Source: Haliotis rufescens
Lineage: Eukaryota
DNA length: 64,000 bases
Direction of reading: 5' to 3'
Assembly (NCBI RefSeq): GCF_023055435.1
Contig: NW_025963813.1
Span: 27,714,001-27,778,000, forward strand
This document shows positions 1 through 64,000 of the stretch, piece by piece (position 1 is the first letter of the stretch; every line of letters begins with the position of its first letter). Made by a program: the position numbers and the translations under genes. Under the pieces are notes generated by a model. That model saw only the letters and a program-made list of their open reading frames with translations, was not told where the DNA came from and did not search any database.

Positions 1-166
1 ACTCTAATCTTTTCACCGTTACAGATTTGGTTTTACGCCACATCAGTTCATGTGCTAACAGTACCTGTAAAAAGTTTAGAATATTTGGCATTATCTGGTT
101 TGAAACAGTTGAGTATAGTGAGTGGCTACATTTACACTGGTGAGTCTAAACTTTTGATGGGTAGTA
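1..166. mobile_element. Possible terminal part of a Tc1/mariner-like element cut by the window edge
   Basis: Ends ...gtgagtctaaacttttgatgggtagta followed by TA, resembling the TIR ends of the other Tc1 elements here; the partner end is not in the window. Confidence 0.3.
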
Positions 167-186
167 TATTTCATGTCTATTATATA

Positions 187-1727
187 TACTGAAACAAATT
201 AAAAATTCACAATCCTAACATTTTAACATTTTGACCAGTTATCATTGTGGGCCCTTATTGTGTATTTAAACACTAATGGCCACCTATTGTCTTCAGATAA
301 CACCCGTTTTTGTGCAGGTGAATCGATCAAAATCATGTGCACAGCACTATGGTGGCAAAAGTGTTTTTTCACGTGCAACTGGTCATGTGGCCATAATACC
401 GCACGTGTTTTCAGCCATACTTGTAAGCAGTCATTAACAAAAAAAGAAAAACACAAGAAAGCAAAAGTCTTTACGGCCATTTGTCATGCCACGTCTTTCA
501 AAAATGTGCAACGTGAACTTGCCATCGGCATGTTGCAGACGGGAACGTCCGTAGCTGAAGTCGCAAGGACGATGGGTTGTAGTCGACGGACTGTTTATTA
601 TTTACAGACGCATCTACAGCAAACGGGTACCACCGCTGATCGCCCTCAGCCAGGTCGACCACGTGTGACGTCGCATGCAGAGGATCGTCAGATTGTCTTA
701 CGTCACCTCCGTAACCGATTTTTGACGGCTACACCAACCAGAAATGAACTGTTTAGGGGTAGACTGAGTGCGCAAACTGTTTGAAACCGTTTGAGAACTG
801 CTCACCTTCAAGCACGACGGCCATACTGCAGGCCGATTCTGACTCAATTACACAGACGTCAACGTCAATGTCAATTGTGGGCACAGCGACACTTACGATG
901 GACTCAGAGGAATTGCAATCAAGTCGTCTTTAGTGATGAATCCCGATTTAATCTTCGATTTGCTGATGGTAGGGCGAGTGTGTGGAGGCGCCGTCATGAA
1001 CGTTACGCCCAGTGTTGTGTACAGGAAGTTGACAGTTTTCGAGGCGGAAGTGTCATGGTGTGGGATGCTTTCTGTGGCAATGCACGTTCCAGGCTTCTTG
1101 TCATCCGTGGCAACCTCAACGCTGCTGCTTACCACGAACAGGTACTGGCACCAGAACTTCTGCCTTTTATGGCAGCACGTGGACCCGGTTTGATCGTCCA
1201 ACACGACTATGCCAGACCCCACACAGTAATTTTGACAACGAATTTCCTTCAGAATGCGGGAGTCAACGTCATGGACTGGCCGTCAAGGTCTCCCGACTTC
1301 AATCCCATCGAACACGTCTGGGCTGCTCTTGGCAGGAGTCTGCGCACTCTCCAGGACCAACCACTGAATTTGCAAGATCTTGGCACCATTTTACAGCAAC
1401 AATGGCGTCGTCTTCCCAATCATGTGTTCACAAGCATCACAAGGTCCATGCGGAGGCGTTGTGTGGCAGTTGTCAACGCACATGGTGGCCATACACGCTA
1501 CTGAACTTGTGTGCCATCAGATTCTCGTGCTTGGGACTTATGATTTAAACTGTTGATGTTATTACCGAATACCGTAGGTGCTTGGAACAAATTATGGTTA
1601 CCACCGTTAATTAAAATCCTTCTTTGGACATTAATGATTACAAATTACCTTCTCTGATACATTTGTCCGTTGTATATCATATATGGGATTACTTTTAAAA
1701 ATGTGAAGTTTTTAATTTGACTCAGTA
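187..1727 (+). mobile_element. Tc1/mariner DNA transposon (DD34E), full length but disrupted
   Basis: TIRs tactgaaacaaattaaaaattcaca / tgtgaagtttttaatttgactcagta with TA flanks. Transposase from ATG 486 (MPRLS...) to 1504 with HTH, SGRP-like PGRPRVT, FSDESRF, VMVW, WPSRSPDFNPIEHVW, GGHTRY; early frameshift and stop at 782-784. Confidence 0.92.
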
Positions 1728-1890
1728 TATATTGTAAAAAAATATACATGATCTATATATCCTTCAGATAATGGTTCCAAGGCTGCAAGAAACTAGGTTG
1801 ACGTGGTGACATAGTACAGCTGTATGTCTTATCTCCTTCCCAGTCCACCACGTCTGTGATAGTGAAAAACATTCACCAAAAAAGGCAGCC

Positions 1891-3435
1891 ATGTTGTGGC
1901 ACCGCTTGACGGTTGTGCTGATTCTAGTAAGTACACACGTCCATTGCAAAAGGAAAAATGTATTATTTCTTGTGGCAGATGACATGAGACCAGATCTGGA
2001 TGTATATCAAGGAAGGGACTCTCCCTCCCCCGTCAGAGAGAAGGTCCACGCCCCAAACTTGAACTCTCTGGCAGGGAAGAGCCTTCTCCTCCGTCGTGCT
2101 TACGTCCAGCAGTCAGTGTGTTCCCCTAGCCGCACCTCCCTCCTTACTGGGCGCCGTCCTGACACCACCCACGTGTACGACCTTCACACCTACTGGAGGA
2201 AGGCTGCTGGCAACTTCACAACCTTACCCGAGTACTTCAAAAGACATGGCTACAATACCCTAGGCTTTGGGAAGATCTTCCATCCCGGAGGTGCATCGGG
2301 AGATAATGATCCATTGTCATGGTCGGAGCCATGCTATGAAACCAGACCAAAGGTGAATAGCTTTGCTGATGATGGGAATTCATGGCGCGCGGTACCAACG
2401 TCTCTCTTAAACAGCAATTCCCTTCAAGACACCGTCACTACAGACATGGCAATTCAGAAGTTGAAGTCCATTGCACCGAAAGCTCGATCTGGACAGGAAC
2501 CCTTCTTTTTAGCAGTTGGTTATCACAAGCCACATCTTCCATTTGTCTTCCCGGAGAAGTTTCTAAGCTACTACCCAGATCAATCCATTCACGTACCTCC
2601 AAATCAGTACGCCCCTCTGGACATGCCCTCTCTCGCTTGGATCACGTACCCGGAGCTGAGGCATTACAAAGACATTGCTGCTCTGAATGCAACAGGGGCG
2701 CCCAATACAACCCTGCCAGCCAATGTAGTAAAGAACCTGAGACGAGCCTACTACAGCTGCATCTCCTACATTGATGAGGAACTGGGAAGGGTCCTAGCAG
2801 AACTGGAACACCAAGGCCTGGCAAATGACACAATCATATCCTTCTTTGGGGACCATGGATGGCAGTTAGGTTAACACGGGTTGTGGACCAAACACACCAA
2901 CTTCGACATAGCTACCCATGCCCCTATGATGATACATATTCCCGGACTCACCGACCAAGGAATACCGACAGAAGAGCTTGTAGAGTTTGTGGACCTGTTC
3001 CCTACACTGGTTGAGGCAGCTGGTCTGCCGTCTCTTCACGTCTGTCCTGAAGATTCCTCCAAGGTGGACGTGTGCACAGAAGGACAGAGCTTCCTCCCTT
3101 TGATCAAGCAGCCCAAAACTGATAATTGGAAGAAGGCTGCCTTTTCCCAATATCCAAGACACTCCGGTGGTCGCCACAAGCTGATGGGTTACTCGATGAC
3201 GACCGGTCATTATCGCTACACCGAGTGGGTCGGATTTGATGCTACTCATTACAAACCCAAGTGGTCAGTGTCTTCTGGTGCGGAGCTGTATGACCATTAT
3301 CAGGATCCACAAGAGAACATCAACTTGGTTCATGACCCTGCCCACAAAGACCTGGTGGTCAAGCTCAGCCATCGTCTTCACGCAGGATGGAGGCATGAAT
3401 TGACCACTCAACATGTACCGTCTATTATTGGGTAA
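1891..3435 (+). pseudogene. IDS: Iduronate-2-sulfatase-like sulfatase, copy 1 (intronless, one premature stop)
   Basis: Signal peptide, NVLFLVADDMRP, VCSPSRTSLLTGR, GKIFH, GYHKPHLPF, GDHGWQLG. TAA at 2872-2874 replaces the conserved Glu of GWQLGEHG and the same frame continues to SIIG* at 3435. AATAAA at 3445-3450. Confidence 0.85.
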
Positions 3436-3625
3436 CGTTCGAGGAATAAATAACTGAAACTGGTTTCTAGGTTTTTCTATATTAGTAGTAGAAAGACATG
3501 CGTGAGTGAGTGAGTTTGGATTAATGGCGCTTTGAACAGTAGTTCAGTTATATCATGGTGTGACATTTTGATGTGGGAGACCCGAAGCGATGCAAGTCTT
3601 TGTCTTTTAACACTTGATTGATCAA

Positions 3626-3785
3626 GTGAGTCAGTTGGTTTTACACGCTTTTAGCAATACTCCAGCAGTACCACTGCGGGGGACACCAGAAATGGGGTTC
3701 ACACATTGTACCTGTGTCAGGAATCGAACCCGGGTCCGCGGCGTGACGAGCGAATGCTTTAACCACTAGCCTACCCATCCGCCCC
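3626..3785 (-). mobile_element. tRNA-derived SINE, family A
   Basis: Reverse complement of the A-box/B-box head plus body and (ACTC)n tail seen at 7875. Confidence 0.85.
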
Positions 3786-4017
3786 ATAACTTGAATGAAA
3801 TCCACGAGCACAGGTATGATGCTGGCAGTAATAAATGAGGTGAGGTGTTAAACGTCGTATTCAGTAGTGTTACACTAACATACGCTGATTCGAGATTCGA
3901 GATTCAGATAGTTTTGTAATAACCATGCTCGAAATTACATTTTCGATGTCAGTGATGAAATAATAATGACACAAAAATAAGTGATTTCTCAAATGAACAG
4001 ATTTAATACAATACCGT

Positions 4018-5547
4018 TCAACCTATAATGCTTCCGCCATGACCACCCGTCATCTCGGCTCTCCATCCAGCATGTAGCTGCTTCCTCAACTGGCCGCGAA
4101 GTCCTTGTTGGGCAGCATGGCGCGCTATGTTGTGATTCTCCTCAGGATCATTCAGATGGTCGTACAGCTCCACTCCATGAAGCTGGTCCCACTGAGGCAT
4201 GTAGTGGGGCTTGCTGAGGAACGTCACCCATTCAGTGTAGCGATACCTGTCCGTGGTGATCGTGTAGCCCATGGCTGGCTTGTGGTTATACCCTCGTGGG
4301 TACTGCGAGAAGGCTGCGGTCTTCCACGAGGGCAGATTTGGGTGCTGCAGCAGAGGAACTAGACTCCTTCCTTCTGTGCAGGCGTGAGTTGAGGACGAGT
4401 CTACTTGACACGTAGGCAGTGTGGGAAGACCTGCTGCTTCTACTAGAGTTGGGAACAGGTCTACAAACTCTGTCAGCTTTGTTGTGCTCATCCCATGGTC
4501 CGTCATCCCTGGGACGTGGATCATAAGAGGCGAGTGGGTGGCGATGTCAAAATTGGTGTGTTTGCACCATTCACCGTGTTCTCCTAACTGCCAGCCATGA
4601 TCGCCGAAAAATGACACAATCGTGTTGTCAGCTAGACCTTGCTTCTCCAGTGCATCTAGAACCTTCCCGAGTTCAAAGTCCATGAAGCTAACAGCGCTGT
4701 AGTAGGCTCTGCGTAGTTGTTTAACCACCTGGTCAGGCAAGGTCGTGTTTGGGTTGCCGGATGCATTCAGTCGGGCTATGTCAGTGTAGTGCCTCAGTTC
4801 ATTATATGATGTCCAGGCAATATGAGGCATGCCGTCAGGAGCTTGAGGGTTGGGTGGAAGATGGATGGAGTCTTCTGGGTAATAATCCAGAAAGCGAGCT
4901 GGGAATTGGAACGGCAAATGGGGCTTGTGGAACCCAACTGCTAGGAAGAAATTCTCTCCATTCTTTGCCTTTTGGGTGATGTTTTTAATGACTTGCACTG
5001 CATGGTTGGCTATCATCGTGTCCTGCAGGACATGCTGGCTGTCCAAAAGATTATCCGGTACTGCTTTCCAACTTGACCCGTCTCTAAGGTAATTATTTGC
5101 TTGATGGGCATCAAAATATTTCTCAGACCACGAGGAAGGATCATTTCCTCCTGAACCCACGCCCGGGTGGAATATTTTACCAACTCCAATGCTGTGGTAG
5201 CCGTGGTTCTTGAAGAACTGGGGAATGGTCGTGAAGTTGCCGGCAGCGTGTCTAAAGTAGGTGTCAAGGTCATACACGTGGGTGGTGTCAGGACGGCGCC
5301 CAGTCAGCAGGGAGGTGCGGCTCGGGGAACATAGAGCCTGCTGGGCATATGCCCTCTTGAAGACCATGCTTTTACTGGCGAGGCCTGCTAGATTCGGGGC
5401 GTGAATTGGTGGATGGACTGGAGATGGAAAGTAGGGACCATTGTACATGGGCAGCTCTGGACGCAGGTCATCGGCGCACAGGAACAAGACGTTCATCCGG
5501 GCGCTGACGCAGGAGATGAAGCAGACGACATATATTCCAAGCTCCAT
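4018..5547 (-). CDS. IDS: Iduronate-2-sulfatase-like sulfatase, copy 2 (intact, intronless, ~509 aa)
   Basis: Start chosen at MELGIYVVCFISCVSA (signal peptide). NVLFLCADDLRP, LCSPSRTSLLTGR, GFHKPHLPF, GDHGWQLGEHGEWCKHTNF, ELYDH..DPEEN; no stops. Confidence 0.92.
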   Translation of the reverse strand: MELGIYVVCFISCVSARMNVLFLCADDLRPELPMYNGPYFPSPVHPPIHAPNLAGLASKSMVFKRAYAQQALCSPSRTSLLTGRRPDTTHVYDLDTYFRHAAGNFTTIPQFFKNHGYHSIGVGKIFHPGVGSGGNDPSSWSEKYFDAHQANNYLRDGSSWKAVPDNLLDSQHVLQDTMIANHAVQVIKNITQKAKNGENFFLAVGFHKPHLPFQFPARFLDYYPEDSIHLPPNPQAPDGMPHIAWTSYNELRHYTDIARLNASGNPNTTLPDQVVKQLRRAYYSAVSFMDFELGKVLDALEKQGLADNTIVSFFGDHGWQLGEHGEWCKHTNFDIATHSPLMIHVPGMTDHGMSTTKLTEFVDLFPTLVEAAGLPTLPTCQVDSSSTHACTEGRSLVPLLQHPNLPSWKTAAFSQYPRGYNHKPAMGYTITTDRYRYTEWVTFLSKPHYMPQWDQLHGVELYDHLNDPEENHNIARHAAQQGLRGQLRKQLHAGWRAEMTGGHGGSIIG

Positions 5548-5931
5548 GTTTGAGTCTTTTCTGTTGTTGGACGATTTAATTTTTGACAGGTTTAAGATTA
5601 CAACCCGTGTTTCAGTCAAACAAGACCATATATAATCCTTGTCACGATATAGGAGTGTCTTGTGCCGAACACAAAAGTAGGACACGTGTCTGGATACGTA
5701 CGAACTGATAACGTCGACAGTGTTCCTGCAACATGTAGGTGGTACAAATGAACTCAGTTATAAGGTCAGTTAAGTCAGTTATTAGGTTAGGAGATTATTC
5801 AGAATATGTTTGATTCCTCAGATATTATCTTATTTGACTTACTTTGATGAGCTCAAACTAAAATATATTATTGTTTTGCAATGTTAATTGACTGATTGTT
5901 TTATATAGTTTGTTGATATACTCCCAACCAA

Positions 5932-6805
5932 GAAGTCATTTGAGAGAGAGAGAGAGAGATAGAGAGAGAGAAAAGAGAGAGAGAGAGATAGAGAGAGAGA
6001 AAAGAGAGAGAGTGAGAGCGAGAAGGGATAGAGAAAAGGGGAGAAAGAGTGGAGAGCGCGAACGAGATCGAGTGGAAAGAGAGAGAGCGAGATAAGGGAG
6101 ATGGAGGGTGGATAGAGAGAGAGAGAAATAGAGAGAAAGAGAGGGCGACAGAGGGGAGAGAAGGGGAGATAGAGAGTGGAGAGAGAGAAGGGAGAGAGAC
6201 AGATGCTGTGACTGAAGGGAACTAAGTCATTTGAGAGAGAGAGAGAGAGAGAAGGGAGATAACTAGAGAGCGTGTGAAAGCGAGAAGAGAGCGATTAAAT
6301 GGGAGAGAGCGAAAGAGAGCGAGAGGAAAGAGAGCGGGAGAGTGAAGGGGCATATAGAGGGTGGAGAGCAGAAGAGAGAGAAAGAGAGAAGGGAGATAGG
6401 GAATGGAAATAGCGCGAGTGAGAGGAGAGAGGGCGAGGGAGAGAAGGGAGTTAGAGAATGAGGAGAGCGAGAGAGAGCGAAAGAGAGAGAAGGAGATAGA
6501 GCGAGAGTGAGAGAGAGGGGAGAGAGAAAGAGAGAGGGAGATAGAGAGTGGAGAGAGCGAGAGAGAGAGTGTGTGTGTGGAGAGAGAGAAAAGGGAGATA
6601 GAGGGTGGAGAGCGAGAGAGGGCGAGAGGTGAGAGAGAGAGAAAAGGGAGATAGATAATTGAAATAGCGAGTGAGAGGAGAGAGGGCGAGAGAGAGAAGG
6701 GAGTTAGAGAATGGGGAGAGCGAGAGAGAAGGCGATAGAGAGAGAAGGGGAGATAGAGTGGAGAGAGCGAGAAAGAGAGAAGGAGAGGGGGAGATAGAGA
6801 GTGAG
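5932..6805 (+). repeat. Degenerate (GA)n polypurine tract with internal block duplication
   Basis: ~870 bp almost entirely A/G on the + strand; aagtcatttgagagagag occurs at both 5932 and 6224. Confidence 0.95.
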
Positions 6806-7874
6806 AACTAACACGACGATGGACCGTTGGGCCTCCCAAGGCCAACATTCACCATTTAATTTGGCATTAACATTAACAATAATAGCCATGTGTATATGGA
6901 TATGAAAGTGTGATGCGACGTTCAGTGCTCCAGACCACAGGACCAATCGTGACCTCGGGAGGAGAGAAAGTAAGTCTGAACGAGGGATGGAGACAGAGCA
7001 GACAAAGGAGAAATGCACGTACTAGAAACAACGGAGGTTAGCGTATGTGCATATGTTGTTTGCACAAAGGATGATTTAGTGAGCTTGGGAAAGTCCGTCG
7101 GTCTTTGTTTGATATAATAATTGTTTGAATTTATTGTAATATCATTCGTAATTGTGTAGTATATATACCCTTGATATTTGGACACATACTTATCTAATGC
7201 ATGTATTTCAAAATTTTAAAATGTATCAACCATGTATCTTTGCCCAAGAACATTCGCATAATTAAAACCCTTGTAAAGTTAGAAGGAAGTCGGTAATTTC
7301 AGTACCTATTACAATTAAAAGAAATGGATTGGAAATACGGTGTGATAAAATATTTATTGGGGTCTCAACTTTGAATTTATGCTTCGAAATGTCTGAAATT
7401 CGGTCATAGCATTCATGACAATGTGCATACGACTTGTGCATAGGACAATAAACGATGATCATATGTTTCAAAGGTGTAGTTTAGGATGAATTTCACGCCC
7501 AAAGTAAGTTCTTATCAGAAGCGTACATAAATGTCATCGCATGCTTTTTCAATTGTATTTGCGGTTATTTCAATTGTGTTCAATGGCTTTTGGTCCTGTG
7601 TCAGGCATACCATCTGTATAGCACATCGACCATGTGCTGATTATCCACACTATTTTTTTTAAGAGCACTTATAGCAGTCAGAAGATTCGTACATTTCAAG
7701 TTGAAAGAAATAAAATAATATCTGCATTTTTACCAAACGGTGCACTGTCAAGGTGTCTTCATAGAGTTTGGAGTCAGAAAATATACTGAAAAAAACCCAT
7801 TAGAACGATGCTTACATTACGTTGTCATGGTATCAAACACCTATGTGGTTTGAGTTTTGCGTCTTTTCTTAATA

Positions 7875-8044
7875 GGGGCGGTCGGGTAGCTTAATGGTTA
7901 AAGCGTTCGCTCGTCACGCCGAAGACCCGGGCTCGATTCCCGACATGGGTACAATGTGTGAAGCCCATTTCTTGTGTCCCCCGCCGTGATATTGCTTGAA
8001 TATTGCTAAAAGCGGCGTAAAACCGTACTCACTCACTCACTCAC
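7875..8044 (+). mobile_element. tRNA-derived SINE, family A (full length)
   Basis: A box gggtagcttaatggttaaagc, B box gggctcgattccc, body, tail gcggcgtaaaacc(actc)n; target-site duplication ttttcttaata / ttttctttata. Confidence 0.9.
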
Positions 8045-8230
8045 TTTTCTTTATATCTTTGAACGAAATCGTACAACATCTTACTTTCGACAATTATTTG
8101 CCTCTGTTATGTTACCATGGTAACCTTTTCGGTTGAGTCCTGATATATATTGTACCTAAATACCACATGTGAACGAAATCTCTAAATATCGGCCACTCAG
8201 CTCTGCAGAGGCAGCTTTTACGTTGCCATG

Positions 8231-8522
8231 GAGTGAGTGAGTGAGTGAGTGAGTGTGTGAGTGAGTTAGTTAGTTTAACGCCACTTTTAAGAGTATTCCA
8301 GTTATATCATGGCGTGTCAGCTTAATGTGAGAGGAAAGACCAAAGTGATGCAGGTCTCAGACGTTTACCACCTCATTGAAACCCACGAACACGGGTATGG
8401 TGCTGACAAACCTAGGAACCGGGATTCGAACCCACAATCATAGGTTTCTGGCGTGCCCAAGGGACGCAACTCTGCACAGCGAATCGCGGCGCCTTAGACG
8501 ACTGGGCCACCCGTACCCACCG
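8231..8522 (-). mobile_element. tRNA-derived SINE, family B
   Basis: Reverse complement of family B; TSD cgttgccatg at 8221 and 8523. Confidence 0.88.
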
Positions 8523-9435
8523 CGTTGCCATGAAAGAAAGGTGGAAACTTTATCATATTCTATTGTGTCCAAAGAGACGTTGTTGAGATGTATCAGTAAT
8601 GAGAAGGTGCAGTGCACTTACACAAGCTCCATGGCTCTTCTACATGTCGTTTCTTAGAAAACATCAAGGGGAGATATGTACGATATATACCCTATATTTA
8701 AGAAAAAATACATTTAGGACAGTTATTACATTATTAGTTTACATGTAATCCTTAATGTAAAACCTATTACATTGAGATTACTTTATAAATAACAATTTTA
8801 TGTAGGGCAGGACATGCTTACTGATTTTCAGTGATCCATTCATATAATTTCCACTGCTATATTTTGCTTTAACGCACAATGGAATCTGGATAATCGAGAC
8901 TGCTCAATTCAATAACGTAGATGTTTCACATTAGTTGAAAATCGTAAATACATTCCATGGACAATCAAAATGGACAGAGTGTTAGGACCACGCATTACAC
9001 AATCTGGCCTGTTGTCTGACATGAAAGGTTTCCATGCCATGAAGTAACGATAAGGAGACAGGTGCGTGTTCCCAGACATTTGTACAATTTTGTTCATGTC
9101 AAAGTCTGAATTCTTTCAGCCAATCTTTAGATGACCTCAATGTCTGGAAAGCCGATGTCTTTCTTACTGGCATCGACTGCAATTCAGGCTTAGAGGAATG
9201 TGTCGTTTTTGGTGTCAGATATCCATCAGATGCGTTCACCCAACATTGACGTCCTTGCTCGGAAGTGTAGTCTGTGAAAGCTGGACCGTGTTTAGGGTCA
9301 AAGGATGTTTTTAATATTTTTCAAACATGGACATAACACACATACCAACTGATAAGACTCTGCTGTGACGTTCACAGGCCAGAAGATACATAAATCCCTT
9401 CTTGTCAGATGGAACCCAGTGTAACTTTAGACGTT

Positions 9436-11034
9436 ATGATGTTGAGGGTGACTCTTCTGCTGATGGCGGTGACTGCCGCCCAGGCTCGCATGAATGTGCT
9501 GTTTTTGGTGTCAGATGACATGAGGCCGGAACTCTCCCATTTTAAAGGAAAAGACTTCCCGAGTCCTGTCTATCCTCCGATGCATTCACCCAACCTTGAC
9601 GCCCATGCTCGAAGGAGTCTTCTGTTAAAGAGAGCCCATGTTCAGCAGGCTGTGTGTTCCCCGAGCAGATCATCTCTCCTCACAGGACGAAGACCGGATA
9701 CTACCCATGTGTATAATTTGCAAGATTACTGGAGAGTTGTGGGAGGTAACTTCACCACCATCCCTCAGTACTTTAAGGAGAACGGCTACAGAACCATTGG
9801 TTCCGGTAAGATATTTCACCCCGGACATGCCTCCAATTACAACGACCCCATATCCTGGACAGACCCATATTTTGATTCCGGACGGGAAGCCAACGCGTTT
9901 GTTTATAAAGAGCATGTTACCTGTTTGAATGTGCCGATGGATTCCTTCGAGAAACCCAGAATGCTGACTTTGCAATAAAAATTATCAGAGCGGCTGGAGA
10001 GCGTCCTTTCTTCATCGCCCAAGGATTCTGTAAACCCCATCTTCCTTTTGTGGCACCACAGAGGTACTTTGACATGTACCCGGAGTCGTCTATCAGTCTC
10101 CCACCAAACCCATACTCTCCTGATAAGATGCCAGAAATTGCATGGTCTCATTATACAGAGCTCAGAATACGCTGACATTGCGAAATTGAATGCTTCTGGA
10201 AACATTTACTCCACACTCCCTAACGATGTTATCCTCAGCTTGAGGAGAGCCTACTACAGCGCCCTCAGCTACACCGACTACGAGCTGGGACGAGTGGTCA
10301 AGGAACTGGAGAACCAAGGACTGGCCAACAACACAATCATCTCCTTCTGGGGCGATCACGGCTGGCAGCTTGGTGAACACGGTGAGTGGTGCAAACACAC
10401 GGACTTTGAAATCGCCACCCACGCCCCTATGATGGTACATGTGCCGGGTCTCACTGACAACGGCATCGTGACGGAAGAACTCACCGAGTTTGTGGATCTG
10501 TTTCCAACTCTAGTCGAAGCTGCAGGTCTTCCTGTGCTTGACTTGTGTCCAGAACACTCTACCAATGTCCTTCTTTGCACCGAAGGCAATAGTTGGATAC
10601 CTCTAATAACAAACCCAGCAAGTCCCAACTGGAAGAAGGCTGTGTTCTCCCAGTACCCTAGGAATGAAAGCAACGGTGATCAAATGGGCTACAGCATGAC
10701 CACCGATCACCACAGATACACAGAGTGGGTCAAATTCAACCCACAACCCCTGTACAGGCCAGACTGGACCCAAGTGTTTGGTGTGGAGCTGTATGACCAT
10801 CATCAGGATCCTGAGGAAAACAAGAACCTGGCGTATGATTCCGCCTACAGCGCCTTGGTGGCTCAACTCAACAAACAGCTGCATGCTGGCTCGAAGGCAG
10901 CTAGACCCAAGTGGGAAGGGCAAAAAGGGGAGGAAGATATGTCCACTATTGCTACAATCAGAGCACCTGGTGATATGTGTAATAAAACAATTGTTTGCTA
11001 TTTAACGCCGCACTCGACAATATTAAAGCCATAA
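9436..11034 (+). pseudogene. IDS: Iduronate-2-sulfatase-like sulfatase, copy 3 (frameshifted)
   Basis: Near-identical to copies 4 and 5 with an intact CSPSR motif, but deletions and frameshifts at ~9940-10165. The ancestral stop (aagTAG in copy 4) is aagTGG here, extending the frame to 11034. Confidence 0.88.
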
Positions 11035-11259
11035 CGACGATCCAGTTTTATATGCTTTTTTAATTGCACATACTTTTTCATGCAAATTGGGTTGGTCGCG
11101 GATGCTTACGGTCGCACAGCACGTGCTTACCCTTTTCACTAACACCTAGTGTCATCACTGATTTTCAGTGATCCATTCATATAATTTCCAACTCTGTTTT
11201 GCCTTTTACGCCATATGGGATTTCCTTCATCAGATAAGCCAGACTCCAGCCAGCGTTGA

Positions 11260-11427
11260 CGGGCTGTCGGGTAGCCTAGTGGTTAAAGCGTTCGCTCGTC
11301 ACGCCGAAGACCCGGGTTCGATTCCCGACATGGGTACAATGTGTGAAGCCCATTTCTGGTGTCTCCCGCCGTGATATTACTGGATTATTGCTAAAAGCGG
11401 CGTAAAACCAAACTTACTCACTCACTC
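11260..11427 (+). mobile_element. tRNA-derived SINE, family A
   Basis: Matches the 7875 copy. Confidence 0.88.
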
Positions 11428-11574
11428 GTTTTTTCTATAACAATTAACGTGTCGAGTCTCAGTGAAATGAAATATCACATTGCTGCTTATTACAGTACAT
11501 TGAGAGGGCACGGACAGCCGAGTGGTGTAATAGCAGTAATTAAATGTGCAGAGTTGCGTCCCTTGCCTAGTCCA

Positions 11575-12748
11575 ATGCAATTTGAAATGCACATGGGTTC
11601 CCCATTTTTTGCCCTATAAAAATCCACCCAGATCGGATAACATTCATTCGTTATTGAATTGCTACCACATGCCAAGATTGACAAGAAATCGGCGACACCA
11701 ATCCCTTGGACGATTGCATGCTGGACAAACCGCCCGGCAAGTAGCCAATGCATTTCAAGGCCATGTATAGACCATATACAGGCTCAAGCAACGGTACCAG
11801 ACCACCAACACTACAGATGGCCGACCACGTAGTGGAAGACCAAGGGTCACCATCCGACGTCAGGATCGTTAGATTGTGCGACAGCATCTTCAAGATCGCT
11901 TTGTTACTGCTGCGGAAACTGCTTGACAGACCATGGGGACACACCAGCGACACATAAGTGCGGACGACGTGCGTCGACGATTGACGAGCAGACATCTCCA
12001 CTGTCAGAGGCCACACTGAGGACCCATTGTGACACCACGTCATCGCCGGGACCGTCTTCAGTGGGCAACACAGCACCAGCTTTGGCGCCACCAGCAGTGG
12101 AGAAGAGTCCTCTTCTCAGACGAGAGCAGATGGCACAGAGAGAGGGCCTGGCGACGCCGTGAGGAACGTTATTCGGATGCTTGTGTTGTTGAGAGAGACT
12201 CGTCGGGTGGTCCGAGCATCATGGTATGGGGTGGAATTGGTCTTGCACAGGGGGTCGGCCCTGTGGTCTTCCAAAACATCGGTCGAGGGAGAGGTAATGG
12301 TGTCACAGCAGCTCGGTACATTGATCAAGTCCACACGCCATATCTCATTTGGCACGTCGCCGCAACCACGAGTTTCAGCATGATAACACCCGTGCCCACA
12401 CTGCGAGAGCAGCAAGAGACTTCCTCCAGCAGAATGGCATCAGAACCATGCAGTGGCCTGCCCTCTGTCCCGATTAAAATCCCATTGAGCACCTGTGGGA
12501 CGAGATTCAAAGACAGCTGAATGACGTCCGACCAGAGTCCTCAGAGTGTGTGCTCAAGTGCCTAAGGCCTTCATCAACCGCCTCATCCATTCCATGTATC
12601 GACGTTGCACGGCAGTCATCAATGAACATAGCGGACACACGAGATATATACTGACTTTTGATGCCATTTTCTTAGACACTAGTGTTGTGTTTCCCTTTAA
12701 GAACATTTGACACTTTAATTTCGACCTTGATGACAGTTTTGCCAAGTT
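11575..12748 (+). mobile_element. Tc1/mariner transposon remnant (both TIRs lost)
   Basis: MPRLTRNRR at 11669, VLFSDESR, MVWGGI, frameshifted WP..S..NPIEHLW, GHTRY; multiple frameshifts. Confidence 0.85.
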
Positions 12749-12749
12749 T

Positions 12750-14259
12750 CGTTACCAAGAAACGTTACCAACGATATTTCTAGGATATAGGATAAAATAT
12801 GACCAAGACAATTTGAAGCAGCAATAACAATTGTATTGTAGAAATCCATCATTCAGAATATTAAAATGCGAATTTACTAATTCAACAACAAAGTCCTTGA
12901 CCTCCAACAGGGACATTTCTTGACAAGGGGTCATTCGTCCAGTATTCGATCAACACCATTGGTTACAACTTTAAGGTGACGACGGCCCAGACCGTTCAAT
13001 ACGGGATATGACCTCCATGAGAGCAATGCATCTTCGAATGCGGCGTCGAACTGGGTAGACAAGCGTCCTCACATCGACTGAGGGTATCCGATTCCATTCC
13101 TCACGGAGGGCAACGATCAACGCCTGTCTCGTGAAGGGAGGATGTTGACGTTTCCGAAGACGACGGCCCAGTTGGTCCAAGAGGATGTTCTGGTGATCGA
13201 GCTGGCCAGGACAGGACAGTCACGTTGTTGGCGTTGAGGAAGTCTCTAGTAATACGGGCTTTATGGGGTGTGGCGTTATCTTGTTGGAACACCGTCCGTT
13301 GTTGACGCTGGATGAAAGGAAGAACCACTGGCCGTAAGATATTGTCAATGTAGCGTTGTGCTGTCAGATTGCCTTCGATGATGACAAGTTCCGTCTTCTC
13401 GTCCCCGCAAATGCCGCCCCAGACCATCACACTTCCGCCCCCGTAAGGTTCCACCTCCTGGACACAACAAGGAGCCGCACGTTCACCACGTCGTCGATAA
13501 ACTCGCGTCCGAAGGTTTGAAGAGTTGGAACCTGCTCTCGTCACTAAACAACACTCGCCGTCATTCCCTTTGTTGCCTTCGCTGAGTTTGCCTGCACCAG
13601 ATCAATCTGGCACGTCGATTTTGACGGAGTCAAGGTCATGCCCTTGAAAGGGCGATAAGCCCGGAGGCCATAATGTCGTAGGCGTCTGGTCACTGTTTGT
13701 CTGCTGACCGGATGTCCTAAGCTGTTGGCAGCTGATGACGTCAAAGTAAGAAATCTGTTCCTCAGATGAAGTACCCGTAAAAAGCGGTCATCCTGCTGGG
13801 TCGTGACCTTTGGTCTGCCACTCCGTGGACTGTCTGCGGTTCTGCCAGTCTGACGGAGACGTGCGACCAGTCTGGTAATGGTCATCTTGGAGCAGTTCAT
13901 GTTAATGGCAACAGCTCTCTGTGTCGCTCCCATCTGCAGCATACCTATGGCTCTCTCCCTCTGGACAGCGGTCAGTCTTGGCATGTTCGTTAGTGTTAAT
14001 CATCGCAACCAATGATAGGGAACAGATCCGTGCGTAATTTATACCCGGAAATTGCATGATAATTTGGGAAAGAATGTTTTAAAAATTGCTGAAAAACACC
14101 AATATATCCCCAAATCCGCAAAGCACGTGCAAAGAACGACAGAAAACATGAAGGCTGTATTCGTGAGATGTGTTCTTTACTGTTTTTGAACAGGTTGGCA
14201 TCTTTGTTTCAAAGTGGCAAATCAGTTAATGTTGGTAACGTTTCTTTTGGCCCTCAGTT
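12750..14259 (-). mobile_element. Tc1/mariner transposon, disrupted; same family as 57168-58663
   Basis: 5' TIR ...gtttcttttggccctcagtt+TA at 14259; 3' TIR truncated at ~12755. MPRLTAVQRERAIGML (ATG 13984), SGRPKVTT, VMVWGGI, FQQDNATPH, WPARSP; frameshifts. Confidence 0.92.
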
Positions 14260-14357
14260 TATATCAGGTTTCAATGAAAATGTGTCGGGTTATTTTCAGT
14301 ACAATGCAAACTTTATAGGGGTTGTGTTTTGTTTGTAATTGTGTGGCTATTTCTATT

Positions 14358-14605
14358 TGGTTGGTTGGTTAGTTGGTTGTTTAAGGCCGCACTCAGCAAT
14401 ATTCCAGCTCTATGAAGGCGGTCTGTAAATAAACGAGTCTTGACCAGACAGTCCAGTGAGAGGTATCATGAGCATCGATCCACGCAATTGGGATTGATGA
14501 CCTGCTTCAACCAAGTCAGCAAGCCAGACCACCCGATCCCGTTAGTCGCCTTTTACGGCAAGCATGGGATGCTGAAGACCTAATCTACCCCGGAGCTTCA
14601 TGGGT
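14358..14605 (-). mobile_element. SINE-like element, family C (GACCCGTGAAG 5' end)
   Basis: Reverse complement of the 33331 copy. Confidence 0.85.
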
Positions 14606-15565
14606 CTATTTCTACTTGCAATGTGTACATTTTCTTTAGTTCGGTTGCTCTCTATGGCTTTTCAACAACCCATGTATGTCGTGAGAGGCTACTAACAGGA
14701 TCAGGTGGTCATTCGCTGTGATTAGAAGTTAGATCATAAGTTACTGTTAAAATCGGTTTTATAACCACAATCAGTCAAGGAGCGAGTGGATGGCAAGGGA
14801 GTGAGTGAGTGAGTGAGCAAGAGCATGAGGGGAGGAATGAGCTTGCCAGCTTGATGTGAAGCGTGATCCTGAAATGACAGAAATCGAAGACGTTAAGCAA
14901 TTCACTCACGGGTAGGATGCTGACAAGCATTGAATATTCTTCAGGGCAAAATAGGCCTTGCCCCGACCATTTTTATGACAATCCGAAGAATTAATATATA
15001 ATAATATTTGGTGATATCTTCATCAGTAAGGAGTAGATACACCCATCTTTCAATAAGTTCGGAGTGAGTGAACAAGCGAGTGATTATTAAATATAATAAA
15101 CTGCCGGGCAAAAGAAAGTACACACCCTTGTTTGATGGTGGTTAACAATAAAACAAACAAAAAATGGTTATTCGATGGTGATGAACCTTAATTTTTCCTG
15201 TGTTTCGGTGACTGTTTTCAGCCTAGTAACGTTTTGATAACGTTTTGTACTTGGTTTGACAAATGCATGTTTCTCGTTTATAAAGTCAATATACAGCGGC
15301 GGGTTGCGCCAGAAAAGAGCTTCACATATTTAATCACTACGCTACCCCACCGCCCCTTTTCATTGTTAAAACACTTATCACCATAACAGAACACAGATGA
15401 AGACTGGGCGATAGCAAATGTCCACTCTCTTAACCAATCTCATTAAAATCAGATTTTAGTTCTCGCTATTGCTAAACAAAGATCTGAGGACATCCCATTA
15501 CGGGTCACATCAGAACGACCTTTCATCCGACCAATCAAAGCGTCGCTTACCAGATCATATACATA

Positions 15566-17047
15566 AACTGAAGATCAAAAGAAAGTTTACATTTTAACAT
15601 TATGAATAGTAAACAAATGCATGCGTTCAAATCTGTGTAACATGCTACAAACAATTGCCCCAAACGCACCCACTCGTTTCCGAAGAACCAAGACCATGCA
15701 GGCGTCGATGCACGTGCTGCGACAAAAAGTACCGTAAAAAGGTTTTACTTTGCTGCATCTGTGCAGGTACATGTATAAAAGTCACAATCACATGAACCAA
15801 AAACATACCGAACAAATGCCACGTTCAAATGCAGAACAGAGAGAGAGGGCCATTGGTATGGTCATGGTGGGGACTCAACAAGGTCGGATTACCAGAACAC
15901 TCGGTTGCTCACGTCAGACCATCAGCAAACTGATCACACGGTACAACAGGACTGGCGACACCACTGACATGCCTTGGAGTGGCAGACCACGTGTAACCAC
16001 TCAATTAGATTGTTTGATCGTTAGTTGTTTAACGCCGCACTCAGCAATATTCCAGCGGCAGTTCACTCCATCAGAAGATAGATATCTGCGAACCTTGCAT
16101 CTACGCAACCGGCGTTGGGTCACCGTGTCAGCAGCCGAACAGTGAGAAGACGACTGCGTGCTGTTGGCATTAGGGCATACAGATCACTCCGTGGGAAGGT
16201 GTTTTGTCCACAACATCGCTAAGACAAACAACGGTGGGCCCGACGTGTACGACGTGTACGACGTTGGCAGCGGCGCGAATGGCAACGTGTCATGTTCACC
16301 GATAAGAGCAGGTTCAACATATTCTATGCAGACGGGAAAAGAATGGCTCCTGGTTGTATGCAAGATGTCCGTGCCCATGGAAGTCGTGGTCTCGTGGTCT
16401 CCGCCAGAAGACACCGCTCGTTGTTATCCATGACAACCTCAATGCACAAGGGTACGTTGACGAAGTCCTGAGACGAGTACCGGTGCCATTTCTGCAGCGA
16501 CAACCAAGGGGGATCCTGCTGCACCAGGACACCGCCCCACCACACATTCCCCCTCCACCACCCCCGGTTCAAGCAGGACTTTCTTCACATTCCCCATACA
16601 TGTCCTGCGTCGAGCACTTGTGGGATCCTCTGGGTAGAGAGCTAAGGAAACGACCCAACCATCCAAACAACTTATAGGACCTTTCAGGATGTCTGGCAAC
16701 ATCAGACGTTTGACGTCTTCCATGAGACTGTGTTTTGAGGCGTGCATCCTTACCAGGGCGCGCAGGTCATCCGCGGTATTGATGACGTCGCCCCAATGCC
16801 ACCTTAGTGTCCGCTGATGTTTCTACCAACTTAGTGGCCACAGCCTATGTCACTAAAACTTACTCTTGGTACCCCCAGTCATATACACTGACAGCCATTG
16901 GTGTTCAGCTGACTGTAATATTATCCATTTGACATTTTGCATGATAGACAACAAGTGAAATGCATACACAGTATCAATTGCATCAACATCATTTGGATCT
17001 TTTACAGTTCATCAAACTCCATGTCAACTTTCTTTTGATCTTCAGTT
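15566..17047 (+). mobile_element. Tc1/mariner transposon, degenerate, with a nested SINE-tail fragment (~16005-16060)
   Basis: TIRs aactgaagatcaaaagaaagtt / aactttcttttgatcttcagtt with TA flanks; MPRSNAEQRERAIGMV, SGRPRVTT, LHQDTAPPH, VEHLWD. Confidence 0.9.
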
Positions 17048-17664
17048 TATTTAGCTAAATATTCGCATTTTTTTGTTGGGCAGGATATGTGACATTTCAT
17101 GTAGGGCAGGACATGGTCACCCTTTTCGCGGACACTTTGGTGTCATCAGCGTCATTTCTTGCTTTGTCGTTTTATATTTGTTGAAACCGAAATACATTTC
17201 ATAGAATATCAACATGGACTGTGTGTTCAAGTTAGTACCTAACATCACTCTATCTGGCCTGTTTGTCTGACAAGAAATGTTTTTGTGCCATGATGTAACG
17301 GAAAGAAGACAGGTGCGTGTTCCCAAACATTTCTACAATTTTGTTTATCAAAATTGAAATTCTTTTAACCATTCTTAAGTTGACCTAAATGTCTCAAAAG
17401 CTGATGTCTTTCTTACAGGCATCGACTGCCATTCAGGCTTAGAGGAATGTGTCACGTTTGGTGTGATGCATCCAACGCTCTGGTTCGGACGAGTCGTCTG
17501 TTAAAGCTGGACCGTGTTGAGGGGCATGAGATGTATTTTATCTTTATTCAAACATGCACATAACGCACATACCAACTGATAAGAATCTGCTGCTATGTTC
17601 ACAGGCCAGAAGATACATAAATCTCTTCTCGTCAGCTGGAAGCCAGTGTGATTTAGACGCCATC

Positions 17665-19182
17665 ATGTTAAGGGTAACCTTTCTGCTGCTGATGGTGACT
17701 GCCGCCCTGGCTCTCATGAATGTGCTGTTTTTGGTGTCAGATGACATGAGGCCTGAACTCTCCATTTTTAAAGGAAAAGACTTCCCGAGTCCTGTCCATC
17801 CTCCGATACATTCACCCAACCTTGACGCCCTGGCTCGAAGGAGTCTTCTGTTAAAGAGAGCCCATGTTCAGCAGGCTGTGTGTTCCCCGAGCAGATCATC
17901 TCTCCTCACAGGACGAAGACCGGATACTACCCATGTGTATGATTTGCAGGTTTACTGGAGAGTTGTGGGAGGGAACTTCACCACCATACCTCAGTACTTT
18001 AAGGAGAACGGCTACAGAACCATTGGTTCCGGTAAGATATTTCACCCCGGACATGCCTCCAATTACAACGACCCCATATCCTGGACAGACCCATATTTTG
18101 AGGCAGGACAGGAAGCCAATGCGTTTACTAATAAAAAACATGCCAGCTGGTTTAGTGTGCCGATGGATCTTCTAAAGAACAACTCCCTTCAAGACACCCA
18201 GAATGCTGACTTTGCCATTAATATGATCAGAGAGGCTGCTCCCCAAGCCAGATCTGGAGAACGTCCTTTCTTCATTGCACAAGGTTTCCATAAGCCCCAT
18301 CTTCCCTTTGTGGCGCCACAGATGTTCTTTGATATGTACCCCGAGTCGTCTATCAGTCTCCCAGCCAACCCATACGCTCCTGATAAGATGCCAGAAATTG
18401 CATGGTCTAATTACATAACAACAGAGCTTGGGAAATTCGAAGACATTGCAAAATTAAATGCTTCAGGAGACATTAACTCCACACTCCCTAACGATGTTAT
18501 CCTCAAATTGAGGAGAGCCTACTACAGCGCCCTCAGCTACACCGACTACGAGCTGGGACGAGTGGTCAAGGAACTGGAGAACCAAGGGCTGGCCAACAAC
18601 ACAATCATCTCCTTCTGGGGCGATCACGGCTGGCAGCTGGGTGAACACGGTGAGTGGTGCAAACACACGGACTTTGAAATCGCCACCCACGCCCCTATGA
18701 TGGTACATGTGCCGGGTCTCACTGACAACGGCATCGTGACGGAAGAAGTGACCGAGTTTGTGGATCTGTTTCTAACTCTAGTCGAAGCTGCAGGTCTTCC
18801 TGTGCTTGACTTGTGTCCAGAAAACTCTACCAATGTCCTTCTTTGCACCGAAGGCAATAGTTTGATACCTCTAATAACAAACCCAGCAAGTCCCAACTGG
18901 AAGAAGGCTGTGTTCTCCCAGTACCCTAGGAATGAAAGCAACGGTGATCAAATGGGCTACAGCATGACCACCGATCACTACAGATACACAGAGTGGGTCA
19001 AATTCAACCCACAACCCCTGTACAGGCCAGACTGGACCCAAGTGTTCGGTGTGGAACTGTATGACCATTATCAGGATCCTGAGGAAAACAAGAACCTGGC
19101 GTATGATTCCGCCTTCAGCGCCTTGGTGGCTCAACTCAGCAAACAGCTACATGCTTGCTGGAGGGCAGCTAGACCCAAGTAG
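17665..19182 (+). CDS. IDS: Iduronate-2-sulfatase-like sulfatase, copy 4 (intact, intronless, ~505 aa)
   Basis: Start at MLRVTFLLLMVTAALA (signal peptide); VCSPSRSSLLTGR and the other sulfatase motifs; no stops. Confidence 0.92.
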   Translation: MLRVTFLLLMVTAALALMNVLFLVSDDMRPELSIFKGKDFPSPVHPPIHSPNLDALARRSLLLKRAHVQQAVCSPSRSSLLTGRRPDTTHVYDLQVYWRVVGGNFTTIPQYFKENGYRTIGSGKIFHPGHASNYNDPISWTDPYFEAGQEANAFTNKKHASWFSVPMDLLKNNSLQDTQNADFAINMIREAAPQARSGERPFFIAQGFHKPHLPFVAPQMFFDMYPESSISLPANPYAPDKMPEIAWSNYITTELGKFEDIAKLNASGDINSTLPNDVILKLRRAYYSALSYTDYELGRVVKELENQGLANNTIISFWGDHGWQLGEHGEWCKHTDFEIATHAPMMVHVPGLTDNGIVTEEVTEFVDLFLTLVEAAGLPVLDLCPENSTNVLLCTEGNSLIPLITNPASPNWKKAVFSQYPRNESNGDQMGYSMTTDHYRYTEWVKFNPQPLYRPDWTQVFGVELYDHYQDPEENKNLAYDSAFSALVAQLSKQLHACWRAARPK

Positions 19183-19889
19183 GAGGGGCAACAAAAAGAT
19201 GGAATATCCACCAATGCTGCAATCCGACTACGTGGTGATTAGTGTAAGAAATCATTTGTTTGTTATCCAGTTTTTTTTATAGATTTCTGTATGCATGTAC
19301 TTTTTTATGAAAATTGTTGCGGGTGTTACAAGAAGGGAAGGACATGCTTTCTCTTTTCGTGAACACCTGGTGTCATCACTGATTTTCAGTGATCCATTCA
19401 TATAATTGTCACCGCTTGTTGGCCTTTTATGCACAATTGAGTCTTTTTCATCAGATAATCTATGCTGTTTTTTCTCTTGCGTTAACGTTTCATGTTAAAC
19501 TATCTTGTTTGGAATGTCGAGTCTCAGGCAAATGAAATTGCTATTTGTTACAGTACCTCGAGATTGCATAGACAGCCTATAGTGGTGTAGCAGCAAGTCA
19601 ATGTGCAAAGTTGCGTCCCTTAGCTTGTCCAGGATTTTCAGCACCTATCTATGAAGCTATCGTTCGTAAGGCGGACCAGAATGTATTATTCGAATCTCCT
19701 GTCAGACACTGTCAGACACTTACATTTGCTCCCTAGTTTCATTCTAATTGAAACGCATTTGGCCTTTGTGTTATTTTGTGCATACCAACCATATTTACCC
19801 GACACGCGCGAGATACGGTAACTAAAAAGTGTTCAAATGAACGATCCCGACTCTACCATGAGCATGTGTTTATGAATCACTTCAAATTG

Positions 19890-20170
19890 AGATGATACCA
19901 GGTGTTCGCGAAAAGGTGAGCGTATCCTGCCACACCGGTGGCACCCGTCACAAACACATGCAAACTCAAGTCAAATATTCACGAGAAGTAAATACACGGG
20001 AACATATGGTCAAAAGGGGAATACTTTTGTCACATATGAGTCAAATTTGGAAATGTGCTCCACATGTATACAATAAAACCATTTGAGTGCTTTACTGAGG
20101 CCTTGAATGTTGAAACCTTGATCAAATAACTTCTGAACAAGAGTCGTATGACGGAAAATTATTTTTAAAC
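19890..20170 (-). mobile_element. Probable 3' fragment of a Penelope-like (Naiad/Chlamys-type) retroelement
   Basis: Minus-strand peptide FRHTTLVQKLFDQGFNIQGLSKALKWFY resembles the RT C-terminal region of this group (from memory, not searched). It is followed by the motif cttttcgcgaacacctggt(a/g)tcatc, which recurs alone at ~11130, 17120, 19350, 23040 and 51535. Confidence 0.5.
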
Positions 20171-21117
20171 GAAACTCTTCAATGATAATATAATAATAAT
20201 GTACATCGTTTGAAATGAAAATGCGTCTAGTCGAGATGAAATGGGGTAAAGCGTCGCATTCAAGATCATTGCACATACACAGCGACGTGCTTGCACTAGT
20301 CCGGACTTTATCCAGTTTTATAGTGCCAATACAGGGAACGAGTGATTGAGTTTTAAACCCCTCTTAGTACACTCGATACAACAATGTACCATGCAAGACG
20401 TGGGAGGTCATTATTTAACGCTGCATCAGCAATGTTGCAGCTATTCACGCCCTTTCGGATTGACAACCACATTGTGACGAATGAGACCTGTTTTACACCC
20501 ATTCACTGCGGGCATTCCAGCTCAGTGTTGGTCGCAAGTATGCAATGCTTGTCGTTTGAGCAGTCTAAATAACTTCTGTCACTGGTGGAATGCAATTTCC
20601 CTACGTTCCACCAACCGGTACCGAGACAACTTCCGGTATGACATTGAACTCTTTACGAAATCCTTAAATGATGTAACACCGATCAAACAACGTCCTATTA
20701 CAATGGAGTAATCCTTAGAAAAATACTCGATCGTACCTCAAAACAAAATTGACATGTACACAATTAATGGGTAACAACTTCTTTAACGATATGAAGACGA
20801 CGTCTCGGAAAAGACCAAACGTTATCAAAACCTTACTGGGCTGAGAACAGTCGCCGAACCACGACCAACGTAAAGTCCCCGTATCAAATACATCACCATC
20901 GAATAACCGTTTCTTGTTTGGTTCATTTTTAGACACCATAAAACATGGGTGAATACTTTTTTTGGCACGGCAGTTTATTCAAAATGGTATTTGGTCATTA
21001 TAGAAAAAGTTAAACACCTCGTCGGGAAGTAAAAATACTTTAAATAAAATTTGGGTTCGTGGTGAAACCAAGGTCTTTAAAGAAACTCTTAATCAATAAA
21101 TATTTCACCCAATACTA

Positions 21118-22635
21118 TCATGTCCGTGGTCTGGCAGCCCTCCATCCAGCATGCAGCTCTTTCCGTAGTTCAGATACAAGTTTCTTTTCAGCAGAATTAT
21201 AAGCCAGGTTATAGTTTTCCTCAGGGTCCTTAATATGATCGTACAGCTCAACACCATAAACCTTGTTCCAGTCCGGCTTATAGAGAGGTTTCATGTCGAA
21301 CTTCACCCACTCGGTGTATCTGTATTTAGCTGTGGTCATGCTATAGCCCATCTGGTGACCGTTATCGGCAGACCTTGGGTACTGTGAGAAGACTGTTTTC
21401 TTCCAGTTAGGACTTGCTGGATCTTTCATCAGAGGAACCAAGCTGTTGCCTTCGGAACAGACTAGAACGTTGGTTGAGTTTTCTGGACACAGGTCAAGAG
21501 CAGTAAGACCTGCAGCTTCGACAAGAGTTGGAAACAGATCCACAAACTCAGTGAGTTCTTCCGTCATGATACCGTTGTCAGTGAGACCCGGCACATGTAC
21601 CATCATAGGGGCGTGGGTGGCGATTTCAAAGTCCGTATGTTTGCACCACTCACCGTGTTCACCCAGCTGCCAGCCGTGATCGCCCCAGAAGGAGATGATT
21701 GTGTTGTTGGCCAGTCCTTGGTTCTCCAGTTCCTTGACCACTCGTCCCAGCTCGTAGTCGGTGTAGCTGAGGGCGCTGTAGTAGGCTCTCCTCAAGCCGA
21801 GGATAACATCGTTAGGGAGTGTGGAGTTAATGTCTCCTGAAGCATTTAATTTTGCAATGTCAACGTAATTTCTAAGTTCTCCATAACTAGACCATGCAAT
21901 ATCTGGCATCTTATCAGGAGCGTATGGGTTGGCTGGGAGACTGATAGACGACTCGGGGTACATGTCAAAGAACATCTGTGGCGCCACAAAGGGAAGATGG
22001 GGCTTATGGAAACCTTGTGCGATGAAGAAAGGACGTTCTCCAGATCTAGCTTGAGGGGCAGCCTCTCTGATCATTTTAATAGCAAAGTCAGCATTCTGGG
22101 TGTCTTGAAGGGAGTTGTTCTTTAGAAGATCCATCGGCACATTCATCCAGCTGACTTTATCTTTATAAACAAACGCGTTGGCTTCCGTTCCGGCCTCAAA
22201 ATATGGGTCTGTCCAGGATATGGGGTCGTTGTTATCGGAGGCATGTCCGGGGTGAAATATCTTACCGGAACCAATGGTTCTGTAGCCGTTCTCCTTAAAG
22301 TACTGAGGGATGGTGGTGAAGTTACCTCCCACAACTCTCCAGTAATCTTGCAAATTATACACATGGGTAGTATCCGGTCTTCGTCCTGTGAGGAGAGATG
22401 ATCTGCTCGGGGAACACACAGCCTGCTGAACATGGGCTCTCTTTAACAGAAGACTCCTTCGAGCCAGGGCGTCAAGGTTGGGTGAATGCATCGGAGGATG
22501 GACAGGACTCGGGAAGTCGGGTCCCTCAAAAATGGAGAGTTCAGGCCTCATGTCATCTGACACCAAAAACAACACATTCATGCGAGCCCGGGCGGATGTC
22601 ACCGCCAGCAGGAGAAAAGTCACCCACAATATCAT
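21118..22635 (-). CDS. IDS: Iduronate-2-sulfatase-like sulfatase, copy 5 (intact, intronless, 505 aa)
   Basis: Signal peptide MILWVTFLLLAVTSARA, VCSPSRSSLLTGR and the other motifs intact. Confidence 0.93.
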   Translation of the reverse strand: MILWVTFLLLAVTSARARMNVLFLVSDDMRPELSIFEGPDFPSPVHPPMHSPNLDALARRSLLLKRAHVQQAVCSPSRSSLLTGRRPDTTHVYNLQDYWRVVGGNFTTIPQYFKENGYRTIGSGKIFHPGHASDNNDPISWTDPYFEAGTEANAFVYKDKVSWMNVPMDLLKNNSLQDTQNADFAIKMIREAAPQARSGERPFFIAQGFHKPHLPFVAPQMFFDMYPESSISLPANPYAPDKMPDIAWSSYGELRNYVDIAKLNASGDINSTLPNDVILGLRRAYYSALSYTDYELGRVVKELENQGLANNTIISFWGDHGWQLGEHGEWCKHTDFEIATHAPMMVHVPGLTDNGIMTEELTEFVDLFPTLVEAAGLTALDLCPENSTNVLVCSEGNSLVPLMKDPASPNWKKTVFSQYPRSADNGHQMGYSMTTAKYRYTEWVKFDMKPLYKPDWNKVYGVELYDHIKDPEENYNLAYNSAEKKLVSELRKELHAGWRAARPRT

Positions 22636-23559
22636 AACGTCTAAAATTACACTGGGTTCCAGTTGTCGAGAAGGTATTTATGTATCATCTGGCCTGTGAA
22701 CATAGCAGATGATTCTTATCATATGGTATATCTGTTCAGTGTACGTTATAATGAATACATGGCATAGCCTTGACCCATGGTGACCAAGTATTTTGCTGAC
22801 AGCAGGAAATTATTATCTAGTTCAACAGGCTTGTCACTCTAATACCACACGTTTAACATGAACTAAGTCATCTTAAAGTTATATAAGATGAAAACATGCT
22901 ATAATATTTTTTGACACCCATGAAATAAAAGTGACAAAAATCAGTCCATAATCATAAAAATATAGTCCATTATACGGATCCAACTATACCATAAGCATGT
23001 GTTTATGAATAACTATCAAAATTAATAGTGATGAAACCAGATGTTTGCGAAAAGGTGAACGTATCCTGCCCCACCGGTGCAAAGGCAAGTAAGAAGGAAT
23101 AGGGATTTGTATCTGACACCAGTTTTGTCACTCATGCGTCAAAATGAGACGAATGGGACTTTTTGGCAAATAAAACTGACCCGTGAACGCAGCAATATCA
23201 TAGAAATAGACAGATACAGAATGGCAGTAAAAAAACATGAATATGAGTCATAAATATGATGTCCAATTTAAGAATGCAGAGCTTGTTAATTACACGCCGC
23301 GTGACACAGATATAAGTAGAACGCCTAACACATACTAAAAATCTGTACACTGAAGAAACAAAACGTGCCTTACTGTTCGATGATAAAGAATGTCGTGAAT
23401 TAGATATAATACATATATAATCCCTTCTTTTTTAACTCTTCAAATCACTCAACACCATATCCTCGGCACCGCTGTATTGTTACTATTTGTGCCTTTCTTA
23501 TTGATTTAGTCGAAGTTAGACATGGATACTGATATCTTCAATAACAGCTGGTATAGTAA

Positions 23560-24103
23560 AGGGGGCGAGGGAGGAGATATCCAGGGGGCGAGGGAGGGAG
23601 AAAATCAGGGGGCGAGGGAAGGGGATCCAGGGGAAGAGGGAGGGAGAAAACCAGGGGGCGAGGGAGAGGGAAAAACAGGGGTCGAGGGAGGAGAGATCCA
23701 GTGGAAGAGGGAGGGGGAAAACCATGGGGCGAGGGAAGGGGATCCACGGAAAGAGGGAGGGGGAAAAACAGGGGGCGAGGGAAGGGGATCCAGGGAAAGA
23801 GGGAGGGAGAGATCCAGTGGAAGAGGGAGGGGGAAAACCAGGAGGCGAGGGAAGGGGATCCAGGGAAAGAGGGAGGGAGAGATCCAGTGGAAGAGGGAGG
23901 GGGAAAAACAGGGGGCGAGGGAGGAGAGATCCAGTGGAAGAGGGAAGGAGATTCAGGGGGCGAGGGAGGGAGAGACGCAGGGTGCGATAGAGGGAGAGAT
24001 CCAGGGGGCGACGGAGGGAGAGATCCAGGGTGCTAGGGAGGGAGAGATCCAGGGAGCGACGGAGGGAGCGATCCAAGGGGCGAGGGAGGGAGAGATCTAG
24101 GGA
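23560..24103 (+). repeat. G-rich purine minisatellite (~20-bp units, gggggcgagggagggagagatcca-like)
   Basis: Tandem degenerate units with many G3+ runs. Confidence 0.93.
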
Positions 24104-24241
24104 TCCAGGTTTGGAAAGAGTTTTCATTTGTAAAGTGAATTCCAAGATATTTATAACCGTTAACATATTCCGTTGGTGATTTAATAAAATATGTTTACTC
24201 TTGTCTCTTTTTGAACCACCAAAAAGTACCATTTTTGATTT

Positions 24242-24360
24242 GGGGACACGGGTGGCCCAGTCGTCTAAGGCGCCGCGATTCGCTCTGCAGTGTTGCATCC
24301 CTTCGGCACGCCAGAAACCTATGATTGTGGGTTCGAATCCCGGTTCGCCCCGATTATGTT
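24242..24360 (+). mobile_element. SINE family B, 5' part
   Basis: ggggacacgggtggcccagtcgtctaaggcgcc...gggttcgaatcccggttcgcccc. Confidence 0.85.
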
Positions 24361-24876
24361 GAACGGTAGCTACAAAGATAGGTGCTGACAGTCAATTTTC
24401 AGAGAATCCCGGACGAGCTAAGGGAGACTCGTCAGAGCTACAGAAGACGTCCGAACCAGAGCGCTGGGGGAAAGCATCACACCAAAAGCGACACATTCCT
24501 CTAAGCCTGAATGGCAGTCGATGCCAGTAAGAAAGACATCGGTTTTCCAGACATTAAGGTCACCTAAAGAATGGCTGAAAGAATTTCAAGTTAAACATAA
24601 AAAGCACTTGTCTTCTTATCGTTACATCACGGCACAAAAAACAATTCTTATCAGACAACAGGCCAGATTGTGTAGTGCTTCGTACTAACTTGTACACACT
24701 GTCCAGTTTGATAGTCTATGAAATGAATTGATGTTTTCAACAAATATAAAACGACAACGCCAGAGAAAACCCAGTTTCGATTCTTTTGTGGTAGAGGTCA
24801 GAAGGATAATCCTTAAATTGTTGACATTATAATATAAATATATCCTAGAAATTCCAAACACCCTAATACTGTCCAT

Positions 24877-25185
24877 AAATGTGATCTTGTTGGATGTTGT
24901 CCCTCTACAGCTGACTGTACAATGCCACTGCAGGAAGAACATCCTATTTCTTGTTGCTGATAACATGAGGCCTGACTTAGGTGTGTCCAGAGACACCCAG
25001 TCTGAACACCCTAGCCAGGAAATGCCAGGAAATGCCAGGAAATGTCCATCCAGCTATTTGCTCCCTTGGTCACAGTACAGAGGCCAGACACGACACATGT
25101 CTTCGGTTTACACGCTTACTGGCTGAAGGTGGCATGGAACTTCATGACGATACACCAGTACCAGAAGCAGGCTTTCTCCTTGATG
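24877..25185 (+). pseudogene. 5' fragment of a sixth IDS-like sulfatase (closest to copy 1)
   Basis: HCRKNILFLVADNMRPDLGV (copy 1: HCKRKNVLFLVADDMRPDLDV) and, in another frame, RPDTTHVFGLHAYWLKVAWNFMTI; the CxPSR segment is missing. Confidence 0.8.
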
Positions 25186-25322
25186 ATGTGTGAACAACGA
25201 CCCTGTTTGAAGGGATGTCATATATTCTTAGATAAAAGGCCCCCGTGGATCGCTGTACATTGACTTTAGAAGTGAGAAACACCTGCAATTAGAACTTCAT
25301 TTACTCACTTCTTTCTTGGTCG

Positions 25323-25550
25323 TGACCCGTGAATATTTCGGGGGGGGGGGGGGGGGGAAATAGGTCTTCAGCAACTCATGCTTGCCGTAAAAGGTGACTA
25401 ACGGGATCGAGTGGTCAGGCTCGCTGACTGATGTATGCCATCGTGTCCCAGTTGCGTGGATCGATGCTCATGATTTCAATCACTGGATTGTCTGGTCCAG
25501 ACTCGATTATTTACAGACCGCCGTCACATAGCTGGAATATTGCTGAGTGC
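25323..25550 (+). mobile_element. SINE-like element, family C, with a poly-G expansion near the 5' end
   Basis: Begins gacccgtgaa; body matches the 33331 copy. Confidence 0.85.
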
Positions 25551-25554
25551 AAGC

Positions 25555-25890
25555 CTTGCCTGACAATGATATAAGAATCTACGCCGAAACGTCGCCATCA
25601 CAGTAAATAAAGAAGTTGTTATCCGTACATTGTATCTTTGTCATCCGTCAACTTCTAACTACTGTCTATCTGACAATTATGCTTCCAATAGTCCAATGAC
25701 GTTATTCCGTTGTGCTTCAGAAGGTCGTGGCATGAAGTTACACAGTTCCTAAGAACCAAGAGAATCTCCCACTATTCAAGAAGTTTCAAGTTAAGATCTT
25801 GTGCGGGCATCAATCCGGTGGTTCTCATGGTGTGTTACTTTTCTGTGTTGTTGCGAAGTACTAGCATCTGTACCGAAACGTCGCAATGAA
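25555..25890 (+). mobile_element. Probable Penelope-like terminal-repeat remnant
   Basis: cctgacaat...ccgaaacgtcg...aataaagaagttg and a second ccgaaacgtcgcaa at ~25873; related inverted copy at 38345-38415. Confidence 0.45.
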
Positions 25891-26225
25891 GGTGAGGTGA
25901 GGTTTAACGTCCCGTCCTGATTATTGCACGTATGTAGCGATGTGCATGCGCGTGTGTATGTGTGGCTGCTTGTACTAGTCCGGACTGATACCGATTAATA
26001 GTGCTAGCACTGAGCTACCATTCGCAGTTTAACATGAATACCCCACTCAGACACAGCATACTGACTCCAAGACAAGTGCTTGTTTTCGCCCCTTAATGCC
26101 GAGCGCCAGACAGGGTAACAACAAGTACCATCTTTTAATGTGTTTTGGTATGACGCGGCCGGATCGAACCCCGGACCTTCCGCTCTCCGGGCGGACGCTC
26201 TTCCACTAGGCCACGGAGGCGGCCA
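25890..26225 (-). mobile_element. tRNA-derived SINE, family D
   Basis: tRNA-like head (gtggcctagtggaagagcgtccgcc...ggttcgatcc) plus body taccaaaac...aaagatggtacttg; other copies at ~32247-32540(+), 48430-48580(+), 60013-60080(+). Confidence 0.8.
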
Positions 26226-26694
26226 CGTCGCATTGAAAGTATAAAGAAACTTTAACTCTATCTTCATGCCTAACATATCGCTTGTGTGCTAATTCCTTAA
26301 AGTTTTATATATCTTTATCAATATCCTCTGAGCAGTTCTCTTTTTGGCGAGTATACTTTGTACACAACAGCCAGTGAATTACTAGTGAGTGATTGAATGA
26401 GTGATGTCATCTGCAAATCTGTTATCTCCGGAATGATAATAAAGTGGAGGTACTTCGGTTTTTTCCGAGACGTATACATCAAGATTATACTGTCTGGATC
26501 AAACCATTCACATATTTCAATTTTTTTTCGAGCTGCAAGCTAAGCGTAATTACGGAGCGAAAATCACTTGACACTCCAAATTATGGATGGTATGGCCCTC
26601 GAGAAATTCAAACGCCTAAAGTCCCTCACCAAGGCTCGAAATGCCTATCCTGTTCGATGTAGCCCTGACTCTCTTCCTAAAAATCCTGGGCACT

Positions 26695-27608
26695 GGGCAC
26701 TGACAAGTAAGTTGACTATCACCTGGGGCACTGACAAGTAAGTTAACTGTTACCCATTGCACTGACAAGTATGTTAACTGTTACCCAGGGCACTGACAAG
26801 TAAGTTAACTGTTACCTAGGGCACTGACAAGTACGTTCACTGTTACCTAGGGCACTGACAAGTAAGTTAACTGTAACCTAGGGCACTGACAAGTAAGTTC
26901 ACTGTTACCTGGGGCACTGACAAGTAAGTTAACTGTTACCTAGGGCACTGACAAGTAAGTTAACTGTTACCTAGGGCACTGACAAGTACGTTAACTGTTA
27001 CCTAGGGCACTGACAAGTAAGTTAACTGTTACCTAGGGCACTGACAAGTACGTTAACTGTTACCTGGGGCACTGATAAGTAAGTTAACTGCTACCTAGGG
27101 CTCTGGCAGGTCAGTTAACTGATACCTAGGGCACTGACAAGTAAGTAAACTGTTACCCAGGGCACTGACAAGTAAGTTAACTGTTACCTGGGGCACTACC
27201 AAGTAAGTTAACTGTTACCTAGGGCACTGACAAGTACGTTGACTGTTACCTAGGGCACTGACAAGTAAGTTTACTGTTACCTAGGGCACCGACAAGTAAG
27301 TTCACTGTTACCTAAGGCACGGACAAGTAAGTTAACTGTTACCCAGGGCACTGACAAGTAAGTTAACTGTTTCCTAGGGCACTGACAAGTACGTTAACTG
27401 TTACCTAGGGCACTGACAAGTAAGTTAACTGTTTCCTAGGGCACGGACAAGTAAGTTAACTGTTACCTAGGGCACTGACAAGTAAGTTAACTGTTACCGT
27501 GGGCACTGATAAGTAAGTTAACTGTTACCCAGGGTACTGACAAGTAAGTTAACTGTTACCTAGGGCACTGATAAGTACGATCGCTGTTACCCAGGGCACC
27601 GGTGAGTA
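26695..27608 (+). repeat. 31-bp tandem minisatellite, about 29 copies (gggcactgacaagtaagttaactgttaccta)
   Basis: Head-to-tail units with period 31 and no spacers. Confidence 0.97.
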
Positions 27609-28447
27609 ACTTCATTATTTCCCAGTGCAAAGAAAAGTCCAGAAAAGCGAATTCTCAAACTGAATATGAATTTTCTTACAGCTGTCTGTAAATAATCGAG
27701 TCTGAACCAGACAATCCAGTAATTGACATCATGAGCATCGATCCATTTAGTTAGGACACGATGACATGCATCAACAAAGTCAGCGAGCCTGACCACCCGA
27801 CCCCGTTAGTGGCCTCCAACGACAAACGCGGGTTGTTGGAGGCCAATTCTAACCTTGATCATCACGGGAGAATGTGTTATCACGTGAACAAACACGGCTT
27901 GATCCTAACAATCTTCGCAAAGACACACGTTCAAAGTCCCACAGATAAAACGTATAAAAGTTTAGTTTGACCATATTAATCTTAGCTGTTTATTTGACTT
28001 GTGCTGAGCATAACACCGGGTCAGCATATAGATTGCGACGGAGGGAGAGAATGACTCACCTTGTGGTATATCACCCCTCAATTTGTTCACAATCCTGCCC
28101 CAGAAGCATCATCATCTTTATTTGGAATGTACGAGACACATCCTTACCGGCTACTCTTGCATGTTCTGGTAGTGTATGACTTGCAAACAGCTTGAGGCAA
28201 GACACACTCAGATTGTTGCAACATCGTTGCCCGGAAGAAGCCACAACCAAGGAATGCTCGTCGTGCAAATTACCCCGTGACCAAGACTGTACCATTATGT
28301 CCGAATACAGATAACAGGACAAATACAGAACAAACCATCAATGCGTGGAAACTCCGGAAACTCAGCAATGTTACAGTTCGAAAGGTTGAGATTTGACCTG
28401 CTGGGTCTGACGTCTTCCAGTCTTCACGAGCAGTCCACACTTTCACA

Positions 28448-29054
28448 ATGTGGAGTCAAGGTGTGTGTTTATTTCTGACCGTGGTTTGTGTCTCCGGACA
28501 AGCTGATCTAAGTAACAGTTTCACATTGGACCAACAACCATTGAATGAAACAGCATTGTTTGTGGCTGACGCTCTCTACAAGCATCCCAAATTGTTCCGA
28601 AAGTTGATTAACATCAGCTCTGAAATTGGGCCATTCATGTCATTGACCGATGACCCGAAAATATCAATCCTATTCGATCAAGTCCTTGATGCTCTTCCTG
28701 CGTTGCTGCGGTCACCCTACTTCATCAACGCCGTACGCGTCGTCGCAGATGAGCTGCACAGCGTCAACATTACCGACGTGTACGACTATCTCCAGATGAA
28801 CCATTATACCCCAGACGACATCGCAGCTAAACGGATGGTGAATGATGCTATCTTTGATAGGCTGGACAAGATGAGGACGCTTCAAAGACTCCTCACTCTT
28901 GGTAGTGCCCGGGACATCCTCCCCCTCAGCGTCAACGACAGTATCACGCCAGGATGCTACAGCGACATGATGAACTTCGTCGACGCAGTTGCCGGTATAC
29001 AGATTCCACCAAGGAAGGACTTGAATTACATCAAGACACCATGGGCACTGAGAA
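28448..29054 (+). CDS. Exon 1 ('1b') of secreted NRF-domain/EF-hand protein, copy 1
   Basis: Signal peptide MWSQGVCLFLTVVCVSG; ends ITPGCYSDMMNF...PWALR-A|gtaagt (phase 1), the start of the NRF domain. Confidence 0.88.
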
Positions 29055-29812
29055 GTAAGTAATCTCGCTGTCACTAGTCGAGGACAAGTTAGTACATTTT
29101 ACCTTGGACACTGAGAAGTAAGTAGTCTCGCTGTTACTAGTCGAGGACAAGTTAGTACATTGTTACCTTGGACACTGAGAAGTAAGTAGTCTCGCTGTCA
29201 CTAGTTGAAGACAAGTTAGTACATTGTTACTTTGAACACTGAGAAGTAAGTAGTCTCGCTGTAACTAGTCGAGGAGAAGTAAGTACATTGATTCCATGGA
29301 CACTGAGAATTAAGTAATCTCGCTGTTACTAGTTGAGGACAAGTTAGTACATTGTTACCTTGGACACTGAGAAGTAAGTAATCTCGCTGTTACTAGTTGA
29401 GGACAAGTTAGTACATTGTTACCTTGGACACTGAGAAGTAAGTAATCTCGCTGTTACTAGTTGAGGACAAGTTAGTACATTGTTACCTTGGACACTGAGA
29501 AGTAAGTAATCTCGATGTTACTAGTCGAGGGGAAGTAGTGAGTGAGTGAGTTTGGTTTTACGCCGCATTTAGCAATATTCCAGCAATATCACGGCGGGGG
29601 ACACCAGAAATGAGCTTCACACATTGTACCCATGTCGGGAATCGAACCCGGATCTTCGGCGTGACGAGCGGACGCTTTAACCACTAGGCTACCCGACGCC
29701 CCTCGATGAGAAGTAAGTACATTGTTACCTTGGACACTGAGAAGTAAGTAATCTCGCTGTTATTAGTCAAGGACAAGTAAGTACATTGTTGCCTTAGGCA
29801 CTGAGAAGTTGG
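29040..29812 (+). repeat. ~64-bp (dimeric) minisatellite starting at the exon-1 splice donor, about 10 copies, interrupted by a SINE
   Basis: Unit ccttggacactgagaagtaagtaatctcgctgttactagttgaggacaagttagtacattgtta. Confidence 0.93.
29538..29702 (-). mobile_element. SINE family A inserted in the intronic minisatellite
   Basis: Full head and tail; imperfect TSD tcgaggggaagta / tcgatgagaagta. Confidence 0.88.
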
Positions 29813-30463
29813 TATTCTCGCTCCTAATGAGTGTCAGGCAAGGAAATTGTTATTTCAGGTCCTCTTTTAATCACCGCGTTACTTATGAATGAAAAGTGAG
29901 AACTGGAATCATATTCCCTTGGGTTGTAAAAATTACATACTCATACAATGTAAGGAAGTAGGGCTTTGGACATGATACCTTGGGTCGTGAAAAGTAGGAC
30001 TTGGACCATGTTTCCTTGGGTCGTGAAAAGCGAGTAATTAATACCCGCCCTCTCATCGATATCAAGCGCCATTTGTTTTTACTCGAAAAAACACATTTTC
30101 GTCGATTCTGTCCTTTGCGTTACATATACTAGATTATGTCAAGAAAATACCCATCAAACCAGAGCAAAACTATTGGTCATGCCTGTCATATCCGCAATTG
30201 TAGCGTCCCTGTAGTACAATATGGGACTGCTTCAGATCTTCACACTCTTGTGTCCCCCGCCCGCAATTCATTGATTGTCCTAAGCCAAGTAAGAGGAGGA
30301 TGGGGTGGGTACAATGTGTGACCTGACGGATAATGTCATCGTACCCTGACGGCTTGGGTTGCTGATCATGCTCGCAATCACTGGTTTGTCTGACCCAGAC
30401 TGTATTATTTCAGGTCTGCAGTATAGAGCTGGAATATTTATTCAATCACTCACTAATTTTCAG

Positions 30464-30675
30464 TGCTGGACTCCTACGGCAAGCCGCCTAGTGGTATTTA
30501 CGAGGGAAATGTACACTGGCTGGGCGAACCGAAGGAATGTCGGAGCATACACGCGCAGTTGGCTCCTGGAGTTATCCTTGGTAACAAAACGCTAACCTCC
30601 CCTATCGACTTCAAAGGAAAGTACTGCCGGGCTGTGTTTCATCATATGCCTTGGGTTGCGGACATCTCTCAAATG
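30464..30675 (+). CDS. Exon 2 of NRF/EF-hand gene, copy 1
   Basis: ttttcag|TG...CAAATG|gtatgt; MLDSYGKPPSGIYEGNVHWLGEPKEC...GKYC, the core NRF-domain signature. Confidence 0.9.
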
Positions 30676-31199
30676 GTATGTCAACACTTTGAATGTACCG
30701 TGAAGCCTCGTTACTCTGGACATCACTACGTCCCCATCTGACCCGTGAAGATCCGGGATAGAATAGGTCTTCAGCAACCCATGCTTGCCGTAAAAGGCGA
30801 CTATGCTTGTCGTAAGAGGTGACTAATGAGGTCGGGTGGTCAGGCTCGCTGACTTGGTTGAGGCATGTCATCGTATCCTAATTGCGAGGATCGATGCTCA
30901 TGATGTCAATCACTAGTTTATTTACAGACCTGCGTTATATAGCAAGAATATTCTTGAGTGCAGGGTTACACAACTAACAAAAAAATATAACGTCCTCAGT
31001 TATCGTTTCCCTAGCCTATCTTAATCAACTGTCCATCTAGATTAACTAGGTTTCGCTATCTAGAGATATATACGTTATATCCTGAGACAATGGATTATAT
31101 ATTGGCCGAAATATGCATGCCTTGTTGAGTAGTGAGTGTTTTTATTTTCTTTAGTCAGCTAATTCAGCAACTCCACACTGCTTTGATCAGCTCTTACAG

Positions 31200-31545
31200 C
31201 ACACATGTCACAAATCAGGCGAGGTTAAACAACGTTGGTCTCGGAGAGCACTTGGATGGGAGACCGTGTTCGCCAGATTGACTCCTGGGACTTGCTAGGG
31301 CTTTGGTACTGCCCCACAGTGAAGCACACGCAGCACATGTTGTGTCTCCTAAAGCAAGTGACTCTGTTCCAATTATGCCTCTGTTCACCCAGCACTGAAT
31401 GGGTACCCAGAAGGATGAGATGGTAATGACTGGTAACCTTCCAGCGCCTCACATCCACCCTAATAATAATTATATAGCGCTTTATGCATGCCCTTGTGTA
31501 GTATGGTAGCGCAAAATATATAGAAGTAGCAGCAGCAGCAGCAGT
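31200..31545 (+). mobile_element. 5S rRNA-derived SINE-like element (second copy ~56290-56632)
   Basis: gaggttaa(a/g)caacgttggtctcggagagcacttggatgggagaccg resembles the 5S internal control region; followed by a CORE-like body (gcaagtgact...cacccagcactgaatgggtacc) and a (CAG)n tail. Confidence 0.65.
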
Positions 31546-31601
31546 AACCTTCTCGCATATTTGGAGTCTCTGATCCGTGTGTTACCTTTATGTATACGTT
31601 C

Positions 31602-31880
31602 GGGGGCACGGGTGGCCCAGTCGTCTAAAACGCCGCGATTCGCTGTGCAGAGTTGCGTCCCTTTTGCACACCAGAAACCTATGATTGTGGGTTCGAATCC
31701 CGATTCGCCCCGATTATGTTTCTAGGTTGGTCAGAACCATACACGTGCTCGTGGGTTTCACCGAAGTGGTAAACGTCTGAGACCTGCATCACTTCGGGCC
31801 TTCCTCCCACATTAAGCTGACACGCCGTGATATAACTGGAATACTGTTAAAAGCGGCGTTAAACCCAACTCACTCACACT
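31602..31880 (+). mobile_element. SINE family B (full length)
   Basis: Head, body and tail match other copies (also 39286-39483-, 40737-41000-, 46649-46892-, 56686-56970+). Confidence 0.88.
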
Positions 31881-32071
31881 CCTATGCATACATGCTGCAT
31901 TTGAACCAAATACTAGTACACAACCAGGCAGCATATTTCTGCAGATTTGGCACTGTCAGATTTCCACCTTGAGGCATATGATTGGGTGACGCAATCATTT
32001 AGACATGAAGTATTGCTGAAGCCCCATTCTCATGATTCCACTCCGGGTTCAATTCTCTACTTTCTTTCCAG

Positions 32072-32147
32072 GATGACACAGTGACGTGGGGCGTGTGTGT
32101 CCCCGATACGTGTAGCGAGCAGGACGTGGAAGAAATGTTCCAATTAG
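32072..32147 (+). CDS. Exon 3 of NRF/EF-hand gene, copy 1
   Basis: tttctttccag|GAT...TTAG|gtaggt; DDTVTWGVCVPDTCSEQDVEEMFQL (NRF GxCxPxxCS motif). Confidence 0.9.
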
Positions 32148-33330
32148 GTAGGTGCCGTTACCGAATACCATAAAGCGGCGGGGTTAGGGGTAGCCATCGA
32201 TCGATCACTCCAGGCGCTGTTTAAATCCCGAGCAAAACTTAAGGAACTGCCTCCGTGGTGGAGTGGAGAGAGCGTCTGCCCAGTCGGTGGTTCGAACCCG
32301 GTATCGTCAAACCAAAAAAACGTTAAAAGACGGTACTTATTGTTTCTTTGCCTGGCGTTCGGCAGTAAGGGGTTAAAACAAGAACTGGTGAGGTCGGTTT
32401 CTGAGTGGGGTATCCATGTTTAAAGTGCGGCATGGGATCTCATTAGGCTAGCACAATAAAACTGGCATTAGTCTGGACGCGCACACACGTGCATGCACGT
32501 TGCAAAATAAGTACCACCTTGAACGCTACGTTTGACCCCATTTCCCCTCGCCTACATTAGGAGCTATTCTTTGCGTCACTGTTTTATACACCTATGTCTT
32601 AACAAGTTGTAATTGAACTGGTGTCGTGTGCAGACAGGGAATTAAATTGTGACGTATTTAGATCACGAAGTACCGAAGGTTTTTTAGTCTCTGGTTGTCA
32701 CTCGAAGCTTCAAGGAAACATCCCTGGAGTCACAGCGTTGAAGGGGCGTTACCATGGTCCTGCAGAAAACATGGGTTTCACCAAAGTGGTAAACGTCTGA
32801 GACTGCATCACTTCGGGCTTTCCTCCCACAATAAGCTGACACTCTGTGGTTTAACTTGAATACGGTTTAAAACAGCGTTAAACCAAAGTCACTCACTTTC
32901 GAAACATGAACTGTCAGCTGTGAATTCTTGGAAACACCATCGTTGTCTGATGGTCTATACAGTTTAGAATAGCCCCCTGCTCCCATTGGAACGATTTGGA
33001 GTGACTTTTTTCGTGGGGGATTTTCTTTCACTCTTTTTCGGCCAATGAAATATCTTAAAACCAAAAGAGATGTCTTAGTAACTCACGTTTCACCTGATCC
33101 TCTGACCTAGGTTGCTTATTACACAACTATTTGAAAACATGATGTGCACGTGTTGGATCATGTCCACTGGCATACACCAAACTGTAGCTAGACTTTGAGT
33201 TGCAACGCATTGAGTTGAAGGGTCCTATGCTGGAATAGGCCAAGACGTTTTAATAAAATACGTGAGGCATTGTCGCTGTGCTGTGAAAGTGATTATTAAA
33301 TTCTTTCCTTTCTTTGTTAACGCCGCGCTC

Positions 33331-33575
33331 GACCCGTGAAGATCCGGGGTAGAATTGGTCTTCAGCAACCCATGCTTGTCGTAAGAGGCGACTAACGGGA
33401 TCGGATGGTCAGGCTCGCTGACTTGGTTGATGCATGCCATCGATCCCAATTGCGTGGATCGATGCTCATGATATCAATCACTGGATTGTCTGGTCCAGAC
33501 TGGATTATTTACAGACCGCCGTCATATAGCTGGAATATTGCTGAGTGCGGCGTTAAACAACAAACCAAAGAAAAC
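33331..33575 (+). mobile_element. SINE-like element, family C, full length, nested in an oppositely oriented family C copy
   Basis: 13-bp TSD taacgccgcgctc at 33318-33330 and 33576-33588. Many other copies, e.g. 27680-27867-, 30740-30980+, 34073-34330+, 35720-36010+, 36775-36961-, 44180-44438-, 55830-56070+, 59095-59358-, 61333-61570+, 61830-62050+. Confidence 0.9.
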
Positions 33576-33937
33576 TAACGCCGCGCTCAGTACTATTCCA
33601 GCAATATGACGGCGGTCTGTAAATAAACGAGTCTGGACCAGACAACCTAGTGAGCATGACATGACATGAGCATAAACCAAGTCAGCGAACCTGACAATTC
33701 TATCCAGTTAGTCGCCTCATTAGTTGTTGAAGACCTATTCTATCCAACTCATAAGACAGGTTTAAAATGATTTAAATGAAACTTGTTAGGTCTGCAATTT
33801 GACCATGCCTATAGTGCAAGTCACTGTCTGTTTTAGATACATTATCGGTTATGAAGATACTAATCGAGGTAACGTACTAATTATTAATAAAACAAATCCT
33901 GTGTGCAGCATGTAGGCTTGGATTTATGATATTGCAG

Positions 33938-34049
33938 GTTTCATGAAGAATTTCCAGACGACTCCCGATAATGTCTCATGTTCAGACATCCAGGAACCTA
34001 CTGGTCATGTGCCCGTCACGCCCCGGACTCCCCCCACCGGTCCCCCCAC
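33938..34049 (+). CDS. Exon 4 of NRF/EF-hand gene, copy 1 (end of NRF domain plus Pro/Thr linker)
   Basis: attgcag|GT...CCCAC|gtgagt (phase 1 to 2); GFMKNFQTTPDNVSCSDIQEPTGHVPVTPRTPPTGPP. Confidence 0.82.
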
Positions 34050-36079
34050 GTGAGTACATCCCATCCCAGATGCGACCCTTGAAGATTCGGGGTAGAAAGG
34101 GTCTTCAGCAACCCATGCTTGCCGTAAAAGGCCACTTTGCTTATCGTAAGAGGCGACTAATTGGATCGGGTGGTCGGGCTCGCTGAGTTGGTTGATGCAT
34201 GTCATCAATCCCAATTCCGTGGATCGATGCTCATGATGTCAATCACAAGATTGTCTGGTACAGACTCTAATATTTACAGACCGCCGTCATAAAGCTGGAA
34301 TATTGCTGAGTGCGGCGTGAAAAAACAAACGCATAAGCGAGTGTATCATTTCTACATTTCAACTATACTTGAACCGTTCACCCGTGACGAAATGTGTTAG
34401 AGTAGGTCTTCAGCAACCCATGTTTCTTAGAGGCGACTAACGGGATTGGTGACGGGATTGGGGGGTGGGTGGGTGGGTGGGTGAGGCTCGCTGACCTGGT
34501 TGATGAATGTCATCGTGTCCCAACTGAGTTGATCGAAACTCCTGTCAATCAGTGGATTATCTGGTCCGGTTCAGAATCGATTATTTACAGACTGCCACCA
34601 AATAGCTGGAATAATGAGCACCGAGTGCGGCGTTTTACAACAATCTTGACCCGTTCTCCAAAACGAACTTAACGCTGCTATTATCGCATCTTCCCGAGGC
34701 AAGGATGTTAGCTGACTATAAAGTCCAATTTCCACCTTTGCCGAACTGCCATGGGCTTGAATTTCCGAGTTATATTTTTACTAGCCTACCGATAGCGAGT
34801 GTATGCATATTCCAGTCAAAATCGCGTATCGGAATAGACATCCGATTCGTAAACATGGCAACTTCCAAGCAGATTAAGCTCGATTGCAGTATTTCAGTGC
34901 AAAGCATGTGCACCGCCACCTTAGTTCAACAGTCCTAATCTTTCATGTTTGATCAAATTGCCCATGTGATTTGATGCACTTCGTGGAGTAAGACCGCTTT
35001 ATATAGATCTTCATCATCGATCACATTGCATTGCCTTGGCGCTGCCACTTGGTTTGAAACAAATGCAAGTGATATGAAAGGTGGAATCTGATTGGTCAAT
35101 ATGAGACGCAACTGGTAAAAGTAGCCAAATTCGACAAGGGTGGAAATTTATGAAGGTCGCATCTCGAAGATCGTTGATTAAATGGTGTCCAGCTGAGAAT
35201 GTGTTTAGTTTAACGCCGACCTCGGCAATATTCCTGCTATAAGTAGGTCTTCAGCAACCCATACTTGCCGTAAAAGGCGACTGTGCTTGTCATAAGAGGC
35301 GACCAACGGGATCGGGTGGTCGGGCAAGGTGACTTGGCTGGTGCATGTTATCGATCCCAATTGCGTGGATCGAGGCTCATGATGTCTCCAGTCTCGATTA
35401 TTTACAGACCGCCGTCATATAGCTAGAATATTTTGCTGAGTGCGGCGTTAAATAACCAAACATTCCGCCACCCCTCAATTAAGCATAGGTTGCTGGGAAT
35501 CATGTTCCCGAGGCAAGAACGTCAAATAGCCTATTTATCAAAGTCTACATCTACCCTTGCCACATCAAGCCCACTTCCCTTTGCTTAATATGGTAATAGC
35601 ACATATCAACAGTCAAATCAAGGAACGTTTCACCATCCGAAAACATGGACGTGAAGACAAGTATTTTCCAAGTCTGTCCAAGTTTTATATCGACACTCCC
35701 AAGTACTGTACTTGTAAGCGACCCGTGAAGATCCGGGGTGGAATAGGTCTTCAGCAACCCATGCTTGTAAGAGGCGACTATCGGGATCGGGTTGTCAGGG
35801 TCGCTAACTTGGTTGATACATGTCATCGATCCCAATTGCGTGGATCGAGGCTCATGTCAATCACTGGATTGTCTGGACCAGGCAAGATCAGGCTCGCTGA
35901 CTTGATGCATGTTATCCCAATTGGCCGATGTTTATTCAAATCACTGGATTATCTGATCCAGAATATATTATTTACAGACCACCGTCATATGGCTGAGTGC
36001 GGCGTAAAACACGCTAGTATGCTGGCCGCAATACCTTATGCGTGGTACGATGAAATGTACATATAATTGTCACTTGCAG

Positions 36080-36204
36080 CACTACATTTTCCAAGCGTCC
36101 CAGTGTTGCAGCGAACTCCCTTTTCACATCGTGTTCCGACTGCAAAGATCGAATCAAGCCAGACGAATGGATGAACTGTTTCTTCTCCAGTTTTGACACC
36201 GACA
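36080..36204 (+). CDS. Exon 5 of NRF/EF-hand gene, copy 1
   Basis: cacttgcag|C...GACA|gtgagt (phase 2 to 1); TTTFSKRPSVAANSLFTSCSDCKDRIKPDEWMNCFFSSFDTD. Confidence 0.82.
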
Positions 36205-37215
36205 GTGAGTACATGTAGTTATCTCCCTTGACAGTAACAAGCTCCTGACAGCGATCCATCATTGCCTGACCCCTTTACGAAGAACGGATAGGCACTGCTC
36301 TGGAAACAAACTGATGTGTGTAATTAATTTATCTCCCCCTGTCCTTGATTCATGACGAATAGTCGACCTTGAACACTAGGGTCATATCTCTGCAGGATAA
36401 TACACCATTTAATATTCCGCTTCCATATTCGAATGACACAACGCTACAAATAGCCGTCCAATCGCCATGTTGGGTTCCTCCCGTCTTTGTAGCCAGGAAG
36501 ACAGTCTCTTAATTCGATGGCCCGCCCGTAAAAGGACGTGAATTTCAATGACTTTTAGATTAATGCCGAGGATTGGATATCCAAAACGTCCGCAATAAAC
36601 AACTCGTAATTGACAACTTACATCGTTACAGATAAAAGCGACGTTACATGCAATATGGATTGAAAGCAGCTCTGTTTCAAATCTGAGCACAAGTCACTTA
36701 TAGCTGTCAATATTGTTGCCTGTTCACCTCAAACTCAGTTATCCGCCCCTTTCCCCCAAAATTATGTACCAACTAGTTGGTTGTTAAACGCCGCACTGAG
36801 CAATATCCCAGCTGTATGACGGCGGTCTGTAAATGATCGAGTCTGGACCAGGCAATCCAGTGGTTGACATCATGAGCATCTGACCGTCCGATCCCGTTAG
36901 TCGCCTGTTGCGGCAAGCATGGGTTGCTAAAGACCTATTCTACTCCGGGTCTTCACGGGTCCAACCTCTGATAAAAGTGTTATCGTCTTAACGCTACGGA
37001 ACGGAGCTTTGAACTTCGTAAACTTGATATTAAGAGTCCCCCAATGCAAAGAATAACCTCAAGAAGGACTGTGATCTGAAATGGACATCAACTCAGACTA
37101 TGTTGGAACGAGGTAATGAATGATGTCAGCTTCAATTATTTGCGACAATGCTTTCATATGGACCTTCTTGTTGGTTTAAAATACTAACAATGTACCTGAA
37201 GATGTACTTTTTCAG

Positions 37216-37386
37216 AAAATGGCAACATCAGCAAGCGTGAATGGTGGTCCGAGAGCCACAAGCTGGGGCTGGACACGACTGACCAGGGCCAGATAGCGCG
37301 AGCCTTCATCGAGCTGGACATCAACAAGGACCTCCAGATAGACGCACCTGACCTCAAGTATCTCTTTGCCTTCTTTGACGACAACG
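37216..37386 (+). CDS. Exon 6 of NRF/EF-hand gene, copy 1 (EF-hands)
   Basis: tttttcag|AA...AACG|gtgagg (phase 1 to 1); KNGNISKREWW...FIELDINKDLQIDAPDLKYLFAFFDDN. Confidence 0.87.
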
Positions 37387-37532
37387 GTGAGGTCACCGCT
37401 TTGAATTGTTAAGGCTATGCAATTCTCATGTGGCGGTGGCGCCGCGATTCGCGTCCCTTGTGCACGCCAGAAACCTATGATTGTGGGTTCGAATCCCGGT
37501 TTGCCCCGATTGTTTCTAAGCACCATACCTGT

Positions 37533-38026
37533 CATCTTCCCGAGGCAAGGGAGGTAACTGACTATAAAAGTCCAGTTTCCATCCTTGCCGAACAAGGCTG
37601 GTATTATGGAGTTACGTTTTTGCTCGACTAACGAGTCTATGCATAGTCCAATCGAAATCCGGTTCGAAAACTGTCGTCCAGATTTCGATTGATTGCAGGA
37701 TTTGCAAAACATGTGCACCGCCAACTCCTTGTCAACAGATATTTTTCATGTTTTTTTAACTCACGTGATGCATTTCGCGATGTAAGACCCGTTATATCAC
37801 AATATAGATCTTGATTATCCATCAGATCGTCCTGACTGGGCGCTGCTATTTTGTGTGAAGCAAACGATACGATAGGTGGAATCTGATTGGTCCATAGATG
37901 CATAGAAGGGACATAACTAGTAATAGCCACTGGTGGCGCTACGATCGAGGCCAGTAATTCCAGCCTAGTTCGGCAAGGGTGGAAACTGGACTTTTACAGT
38001 CAGTTAACTCTTGCCTCGGCAAGATG
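37533..38026. mobile_element. MITE with ~70-bp TIRs and 9-bp TSD (Mutator-like), inserted into a SINE B
   Basis: catcttcccgaggcaagg... / ...ttgcctcggcaagatg; TSD catacctgt / catacccgt; partial copies ~34688-35148 and ~60708-61160. Confidence 0.85.
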
Positions 38027-38634
38027 CATACCCGTGGGTTTCACCGAAGTAGTAAACGTCTAAAACCTGCATCACTTCGGCCTTTCCTCCCACGAAATGT
38101 GCTGGGACAAACATTCGAGAAACATTTCGCCCGAACACATATCCCTAACAAATGAGTCACGTTCGACTTGATCACCTGTCCACCCCGGTTACATCTTTCT
38201 CGTGGCCCTGTCGAGACTGGTACTGAGTTGCAGAGAATGTTTGTGAGCTGGCTTCTCATTTGCAACATCTATGACACTAACTGATGAGGATGGGAACATG
38301 ACAAACGTCCACCTGTGAAAGCCGACATGCCTTATCGTCATTGCTGTGAATTTATGGATGTCAACTTCTTTATTATCAACACAACGTTTCGCAGTATATG
38401 CTTACTCCTCACGGGTTGTTAGTTATGCAAAAGTTGCCTATTTTCCTACCTGGAGTCTTCAGTCGTGACATAAAACCGTATGTAGGACGTGTTTTTTAGA
38501 TCGAAATGCTAATGTAAAACCTGTCCCAATATTGGCTGCGCCCAACGGAGAATTATATGCTCCTCGAAAGTTGTGTTTATAGAAGCTGGCTGCATACTCC
38601 TCTCCAGTACTGTACAATTTCGGTTTCTTTTCAG

Positions 38635-38693
38635 GAGATGGGTTTGTCAACCTCCAGGAGTTCAGCTACAACTGGCAGTCTGTCGTCTCGTAG
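38635..38693 (+). CDS. Terminal exon 7 of NRF/EF-hand gene, copy 1
   Basis: tttcttttcag|GA GAT GGG...TAG; GDGFVNLQEFSYNWQSVVS*; AATAAA at 38731-38736. Confidence 0.87.
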
Positions 38694-41161
38694 ACTTCAA
38701 TCACATCACCTGTCAAGATACCACACTGTTAATAAACGCCGTTTAACGCTTGTAATTTGCCTGGTCCATGTTGAACACCTGACTTTCACAATCCCTCAGC
38801 ACATGTAGTTTGGCAAATTAACCTTGATCGATGTTCATGAAATCAATCACTGGAATGTCTGGTCCAGACCGCCGTCATATAGCTGGAATATTGCTGAGTG
38901 CGGAGTTAAACAACAAATAATGAAATGACTTACACACAGTTGCCAGATGTTTCCAAAAACATTCTGGTTATCCTCATCGCCAATACGCCCCTCTTTCTCC
39001 AGAAGCCATGAAAGGGTGATCTACAAAGACTCCCAGGCATCAGAAGTGAAAATATACTCATAAAGCTCGCATCAATTCTGGAACAAGCTGCCGTTTGGTT
39101 TTCAGTTATTAATGACATCAATGGGAAATGAGTGAGTTGGGTTTACGCCGCTTTTAGCAATATTCCACCAATGTCACGGCGGGGGGACACCAGAAATGGG
39201 CCTTCCCACATTGTACCCATGTGACGAGCAATCGCTTCATCCACAAGGCTACCCACCGCCAGTGTGAATGTTATTGCAGTACCTGTGGGTTGGGTTTAAC
39301 ACCGCTTTTAACGATATTCCAGGTGTATCACGGCATGTCAGCTTAGTGTGGTAGGAAAGCTCGAAGTGATGCAGGTCTTGACAAACCTAGAAACATAATT
39401 GGGGCGAACCCACAATCATAGGTTTCTGGCGTGCCCAACTCTGCACAGCGAATCGCGGCGCCTTAGACGACTGGGCCACCCGTAGTACCGGTGAAGGGAT
39501 ATTCAGTGAAATGAAGCGTACACAAACCTTTACCATACTTTTCATCTCAGGAAACTTTTACCTCAAAAAGACAACCACCTAAGCGCATATTATGTCATCT
39601 GAAAGTCTTTTTTGATGGCACAAAAACCGTTAGCATGCACACGTAACCAGCAAATGTCAATCAGAATCCAACATATACGGGTTCTACCACATGCTACTGT
39701 AGGTCTCGCGAACACAGGGAAAGACGGCTCCAACGCTGTCCCGTATATCTGCAGCTGCTGTGACGTCATGGTCGTGCTTTATTTGTGTTTGGTTTGTGAA
39801 GTTACCACACTTCGGCTCAGTGGAATTCTGGGAAGGAAAGAGAAGTTACATGGGGATGACTAATACTTGGAGTGATGTAAACAAACTATCTTTGTACATT
39901 TTTTCAAAACATTCCTAACTATAAATTATTCCACTAAACATGTTTCTGTTACTCAGGCACAATCATAGAAGGGAGACACGCTCTGCCCTGGCTCCCGTTC
40001 CCGTTCCACAAAGCCATCGTAAGCCCATGTTAATGTGTGGGAGTTACGATCACCTTAGCGCTAACAACGCCGTGTGGAACAGGGCCCTGGACTGGTGTAC
40101 CTGCCCTTATGTGCTTCAGCTCCTCGCATGCAGCCGCTAGCGGTGCTGTCTGTCGAGAGGGGCGGGAACAGGCCTGCAGCCTACCACTATAGGGGAAACG
40201 TTAACCCATTTCCATGGAGCGAGTTCTGCCTGTCGGGAGGGACAGGGGCAGCACTACAGCATATCGCTATGCGGGAAACCTTGACCCATTTCTGTGGAAG
40301 AGGTATTAGCACTTTTGGACAGCGTGAACATCCGACTGTCGGGCTACAGGAGTAAACATTAACATTACGGAGGTAACTCTCAGAAGTATGGTTAAAACGT
40401 ACAACATTGTTGGTTTCAATTTTAAACAACATCTGCATGTCTCCACTGATCGATCTACTTCATTATAAAATAATATTACACAATCTAGCTATAACTTTAA
40501 AAAGATAAATCATGAAAAAATATTAATAACTCTACCACTTTAGATATACACCATTGTCAACAGTACCATGCATAAGACTATGGTTGTGTCAACGTAATAC
40601 CCCTTGTTCCTAGCAAACAATCAATGTTTCAGGAAGTCATCGTTGTGAAAACGTAAGTTTTGATTCCATAATCTTTTTTTCTACAACAAACATTTAAACT
40701 GAAATATGTAATTTTCATATTCTCATTCCCGATCCTGAGTGAGTTAGTTGGGTTTAACGCCTCGTTTAACGCCGCTTTTAACAGTATTCCAGTTATATCG
40801 CGGCATGTCGTCTTAATGTGGGAGAAAAGCCCGAAGTGATGCAGGTCTCAGACGTTTACCACTTCGGTGAAACCCACGAGCACGGGAAGGGTGCTGACAA
40901 ACATAGAAACATAATCGGGGCGAACCGGGAATCTAACCCACAATCATAGGTTTCTGGCGTGCCCAAGGGACGCAACTCTGCACAGCGAATCGCGGCGCCT
41001 GAGACAACATGACGGTACCAGATGCAAATTACAATTCTGGGTTACACGTGTTCATAATGATAGTATAGGTACTTGCACCATCAGGAAGGTATGCTACAAA
41101 ATGTCTTTGCGCCGTGTTGATCCTATGGATCAAAGCTATCTTTCTTACCTTCTGTGAAATA

Positions 41162-42411
41162 TACTCAACAACAAAAGTTCCTGTGACACCAATATTTTAC
41201 TGTATTTTTCAAACAAGTAAAGTTTGGTTTTCAATATTGTAGTACATGTATGGAATCAAGTCACAAAAACGCAACAGCTACAGAAAAGCATGCATTCCAT
41301 GCAAAAGTTGACCCATGCATTTCACTACCCAAGAATGGGTATAAAAACATGTGCGTTAACGGGATTCCATATGCATTGTTTAGCATCGTGCTGACAACAA
41401 CCACTCAGAAACACAACAAAATTACGCAATTATTCAACATTACGAAATGCCACGCCTTTCCGAAAATGAGCGTCTGCGAGCCATTGCGAGCGTAGGCTTG
41501 AAGCAGGATCGAGTCAACGTGATGTTGCAAGACAATTTAACGTCCACAGAAACACCATTTGGTGTTTATAGCAACGTTGGCAACAGACGAATGCAGTCAG
41601 AGACCATCCTCGGAGTGTCAGGCCACGCGTAACCAATAATCGACAAGACAACTGGATTTGAACAACACACCTACGAAATCGATTCCAGCCAGCAACAGTG
41701 ACTGCAAGAAGAATCCCTGGCCTTCGACGAATATCTTCACAAACCGTACGCCGTCGCCTCAGATGTGCAGGGATTGTCGCCAGAAGACCCACCAGACGTC
41801 CCATTTTGACAGGAAACCACCGTCAAGCACGTCTACAGTGGTGCAGACAGCGTCTACGGCCCTGTTGTTCTACCGTTTTTGCGTCGTCATGGCCCAGGCA
41901 TTACCTTTCAACATGACAACGCCCGGCCTCATTTTACTCGACTTGTTCAGAATTCTCTTCAACAAAACAACGTGAATGTCATCCCCTGGCCGGCTCGCTC
42001 CCCTGATCTCTCACCAATCCAGCACATGTGGAATGAGATGGATCGGCGCCTTCGACGTCAACCACGTGTTCCGAAGACACTCCAGGAACTTCGAAACATG
42101 CTCCAGCAGATATGGACAGATATCCCACAGGACATTGTGCGACGCCTGGTCCATTCCATGAGATGAAGATGTGTTGCTTGTATCGCAACCAGAGGTGGAC
42201 ACACACGCTACTGATTTGTAAATTGACATTTTGGCATGTTCATGTGTTTTATGAAATCACGCATTTTCTGAAGTCAGTATGGCAAATTAAACCATTTGAA
42301 CACTTACAGGAGTCTGTTATCTGTTGCAAACCGAAATTGTTTCAGATTTGGTAAAAACATAACTTTGCATTAAATCTTAATCAATTTCACAGGAACTTTT
42401 GTTGTTCAGTA
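41162..42411 (+). mobile_element. Tc1/mariner transposon with an internal deletion
   Basis: TIRs tactcaacaacaaaagttcctgtga / tcacaggaacttttgttgttcagta with TA flanks; MPRLSENERLRAI, FQHDNARPH, WPARSPDLSPIQHMW; first catalytic Asp region deleted. Confidence 0.9.
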
Positions 42412-43045
42412 TACATTCATTCATCATACCGCCAACGCCAACCCCAACCCCAGTCTTTTTTAGACTTGATCTAAATTTAAAAGTGAATAGAGAAAGATAT
42501 TTAAATATTGAAAAGTCACTAAGAATTTGCCGGGTACACCAGAAATGGGCTTCACGCAACCTACCCATATGGAGAATCGAACGGGGCATTGTGCGTGACG
42601 ATCGAACGCTTAAACCACTAGGCTATCCCACCGCCCCGTCTCAGCTTGTATACTTCCACCATCTATCGTGAATAACGTATTGAAAGAAGCAAGAACACTG
42701 CAAATGTAATGTGTATAAATGGAAATGCAACGTCGACTACAATGGCAGAAGTTGAATGTCGCCCATGATAAATATAAGTTATCATCATTATCATCGTCAC
42801 TTTATGGCCAATAAGTGGTTAAATAACTCTGTGAATATGACTTAAGAAATTACTTAAAACTTAAGTTGGTTGTTAGAGAAACTCAGATTTCATGGTGGGT
42901 TTAAGAATTATTAATATCTTAAGAAAATTATAAGAAGCTTTGTGAATACCGCTCCAGGAATGGTATAAACACATTGAACCGGTTTTCACTGTGACGAGTC
43001 CAAGCTTTCTCCAAACCCACTCGGAAGGCCTGGAAAGCAGAAACT

Positions 43046-43250
43046 AATTTAAAAACAATTGTACAAAAACCTATGATTTCAGCATTTATCTAACTACGTA
43101 TACAAAAGGCGTTTTTAATTATTTTTTTTATATGTTTGTTTTATCAGGGCAAATAGCGGTGGTTTGTAGAATACTTATGGCAGCCATATTGGACACCTTT
43201 TGTAAACGTAAATGCTGACATCATAGGTTTTTGTACAATTGATTTAAACT
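43046..43250. mobile_element. Small MITE-like inverted-repeat element
   Basis: tttaaaaacaattgtacaaaaacctatgatttcagcattta / taaatgctgacatcataggtttttgtacaattgatttaaa. Confidence 0.7.
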
Positions 43251-44440
43251 GATTGCAATTGCATGTTATATGTGTACACTGTCATCACTAAATGTATTCA
43301 GCTGAGTCACTACTTCATAAAGATTTTTTATTAAGCGTCCGAAAACCTATTTCTATGACCCCTGCTATATATGTTATACCTTTTTCAGTATGAGACACAC
43401 ATTCTACCCTTAACTAAACCTTGGGGGCAAAGTGCGGCCAGCCCACTCAATAACACATCGTGTGTACTGGTTTATCAAGTTGACATTTTGGTTATTTTAT
43501 AGTATTTGGCGCTGTTTACTTCAGCGGGCCTCGTGTGTCAGACTGGCGTGACTTGGAACCATTTCCGACCACGGACTTTGCCCTGTGCTATCCTGGTGCA
43601 GCCACACTGATTACTCTAAAGTTTGCGGAAAAAAGTGAACATAAATATAAAGCGGGAGCGGAAGCTTTTGGATACATTTCTAACAGGTTTAGTGATAGCG
43701 TTTTAAATAATATTGGTAATGATAGTAAATGAGTTGGGTTTCTTAAACATTTTTATATCTGGTCGGCGGAATAAAAAAACACACACACTGCATTCTTTTC
43801 TTGTTTTTCACATTTTCATTGTTTTGAAGTGGGCGGATTCGTAGGACCAGTTTTTTGTGTTACCAGTAGGGGTGTAGATTCGAACCCGGACAAGTGAACC
43901 TGATTTACGGCGCTATTGACTACATGTTCACCCGTGACAGCGTAATCTTTAAAAAAAAGAAATAATGCACTCTGAGTTCGGTCCTGAGAGTTGAAGGGCT
44001 TCATGTAGAGAGATAATGGAGATATTTTTATGTGTGGTGAACGAATGATAATACCTTACTTATCATATCACGAGATAAATAATATATAGTATTTGACATT
44101 GAAAAGCAATTTCTCTCAAATCTCCTATTTTTATACAGATAAGCGTTATTCACTCGGAAATATCGATTTGAGTTCAGTTTGGTTTGTCTGTTTGTTGTTT
44201 TACGCCGCACTCAGCAATATTCCATGACGACGGTCTGTAAATAATCGAGTCGGGACCAGACAGCCCAGTGATTGATATCTTAAGCATCGATCCACGCAAT
44301 TGGGATACGATGACATGCTTCAACCAAATCAGCGAGCCTGACCACCCGATCCCGTTAGTCGCCTTTTACGACAAGCATAGTCGCCTTTTACGGCAAGTAT
44401 GGGTTGCTGAAGACCTATTCTACCCCGGAATCTTCACGGA

Positions 44441-44675
44441 GAGGAAGATAAAGTAATGTATTTATAGGACTTGACGCGGAAGATAAGTAATGTATTTATA
44501 GGACCTGACGCGGAAGATTAAGTACTGTATATATAGGACTTGATGCGGAAGATGCAGTACTGTAGTTATAGTTAAACAACAAACAAACAAACTTTATCTT
44601 CCGCATCAAGTCCTATAAATACAGTATTTTATCTTCCGCGTCAAGTCGTGTACTTTATCTTCCGCGTCAAGTCCT
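44441..44675. repeat. ~34-bp tandem units (4 forward, 3 inverted) forming a foldback
   Basis: gcggaagataagtaatgtatttataggacttgac repeats followed by inverted tttatcttccgc(a/g)tcaagtc repeats. Confidence 0.85.
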
Positions 44676-44759
44676 GCATATATCCGTCGTAGCACATCCT
44701 TTATTGACGGCGTTATACCTATGTATCCCATGTGACATACAATAGGCCTTCACATATCT

Positions 44760-45050
44760 CACCCTCACCTGTAACGTCAGGACTGTGTCTTATCTGTAAC
44801 TGTGAATGTGATGACATTGTTAAGCACCAATTGCTTTACTGTGATGACCTAATGAAACAGAGAAATGTGCTTAGTAAGTCTCTATTTGACAATCTCAGAC
44901 TTGAGGACACGTTTAGTGATGACGTCAAGATACCTCGGTGCCATTACAGATGTGGTCCAGGACATGACACTTGACAGCTGGGCTACATTTATGAGTATCG
45001 TGGCTAAACATGTCAGCTCATGGAACTTAACATCCATCTTGTATGTGTAA
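44760..45050 (+). mobile_element. Possible 3' remnant of a non-LTR retrotransposon ORF2 (CCHC-like motif)
   Basis: CLICNCECDDIVKHQLLYC...KQRN resembles a LINE C-terminal CxxC...H...C motif. Confidence 0.4.
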
Positions 45051-47104
45051 CCGATTTTAGTGTGGAGGCAACATCAAAAGTCAAAGACACTGGTTACGGG
45101 GTGAGAACGTTTTATTCCCGGTCAATTAAACACACCCTGAAACAATATATCATTCAATATATACAGCGTCATACAATATACCTGAGGCTTAAAAACAGTC
45201 CATTACACAAATTAGGTGAAACAAAGGACAGATCGTATGACAATACAACAAGGGGAGATAACTCCTTGATTAACTCATATCTTCAAAATATATTCAAATT
45301 AAATATGACACAGACGTCTTAATGCAATACGCATATCAAATAGAATAGATGTGATACTCAGTATCACATAAACATACGGGATGCAAAATAGCATAGTTCC
45401 TACCCGGTGTATGGCACTAGGGTGCACACGACGTTAACCAAGCTCCGCCAAATCAGATATACCAAGCGTACCTAAAATCCGTGTAAACAATATGCAACAT
45501 TAATTCTACAGTAACTACAAATCAACATAGCTATTATCATTACCAACACCTGGAACACATCAAAACAACTTAGGCTAAAACCACATTCGTACTTACATTC
45601 ACATATACACTATTCTTCCTCTCATATATGAAATCAGTCAATCAACCACTCAAACATGCAACGATTCACTCATAGGGAAAATATAATTACCTGAATGAGT
45701 TATTTGATAGTTATTTGTATTGATTCTATACTCTGAAATGCACTAGAACCTGACTGAAGTGTTATTTACATTTAGGTTAGATTTACCATTATTAAGGTTG
45801 AATTTACTTGTTTTATTTATATCCACACAATACAAATATAACATATAAAGTGTACACACTCATAAACCAATGTAAGAGATTAAACTAACCTGTGAGGTAT
45901 TTGCATTTGTTTATGACTCCATGGTATTACAATCCTGATGGTGCAAAGAGTGACTGTGAAGTGCAGCTTTGAATTAGGAAAGAGGGCAAGAGTTTGAATG
46001 ATCCAATCGGTATTCATTAAATCAGGCCACATAATAATGTGGTAGCCCTACCTATCTACCCTTAATCATATTAGAATGAAACTAACTATAGAGCTAATAA
46101 TAGACTCAACCTTCTGTGTCCTTATAATTATAGCCTGTATCAAAAATGACCAAACCTGTTGATAGAACAAAATACATTCATTAGTTAAAATCAGAAATAA
46201 TACACCTGCAATTCATAATGCAATTGTCATTATACAAATATCAATGCAACACTTAAATGACTTAAAACTAATATTTACATAACTATATAATACAATAATA
46301 TGTATCTGCCACATATGTGTGAAGCTATGTCACACATCATGTAAATACAATTTCACGCATCACTTCATTACTGCTTACCCAGCTCAATCTGTTGTATTTA
46401 TATGTATTTTGCCATTGCCGTTGTCAAATAATGTAATGTAATTGTATGTACTACTCTCCAAATCATTGGGGGAAATAAAGAGTATTCATTCATTCATATC
46501 CCACTTAGCATTACCATGAAGCTCCAGTGATATCTGTCCACATGGTTGTTGCTGACCGACGTGTTGTGGGGTCAGGCTTGAGTCAGTATAAAGTTCATCT
46601 TAACTGGTATTCTCAACTTGAGCAATCTGCCTGCAAGCGTTGTACCCAGAGTGAGTGAGTTGGGTTTAACACCGCTCTGAACAGTATTCCAGTTATATCA
46701 CGGCGTGTCAGTTTTATGTGGGAGGAAAGCCCGAAGTGATGCAAGTCTCAGACGTTTACCACTTCGATGTAACCCACAGGTATGGTGCTGACAAACCTTA
46801 AACATAATCGGAGCGAACTGGGATTCGAACCCACTATCATAGGTTTCTGGCGTGCCCAAGGGACGCAACTCTGCACAGCGAATCGCGGCGCCCTTTCTAG
46901 ATAAAAAAACCTGAGATAATTAACTACGCCGCTGTCGGAACTATTGACGATAAGCATGGCGGTCCTATGACGAGGCTGTCCAGTAGTTGTGCGTGAGGGT
47001 GACACACACTCTGTCAGTCCACCCAGTGTGTCAGGCCATGTCACGGCGGGGATAGGCTTCATATGCATGACATTGTATTTTCCTAATGTGACGAGTCGAA
47101 CCGA

Positions 47105-47425
47105 AACAAAAACTTCGATTTTTTCTCGTTACTTCCATTATTTACTCGTTATTTCAATTATTTTCTCGTTGCTTCGAGTTTATTTTCCAGTTATTTAAAT
47201 TATTTTCTCCAAATTTCGAGTATTTCACGTTACTTCGATTATTTTCAAGTTTATTACAAAGTTTCGAAATTTCGAGAAAACAATTGAAACAACGAGAAAT
47301 AATCGAAGTAACGATAAAAAATACTTGAAATTTCGAGATAATAATTTAAATTACCAGAAATGATCGAAGTCACGAGAAAAAACTCGAAATTTCGAGAAAA
47401 TATTTATAATTACGAGAAAACAAAT
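47105..47425. repeat. AT-rich foldback element with ~20-bp subrepeats in inverted arms
   Basis: Left arm ttttctcgttacttcga repeats; right arm tcgaagtaacgagaaaa / tttcgagaaaa repeats. Confidence 0.8.
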
Positions 47426-48137
47426 AACTGATGCTACCAAGGTGGCCCCATTAGGCTTTCGTAGGTTACGTATGTGAACATGGAGGATTTAAAATCTCAC
47501 CCTGCCAAGAGGCAGGGTACTCCTCTGTGCCCAAATAGAGTGGTCTAGATGTCGAACGCGGACTTGTTTCCCTTAGCCGTCCTCGAAATCTGTTATCGTG
47601 GGTTCGAATCCCAGATTCGCCTTTGTCAGCATCATTTTTATTACCACCATGCTGGATATTAGCCCCATTTCATACTTTGCTGGTACTATTGTTAGAAAAG
47701 AAATATTTTGCATTTTAACTCGAACGTTACTTCTTGCAATTCTACTAGTTGACAATTAGTAGACGATTGACAATAGATGCCCAATTTATTCCCACAGATG
47801 GGTTTGGGGTCAGTCCTGATGGCCATGTTCCTATTTCTCAAACAATCCATTTACATATGAACTGTGTTTTGGCGAGCGTTATCCCTTTGTAATTGAAACT
47901 GACGGGTACTACGCGTAAAGTATACCAAGACTGGCCTCAAGACCTCATCGGCATCATGCATCCAAGTAAATCGACCATCAACACGTTTGGAGTTTGTCCT
48001 ACAGCCGTAGTCTATGCCGGCTGTAGCCATTTTGTATGTAGACTGGCTTTTTTTCAGCTACATTTGCACAACCAGATATGTATTAATTTGATTCTTAATA
48101 GAAGCACAATTATTGCTTCTTGCAATTTCTAGCACTT

Positions 48138-48184
48138 CCCACCCCAACCCCAACCCCAACCCCAACCCCAACCCCAACCCCAAC
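48138..48184 (+). repeat. (CCCCAA)n microsatellite
   Basis: About 7 tandem hexamers. Confidence 0.95.
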
Positions 48185-48585
48185 TCACCCTCACCCCCGA
48201 ATATCAAATGGGTAGTCCCTAAGCAAATTCCATAACCTTGAAATCCCACTGATTCACTGAGACCATTAGTTCCCACCTAACAACGCCTAATGCTTGTCAT
48301 TTGTGCGCTACGGTCATACATTGTGTCATCTCGCTTACAAAGCGGCAAATTCTCACCATTCTGTTAGGTTGATGTATTGGTGGCATTTTCATGCGTTTGG
48401 AATTATTGAATGTGGCCACTATATAGAAAAAAATGTTATGGGAAAGTATTTGTTGTTGCGCTGCCTGGCGCTCGGCTTTAAGGGGATAAAACAAGAACTG
48501 GTCGGTTCGGAGTCAGTATACTGTGTCTGAGTGGGGTATCAATGTTAAACAAGCATGGTGTTTCAGTGGTTTTGTATTATAAAAA

Positions 48586-48825
48586 GGGGGCGCGGGTGGC
48601 CCAGTCGTCTAAGGCGCCGCGATTCGCTGTGCAGAGTTGCGTCCCTTGGGCACGCCAGAAACCTATGATTGTGGGTTCGAATCCCGGTTCGCCCCGATTA
48701 TGTTTCTAGGTTTGTCAGCACCATACCCGTGCTCACTTCGGGCCTTCCTCACACATTAAGCTTACATGCCGCGATATAACTGGAATACTGTTAAAAGCGG
48801 TGTAAAACCCAACTCACTCACTCAC
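48586..48825 (+). mobile_element. SINE family B inserted into a family D remnant
   Basis: 13-bp TSD ttgtattataaaa at 48572 and 48826. Confidence 0.9.
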
Positions 48826-50282
48826 TTGTATTATAAAACCGGCAAATCTGGACAAAATGACAGCAGTATCGACACACACGAGCTTCTTTTTCATAAGGAA
48901 TTCTGAAATAATATAAAAACTTTAGTACATATAACCCCACATGCACACCGTTAATATCAATAAAATGAGTCATTTGAACACAGATAGCTTACAAACTAGA
49001 CTTTGCCCTTTCTTCAGACACTCATATATAAACAGGCAAGATAAACAGTAAAAAGATTGGACTTGACAAGTATATAAAAAGGTGGGTGTGTCGATTTACG
49101 AGTGCTCATTGATGTGAAACAATATTTACCTGGAGAGATACAAAAACCAATGCACGTTTCTGTATGTCCAAACTCGCAAGAGAATGTCAAGATCTAGTGC
49201 AGCAAGCACGAATGGTCATGTTCATAATCTGTGATTCTCAAATCTTGCGCACTAATTTGATAAGACAGTATCTTAAACTGTTTAAAATGCATCGGTACAT
49301 GGCATGATTAAGTGCGTGAATGCCCCGACTAAACTAAGAGAGGAACCCTGTCATCGGCACGTTGAATGCTGAGGTTGAGAACGCCACATTGTCACAAGTT
49401 AAATACAATGATACGTGTAACGTTTACTCGATAACCGTGGTTAGACATTGACCCAGCACTCCACGTGTGACGACTTCATTGACGCCATCGGTTCCACACT
49501 GCTGTCCTTCCCCGACGGTAGCAAGTGGCCACCAAGGCCTATAATGGACACACGCGTTGTTGAGTGAAGATGTCCAAGGCATCGTTCTCGGCATCAATGA
49601 CGTCATCATGTTGTTAACAAGTTGTGTACAACCATCATACTAAGCTCATAGTCTTAAACAAACAAAATATATCTGGTCTTGCGGCTGAAGCTGAAACAAT
49701 ATCTAATCTCGATACTAAATATCTAGTCTCAATCCCATACTATTTTGTGGTCAGCCGAATAGACAACGTAGACCTCAGTGTATCTGTCTATTGGATAATG
49801 GACGGTTACTTTGACCTCACCCCCAACCCAAATAGAATTTACACTTGACGGTGCCCAGACGTCTGCATCAGTCACCATATTGCTTACTGTCTTGTGTATT
49901 CACAAACTCGGAATGGCTCAATCCAAGGCCAAAATACAAAATTTTAAGTCGAGTTACAATTTTCGGTAAATGTACCGGGTCGTACCCGGGTTGCCAGTGT
50001 GTCACGAGGGATTTTACTTATAAACTATACCATAGATAACAAAAATGCTATATTTAGCATGACGTTGCCATTGCAAACAGGTTCCTAAGTCCTGCTGGCA
50101 TACCATTGGTATCACAAAGCTAGCGACAACTGGTAGCGACGGACGCGTTTAGTATCGCTCGTGTGTCATCCATATCAGATCCCTCCGACGCCCTGTGTTT
50201 GAAATGTAAAGTACTGGACCTCTTTGAAAGGATCAGTTAGAGCGAACATTGAACATTGTGTGAAATTGGATGAACTTTCGCC

Positions 50283-50901
50283 ATGATTCGCTACACATTA
50301 TTCGCTGTTATGGTGGTCGTGTTTCTGTCATATGTTTCCGGGCAAACCGACTTGGCACACAGTTACACCCCGGACAAACAACCTCTGAATGAGACGGCGT
50401 TGTTTGTGGCAGACGCTTTATATAAACACCCAGTTCTTTTCCGTAAACTTCTCAAGATCGGCGCTGCTGCTAAGCCGTTGTTGAAGCTAGGGGGAAATGA
50501 CCCCAAACTTGGCATGTTTTGGAACTTTGTTCTGGATATGTTACCAGGACTGCTGCAGTCGCCGGAAACCGCCAGCATCCTGGAAATCCTGGCCGACGAA
50601 CTCCACCGAGTCAACATCACTGATGTGTATGGCTTTCTCCAAGCTCATAACATGACCCAAGACAACCCACAGGCAAAGCAGATGGTGAGCGGCGCCATTT
50701 GGAAAAGATTCGATAAACTCCGAACTGTCCGGAGAATCCTGACCGGCAATTCTGCTCGTCATTTTCTTCCCATGACCAGCAACGACACCATCACCGATGT
50801 CTGCTACAACGACATGATGAACTTCATGGACGCCATGATCAGCGCTCAAATACCACCCAGAGACGCCCTTAACTACACCTTCATTCCCTGGGCGCTGAAC
50901 A
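50283..50901 (+). CDS. Paralogous intact exon 1 ('1a'); likely first exon of NRF/EF-hand gene, copy 2
   Basis: Signal peptide MIRYTLFAVMVVVFLSYVSG; shares QPLNETALFVADALYKHP, ADELH.VNITDVY, CY.DMMNF, QIPPR..LNY...PWAL with exon 1b; ends AAC A|gtaagt (phase 1). Confidence 0.85.
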
Positions 50902-50933
50902 GTAAGTATACATTCTCCCGTGATCCCAGATCA

Positions 50934-51046
50934 GGGCCCACCTTCACAAAGCGATCGTAGCGCTAATAAGATTCGTAACTCCCATAGGTACTTTAACACA
51001 GGCTTACAAGAGTCGCAGCTCCAAGATCGCTTTGTGCAAGTGGGCC
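50934..51046. mobile_element. Small MITE-like palindromic element
   Basis: gggcccaccttcacaaagcgatc / gatcgctttgtgcaagtgggcc. Confidence 0.65.
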
Positions 51047-52351
51047 GAGTAAGATGTTCACCGCATTAAGATGATCTTCTCAACAGTAAGTAGAAGTTCG
51101 GCCCTAATCCAAGACCATGTCTTACTGTATTAAGAAAATTGTCTAAGTTTTACCTTTATCCATATAGGTATTTTAAAGATGAAAATGATTTAATCTAACT
51201 GTTCAAATGGAAAAAAGAAGAGGTTCCCTGTGCATTCTATTGAGTGAGACGTACTTTTTAACTGCTGCGCCAAATTCACACGTTACCATAGAGGCATGGA
51301 GGGAGACCACTCACAGTGTTAACTGTTAACTGCATAAAAGTGTTATTAATGGTATTTACCTGTTTACGTCAAATAGAACACAACCACTTTAAGATAAACC
51401 ATTAATGGTATAGAAAGCATCACAGTTTCCATTCTGACGTTATTATTTAAAATAAAATGTCCACGCCAGAGATTATCCCCCTTAACAGATTCCATTGGGC
51501 GTAAACGGAAAAATAGCGGTGAAAATCAGAGAACACCAGGTGTTCGCGAAAATAACGTTTCACCTTTGCCATTACGTAATGCAAACCCTCGTACAAGGGT
51601 AAACCATGCACACTTTACAACTTTGTGTCTAATTCCTCAAGATCAATGTTTACCAAATAGCTGTAATAAAAGACAAGTTAATTCTAGTTAACTTCAGTTG
51701 TTTATTTGTTTGCAACTGGTCAACTTTTCACTTTTCCCAGATAGTGCTGTAAGACATTCGTCATAAAAATCAAGCGAGTTCGTGCGTTATGGGGCGATCT
51801 TTGTGTTCCAAGGGGCAATAACTCGCCTTTTAAGATGATATAAGCGACGGTCCAACCTGTCGTTTCCGGTCTGGTTTTCACATTATTAGTTTAGAATATC
51901 AACATTTGTTAGTGGTTTTGCTTGTTGAGTTTATAGTCGACATATCACTGATTTCAAAGTCGTGCAGACCTAAATTACTTTGATCAACCCCAAAATAACA
52001 CAAGACCAACGGACCACGATTTATTTCATTTTACTGGCCCCTAAGAAAAGATATTAAACTCGGACCAGCGGACCAGTGTTAGTGTCGAACACTGAAGCAT
52101 CCTTAAAGGGACTCTGAGATGTTCATCTCCCCCTGCACATATTACCCTTAATCCATGCACTGACGTTTCCACTCTCCTTACAAACTTTACCATAATGTTT
52201 GGTACTTCCAAGATGTGTTCATCAAGATTATACTGTCTGGATCAAACCATTCACTTATTTCAATTTTTTTAGAGCTGCAAGCTAAGAGTAATTACGGATC
52301 ATATGTTCCGACTTTATATGTTGATTTCTCAAGGCCATGTCTATTATTACC

Positions 52352-52552
52352 CATCTTTCCCAGGCAAAGGAGTTAACTGACTATGTGATATGAGAGTCGG
52401 AATCTGATTGGTCAAAAAGGGGGACATAGAAGGGACATAACTCGTAATACCCACTGGTGACGATACGATCAAGCCCAGAAATTCCAGCGTAGTTCTTCAA
52501 AGGAGGAAACTGGACTTTTACAGTCAGTTAACGCCCTTTACTCAAGAAGATG
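52352..52552. mobile_element. Internally deleted copy of the Mutator-like MITE
   Basis: catctttccc...gaagatg ends; perfect 9-bp TSD attattacc at 52343 and 52553. Confidence 0.85.
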
Positions 52553-52836
52553 ATTATTACCCAAATAAATTATATCCCATATGGGGCATCACTATACATC
52601 GTGTCACCTGTTGGATGTTCTTGGGTAATGATCAAATAAAACCACTTGACACTCCAAATTACAGGTCATATGACCCTCACCAAGGCTCGAAAATACCTAT
52701 CCTGTTCGATGTAGCCCTGACTCTCTTCCTGAAATCCTGTGGCGTGAAAGACTACCCTGGTCGAGCAAACGTCCGTACACTGTTATATCGGGCACGCACA
52801 TTCACTGTTTCCTCGGGTACTCGTGTATATCTTTCC

Positions 52837-53796
52837 TGTTACCAAGGGCACTGACAAGTAAGTTCACTGTTACCTAGGGCAGTGACAAGTAAGTTCACTG
52901 TTACCTAGGGCACTGACAAGTAAGTTCACTGTTACCTAGGGCACTGACAAGTAAGTTGACTTTTACCTAGGGGACTGACAAGTAAGTTAACTGTTACCTA
53001 GGGCACTGGCAAGTAAGTTAACTGTTACCTAGGGCACTGACAAGTAAGTTAACTGTTCCCGAGGGCACTGGCAAGTAAGTTCACTGCTACCTAGGGAACT
53101 GACAAGTAAGTTAACTGTTACCTAGGGCACTGGCAAATAAGTTCACTGTTACGTTGGGCACTGGCAAGTAAGTTCACTGTTACCTAGGGCACTGACAAGT
53201 AGGTTAACTGTTACAAGGGCACTGACAGTTAAGTTCACTGTTACCTTGGGCACCGGCAAGTAAGTTAACTGTTACCTAGGGCAATGACATGTAAGTTACC
53301 TGTTACCAGGTCACTGACAAGTAAATCCACTCACTGTTACCCAGGGCACTGACAAATAAGTTAACTGTTACCTAGGGCACTGACAAGAAAGTTAACTGTT
53401 ACCTAGGGCACTGACAAATACGTTAACTGTTACCTAGGGCACTGGCAAGTAAGTTAACTGTTATCTAGTGCACTGACATGTAATTTAACTGTTACCAGGG
53501 CTCTGACAAGTACGTTCACTGTTACCTAGGGCACTGGCAAGTAAGTTAACTGTTACCAGGGCACTGACAAGTAAGTTAACTGTTACCTAGGGCACTGACA
53601 AGTACGTTAACTGTTACCAGGGCACTGACAGTTAAGTTCACTGTTACCCTTTGGCACCGGCAAGTAAGTTAACTGTTACCTAGGGCAATGACAAGTAAGT
53701 TGTCTGTTACCTAGGGCACTGACAATTTCGTTCACTGTTACCTAGGGCACTGACAGGTAAGTTCACTGTTACCTAGGGCACTGACAAGTAAGTTAA
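52837..53796 (+). repeat. 31-bp tandem minisatellite, about 31 copies (paralog of 26695-27608)
   Basis: Same unit, head-to-tail, no spacers. Confidence 0.97.
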
Positions 53797-54475
53797 TTAT
53801 TTCCAAGTGCAAAGAAAAGTTCCGAAAAACACAGCTTAACTGAATAAACTGAATATGAATTTTCTTACATCTGTCTGTAAATAATCGAGTCTGGACCAGA
53901 CGATCCAGTGATTGACATTATGAGCATCGATCCATTCAATTGGGACACGATGACATTCATCAACAAAGTCAGCGAGCCTGACCACCCGATCCCGTTAGTC
54001 GCCTCCTACGACAAGCACGGGTTGCTGGAGGCCAATTCTAACCTTGATCATCACGAGAGAATATGTTATCACGTGAACAAACTCGGCTTGATTATAACAA
54101 TCTTCGAAAAGACACACGTTCAAGGTCCCACAGATAAAACTTATTAGAGTTTTAGCTGGACCATATTAATCTCAGCTGTTTATTTGACTTGTGCTGAGCT
54201 TTAACATCGGGTCAGCATATGGATTGCGACGGAGGGAGAGAATGGCTCACCTTGTGGCATGTCACCCCTCAATTTGTTCACAATCCTGCACGAGAAGCAT
54301 CGTCATCTTTATTTGGAATGTAGGAGACACATCCTAACCGGCTACTCTTGCATGTTCTGGTATCGTATGACTTGCTAACAGCTTGTGGCAAGACACACTC
54401 AGATTGTTGCAACATCGTTGCCCGGAAGACGCCACAACCGTCTTCCAGTCTTCACGAGCAGTCCACACTTTCACA

Positions 54476-54800
54476 ATGTGGAGTCAAGGTGTGTGTTTAT
54501 TTCTGTCGGTGGTTTGTGTCTCCGGACAAGCTGATCTAAGTAACAGTTTCACGTTGGACCAACAACCATTGAATGAAACAGCATTGTTTGTGGCTGACGC
54601 TCTCTACAAGCATCCCAAATTGTTCCGAAAGTTGATTAACATCAGCTCTGAAATTGGGCCATTCATGTCATGAATGTCAGAAGTAAGATGAGGACGCTTC
54701 AAAGACTCCTCACTCTTGGTAGTGCCCGGGACATCCTCCCCCTCAGCGTCAACGACAGTATCACGCCAGGATGCTACAGCGACATGATGATGGCCTTCGT
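54476..54800 (+). pseudogene. Destroyed copy of exon 1b
   Basis: Nearly identical start to 28448 but stop at 54671-54673, an internal deletion, and loss of the exon end, splice donor and intronic minisatellite; ~180 bp upstream (28231-28410 equivalent) also absent. Confidence 0.88.
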
Positions 54801-54904
54801 CAGTCAAAAATAATGAGTGTCAGGCAAGGAAATTGTTATTTTAGGTCGTCAGTGCCCTAGGTAATCACCGCGATACTTATGAATGAAAAGTGAGGACTGG
54901 AATC

Positions 54905-55135
54905 ATATTCCCTTGGGTTGTAAAAATTACATACTAATACAATGCTAGGGAGTAGGGCTTTGGACATGATACCTTGGGTCGTGAAAAGTAGGACTTGGAC
55001 CATGTTTCCTTGGGTCGTGAAAAGTAGGAGTTGGACCTTATTACCTTCTGCTGTGCAAAGTTGGACTTTGGCCTTATTACCTAAGGCTATGAAAAGTAGG
55101 ACTTGAGCCATATTATCTTGGGTCCTGAAAAGCGA
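54905..55135 (+). repeat. Diverged ~33-35-bp minisatellite (ccttgggtcgtgaaaagtaggacttggaccatg...), shorter paralog at ~29915-30032
   Basis: Tandem units with the same cc(t/a)(a/t)ggg...aagta(a/g)g layout as the 31-bp satellite. Confidence 0.75.
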
Positions 55136-55553
55136 GTAATTAATACCCGCCCTCTCATCGATATCAAGCGCCATTTGTTTTTACTCGAAAAAACACATTT
55201 TCGTCGATACTGTCCTTTACGTTACATATACTAGATTATGTCAAGAAAAGCATCAAACCACTGCAAAACTATTGGTCACGCCCGCAATTGTAGCGTCCCT
55301 GTAGTACAATATGGGACTGCTTCAGATCTTCACACCCTTGTGTCCCCCGCCCGCAATTCAATGATTGTCCTAAGCCAAGTAAGAGGAGGATGGGGTGGGT
55401 ACAATGTGTGACGTGACGGATAATGTCATCGTACCCTGACGGCGTGGGTTGCTGATCATGCTCGCAATCACTGGTTTGTCTGACCCAGACTGTATTATTT
55501 CAGGGCCGCAGTATAGAGCTGGAATATTTATTCAATCACTCACTTATTTTCAG

Positions 55554-55765
55554 TGCTGGACTCCTACGGCAAGCCGCCTAGTGGTATTTTCGAGGGAAAT
55601 GTACACTGGCTGGGCGAACCGAAGGAATGTCGGAGCATACACGCGCAGTTGGCTCCTGGAGTTATCCTTGGTAACAAAACGCTTACCTCCCCTATCGACT
55701 TCAAAGGAAAATACTGCCGGGCTGTGTTTCATCATCTGCCTTTGGTTGCGGACATCTCTCAAATG
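55554..55765 (+). CDS. Exon 2 of NRF/EF-hand gene, copy 2
   Basis: 212 bp, intact frame and splice sites. Confidence 0.8.
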
Positions 55766-57167
55766 GTATGTCAACACTTTGAATGTAACGTGAAGCCTCG
55801 TTACTCTGGACATCATTACGTCCCCATTTGACCCGTGAAGATCCGGGAAGAACAGATCTTCAGCAACCCATGCTTGCCGTAAAAGGCGACTATGCTTGTC
55901 GTAAGAGGCGACTAATGGGGTTGGGTGGTCAGGCTCGCTGACTTGGTTGATGCATATCATCGTATACTAATTGCGAGGATCGATGCTCATGATGTCAATC
56001 ACTAGTTTATTTACAGACCTGCGTTATATAGCTAGAATATTCTTGAGTGCAGCGTTAAACAACTAACAAAAAATATAACGTCCACAGTTATCGTTTTCCC
56101 AAGCCTATCTTAACCAACTGACCATCTAGATTAACGAGGTTTCGCTATCTAGAGATATATACGTTATATCCTGAGACAATGGATTATATATTGGTCGAAA
56201 TATGCATGCCTTGTTGAGAAGTGAGTGTTTTTATTTTCTTTAGTCAGCTAATTCAGCAACTCCACGCTTCTTTGATCAGCTCTTACAGGACACAGGTCAC
56301 AAATCAGGCGAGGTTAAGCAACGTTGGTCTCGGAGAGCACTTGGATGGGAGACCGTGTTCGCCAGATTGACTCCTGGGACTTGCTAGGGATTTGGTACTG
56401 CCCCACAGTGAAGCACACGCAGCACATGTTGTGTGTCCTTAACGCAAGTGACTCTGTTCCAATCATGCCTCTGTTCATCCAGCACTGAATGGGTACCCAG
56501 AAGGATGAGATGGTAATGACGGTAAACCTTCCAGCGCCTCACATCCACCGTAATAAAAATTATATAGCGCTTTCTGCATGCCTTGTGTAGTATGATAGCG
56601 CAATATATATAGGAGTAGCAGCAGCAGCAGTAGCTCTCTCGCATATTTGGAGTCTCTGATCCGTGTGTTACCTTTATGTATACTTTCGGGGGCACGGGTG
56701 GCCAAGTCGTCTAAGGCGCCGCGATTCGCAGTGAAGAGTTGCGTCCCTTGGACATGCAAGAAACCTATGATTGTAGGTTCGAATCCTTGTTCGCCCCGAT
56801 TATGTTTCTAGGTTTGTCAGCACCATACCCGTGCTCGTGGGTTTCACCGAAGTGGTAAACGTCTGAAACCTGCATCACTTGGGTCTTTCCTCCCACATTA
56901 AGCTGACACGCCGTAATATAACTGGACTACTATTAAAAGCGGCGTTAAACAAAACTCACTCACTCACTCAATTATGTATACTTTCCTGTAAACAAATTCA
57001 AGACTGGAATGTTTTGCTGGGAACATCTAGGAATTCACTACAAAAGCATGATTCGTTTATCCGGACATTTGTTAATCCGGACGATTTCATCTTGAACGGC
57101 AAAGTAGGATAAAAGAACGTTCACTGTATTTCATCAGTCATGTGAGGTATATAACCTGATGGATCTA

Positions 57168-58663
57168 AACTGAGGGCCAAAAGAAACGTTACCAACATTA
57201 ACTGATTTGCCACTTTGAAAGAAAGATGCCAACCTGTTCAAAGAACACATCTCACGAATACAGCCTTCATGTTCTCTTTCGTTCTTTGGACGTGCTTTGC
57301 GGATTTTGGGAGATATTGGTGTTTTTCAGCAATTTTTTAAAACCTTCTTTCCAAAATTATCGTGCAATTTGCGGGTATAAATTACGCACGGATCTGTTCC
57401 CTATCATTGGTTGCGATGATTAACACCAACGAACATGCCAAGACTGACCGCTGTCCAGAGGGAGAGAGCCATAGGTATGCTGCAGATGGGAGCGACACAG
57501 AGAGAGGTTGCCATTTAACATGAACTGCTCCAAGATGACCATTACCAGACTGATCGCACGTCTCCGACAGACTGGCAGAACCGCAGACAGACCACGGAGT
57601 GGCAGACCAAAGGTCACGACCCCGCAGGATGACGCCTTTTTACGGGTCCTTCATCTGAGGAACAGATTTCTTACTGTGATGTCATCAGCTGCCAACAGCT
57701 TAGGACATCCGGTCAGCAGGCAAACAGTGACCAGACGACTACGACATTATGGCCTCCGGGCTTATCGCCCTTTCAAGGGCATGACCTTGACCCGTCAAAA
57801 TCGACGTGCCAGATTGACTTGGTGCAGGCAAACTCAGCGATGGCAACAAAGGGAATGACGGCGAGTGTTGTTTAGTGACGAGAGCAGGTTCCAACTCTTA
57901 ATACCTTCGGACGCGAGTTTATCGACGACGTGGTGAACGTACGGCTCCTTGTTGTGTCCAGGAGGTGGAACCGTACGGGGACGGAAGTGTGATGGTCTGG
58001 GGCGGCATTTGCGGGGACGAGAAGACGGAACTTGTCATCATCGAAGGCAATCTGACAGCACAACGCTACATTGACAATATCTTACGGCCAGTGGTTCTTC
58101 CTTTCATCCAGCGTCAACAACGGACGGTGTTCCAACAAGATAACGCCACACCCCATAAAGCCCGTATTACAAGTGACTTCCTCAACGCCAACAACGTGAC
58201 TGTCCTGCCGTGGCCAGCTCAATCACCAGATCTGTCACCCATAGAACATCTCTGGGACGTCGTCTTCGGAAACGTCAACATCCTCCCTTCACGAGACAAG
58301 CGTTGATCGTTGCCCTCCTTGAGGAATGGAATCGGATACCTGCATGAGACGCTTGTCTACTCAGTTCGACGCCGCATTCGAAGATGCATTGCCGCTCATG
58401 GAGGTCATATCCCGTATTGAACGGTCTGGGCCGTCGTCACCTTAAAGTTGTAACCAATGTTGTTGATCGAATATTGGACGAATGATCCCTTGTCAAGAAA
58501 TGTCCTTGAAGGAGGTCAAGGACTTTGTTGTTGAATTAGTAAACGGATTTTACTGTTCTGAATGATGGATTTCTACAATACAATTGTTATTGCTGCTTCT
58601 AATTGTGTTGGTCATATTCTATCCTAGAAATATCGTTGGTAACGTTTCTTTTGGCCGTCAGTT
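57168..58663 (+). mobile_element. Tc1/mariner transposon (same family as 12750-14259), disrupted, in intron 2 of copy 2
   Basis: TIRs aactgagggccaaaagaaacgttaccaac / gttggtaacgtttcttttggccgtcagtt, TA flanks; transposase with stop at 57856-57858 and frameshifts. Confidence 0.93.
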
Positions 58664-59840
58664 TATGTCAAATATTCATCAAATCATAACAAAACCGTAT
58701 AAGCTTAAGTCAGGGCTGTTGATTAACACCACTAACACAATGGTGTATGTTCTCGTATCTGTTCCAAGAGATGAACATGATTAACAGTTTGGTTGTAACA
58801 CAAAGTGTTTATTGAAATACATAAATCTGCTTCACTTTACGTTGTTATGAGGCAGAGCCGGTACAGAGTGCTGACTCGACAGATATGAAAACCATCACGC
58901 CTCTGTTATATAACAAGAAGGGAAATCAATATTCCAGACTCCCACTCCCGACCTGCTACAATTGCAGATACACGGTATGTTAGGTTGTTCTTTTAACAGA
59001 TCCCTTCCTTGATTGTTTTTATGCCCAATCCTAATATTTAATATTTTTATGAATTATTTTCTGATGGTCGACATTTCTATTTCAAAATTTATGCTTGTTT
59101 GTTTGTTTGTTGTTTAACGCCGCACTCAGCGATATTCCATCTATATGACGGTGATCTGTAAATAATCGAATCTGGACCAGACAATCCAGTGATTGACATC
59201 ATGAGCATCAATCCACGCAGTTGGGGTACGATGCAGCATCAACCAAGTCAGCGAGCCTGACTATGCGACCCCGTTAGTCTCCTCTTACGACAAGCATAGT
59301 CGCTTTTTACGACAAGCATGGGTAGCTGAAGATAGATTCTCACCCGAACCTTCACGGATCGATTAACAGGATTGGGTGGTCAGACTCGCTGACTTGACGT
59401 ATGGTCAGGCTCATTTAAGCCCTGCATCACTTCGGGCTTTCCACCGACATCAAGCTGACACGCCGTGATATAACTGGAATACTGTTAAAAGTGGCGTTAA
59501 ACCCAACTCTCACACCCCTATGCATACATGCTGCATTTGAACCAAATACTAGTATACAACCAGGCAGCATATTTCTGCAGGTGTCAAAGTGACGAGATAT
59601 TCAGTGATAACATCCAACGTCTCGTCCTCAGAAGGTCGTTCCATTAGCTAACAAGTTGATGGCTTAGATTTTCTGGGATTCCCCCCAACCTTGGCAGGGA
59701 GTTCATTCACCAGATTTGGCACTGTCAGATTTCCACCTTGAGGCATGTGATTGGGTGACGCAATCATTTAGACATGAAGTATTGCTGAAGCCCCATTCTC
59801 ATGATTCCACTCCGGGTTCAATTCTCTACTTTCTTTCCAG

Positions 59841-59916
59841 GATGACACAGTGACGTGGGGCGTGTGTGTCCCCGATACGTGTAGCGAGCAGGACGTGGAA
59901 GAAATGTTCCAATTAG
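59841..59916 (+). CDS. Exon 3 of NRF/EF-hand gene, copy 2
   Basis: Identical to 32072-32147 including splice sites. Confidence 0.8.
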
Positions 59917-60292
59917 GTAGGTGGCGTTACCGAATACCATAAAGCGGCGGGGTTAGGGGTAGCCATCGATCGATCACTCCAGGCGCTGTTTAAATCCCGA
60001 GCAAAACTTAAGGTACCGCCTCCGTGGTGGAGTGGAGAGAGCGTCTGCCCAGTCGGTGGTTCGACCCCCGGTATCGTCAATTAATTAAATGAAGTCAGTG
60101 TACATACTGAAATAACTCATAAGACAGGTTTAAAATGATTTGAATGAAACTTGTTAGGTCTCAAACATTATCGGTTCTGAAAACCTGTTTTGTACAATTG
60201 ACGTTATGAAGATACTAATCGAGGTAACGTAGTATTTATTAATAAAACAAATCCTATGTGCAGCATGTAGGCTTGGATTTATTATTTTGCAG

Positions 60293-60404
60293 GTTTCATG
60301 AAGAATTTCCAGACGACTCCCGATAATGTCTCATGTTCAGACATCCAGGAACCTACTGGTCATGTGCCCGTCACGCCCCGGACTCCCACGACCGGTCCCC
60401 CCAC
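60293..60404 (+). CDS. Exon 4 of NRF/EF-hand gene, copy 2
   Basis: 112 bp, frame and splice sites kept (PPT changed to PTT). Confidence 0.75.
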
Positions 60405-62683
60405 GTGAGTACATCACATCCCAGATGCGACCCGTGAAGATCCGGGTTAGAGTAGGTCTTCAGCAACCCATGCTTGTTAGAGGCGACTGACGGGATTGGG
60501 GGGTGAGGCTCGCTGGCCTGGTTGATTAATGTCATCGTGTTCCAACTGCGTTGATCGAAACTCCTGTCAATCAGTGGATTATCTGGTCCGGTTCAGAATC
60601 GATTATTTACAGACTGCCACCACATAGCTGGAATAATGAGCACCGAGTGCGGCGTTTTACAACAATCTTGACCCGTTCTCCAAAACCAACTTAACGCTGC
60701 TATTATCGCATCTTCCCGAGGCAAGGGACTAAGCTGACTATAAGTCCAATTTTATGCCGAACTGGGCTTGAATTTCTGAGTTATATTTTTACTAGCCTAA
60801 CGATCGCGAGTGTATGCATATTCCAGTCAAAATCGCGTATCGGAATAGACATACGATTCGTAAACATGGCAACTTCCATGCAGATAAAGCTCGATTGTAG
60901 TATTTAAGTGCAAAGCATGTGTACCGCCACCTTGGTTCAACAGTCCAAATCTTTCATGTTTGATCAAATTGCCCATGTGATTTGATGCACTTCGTGGAGT
61001 AAGACCGCTTTATATAGATCTTCATCATCGATCACATTGCATTGCCTTGGCGCTGCCACTTGGTTTGAAACAAATGCAAGTGATATGAAAGGTGGAATCT
61101 GATTGGTCAATATGAGACGCAACTGGTAAAAGTAGCCAAATTCGACAAGGGTGGAAATTTATGAAGGTCGCATCTCGAAGATCGTTGATTAAATGGTGTC
61201 CAGCTGAGAATGTGTTTAGTTTAACGCCGACCTCGGCAATATTCCTGCTATAAATAGCAGTCTGGACCAGACAAACCAGTGATCCACACCGGTGGGGTAC
61301 GATGCAGTCAAGCCTCCGAGCCTTACTACCCGACCCTTGAAGATCCGGGGTAGAATAGGTCTTCAGCAACCCATGCTTGCCGTAAAAGGCGACTGTGCTT
61401 GTCATAAGAGGCGACTAACGGGATCGGGTGGTCGGGCAAGGTGACTTGGTTGGTGCATGTTATCGATCCCAATTGCGTGGATCGAGGCTCATGATGCCTC
61501 CAGTCTCGATTATTTACAGACCGCCGTCATATAGCTAGAATATTGCTGAGTGCGGCGTTAAAAAAACAAACATTCCGCCACCCCTTAATTAAGCATAGGT
61601 TGCTGGGAATCATGTTCCCGAGGCAAGAACGTCAACTAGCCTATTTATCAAAGTCTACATCTACCCTTGCCACATCAAGCCCACTTCCCTTTGCTTAATA
61701 TGGTAATAGCACACATCAACAGTCAAATCAAGGAACGTTTCACCATCCGAAAACATGGACGTGAAGACAAGTATTTGCCAAGTCTGTCCAAGTTTTATAT
61801 CGACACTGCCAAGTACTGTACTTGTAAGCGACCCGTGAAGATCTAGGATGGTACTTGTAAGAGGCGACTATCGGGATCGGGTGGTCAGGGTCGCTGACTT
61901 GGTTGATGGATGTCATCGATCCCAATTGCGTGGATGGATGCTCATGATGTCAATCACTGGATTGTCTGGTCCAGGCTCGATTATTTACAGACCGCCGTCA
62001 TATAGCTGGAATATTGCTGAGTGCGGCGTTAAACAACAAACAAAACAAACTTGTAAGCGGTACGATAAGTCATTCCTTTAAACACGACTAGTACACATTC
62101 GTATAAAAATGATTTACCGCTGCCTGTCATTTTTTACAAGAATGTGTTTTTCCATCTTAAGACCCCTCAACGATTGCCTTTGTGACGGATGAAATCGCGA
62201 ATGTTTTCGTAATCTGATCGACCAGGTCCTCGTCTGTGGTTGTCGCTATCTGTGTGAAGTCATACGAACAGTGATCTGATTGGATATCGCGTTCTCATTT
62301 ATATACAAGGGGCTCAACTCGTGATCTACACGAGATGGCGACAGGACCAAGCTAAGAAAAATGGTCTTGACGTGGCAAGGGAAGACACTAGGCTTTCATT
62401 TTGGCAAGTGGACACGCTTGCCTCGGGTTGGAATTGGTCTTCAGCAAACCATGTTTGTCGTATTAAAAAGACGACTGAGGGGGTCGGAAGATCAGGCTCG
62501 CTGACTTGATGCATGTTATCCCAATTGGCCGATGTTTATTCAAATCACTGGATTATCTGATCCAGAATATATTATTTACAGACCACCGTCATATGGCTGA
62601 GTGCGGCGTAAAACACGCTAGTATGCTGGCCGTAATACCTTATGCGTGGTACGATGAAATGTACATATAGTTGTCACTTGCAG

Positions 62684-62808
62684 CACTACATTTTCCAGTC
62701 GTCCCAGTGTTGCAGCGAACTCCCTTTTCACATCGTGTTCCGACTGCAAAGATCGAATCAAGCCAGACGAATGGATGAACTGTTTCTTCTCCAGTTTTGA
62801 CACCGACA
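62684..62808 (+). CDS. Exon 5 of NRF/EF-hand gene, copy 2
   Basis: 125 bp, frame and splice sites kept (K to S). Confidence 0.75.
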
Positions 62809-63793
62809 GTGAGTACATGTAGTTATCTGCCTTGACAGTAACAAGCTCCTAACAGCGATACATTATTGCCTGGCCCCTTTACGAAGAACGGATAGGCACT
62901 GCTCTGGAAACAAACTGATGTGTGTAATTAATTTATCTCCCCCTGTCCTTGATTCATGACGAATAGTCGACCTTGAACACTAGGATCATATCTCTGCAGG
63001 ATAATACACCATTTAATATTCCGCTACCATATTCGAATGACAACGCTACAAATAGCCGTCCAATCGCCATGTTGGGTTACTCCCGTCTTTGTAGCCAGGA
63101 AGACATATTTTCCAGCTTCATTTTAAACAGTCTCTTAATTCGATGGCCCGCCCGTAAGAGGACGTGAATTTCAATGTAGATTAATGCCGAGGATTGGATA
63201 TCCAAAACGTCCGCAATAAACATCTCGTAATTGACAGCTAACATCGTTACAGATAAAAGCGAAGTTACATGCAATATGGATTGAAAGCAGCTATGTTTCA
63301 AATCTGAGCACAAGTCACTTATAGCTGTCAATATTGTTGCCTGTTCACCTCAAACTCAGTTATCCGCCCCTTTCCCCAAAAATTATGTACTATCTAGTTG
63401 GTTGTTTAACGCCGCACTGACCATTATTCCAGCTGTATGACGGCGGTCTGTAAATGATCAAGTCTGGACCAGGCAATCCAGTGATTGACATCCAATGGGT
63501 TGCTGAAGACCTATTCTACTCCGAGTCTTCACGGGTCCAACCTGTGATAAAAGTGTTATCGTCTTAACGCTACGGAACGGAGCTTTGAACTTCGTAAACT
63601 TGATATTAAGAGTCCCCAATGCAAAGAATAACCTCATGAAGGACTGTGATCTGAAATGGACATCAACTCAGACTATTGTTGGAACGAGGTAATGAATGAT
63701 GTCAGCTTCAATTATTTGCGACAATGCGTTCATATGGACCTTCTTGTTGGTTTAAAAAAAACTAACAATGTACCTAAAGATTTACTTTTTCAG

Positions 63794-63964
63794 AAAATGG
63801 CAACATCAGCAAGCGTGAATGGTGGTCCGAGAGCCACAAGCTGGGGCTGGACACGACTGACCAGGGCCAGATAGCGCGAGCCTTCATCCAGCTGGACATC
63901 AACAAGGACCTCCAGATAGACGCACCTGACCTCAAGTATCTCTTCGCCTTCTCTGACGACAACG
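63794..63964 (+). CDS. Exon 6 of NRF/EF-hand gene, copy 2 (weakened donor; exon 7 would lie beyond the window)
   Basis: 171 bp open frame (E to Q, F to S); donor gtgagg changed to gtttga by a 12-bp deletion. Confidence 0.65.
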
Positions 63965-64000
63965 GTTTGAATTGTTAAGGCTATGCATTTCTCATGTGGA

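What the first reader, a model, noticed from the sequence alone, without database searches (positions are those of the whole stretch)
28448..38693. Hidden 7-exon gene fusing an NRF-6 N-terminal domain to a secreted EF-hand module
Seen in sequence: exons 28448-29054, 30464-30675, 32072-32147, 33938-34049, 36080-36204, 37216-37386 and 38635-38693 all have GT-AG boundaries with compatible phases (1,0,1,2,1,1). They sum to 1362 nt, an open frame of 453 aa plus stop, followed by AATAAA. The protein is: signal peptide, ~150-aa helical region, Cys-rich NRF domain (C...WALRMLDSYGKPPSG..EGN.HWLG...EC...GKYC...GVCVPDTCS...VSC), Pro/Thr linker (EPTGHVPVTPRTPPTGPPTTT), then EF-hand loops DTDKNGNISKRE, DINKDLQIDAPD and DDNGDGFVNLQE, plus a degenerate Cys-containing first loop. 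Two of these loops are assembled across splice junctions, which strongly supports the exon 5-6-7 joins. Established knowledge: NRF domains normally precede a multi-pass acyltransferase-3 domain (NRF-6/NDG-4 family). Inference: here that membrane domain is replaced by a Ca2+-binding module resembling secreted molluscan EF-hand proteins, giving a soluble extracellular protein (possible roles in mucus, shell matrix or lipid transport). I do not know this architecture from elsewhere. The apparent breakpoint lies inside exon 4.
Basis: partly seen in the sequence, partly recalled or inferred. Interest (0 to 1): 0.9.

Follow-up and report, generated by a model that had tools for sequence, protein, structure and literature searches.

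The report
Abalone chimeric NRF–EF-hand secreted gene
This is a real, spliced abalone gene, built by exon shuffling, that joins the outer (NRF) domain of a membrane acyltransferase to a small secreted calcium-binding module; RefSeq already lists it as an uncharacterised protein, so it is a tidy lineage-specific chimera and not a hidden gene.

Summary
The seven-exon model is correct to the residue. Its 453-aa product is identical to RefSeq XP_048250330.1 (uncharacterized LOC124152475, Haliotis rufescens). Intron-less public contigs from four studies join exons 3-4-5-6 at the predicted GT..AG sites.

Pfam on the identical database protein gives NRF (E 1e-20) plus an EF-hand pair above the curated cut-offs. 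There is no transmembrane segment beyond the signal peptide.

The gene is not unique. A 94-98% identical tandem twin lies in the window and a decayed third copy lies upstream. Orthologues exist in H. cracherodii, H. asinina and H. rubra. I found none outside Haliotis.

Origin:
- Exons 1-4 come from an NRF + acyltransferase-3 gene ("O-acyltransferase like") about 320 kb away on the same chromosome.
- Exons 5-7 match, end to end and with identical intron phases and positions, a family of small secreted EF-hand proteins (e.g. "calmodulin-like protein 5", 157 aa).
- Both source introns are phase 2, so the junction most likely lies in intron 4, not inside exon 4.

Function is inferred only: a soluble extracellular, Ca2+-binding NRF protein. 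The scan holds no earlier follow-up of this locus.

The parts
28448..29054 (+). Exon 1 (from the ATG): signal peptide, helical region and start of the NRF domain.
   Evidence: The donor is GTAAGT. Homologous to exon 1 of the NRF + AT3 parent-type gene (57% aa identity).
29038..29530 (+). 64-bp tandem repeat (7.7 copies). It starts in the last 17 nt of exon 1 and repeats the donor-site sequence into intron 1.
30464..30675 (+). Exon 2: core of the NRF domain.
   Evidence: Pfam NRF E 2.3e-9 on this exon alone. Splice sites.
32072..32147 (+). Exon 3: end of the NRF domain.
   Evidence: Pfam NRF E 6.6e-6. The joint to exon 4 is seen in four runs.
33938..34049 (+). Exon 4: last NRF-region cysteine (VSC) and the Pro/Thr linker. 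It is the last exon of parent-gene origin.
   Evidence: Same phases (1 in, 2 out) as exon 4 of the parent gene, which there precedes the first transmembrane helix. Joint 34049>36080 in three runs.
36080..36204 (+). Exon 5: start of the EF-hand module, holding the atypical first loop and the first three residues of canonical loop 1.
   Evidence: 125 nt, phase 2 in and 1 out, like the 128-nt exon of the stand-alone EF-hand gene P0027. Joints.
37216..37386 (+). Exon 6: symmetric phase 1-1 exon that runs from loop residue 4 of one canonical EF loop to residue 3 of the next.
   Evidence: The matching 168-nt exon of the P0027 gene has the same borders. There are only three copies in the genome.
38635..38693 (+). 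Exon 7 (coding part): rest of the last EF loop, exit helix and stop codon.
   Evidence: The contigs run on about 46-55 nt past the stop.
38731..38736 (+). AATAAA polyadenylation signal.
50283..50897 (+). Tandem twin (LOC124129262), first exon now in use. It was recently captured from the 5' end of the parent acyltransferase gene.
   Evidence: 96% identical to residues 1-215 of P0001. DNA 96-97% identical to C35:27393837-27396448, inverted.
54476..54789 (+). Tandem twin: remnant of its original exon 1, with an internal deletion.
   Evidence: 98-100% aa identity to residues 1-65 and 141-175 of exon 1. The deletion shows in the DNA comparison.
55554..63964 (+). Tandem twin, exons 2-6: 55554-55765, 59841-59916, 60293-60404, 62684-62808 and 63794-63964. 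Exon 7 lies just past the end of the window.
   Evidence: There are 12 substitutions in the 738 aligned exon bases compared, against about 5-6% divergence in the introns.

Best explanation
Shown:
- This is a real protein-coding gene of the red abalone, LOC124152475. It encodes a 453-aa protein made of a signal peptide, a helical region of about 150 aa, a six-cysteine NRF domain, a Pro/Thr linker and a C-terminal EF-hand module of about 108 aa. It has no membrane-spanning part.
- Exons 1-4 are homologous to the first four exons of a neighbouring NRF + acyltransferase-3 gene, named 'O-acyltransferase like'.
- Exons 5-7 are homologous to the three EF-hand exons of a family of small secreted EF-hand proteins.

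Inferred, strongly:
- The gene is a chimera made by exon shuffling, because the two source introns are both phase 2. Recombination within introns would then have given an in-frame fusion. In it the ten-helix acyltransferase body was swapped for a calcium-binding tail.
- The fusion predates the split of H. asinina from the North Pacific abalones. It was later copied in tandem.

Inferred, about 35% sure on function:
- The protein is secreted, glycosylated and disulfide-bonded.
- Its NRF part keeps whatever ligand or acceptor binding the ectodomain of the parent enzyme has, but it cannot transfer acyl groups.
- Its EF module binds Ca2+ through two canonical loops and possibly two atypical ones.
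- It would then act as a Ca2+-dependent soluble binder or adaptor in a calcium-rich extracellular setting such as extrapallial fluid, shell matrix or mucus.
For: Gene model:
- Frame and splice sites check out.
- The product is identical to RefSeq XP_048250330.1.
- Spliced contigs carry the joints 3-4, 4-5 and 5-6.
- There is no retrocopy in the genome.

Domains:
- Pfam gives NRF plus EF-hand families above their cut-offs.
- Two loops fit PROSITE PS00018, no hydropathy window exceeds 1.6, and there are seven N-x-S/T sites.

Constraint:
- Orthologues with intact frames exist in four species. The EF loops DxDKNGNISKRE and DINKDLQIDAxD are invariant in the three species aligned (H. rufescens, H. 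asinina, H. rubra).
- Between the tandem copies the exons differ by 1.6% and the introns by about 5-6%.

Parent gene:
- P0002/P0022 (NRF + Acyl_transf_3) is 66% identical to P0001, the product of the tandem twin (copy 2), over residues 1-324.
- Its gene lies at C35:27367689-27395201, about 320 kb away.
- The phases of its exon 4 match those of exon 4 here.

EF-hand donor family:
- P0027 aligns with residues 323-453 to both C-termini (30% identity, E 4e-12).
- It has identical intron positions and phases.
- Paralogues share the same central exon.

No acyltransferase exons lie downstream in the window.
Against: - The runs are only guessed to be RNA, and the contigs cannot be assigned to copy 1 rather than its twin.
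- No tissue or protein-level evidence was available.
- AlphaFold models of the EF module had low confidence (pLDDT under 45), so neither the number nor the pairing of working EF-hands is settled.
- The stand-alone EF family is only 30% identical, so it marks the donor family, not the donor gene.
- The last third of exon 4 cannot be aligned with the parent, so a breakpoint inside exon 4 is not strictly excluded.
- The searches for this architecture outside Haliotis were limited by word matching and by the length window.
Confidence: 0.8

Rival explanations
1. The protein stays in the lumen of the ER or Golgi. There it works as a Ca2+-dependent partner or regulator of the membrane NRF-acyltransferases, or of cargo handling, in the manner of small luminal EF-hand proteins. 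It would not be a secreted matrix or mucus protein.
For: The parent enzymes act at the luminal or extracytosolic face (PMC12423673). The protein has a signal peptide and sequons but no direct evidence of export.
Against: It has no KDEL/HDEL-type C-terminus; it ends in QSVVS. Its EF module belongs to a family of small proteins that carry their own signal peptide. The published abalone EF-hand protein with the same loop spacing is described as a secreted shell-matrix protein (PMC10741955).
Confidence: 0.2
2. This is a transcribed but functionless evolutionary accident: a chimeric gene drifting toward pseudogene status.
For: One of the three tandem copies is already decayed, with no exon 5 or exon 7. 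dN/dS between the two good copies is 0.54 on only 12 changes, which says little.
Against: Frames are intact in four species, with the EF loops and all six NRF-region cysteines conserved. The EF module is 70% identical between H. rufescens and H. asinina, against 52% with indels in the linker. Exons are conserved about three times better than introns between the copies.
Confidence: 0.07
3. The EF-hand exons are an alternative 3' end of a longer gene whose main product still carries the acyltransferase-3 domain, or the model joins two separate genes.
For: NRF domains normally precede that membrane domain. The neighbouring twin has two RefSeq isoforms.
Against: tblastn of the full NRF + AT3 protein finds only N-terminal and NRF exons in the window. 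A poly(A) signal lies 38 nt after the stop, and the contigs end about 50 nt after it. The next gene downstream is the tandem twin with the same exon order. Single contigs span exons 3 to 6.
Confidence: 0.03

Closest known systems
NRF-6 / NDG-4 (C. elegans), Drop-dead (Drosophila) and 'O-acyltransferase like' proteins. The nearest is the Haliotis gene at C35:27367689-27395201 (P0002 = XP_067659498.1, P0022 = XP_046579997.1).
   Same: Signal peptide, mollusc-type helical N-terminal region, an NRF domain with all six cysteines, and the same four 5' exons with the same phases. P0001, the product of the tandem twin, is 66% identical to P0002 over residues 1-324.
   Different: It lacks the whole acyltransferase-3 ten-helix domain, so it cannot pass acyl groups across a membrane. 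It is soluble and ends in an EF-hand module.
Small secreted EF-hand proteins of Haliotis: 'calmodulin-like protein 5' XP_046331982.2 (P0027, 157 aa) and its paralogues on contig C594.
   Same: The EF module aligns end to end (30% identity, E 4e-12). The order is the same: atypical loop, canonical loop, atypical loop, canonical loop. Introns sit at residue 4 of the canonical loops in phase 1, and a phase-2 intron lies in front of the module.
   Different: Those are stand-alone proteins with their own signal-peptide exon. Here that exon is replaced by four exons of an NRF gene. The module here has a conserved cysteine pair (C357, C369) that P0027 lacks.
Hdh-SMP5, a secreted EF-hand shell-matrix protein of Haliotis discus hannai (PMC10741955).
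   Same: It is a small secreted protein. Its EF loops are reported at residues 36-48, 56-68 and 112-124, so they are spaced 20 and 56 residues apart. The matching loops here are spaced 21 and 57 residues apart (354, 375, 432). Expression is reported in the mantle.
   Different: The likeness is taken from the paper's description only. I had no SMP5 sequence to compare. Its H. rufescens accession (XP_046328359) is not P0027.
Acyltransferase-3 proteins fused to a soluble extracytosolic domain (OafB, OatA and CASD1, with SGNH domains).
   Same: The idea that the soluble domain outside the membrane handles the acceptor (PMC12423673). That is the role presumed for the NRF domain.
   Different: The fold is different and there is no homology. 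Here the soluble domain has been cut loose from the enzyme.

Membership tests
NRF-6/NDG-4/OACYL family (NRF + acyltransferase-3) | N-terminal NRF domain (PF20146) behind a signal peptide | tested here: met
   Pfam NRF E 1e-20, 74.8 bits against cut-off 27. The N-terminus is hydrophobic.
NRF-6/NDG-4/OACYL family (NRF + acyltransferase-3) | C-terminal multi-pass Acyl_transf_3 domain (PF01757) | tested here: not met
   No Pfam hit. No 19-residue hydropathy window exceeds 1.6. There are no such exons in the window.
EF-hand superfamily | Profile match above the curated cut-offs | tested here: met
   EF-hand_7 32.0 against 30; EF-hand_6 32.1 against 25; EF-hand_1 27.8 against 25.4.
EF-hand superfamily | 12-residue loops with canonical ligand positions | tested here: met
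   Residues 375-387 and 432-444 fit PROSITE PS00018. The loops at 412 and about 354 are atypical.
EF-hand superfamily | Ca2+ binding | not testable with these tools
   Needs recombinant protein.
Small secreted EF-hand proteins of Haliotis (P0027 type) | Sequence similarity over the whole module | tested here: met
   BLASTP E 4e-12, residues 323-453 against 21-156. Alignment A3.
Small secreted EF-hand proteins of Haliotis (P0027 type) | Shared intron positions and phases | tested here: met
   Phases 2, 1 and 1 at the same codons.
Small secreted EF-hand proteins of Haliotis (P0027 type) | Stand-alone protein of about 130-160 aa with its own signal-peptide exon | tested here: not met
   Here the module is the C-terminal third of a 453-aa protein.
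SMP5 shell-matrix proteins | Sequence homology to Hdh-SMP5 / XP_046328359 | not tested
   No tool gave me that sequence. Only the loop spacing from PMC10741955 could be compared.

The most novel reading that the evidence does not exclude
The NRF ectodomain is a self-sufficient ligand-binding module. This chimera would then be a calcium-switched soluble carrier or adaptor for the still unknown acceptor of NRF-type acyltransferases, working in the abalone's shell-forming or mucus matrix. As a naturally soluble NRF protein, it would be the first easy handle for finding out what NRF domains bind.
Probability: 0.15. Interest if true: 0.65.

Novelty: new variant of a known kind. Interest (0 to 1): 0.45.

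Why it matters
The function of the NRF domain is unknown in any animal, because it always sits on a ten-helix membrane enzyme. A natural, soluble, conserved NRF protein could be expressed and used to look for its ligand.

The locus is also an unusually complete case of exon shuffling. The parent gene, the donor family and the chimera all sit in one genome. Their intron phases match, and the tandem twin shows a second, recent capture of a first exon.

For abalone biology it adds a candidate extracellular calcium-binding protein. None of this is a surprise in kind, and the sequence itself is already public.

Tried and rejected
1. Joined protein. I joined the exons only inside scripts, to check the frame and to test identity with a database protein. 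I sent no joined translation of my own to any search tool. Exons were searched one at a time by reference. Whole-protein searches used the identical database protein P0016 by its id.

2. Whole-protein AlphaFold model. The mean pLDDT was 58. The helical and NRF parts were moderate and the EF part fell below 45. The VIA-align search of the PDB gave only generic helical hairpins with Z under 6, so nothing was learnt about the NRF fold.

3. AlphaFold model of the stand-alone relative P0027 with seven sequences. The pLDDT was 42. Only the secondary structure, a run of consecutive helix-loop-helix units, is usable.

4. ESM Atlas on residues 336-453. It returned only generic EF-hand clusters below 0.9.

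5. PDB sequence search. The best match was mitrocomin at E 1e-4, and calmodulin lobes scored about 0.005-0.04. No specific family emerged.

6. dN/dS between the tandem copies. With only 12 changes it is uninformative.

So I had no DNA of the H. asinina orthologue, no between-species dN/dS and no check of synteny.

8. Paper searches for the LOC numbers and for NRF together with EF-hand or abalone found nothing relevant.

10. The reading as an alternative 3' end or a gene misjoin was considered and rejected.
Full report
**Observation.**
- Exon 1 opens with ATG at 28448 and ends before GTAAGT at 29055.
- A script confirmed that all seven stated exons have AG/GT borders, that the phases fit, and that the sum is 1362 nt. 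The product is one open frame of 453 codons ending in TAG at 38693.
- AATAAA follows at 38731.
- Two canonical EF loops are each split by a phase-1 intron after their third residue (DTD|KNG..., DDN|GDG...).
- On single exons Pfam finds NRF in exon 2 (E 2.3e-9) and exon 3 (6.6e-6), and only a weak EF-hand in exon 6.

**Transcripts.**
- Runs guessed to be RNA hold about a tenth of the sampled words of 33900-38750, roughly the exonic share.
- I laid four runs from four studies on 32060-38059. Single contigs of 1343-1406 nt carry the joints 32147>33938, 34049>36080 and 36204>37216, all GT..AG. Run X5 lacks a listed 4>5 joint but shows 3>4 and 5>6.
- The letters upstream and downstream of the laid pieces fit exons 1-3 (about 890 of the expected 895 nt) and exon 7 plus about 50 nt of UTR.
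- One 765-nt contig reads through the exon 6 donor into intron 6.
- Exon 6 occurs only three times in the 1.33-Gb assembly, each time with introns around it. The intron-less form is therefore not a retrocopy.
- Caveat: the twin gene differs at 34033/34035, 36094/36095, 37311, 37367 and 37375. The contigs show a mosaic of these letters. They prove the joins for the gene pair, not for copy 1 alone.

**Identity.**
- phmmer with exon 1 against 1.84 billion representatives gave P0001 (452 aa) and P0002 (889 aa).
- A word-based search with P0001 returned P0016, 'uncharacterized protein LOC124152475 [Haliotis rufescens]', 453 aa. Its accession is XP_048250330.1.
- Its contig length, 41,214,950, equals that of the window's contig C35. 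The window is therefore from the red abalone reference assembly, and the gene is already annotated, though unnamed.
- On P0016, Pfam gives NRF at residues 196-295 (E 1e-20) and EF-hand_7, EF-hand_6 and EF-hand_1 above their cut-offs at 365-445.
- No 19-residue hydropathy window exceeds 1.6, and the highest is the N-terminal signal sequence. There are seven N-x-S/T sites. There are eleven cysteines: two in the signal peptide, six in the N-terminal/NRF part and three in the EF part. Two loops fit PROSITE PS00018.

**Family.**
- Copy 2: the window holds a second copy with exons 2-6 at 55554-63964 (95-100% aa identity). Its exon 7 lies just beyond the window end.
- The two units are collinear over about 26 kb at 94-98% DNA identity.
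- Copy 0: a third copy upstream of the window (C35:27692041-27706509) lacks exons 5 and 7 and looks decayed.
- Orthologues with the same Pfam content are annotated in H. cracherodii (454 aa), H. asinina (446 aa) and H. rubra (a partial model of 274 aa).
- A profile search found no other protein with NRF plus EF-hand. The next hits are ordinary arthropod NRF-6-like acyltransferases.
- In the alignment of three species (H. rufescens, H. asinina, H. rubra), DxDKNGNISKRE and DINKDLQIDAxD are invariant. Against H. asinina the EF module is 70% identical, while the linker is 52% identical with indels.
- Between the tandem copies the exons differ by 12 of the 738 aligned bases compared, and the introns by about 5-6%.

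**Origin of the 5' half.**
- P0002 is 'O-acyltransferase like protein-like' of H. asinina and has NRF plus Acyl_transf_3.
- It is 66% identical to the tandem twin's product P0001 up to ...VSCSDIQEPT, and unrelated after that point.
- Its red-abalone counterpart lies on the minus strand at C35:27367689-27395201, about 320 kb from this gene.
- In H. rubra and H. asinina the two genes also share a contig.
- The parent's exon 4 is 91 nt. It encodes GVMKGRGIVPHTVTCFEERDLTKDTSGLVAA, enters in phase 1 and leaves in phase 2. The next exon starts the first membrane helix.
- Exon 4 here is 112 nt and has the same two phases.

**Origin of the 3' half.**
- A faint profile hit on contig C594 (E 4.7) led to an exon with the same borders as exon 6.
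- Searching with its open frame gave P0027, 'calmodulin-like protein 5 [H. rufescens]', 157 aa. It consists of a signal peptide, a short Pro/Thr/Asn stretch and an EF module.
- P0016 residues 323-453 align with P0027 residues 21-156 right to both C-termini (30% identity, E 4e-12; alignment A3).
- The exon structure of the P0027 gene matches exons 5 (125 nt) and 6 (171 nt) here:

| P0027 exon | Length | Phase in | Phase out | Last residues |
|---|---|---|---|---|
| Signal-peptide exon | not measured | not determined | 2 | |
| Next exon | 128 nt | 2 | 1 | ...DIN\|G |
| Next exon | 168 nt | 1 | 1 | ...DRN\|G |

- Three further paralogues on C594 share the central exon.
- Both source introns are phase 2, so one recombination between introns gives an in-frame chimera. 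This puts the junction in intron 4 rather than inside exon 4. The unalignable last third of exon 4 leaves a small doubt.

**The EF module.**
- Loops start at about residues 354 (atypical), 375 (canonical), 412 (atypical, DINKDLQIDAPD) and 432 (canonical).
- They are spaced 21, 37 and 20 residues apart, so neighbouring loops share a helix.
- The module reads as two repeats of about 57 aa, the length of exon 6.
- Calmodulin lobes align with 370-429, pairing the loops at 375 and 412.
- Both AlphaFold attempts gave low confidence for this part.
- The published secreted abalone protein Hdh-SMP5 (134 aa) has loops at 36-48, 56-68 and 112-124, the same spacing (PMC10741955). I could not obtain its sequence, and its red-abalone accession differs from P0027. 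This is a lead, not a test.

**Mechanism.**
- Acyltransferase-3 proteins pass an acyl group through a ten-helix pore to an acceptor outside the cytosol. Animal members carry an N-terminal NRF domain of unknown role (PMC12423673; PMC12799122).
- This protein keeps that outer domain and loses the pore, so it cannot be an acyltransferase.
- The most likely reading is a soluble secretory-pathway protein that pairs the binding surface of the NRF domain with Ca2+ binding.
- I put about 35% on an extracellular matrix, shell or mucus role and about 20% on a luminal role. Loss of function or a model artefact is unlikely.

**Verdict.** However, the gene is neither hidden nor unique, and the breakpoint is better placed in intron 4. 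It is a new variant built from two known families, of moderate interest.

Noticed in passing
window 1891-22635: A cluster of at least five intron-less sulfatase reading frames (Sulfatase + SGSH_C) on both strands: 4018-5685 (-), 17554-19182 (+), 21118-22635 (-), plus the split or partial frames 1891-2874 and 9409-11034. The cluster sits between the decayed third NRF-EF copy and this gene.
   Followed up: partly
window 42529-52205: About 10 kb upstream of the tandem twin, including the first exon it now uses (50283-50897), is an inverted copy (90-96% identical) of the 5' flank, exon 1 and start of intron 1 of the parent acyltransferase gene (C35:27393082-27403808). The twin's own exon 1 survives only as a deleted remnant at 54476-54789. 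This looks like a recent capture of a first exon, not the retention of two old alternative first exons.
   Followed up: partly
window 26695-27599 and 29038-29530: A 31-bp satellite of 29 copies lies upstream of the gene, and a 64-bp repeat of 7.7 copies lies in intron 1. Both contain a near copy of the exon 1 donor junction (GGGCACTGAGAA|GTAAGT). The same satellite lies upstream of the twin (52836-53796). Neither its origin nor any effect on splicing is known.
   Followed up: no
G000:C35:27692041-27706509 (upstream of the window): A third tandem NRF-EF copy. Its exon 1 matches only to residue 182, one exon-4 fragment is inverted, and no exon 5 or exon 7 was found. It is probably a pseudogene.
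   Followed up: partly
window 37387-37452: One 765-nt contig (run X2) reads through the exon 6 donor into intron 6, with a 12-nt deletion and twin-type letters. It is probably an unspliced transcript of the twin gene.
   Followed up: no
window 32660-32860, 33260-33660 and 37460-37660: Intronic repeats are covered by hundreds of contigs at very high summed depth in all four runs. These are abundant repeat families that are transcribed or present as DNA in those libraries.
   Followed up: no
L007-L010 (G000:C594:48538492-48570730 and C594:4451388-4451561): A small family of stand-alone secreted EF-hand genes. Three lie within 32 kb and all share the same phase 1-1 central exon. One of them may be the published SMP5.
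   Followed up: partly

Follow-up and report, generated by a model that had tools for sequence, protein, structure and literature searches.

An inverted acyltransferase 5' end joined to a duplicated NRF and EF-hand gene: a probable young chimeric gene in Haliotis rufescens

The window, a stretch of 64,000 nucleotides of the Haliotis rufescens genome (contig NW_025963813.1, positions 27,714,001 to 27,778,000, forward strand), holds two copies of a gene, here gene B, which encodes an NRF domain and EF-hands. The second copy has lost its own first exon and carries another one, exon 1a, some distance upstream. The origin of exon 1a and the state of the gene behind it were the questions addressed here. 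The first-pass annotation had proposed that an ancestral gene carried variable first exons in tandem and that each copy kept one of them after duplication, with the capture of a neighbouring paralog's first exon as its alternative. Three copies of gene B were distinguished, B0, B1 (copy 1) and B2 (copy 2). Copies 1 and 2 contain the following features.

28448..38693, + strand: copy 1 (B1), the intact parental gene B, with a translation identical to RefSeq LOC124152475 (453 aa)
28448-29054, 30464-30675, 32072-32147, 33938-34049, 36080-36204, 37216-37386, 38635-38693: exons of B1
50127..50282, + strand: 5' untranslated part of exon 1a; contigs of the runs X1, X3 and X7 begin at 50125-50130
50283..50901, + strand: coding part of exon 1a, with a hydrophobic leader, a helical domain of about 150 aa, the first NRF helix and a phase-1 donor
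54476..54790, + strand: dead exon 1b of copy 2, with a stop after codon 65, two large deletions and no donor
55554..55765, + strand: exon 2, NRF domain of the B type, open, with AG/GT ends
59841..59916, + strand: exon 3, NRF domain
60293..60404, + strand: exon 4, end of the NRF region and a Thr/Pro linker, phase 1-2
62684..62808, + strand: exon 5, start of the EF-hand region, with a second in-frame acceptor before 62699
63794..63964, + strand: exon 6, EF-hands, with the weakened donor G/GTTTGA

Exon 1a was described in the first pass as an intact paralog of exon 1b that joins exon 2 in frame, and this was confirmed: it is open over 206 codons, ends in a phase-1 GTAAGT donor and reads into exon 2 as PWALN-M-LDSYGK. 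Exons 1a and 1b share 55% protein identity. Exon 1b of copy 2 is dead, as had been noted. Within it 224 bp are replaced by 13 nt, another 851 bp including the donor are replaced by 20 nt, and the loss of upstream DNA amounts to about 162 bp rather than the earlier figure of about 180. The description of exons 2 to 6 as intact holds for the reading frames and fails for the exon 6 donor, where a 12-bp deletion, common to B2 and the broken copy B0, turned G/GTGAGG into G/GTTTGA. Read-through of this site would terminate the protein at DDNGLNC. Exon 7, the lack of which together with neutral decay was to count against the first-pass reading, is present just beyond the window (C35:27779053-27779111). 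Spliced together, exon 1a and exons 2-7 form one in-frame open reading frame of 457 aa, which requires use of the weak exon 6 donor and equals RefSeq LOC124129262 / XP_046348730.2 letter for letter; RefSeq models are themselves predictions. The RefSeq isoform X2 corresponds to the second exon 5 acceptor, which is in frame in copy 2 and out of frame in copy 1.

The source of exon 1a is a separate gene, gene A, a complete NRF6-like acyltransferase gene of 892 aa located 370 kb away on the opposite strand. Residues 1-892 are covered by 15 tblastn blocks (C35:27395201-27367689), and the gene has its own downstream exons (2-15). Exon 1a differs from exon 1 of gene A by 20 nucleotides in 618 (97% identical). 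The exon 2 region of gene A and exons 2-3 of copy 2 share 52% protein identity, a distance similar to that between 1a and 1b. In phylogenetic trees, 1a grouped with four A proteins and exons 2-3 of copy 2 with four B proteins, each with support of 100/100. The alternative of the first pass was thus right about a capture and wrong about a neighbour, the donor being a duplicate piece of a distant gene. The extent of this piece and the elements around it are given below.

41160..42413: transposon remnant that copy 1 and copy 2 both carry in their 3' flanks; the left breakpoint coincides with its right end
42459..52205, + strand: inverted duplicate of the 5' end of gene A, source C35:27407168-27393082, minus strand
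52201..52210: fusion junction, A-derived to 52205, B copy 2 from 52206 (equal to 26463 in copy 1)
52780..53820, + strand: 31-bp minisatellite with 19 GTAAGT motifs, upstream of 1b in every B copy
57162..58650: insertion in intron 2, in copy 2 only, 93.5% identical to 12757-14265 and absent from the B0 alignment

The A-derived piece contains, from gene A, the upstream region, exon 1 and the initial 1.5 kb of intron 1. It aligned to the 5' end of gene A in collinear blastn blocks of 85-96% identity that end inside intron 1, with a 76-bp deletion relative to gene A at 50110, just upstream of the 5' untranslated part of 1a. Past the breakpoint, the adjoining 570 bases of this intron of gene A had no counterpart other than their own place among 57 matches, with 40 of 1301 candidates scored. 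On the left, the sequences 3' of the two copies align to the end of the 41160-42413 element, which we take to be Tc1-like from its ORF motifs, and then diverge at once. On the right, the block common to both copies begins at 26463/52206, close to the earlier estimate of ~26460, and a short GGYAC-like match at the junction is present on both parents. The two duplicated pieces have diverged to a similar degree in non-coding DNA, by 3.2-7.4% between B1 and B2 and by 3.6-6.2% between A and the window. The minisatellite now lies within intron 1 of the chimera; the intron 2 insertion is presumably Tc1-like as well. The idea that gene A had been duplicated whole and copy 2 inserted into intron 1 of that duplicate was also considered and rejected, as exon 2 of A and the intron past the break are single-copy. 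No further exons of A were found within 164 kb around the window.

The locus thus has 5' and 3' parts from different parents that both persist, a genomic breakpoint and a single open reading frame, as in a young chimeric gene. Both pieces can be traced to their origin, the two breakpoints are located, the frame is open and the intron phase matches. The best explanation, which we consider probably correct, is that a copy of the 5' end of gene A lies in inverted orientation between two tandem copies of gene B and is joined to the second, whose own first exon was destroyed. Copy 2 is likely transcribed from the promoter of A, with exon 1 of A likely spliced to exons 2-7 of B. Both genes descend from one NRF6-like ancestor and have kept a phase-1 intron at the same place, and because this position is common to both, a swap keeps the frame. 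A single rearrangement may have combined a tandem duplication of B with templating of the 5' end of A into the junction, one break falling at the transposon end. Copy 2 would then have had two possible first exons, of which 1b was lost later. The upstream DNA of B0 is common with B1, yet several derived changes are common with B2, and these split affinities make the history more tangled than a single event. Such a fusion would act chiefly on regulation: the places and times of expression of acyltransferase A would become those of a soluble, B-like calcium-binding protein.

Transcription was assessed in small shares of three runs that we guess to be RNA (X1, X3 and X7, the last from another organism). 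Window-type 1a was found in contigs of X1 and X3. A 451-nt contig of X3 showed 0 differences to the window where assembled A differs at 18 sites. In X1 both types occurred, window-type contigs at depth 59 and 79 with 0 differences and A-type contigs at depth 130 and 148 with 6 and 9 differences. Depth in both runs was 0 over the flanking non-exon bins 49808-50119 and 51056-51367. Gene A is polymorphic, as the A-type contig of X1 differs at 9 of 12 sites where assembled A differs, so the window-type contigs might stem from an A allele. Reads from B1 alleles can cross-map to copy 2. In the RNA-like runs, neither a read nor a contig was found to link 50901 with 55554. The X1 contig stops 2 letters past 50901, at the first difference between exon 2A (TGT) and exon 2B (TGC), and a contig of X7, which holds A-type sequence only, continues straight into exon 2A. 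The contig end in X1 points indirectly to a branch between A-type and B-type exon 2.

The coding sequence of the chimera, 1376 nt, is free of indels and stops. From intron rates, 2.3 indels were expected in 1a (0 found, P 0.11) and 3.1 in exons 2-7 (0 found, P 0.04). Exons 2-7 carry 2 to 4 private substitutions of copy 2 (hand-polarised) vs about 15 expected from the flanks. Both certain private changes alter amino acids: Tyr to Phe, and Phe to Ser in exon 6 just before the last EF loop. Against H. cracherodii, copy 2 has four derived amino-acid changes. The pN/pS ratio, which includes parental constraint, was 0.55 for exons 2-7 (P 0.30) and 0.43 for 1a (P 0.10), with a pooled P of 0.048. The remnants of dead 1b are little changed too, with 3 private substitutions in 327 nt vs 6.4 expected (P 0.12), so one cannot place the conservation of exons 2-7 in the time after 1b died. 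The last EF-hand of the chimera may be decaying.

The predicted product is a secreted protein of 457 aa with the N-terminal helical domain of A, a hybrid NRF domain and the EF-hands of B; in the hybrid domain Cys174 is predicted to come from A and the remaining Cys from B. Pfam placed NRF (PF20146) at residues 174-299 (E 2e-21). Acyl_transf_3 (PF01757) was detected by Pfam in gene A and not in B or the chimera. An AlphaFold model had a mean pLDDT of 70, with blocks of residues 31-320 mostly at 76-97 and two at 64-65; pLDDT was low in the EF region because few alignment rows cover it. Such a model cannot separate a working from a dead hybrid. Foldseek with this model returned no PDB match at E 0.001, and the ESM Atlas gave generic EF-hand clusters only, at 0.90 or less, and nothing usable for the N-terminal domain. 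The chimeric protein cluster has two members, both H. rufescens isoforms. A pairing of NRF and EF-hands with no membrane part was found only in Haliotis, and a search by shared words for short EF-hand-only relatives yielded none among three candidates.

The model in which 1a and 1b were alternative first exons in tandem in an ancestral gene, with one left in each copy after duplication, could appeal to the homology of 1a and 1b, their tandem position before one exon 2 in copy 2 and their common phase. It is largely refuted and, in our judgement, scarcely tenable, since 1a is a copy of the first exon of a separate gene, stands upstream of one of the three B copies and lies in A-derived DNA that ends at a sharp breakpoint (52205/52206), while copy 1 and B0 carry 1b alone. 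The late start of the duplicated block had been thought to explain why copy 1 has no 1a. That explanation is not sufficient: the match between B0 and copy 1 extends beyond the block start, over 25365-26390, 24768-25550 and the sulfatase gene, and 1a is absent there in both. Moreover, the annotations of H. cracherodii, H. rubra and H. asinina list A and B as distinct genes, and the annotated proteins of these species pair an A-type exon 1 with an A-type exon 2, and B with B. If two first exons ever stood in tandem, it was in copy 2 alone, between the rearrangement and the death of 1b. Slightly less improbable, and still very unlikely, is an assembly artefact in which another haplotype of the 5' end of A was mis-joined between B haplotypes or copies. 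No contig spanning 52205/52206 was listed; among the rows listed the parental flanks were unjoined in X15 and X7 (one other organism), X15 being the sole DNA-like run compared, from an organism with A-type letters only and thus uninformative for the window's own species. No independent DNA was seen across the junction, and a divergence of 3-7% may fall in the allelic range of a polymorphic marine mollusc. Against a mis-join, stretches of 164 kb and 100 kb contain no N letters, the lesions differ among the three B copies and the left break lies at a transposon end; the dead 1b, the open exons 2-7 and the contig branch would be left unexplained.

The rival of most weight accepts the same rearrangement without a working chimera: the A piece would be a transcribed orphan (or its transcripts those of an A allele) and copy 2 a pseudogene in early decay, like B0. 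It draws on the weak exon 6 donor common to dead B0, on the Phe-Ser change and the four derived amino-acid changes, on a dN/dS that is not significant, on the likewise little-changed 1b and on a splice not directly read. Against it are the contig of X1, which breaks off 2 letters beyond the donor where that of X7 does not, the uninterrupted coding sequence, when B0 has frameshifts, a stop and missing exons, and the isoform X2 acceptor, which suits copy 2 only. We regard it as unlikely, if well ahead of the other two, and favour the likely transcribed and spliced chimera.

Chimera formation by rearrangement is already known, and this protein is already predicted by RefSeq; any function is putative. 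Among the papers listed, judged by title or the start of the abstract, none described the locus, and none was found that names the four accessions. The locus would be a dated, well-resolved birth of a mollusc gene by capture of a first exon and promoter. Its two parents, a dead sister copy and the two breakpoints are all available, which makes the fate of the chimera directly testable in populations and tissues. As a possible, rather tentative, extension, two rounds of shuffling may have occurred: abalones would have fused a membrane NRF6-like acyltransferase into a soluble NRF and EF-hand calcium-binding protein (an older, phase-matched event at a phase-2 intron), and one lineage would then have re-plugged it to the acyltransferase promoter and first exon, through a two-first-exon state ended by deletion of the native exon.

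Tandem paralogous first exons that bear signal peptides and share a phase before common exons are characteristic of UGT1A and the clustered protocadherins. The likeness lies in the same-phase paralogous exons 1a and 1b in tandem before shared exons. Unlike those systems, the abalone locus has one live first exon (1a), whose parent gene has its own downstream exons and which did not arise by local tandem duplication; the arrangement is recent and one-off, and not kept in relatives according to the annotated proteins of three other Haliotis. The young chimeric genes of Drosophila yakuba, in which shuffled regulatory elements and chimeric structures are reported to alter expression (Rogers et al. 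2017, PMC5460883), come closer, since there too a duplication links the regulatory 5' end of one gene to the body of another. The abalone case differs in that the 5' piece is inverted and comes from 370 kb away, that the parents are old paralogs with a common intron phase, and that the recipient brought its own first exon into the arrangement before that exon was destroyed. As for the protein family, one study reports NRF (PF20146) with Acyl_transf_3 (PF01757) in 15 OAC proteins of C. elegans (PMC12799122), and another presents Drosophila Drd (Drop-dead) as predicted to be integral to the membrane and without an established biochemical role (PMC3707901). Gene A has the architecture given there for the NRF-6 / OACYL / Drop-dead family; gene B and the chimera keep NRF, with EF-hands in place of the acyltransferase domain. 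Abalones also have secreted proteins with EF-hands, among them Hdh-SMP5, which one study links to the formation of the shell (PMC10741955). Hdh-SMP5 has 134 aa and no NRF domain, and its kinship to the EF-hands of B is only a lead. A soluble NRF protein such as that of gene B could help to reveal the role of the NRF domain, and the chimera, if expressed and selected, would be co-expressed with its membrane parent and so provide a natural handle on NRF ligands.

Two copies of a seven-exon gene, gene B, which combines an NRF part with EF-hands, lie in the window behind several intronless sulfatase genes:

28448-38693: B1, the first of the two copies
52206 onward: B2, the second copy, with exon 7 just beyond the window end

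The window corresponds to G000:C35:27714001-27778000. The translation of B1 agrees letter for letter with Haliotis rufescens RefSeq protein XP_048250330.1. The order along the window is B1, a piece of gene A (a separate locus, 370 kb away) and B2, and a third copy of gene B, B0, lies outside the window from C35:27692041 onward. The sulfatase cluster (1810-25126) holds at least five genes in both orientations, presumably iduronate-2-sulfatase-like; the three tested carry the Pfam domains Sulfatase and SGSH_C, those at 1810-3435 and 9394-11034 are each broken by a stop, and a fragment is located near 24685-25126. B0 (G000:C35:27680860-27708200) is accompanied by a sulfatase gene of its own; its exons 1, 3 and 4 are broken, exons 5 and 7 have no match, and an inverted perfect 499-bp duplicate is found around exon 4. 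Large inverted duplications upstream of B0 (G000:C35:27654001-27676395, about 5 kb at 90% and 2.5 kb at 94%) and a 2.2-kb tandem pair at 27810057-27814363 mark the region as rearrangement-prone.

As described in the first-pass annotation, exon 1b, gene B's own first exon, is destroyed in B2 (54476-54790), with a stop after 65 codons, 224 bp lost internally and 851 bp lost including the donor. The reported loss of upstream sequence is real, but amounts to about 162 bp instead of about 180 bp. Exon 1a (50283-50901), upstream of B2, is open and 55% identical to exon 1b, in agreement with its description as an intact, roughly half-identical paralog, and its donor, of phase 1, joins exon 2 in frame as proposed. 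Exons 2-6 of B2 had been called intact; exons 2-7 are indeed open with AG/GT ends, but the exon 6 donor has lost 12 bp and now reads G|GTTTGA. Exon 7, the lack of which had been named as an argument against the proposed gene, is present. Exon 1a and B2 exons 2-7 together encode 457 aa, identical to XP_046348730.2 (LOC124129262 isoform X1). Related 31-bp and 62-bp minisatellites occur at 26695-27638, 29043-29813 and 52780-53820, their units resembling the exon 1b donor (21, 11 and 19 GTAAGT motifs, respectively). The 62-bp array begins at the real exon 1b donor of B1, in a region deleted in both B0 and B2; the breakpoints of the donor loss in B0 are unlike those in B2.

A genome search with exon 1a gave six matches among eight candidates, the best foreign one being 95% identical and located on the minus strand at C35:27394584-27395201. 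Exon 2 gave five matches among 13 candidates, namely B2, B1, B0 and two more distant loci. An exon 2 match of 55% sits 11 kb downstream of the foreign exon 1, and a distant NRF exon-2 paralog of 37% lies on another contig (G000:C594:1127058-1127237). The foreign exon belongs to gene A, wholly encoded at C35:27395201-27367689, whose 892-aa NRF6-like product carries NRF and acyltransferase-3 domains. Window positions 42459-52205 are collinear, at 85-96%, with gene A from its upstream region through exon 1 to 1.5 kb into intron 1. This match ends at 52205/52206, where the match to the B1 upstream region (26463) starts; the first 570 bases of the gene A intron past the breakpoint match only themselves (57 matches; 40 of 1301 candidates scored). 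On the left side, the 3' flanks of B1 and B2 run alike to the end of a common element near 42413, which we take to be Tc1-like, followed by about 45 unassigned bases and then A-like DNA. The captured promoter is without 76 bp of gene A at 50110, some 15-20 bp ahead of where the transcript apparently starts, and may therefore differ in activity from the gene A promoter.

Two histories had been proposed for exon 1a: an ancestral gene with tandem first exons 1a and 1b, duplicated with each copy keeping one, or capture of a paralog's exon 1. Under the former, B1 was thought to lack exon 1a merely because the duplicated block starts too late. Upstream of 26463, the match between B0 and B1 extends to the sulfatase gene, and exon 1a is absent from this common DNA. 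Among annotated Haliotis proteins (five among 840 candidates), A and B are separate genes in H. cracherodii, H. rubra and H. asinina, and the chimeric protein cluster has two members, both H. rufescens isoforms. In trees of eight and nine rows (the H. rubra B record, without exon 1, was omitted from the exon 1 tree), exon 1a falls within the A clade and exons 2-3 within the B clade (both 100/100). These three lines speak strongly against the ancestral model, and exon 1a traces to gene A by capture. In the exon 1 part as well as the exon 2-3 part, about half of the sequence differs between A and B, which would thus have parted long ago as whole genes. While the earlier observations largely stood, their interpretation gives way to a young chimeric gene with a putative function, likely transcribed, which arose by capture of a first exon and promoter.

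Non-coding divergence is similar for both duplicated pieces (B1 versus B2 3.2-7.4%, A versus its window copy 3.6-6.2%), which is compatible with one event. Gene B would have been duplicated in tandem, with the gene A 5' end copied into the junction and one break at a transposon end; the newborn B2 would have carried 1a and 1b in tandem, and 1b would later have been removed by deletion. Site patterns among B0, B1 and B2 shift along the unit, and B0 and B2 have in common the 12-bp deletion at the exon 6 donor as well as two amino-acid changes. Copies or alleles have therefore likely recombined, and a single event is a simplified history.

In favour of selection, no indels were found in the 619 + 753 coding nt of exon 1a and exons 2-7, against 2.3 + 3.1 expected, and B2 exons 2-7 carry two to four private substitutions (polarised by hand) against about 15 expected. 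B0, without a working first exon, lacks some exons and contains frameshifts, a stop and a GC donor. The dN/dS comparison of copies suggested earlier counts against selection: pN/pS was 0.55 for exons 2-7 and 0.43 for exon 1a, neither significant alone, with a pooled P of 0.048. The remains of the dead exon 1b are also little changed (3 private substitutions in 327, P 0.12), so the constraint on B2 may be older than the loss of this exon. Decay at the C-terminus of the chimera is suggested by the weak donor of exon 6 and by a Phe-to-Ser change adjoining the last EF loop in B2.

Contigs of four sequencing runs (X1, X3, X7 and X15) were aligned to window positions 49600-52700. Runs X1 and X3, from one organism and two studies and guessed to be RNA, cover 50127-50901 and 50130-50716, respectively; in both, depth is 0 across two bins outside the exon (49808-50119 and 51056-51367). 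A 451-nt contig of run X3 has zero differences from the window, whereas assembled gene A differs at 18 sites; run X1 has window-type contigs (depth 59 and 79) alongside A-type ones (depth 130 and 148). The last contig of run X1 reaches 50901 plus two further letters. Since the A-type exon 2 begins with TGT and the B-type with TGC, a graph with both splices would break exactly there. Runs X7 and X15, from another organism, have A-type letters only among the matches listed; X7 continues into the A-type exon 2, and in both the two parental flanks are unjoined near 52202-52206. Read indirectly, and with gene A being polymorphic, the contigs listed support but do not show a fused 1a-exon 2 transcript. 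RefSeq isoforms may be read-based, and if isoform X2 is, its exon 5 acceptor, in frame only in B2, is a hint of copy-2 splicing.

Gene B (28448-38693) itself looks like an older shuffle of NRF6-like exons 1-4 and three EF-hand exons. Its exons 1-4 parallel those of gene A, exon 4 having phase 1-2 in both and stopping just ahead of gene A's first membrane helix. Exons 5-7 are paralleled by a stand-alone EF-hand gene (G000:C1:74906506-74909030) whose phases are identical (2, 1, 1) and two of whose exons measure 116 and 165 nt, compared with 125 and 171 nt in gene B (165 taken from sequence). Both parts were present in 6 of 158 proteins in a library-wide search (best 150 of 288 matches) and in 4 of 33 candidates in a second search, all from Haliotis. 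From these parallels and the pairing seen in Haliotis only, a fusion in phase-2 introns that preceded the divergence of these abalones is the likely origin of gene B.

According to Pfam, the NRF domain of isoform X2 spans 174-299 and its EF-hands 364-444. No family is assigned to the N-terminal 150 residues of the chimera, which are helical with good confidence in the predicted model; the PDB gave no structural match to this model. The swap exchanges the leader, the first helix of the NRF domain and the helical domain between them. PMC12799122 links NRF proteins to acyltransferases, and PMC3707901 gives the biochemical function of one of them, Drosophila Drd, as unknown. The likeliest effect of the swap would be a B-like protein, predicted to be secreted, under the gene A promoter. 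Chimeric genes are a known kind, to which the abalone locus adds a case, and the Drosophila chimeras of PMC5460883 have a regulatory effect in line with that proposed here.
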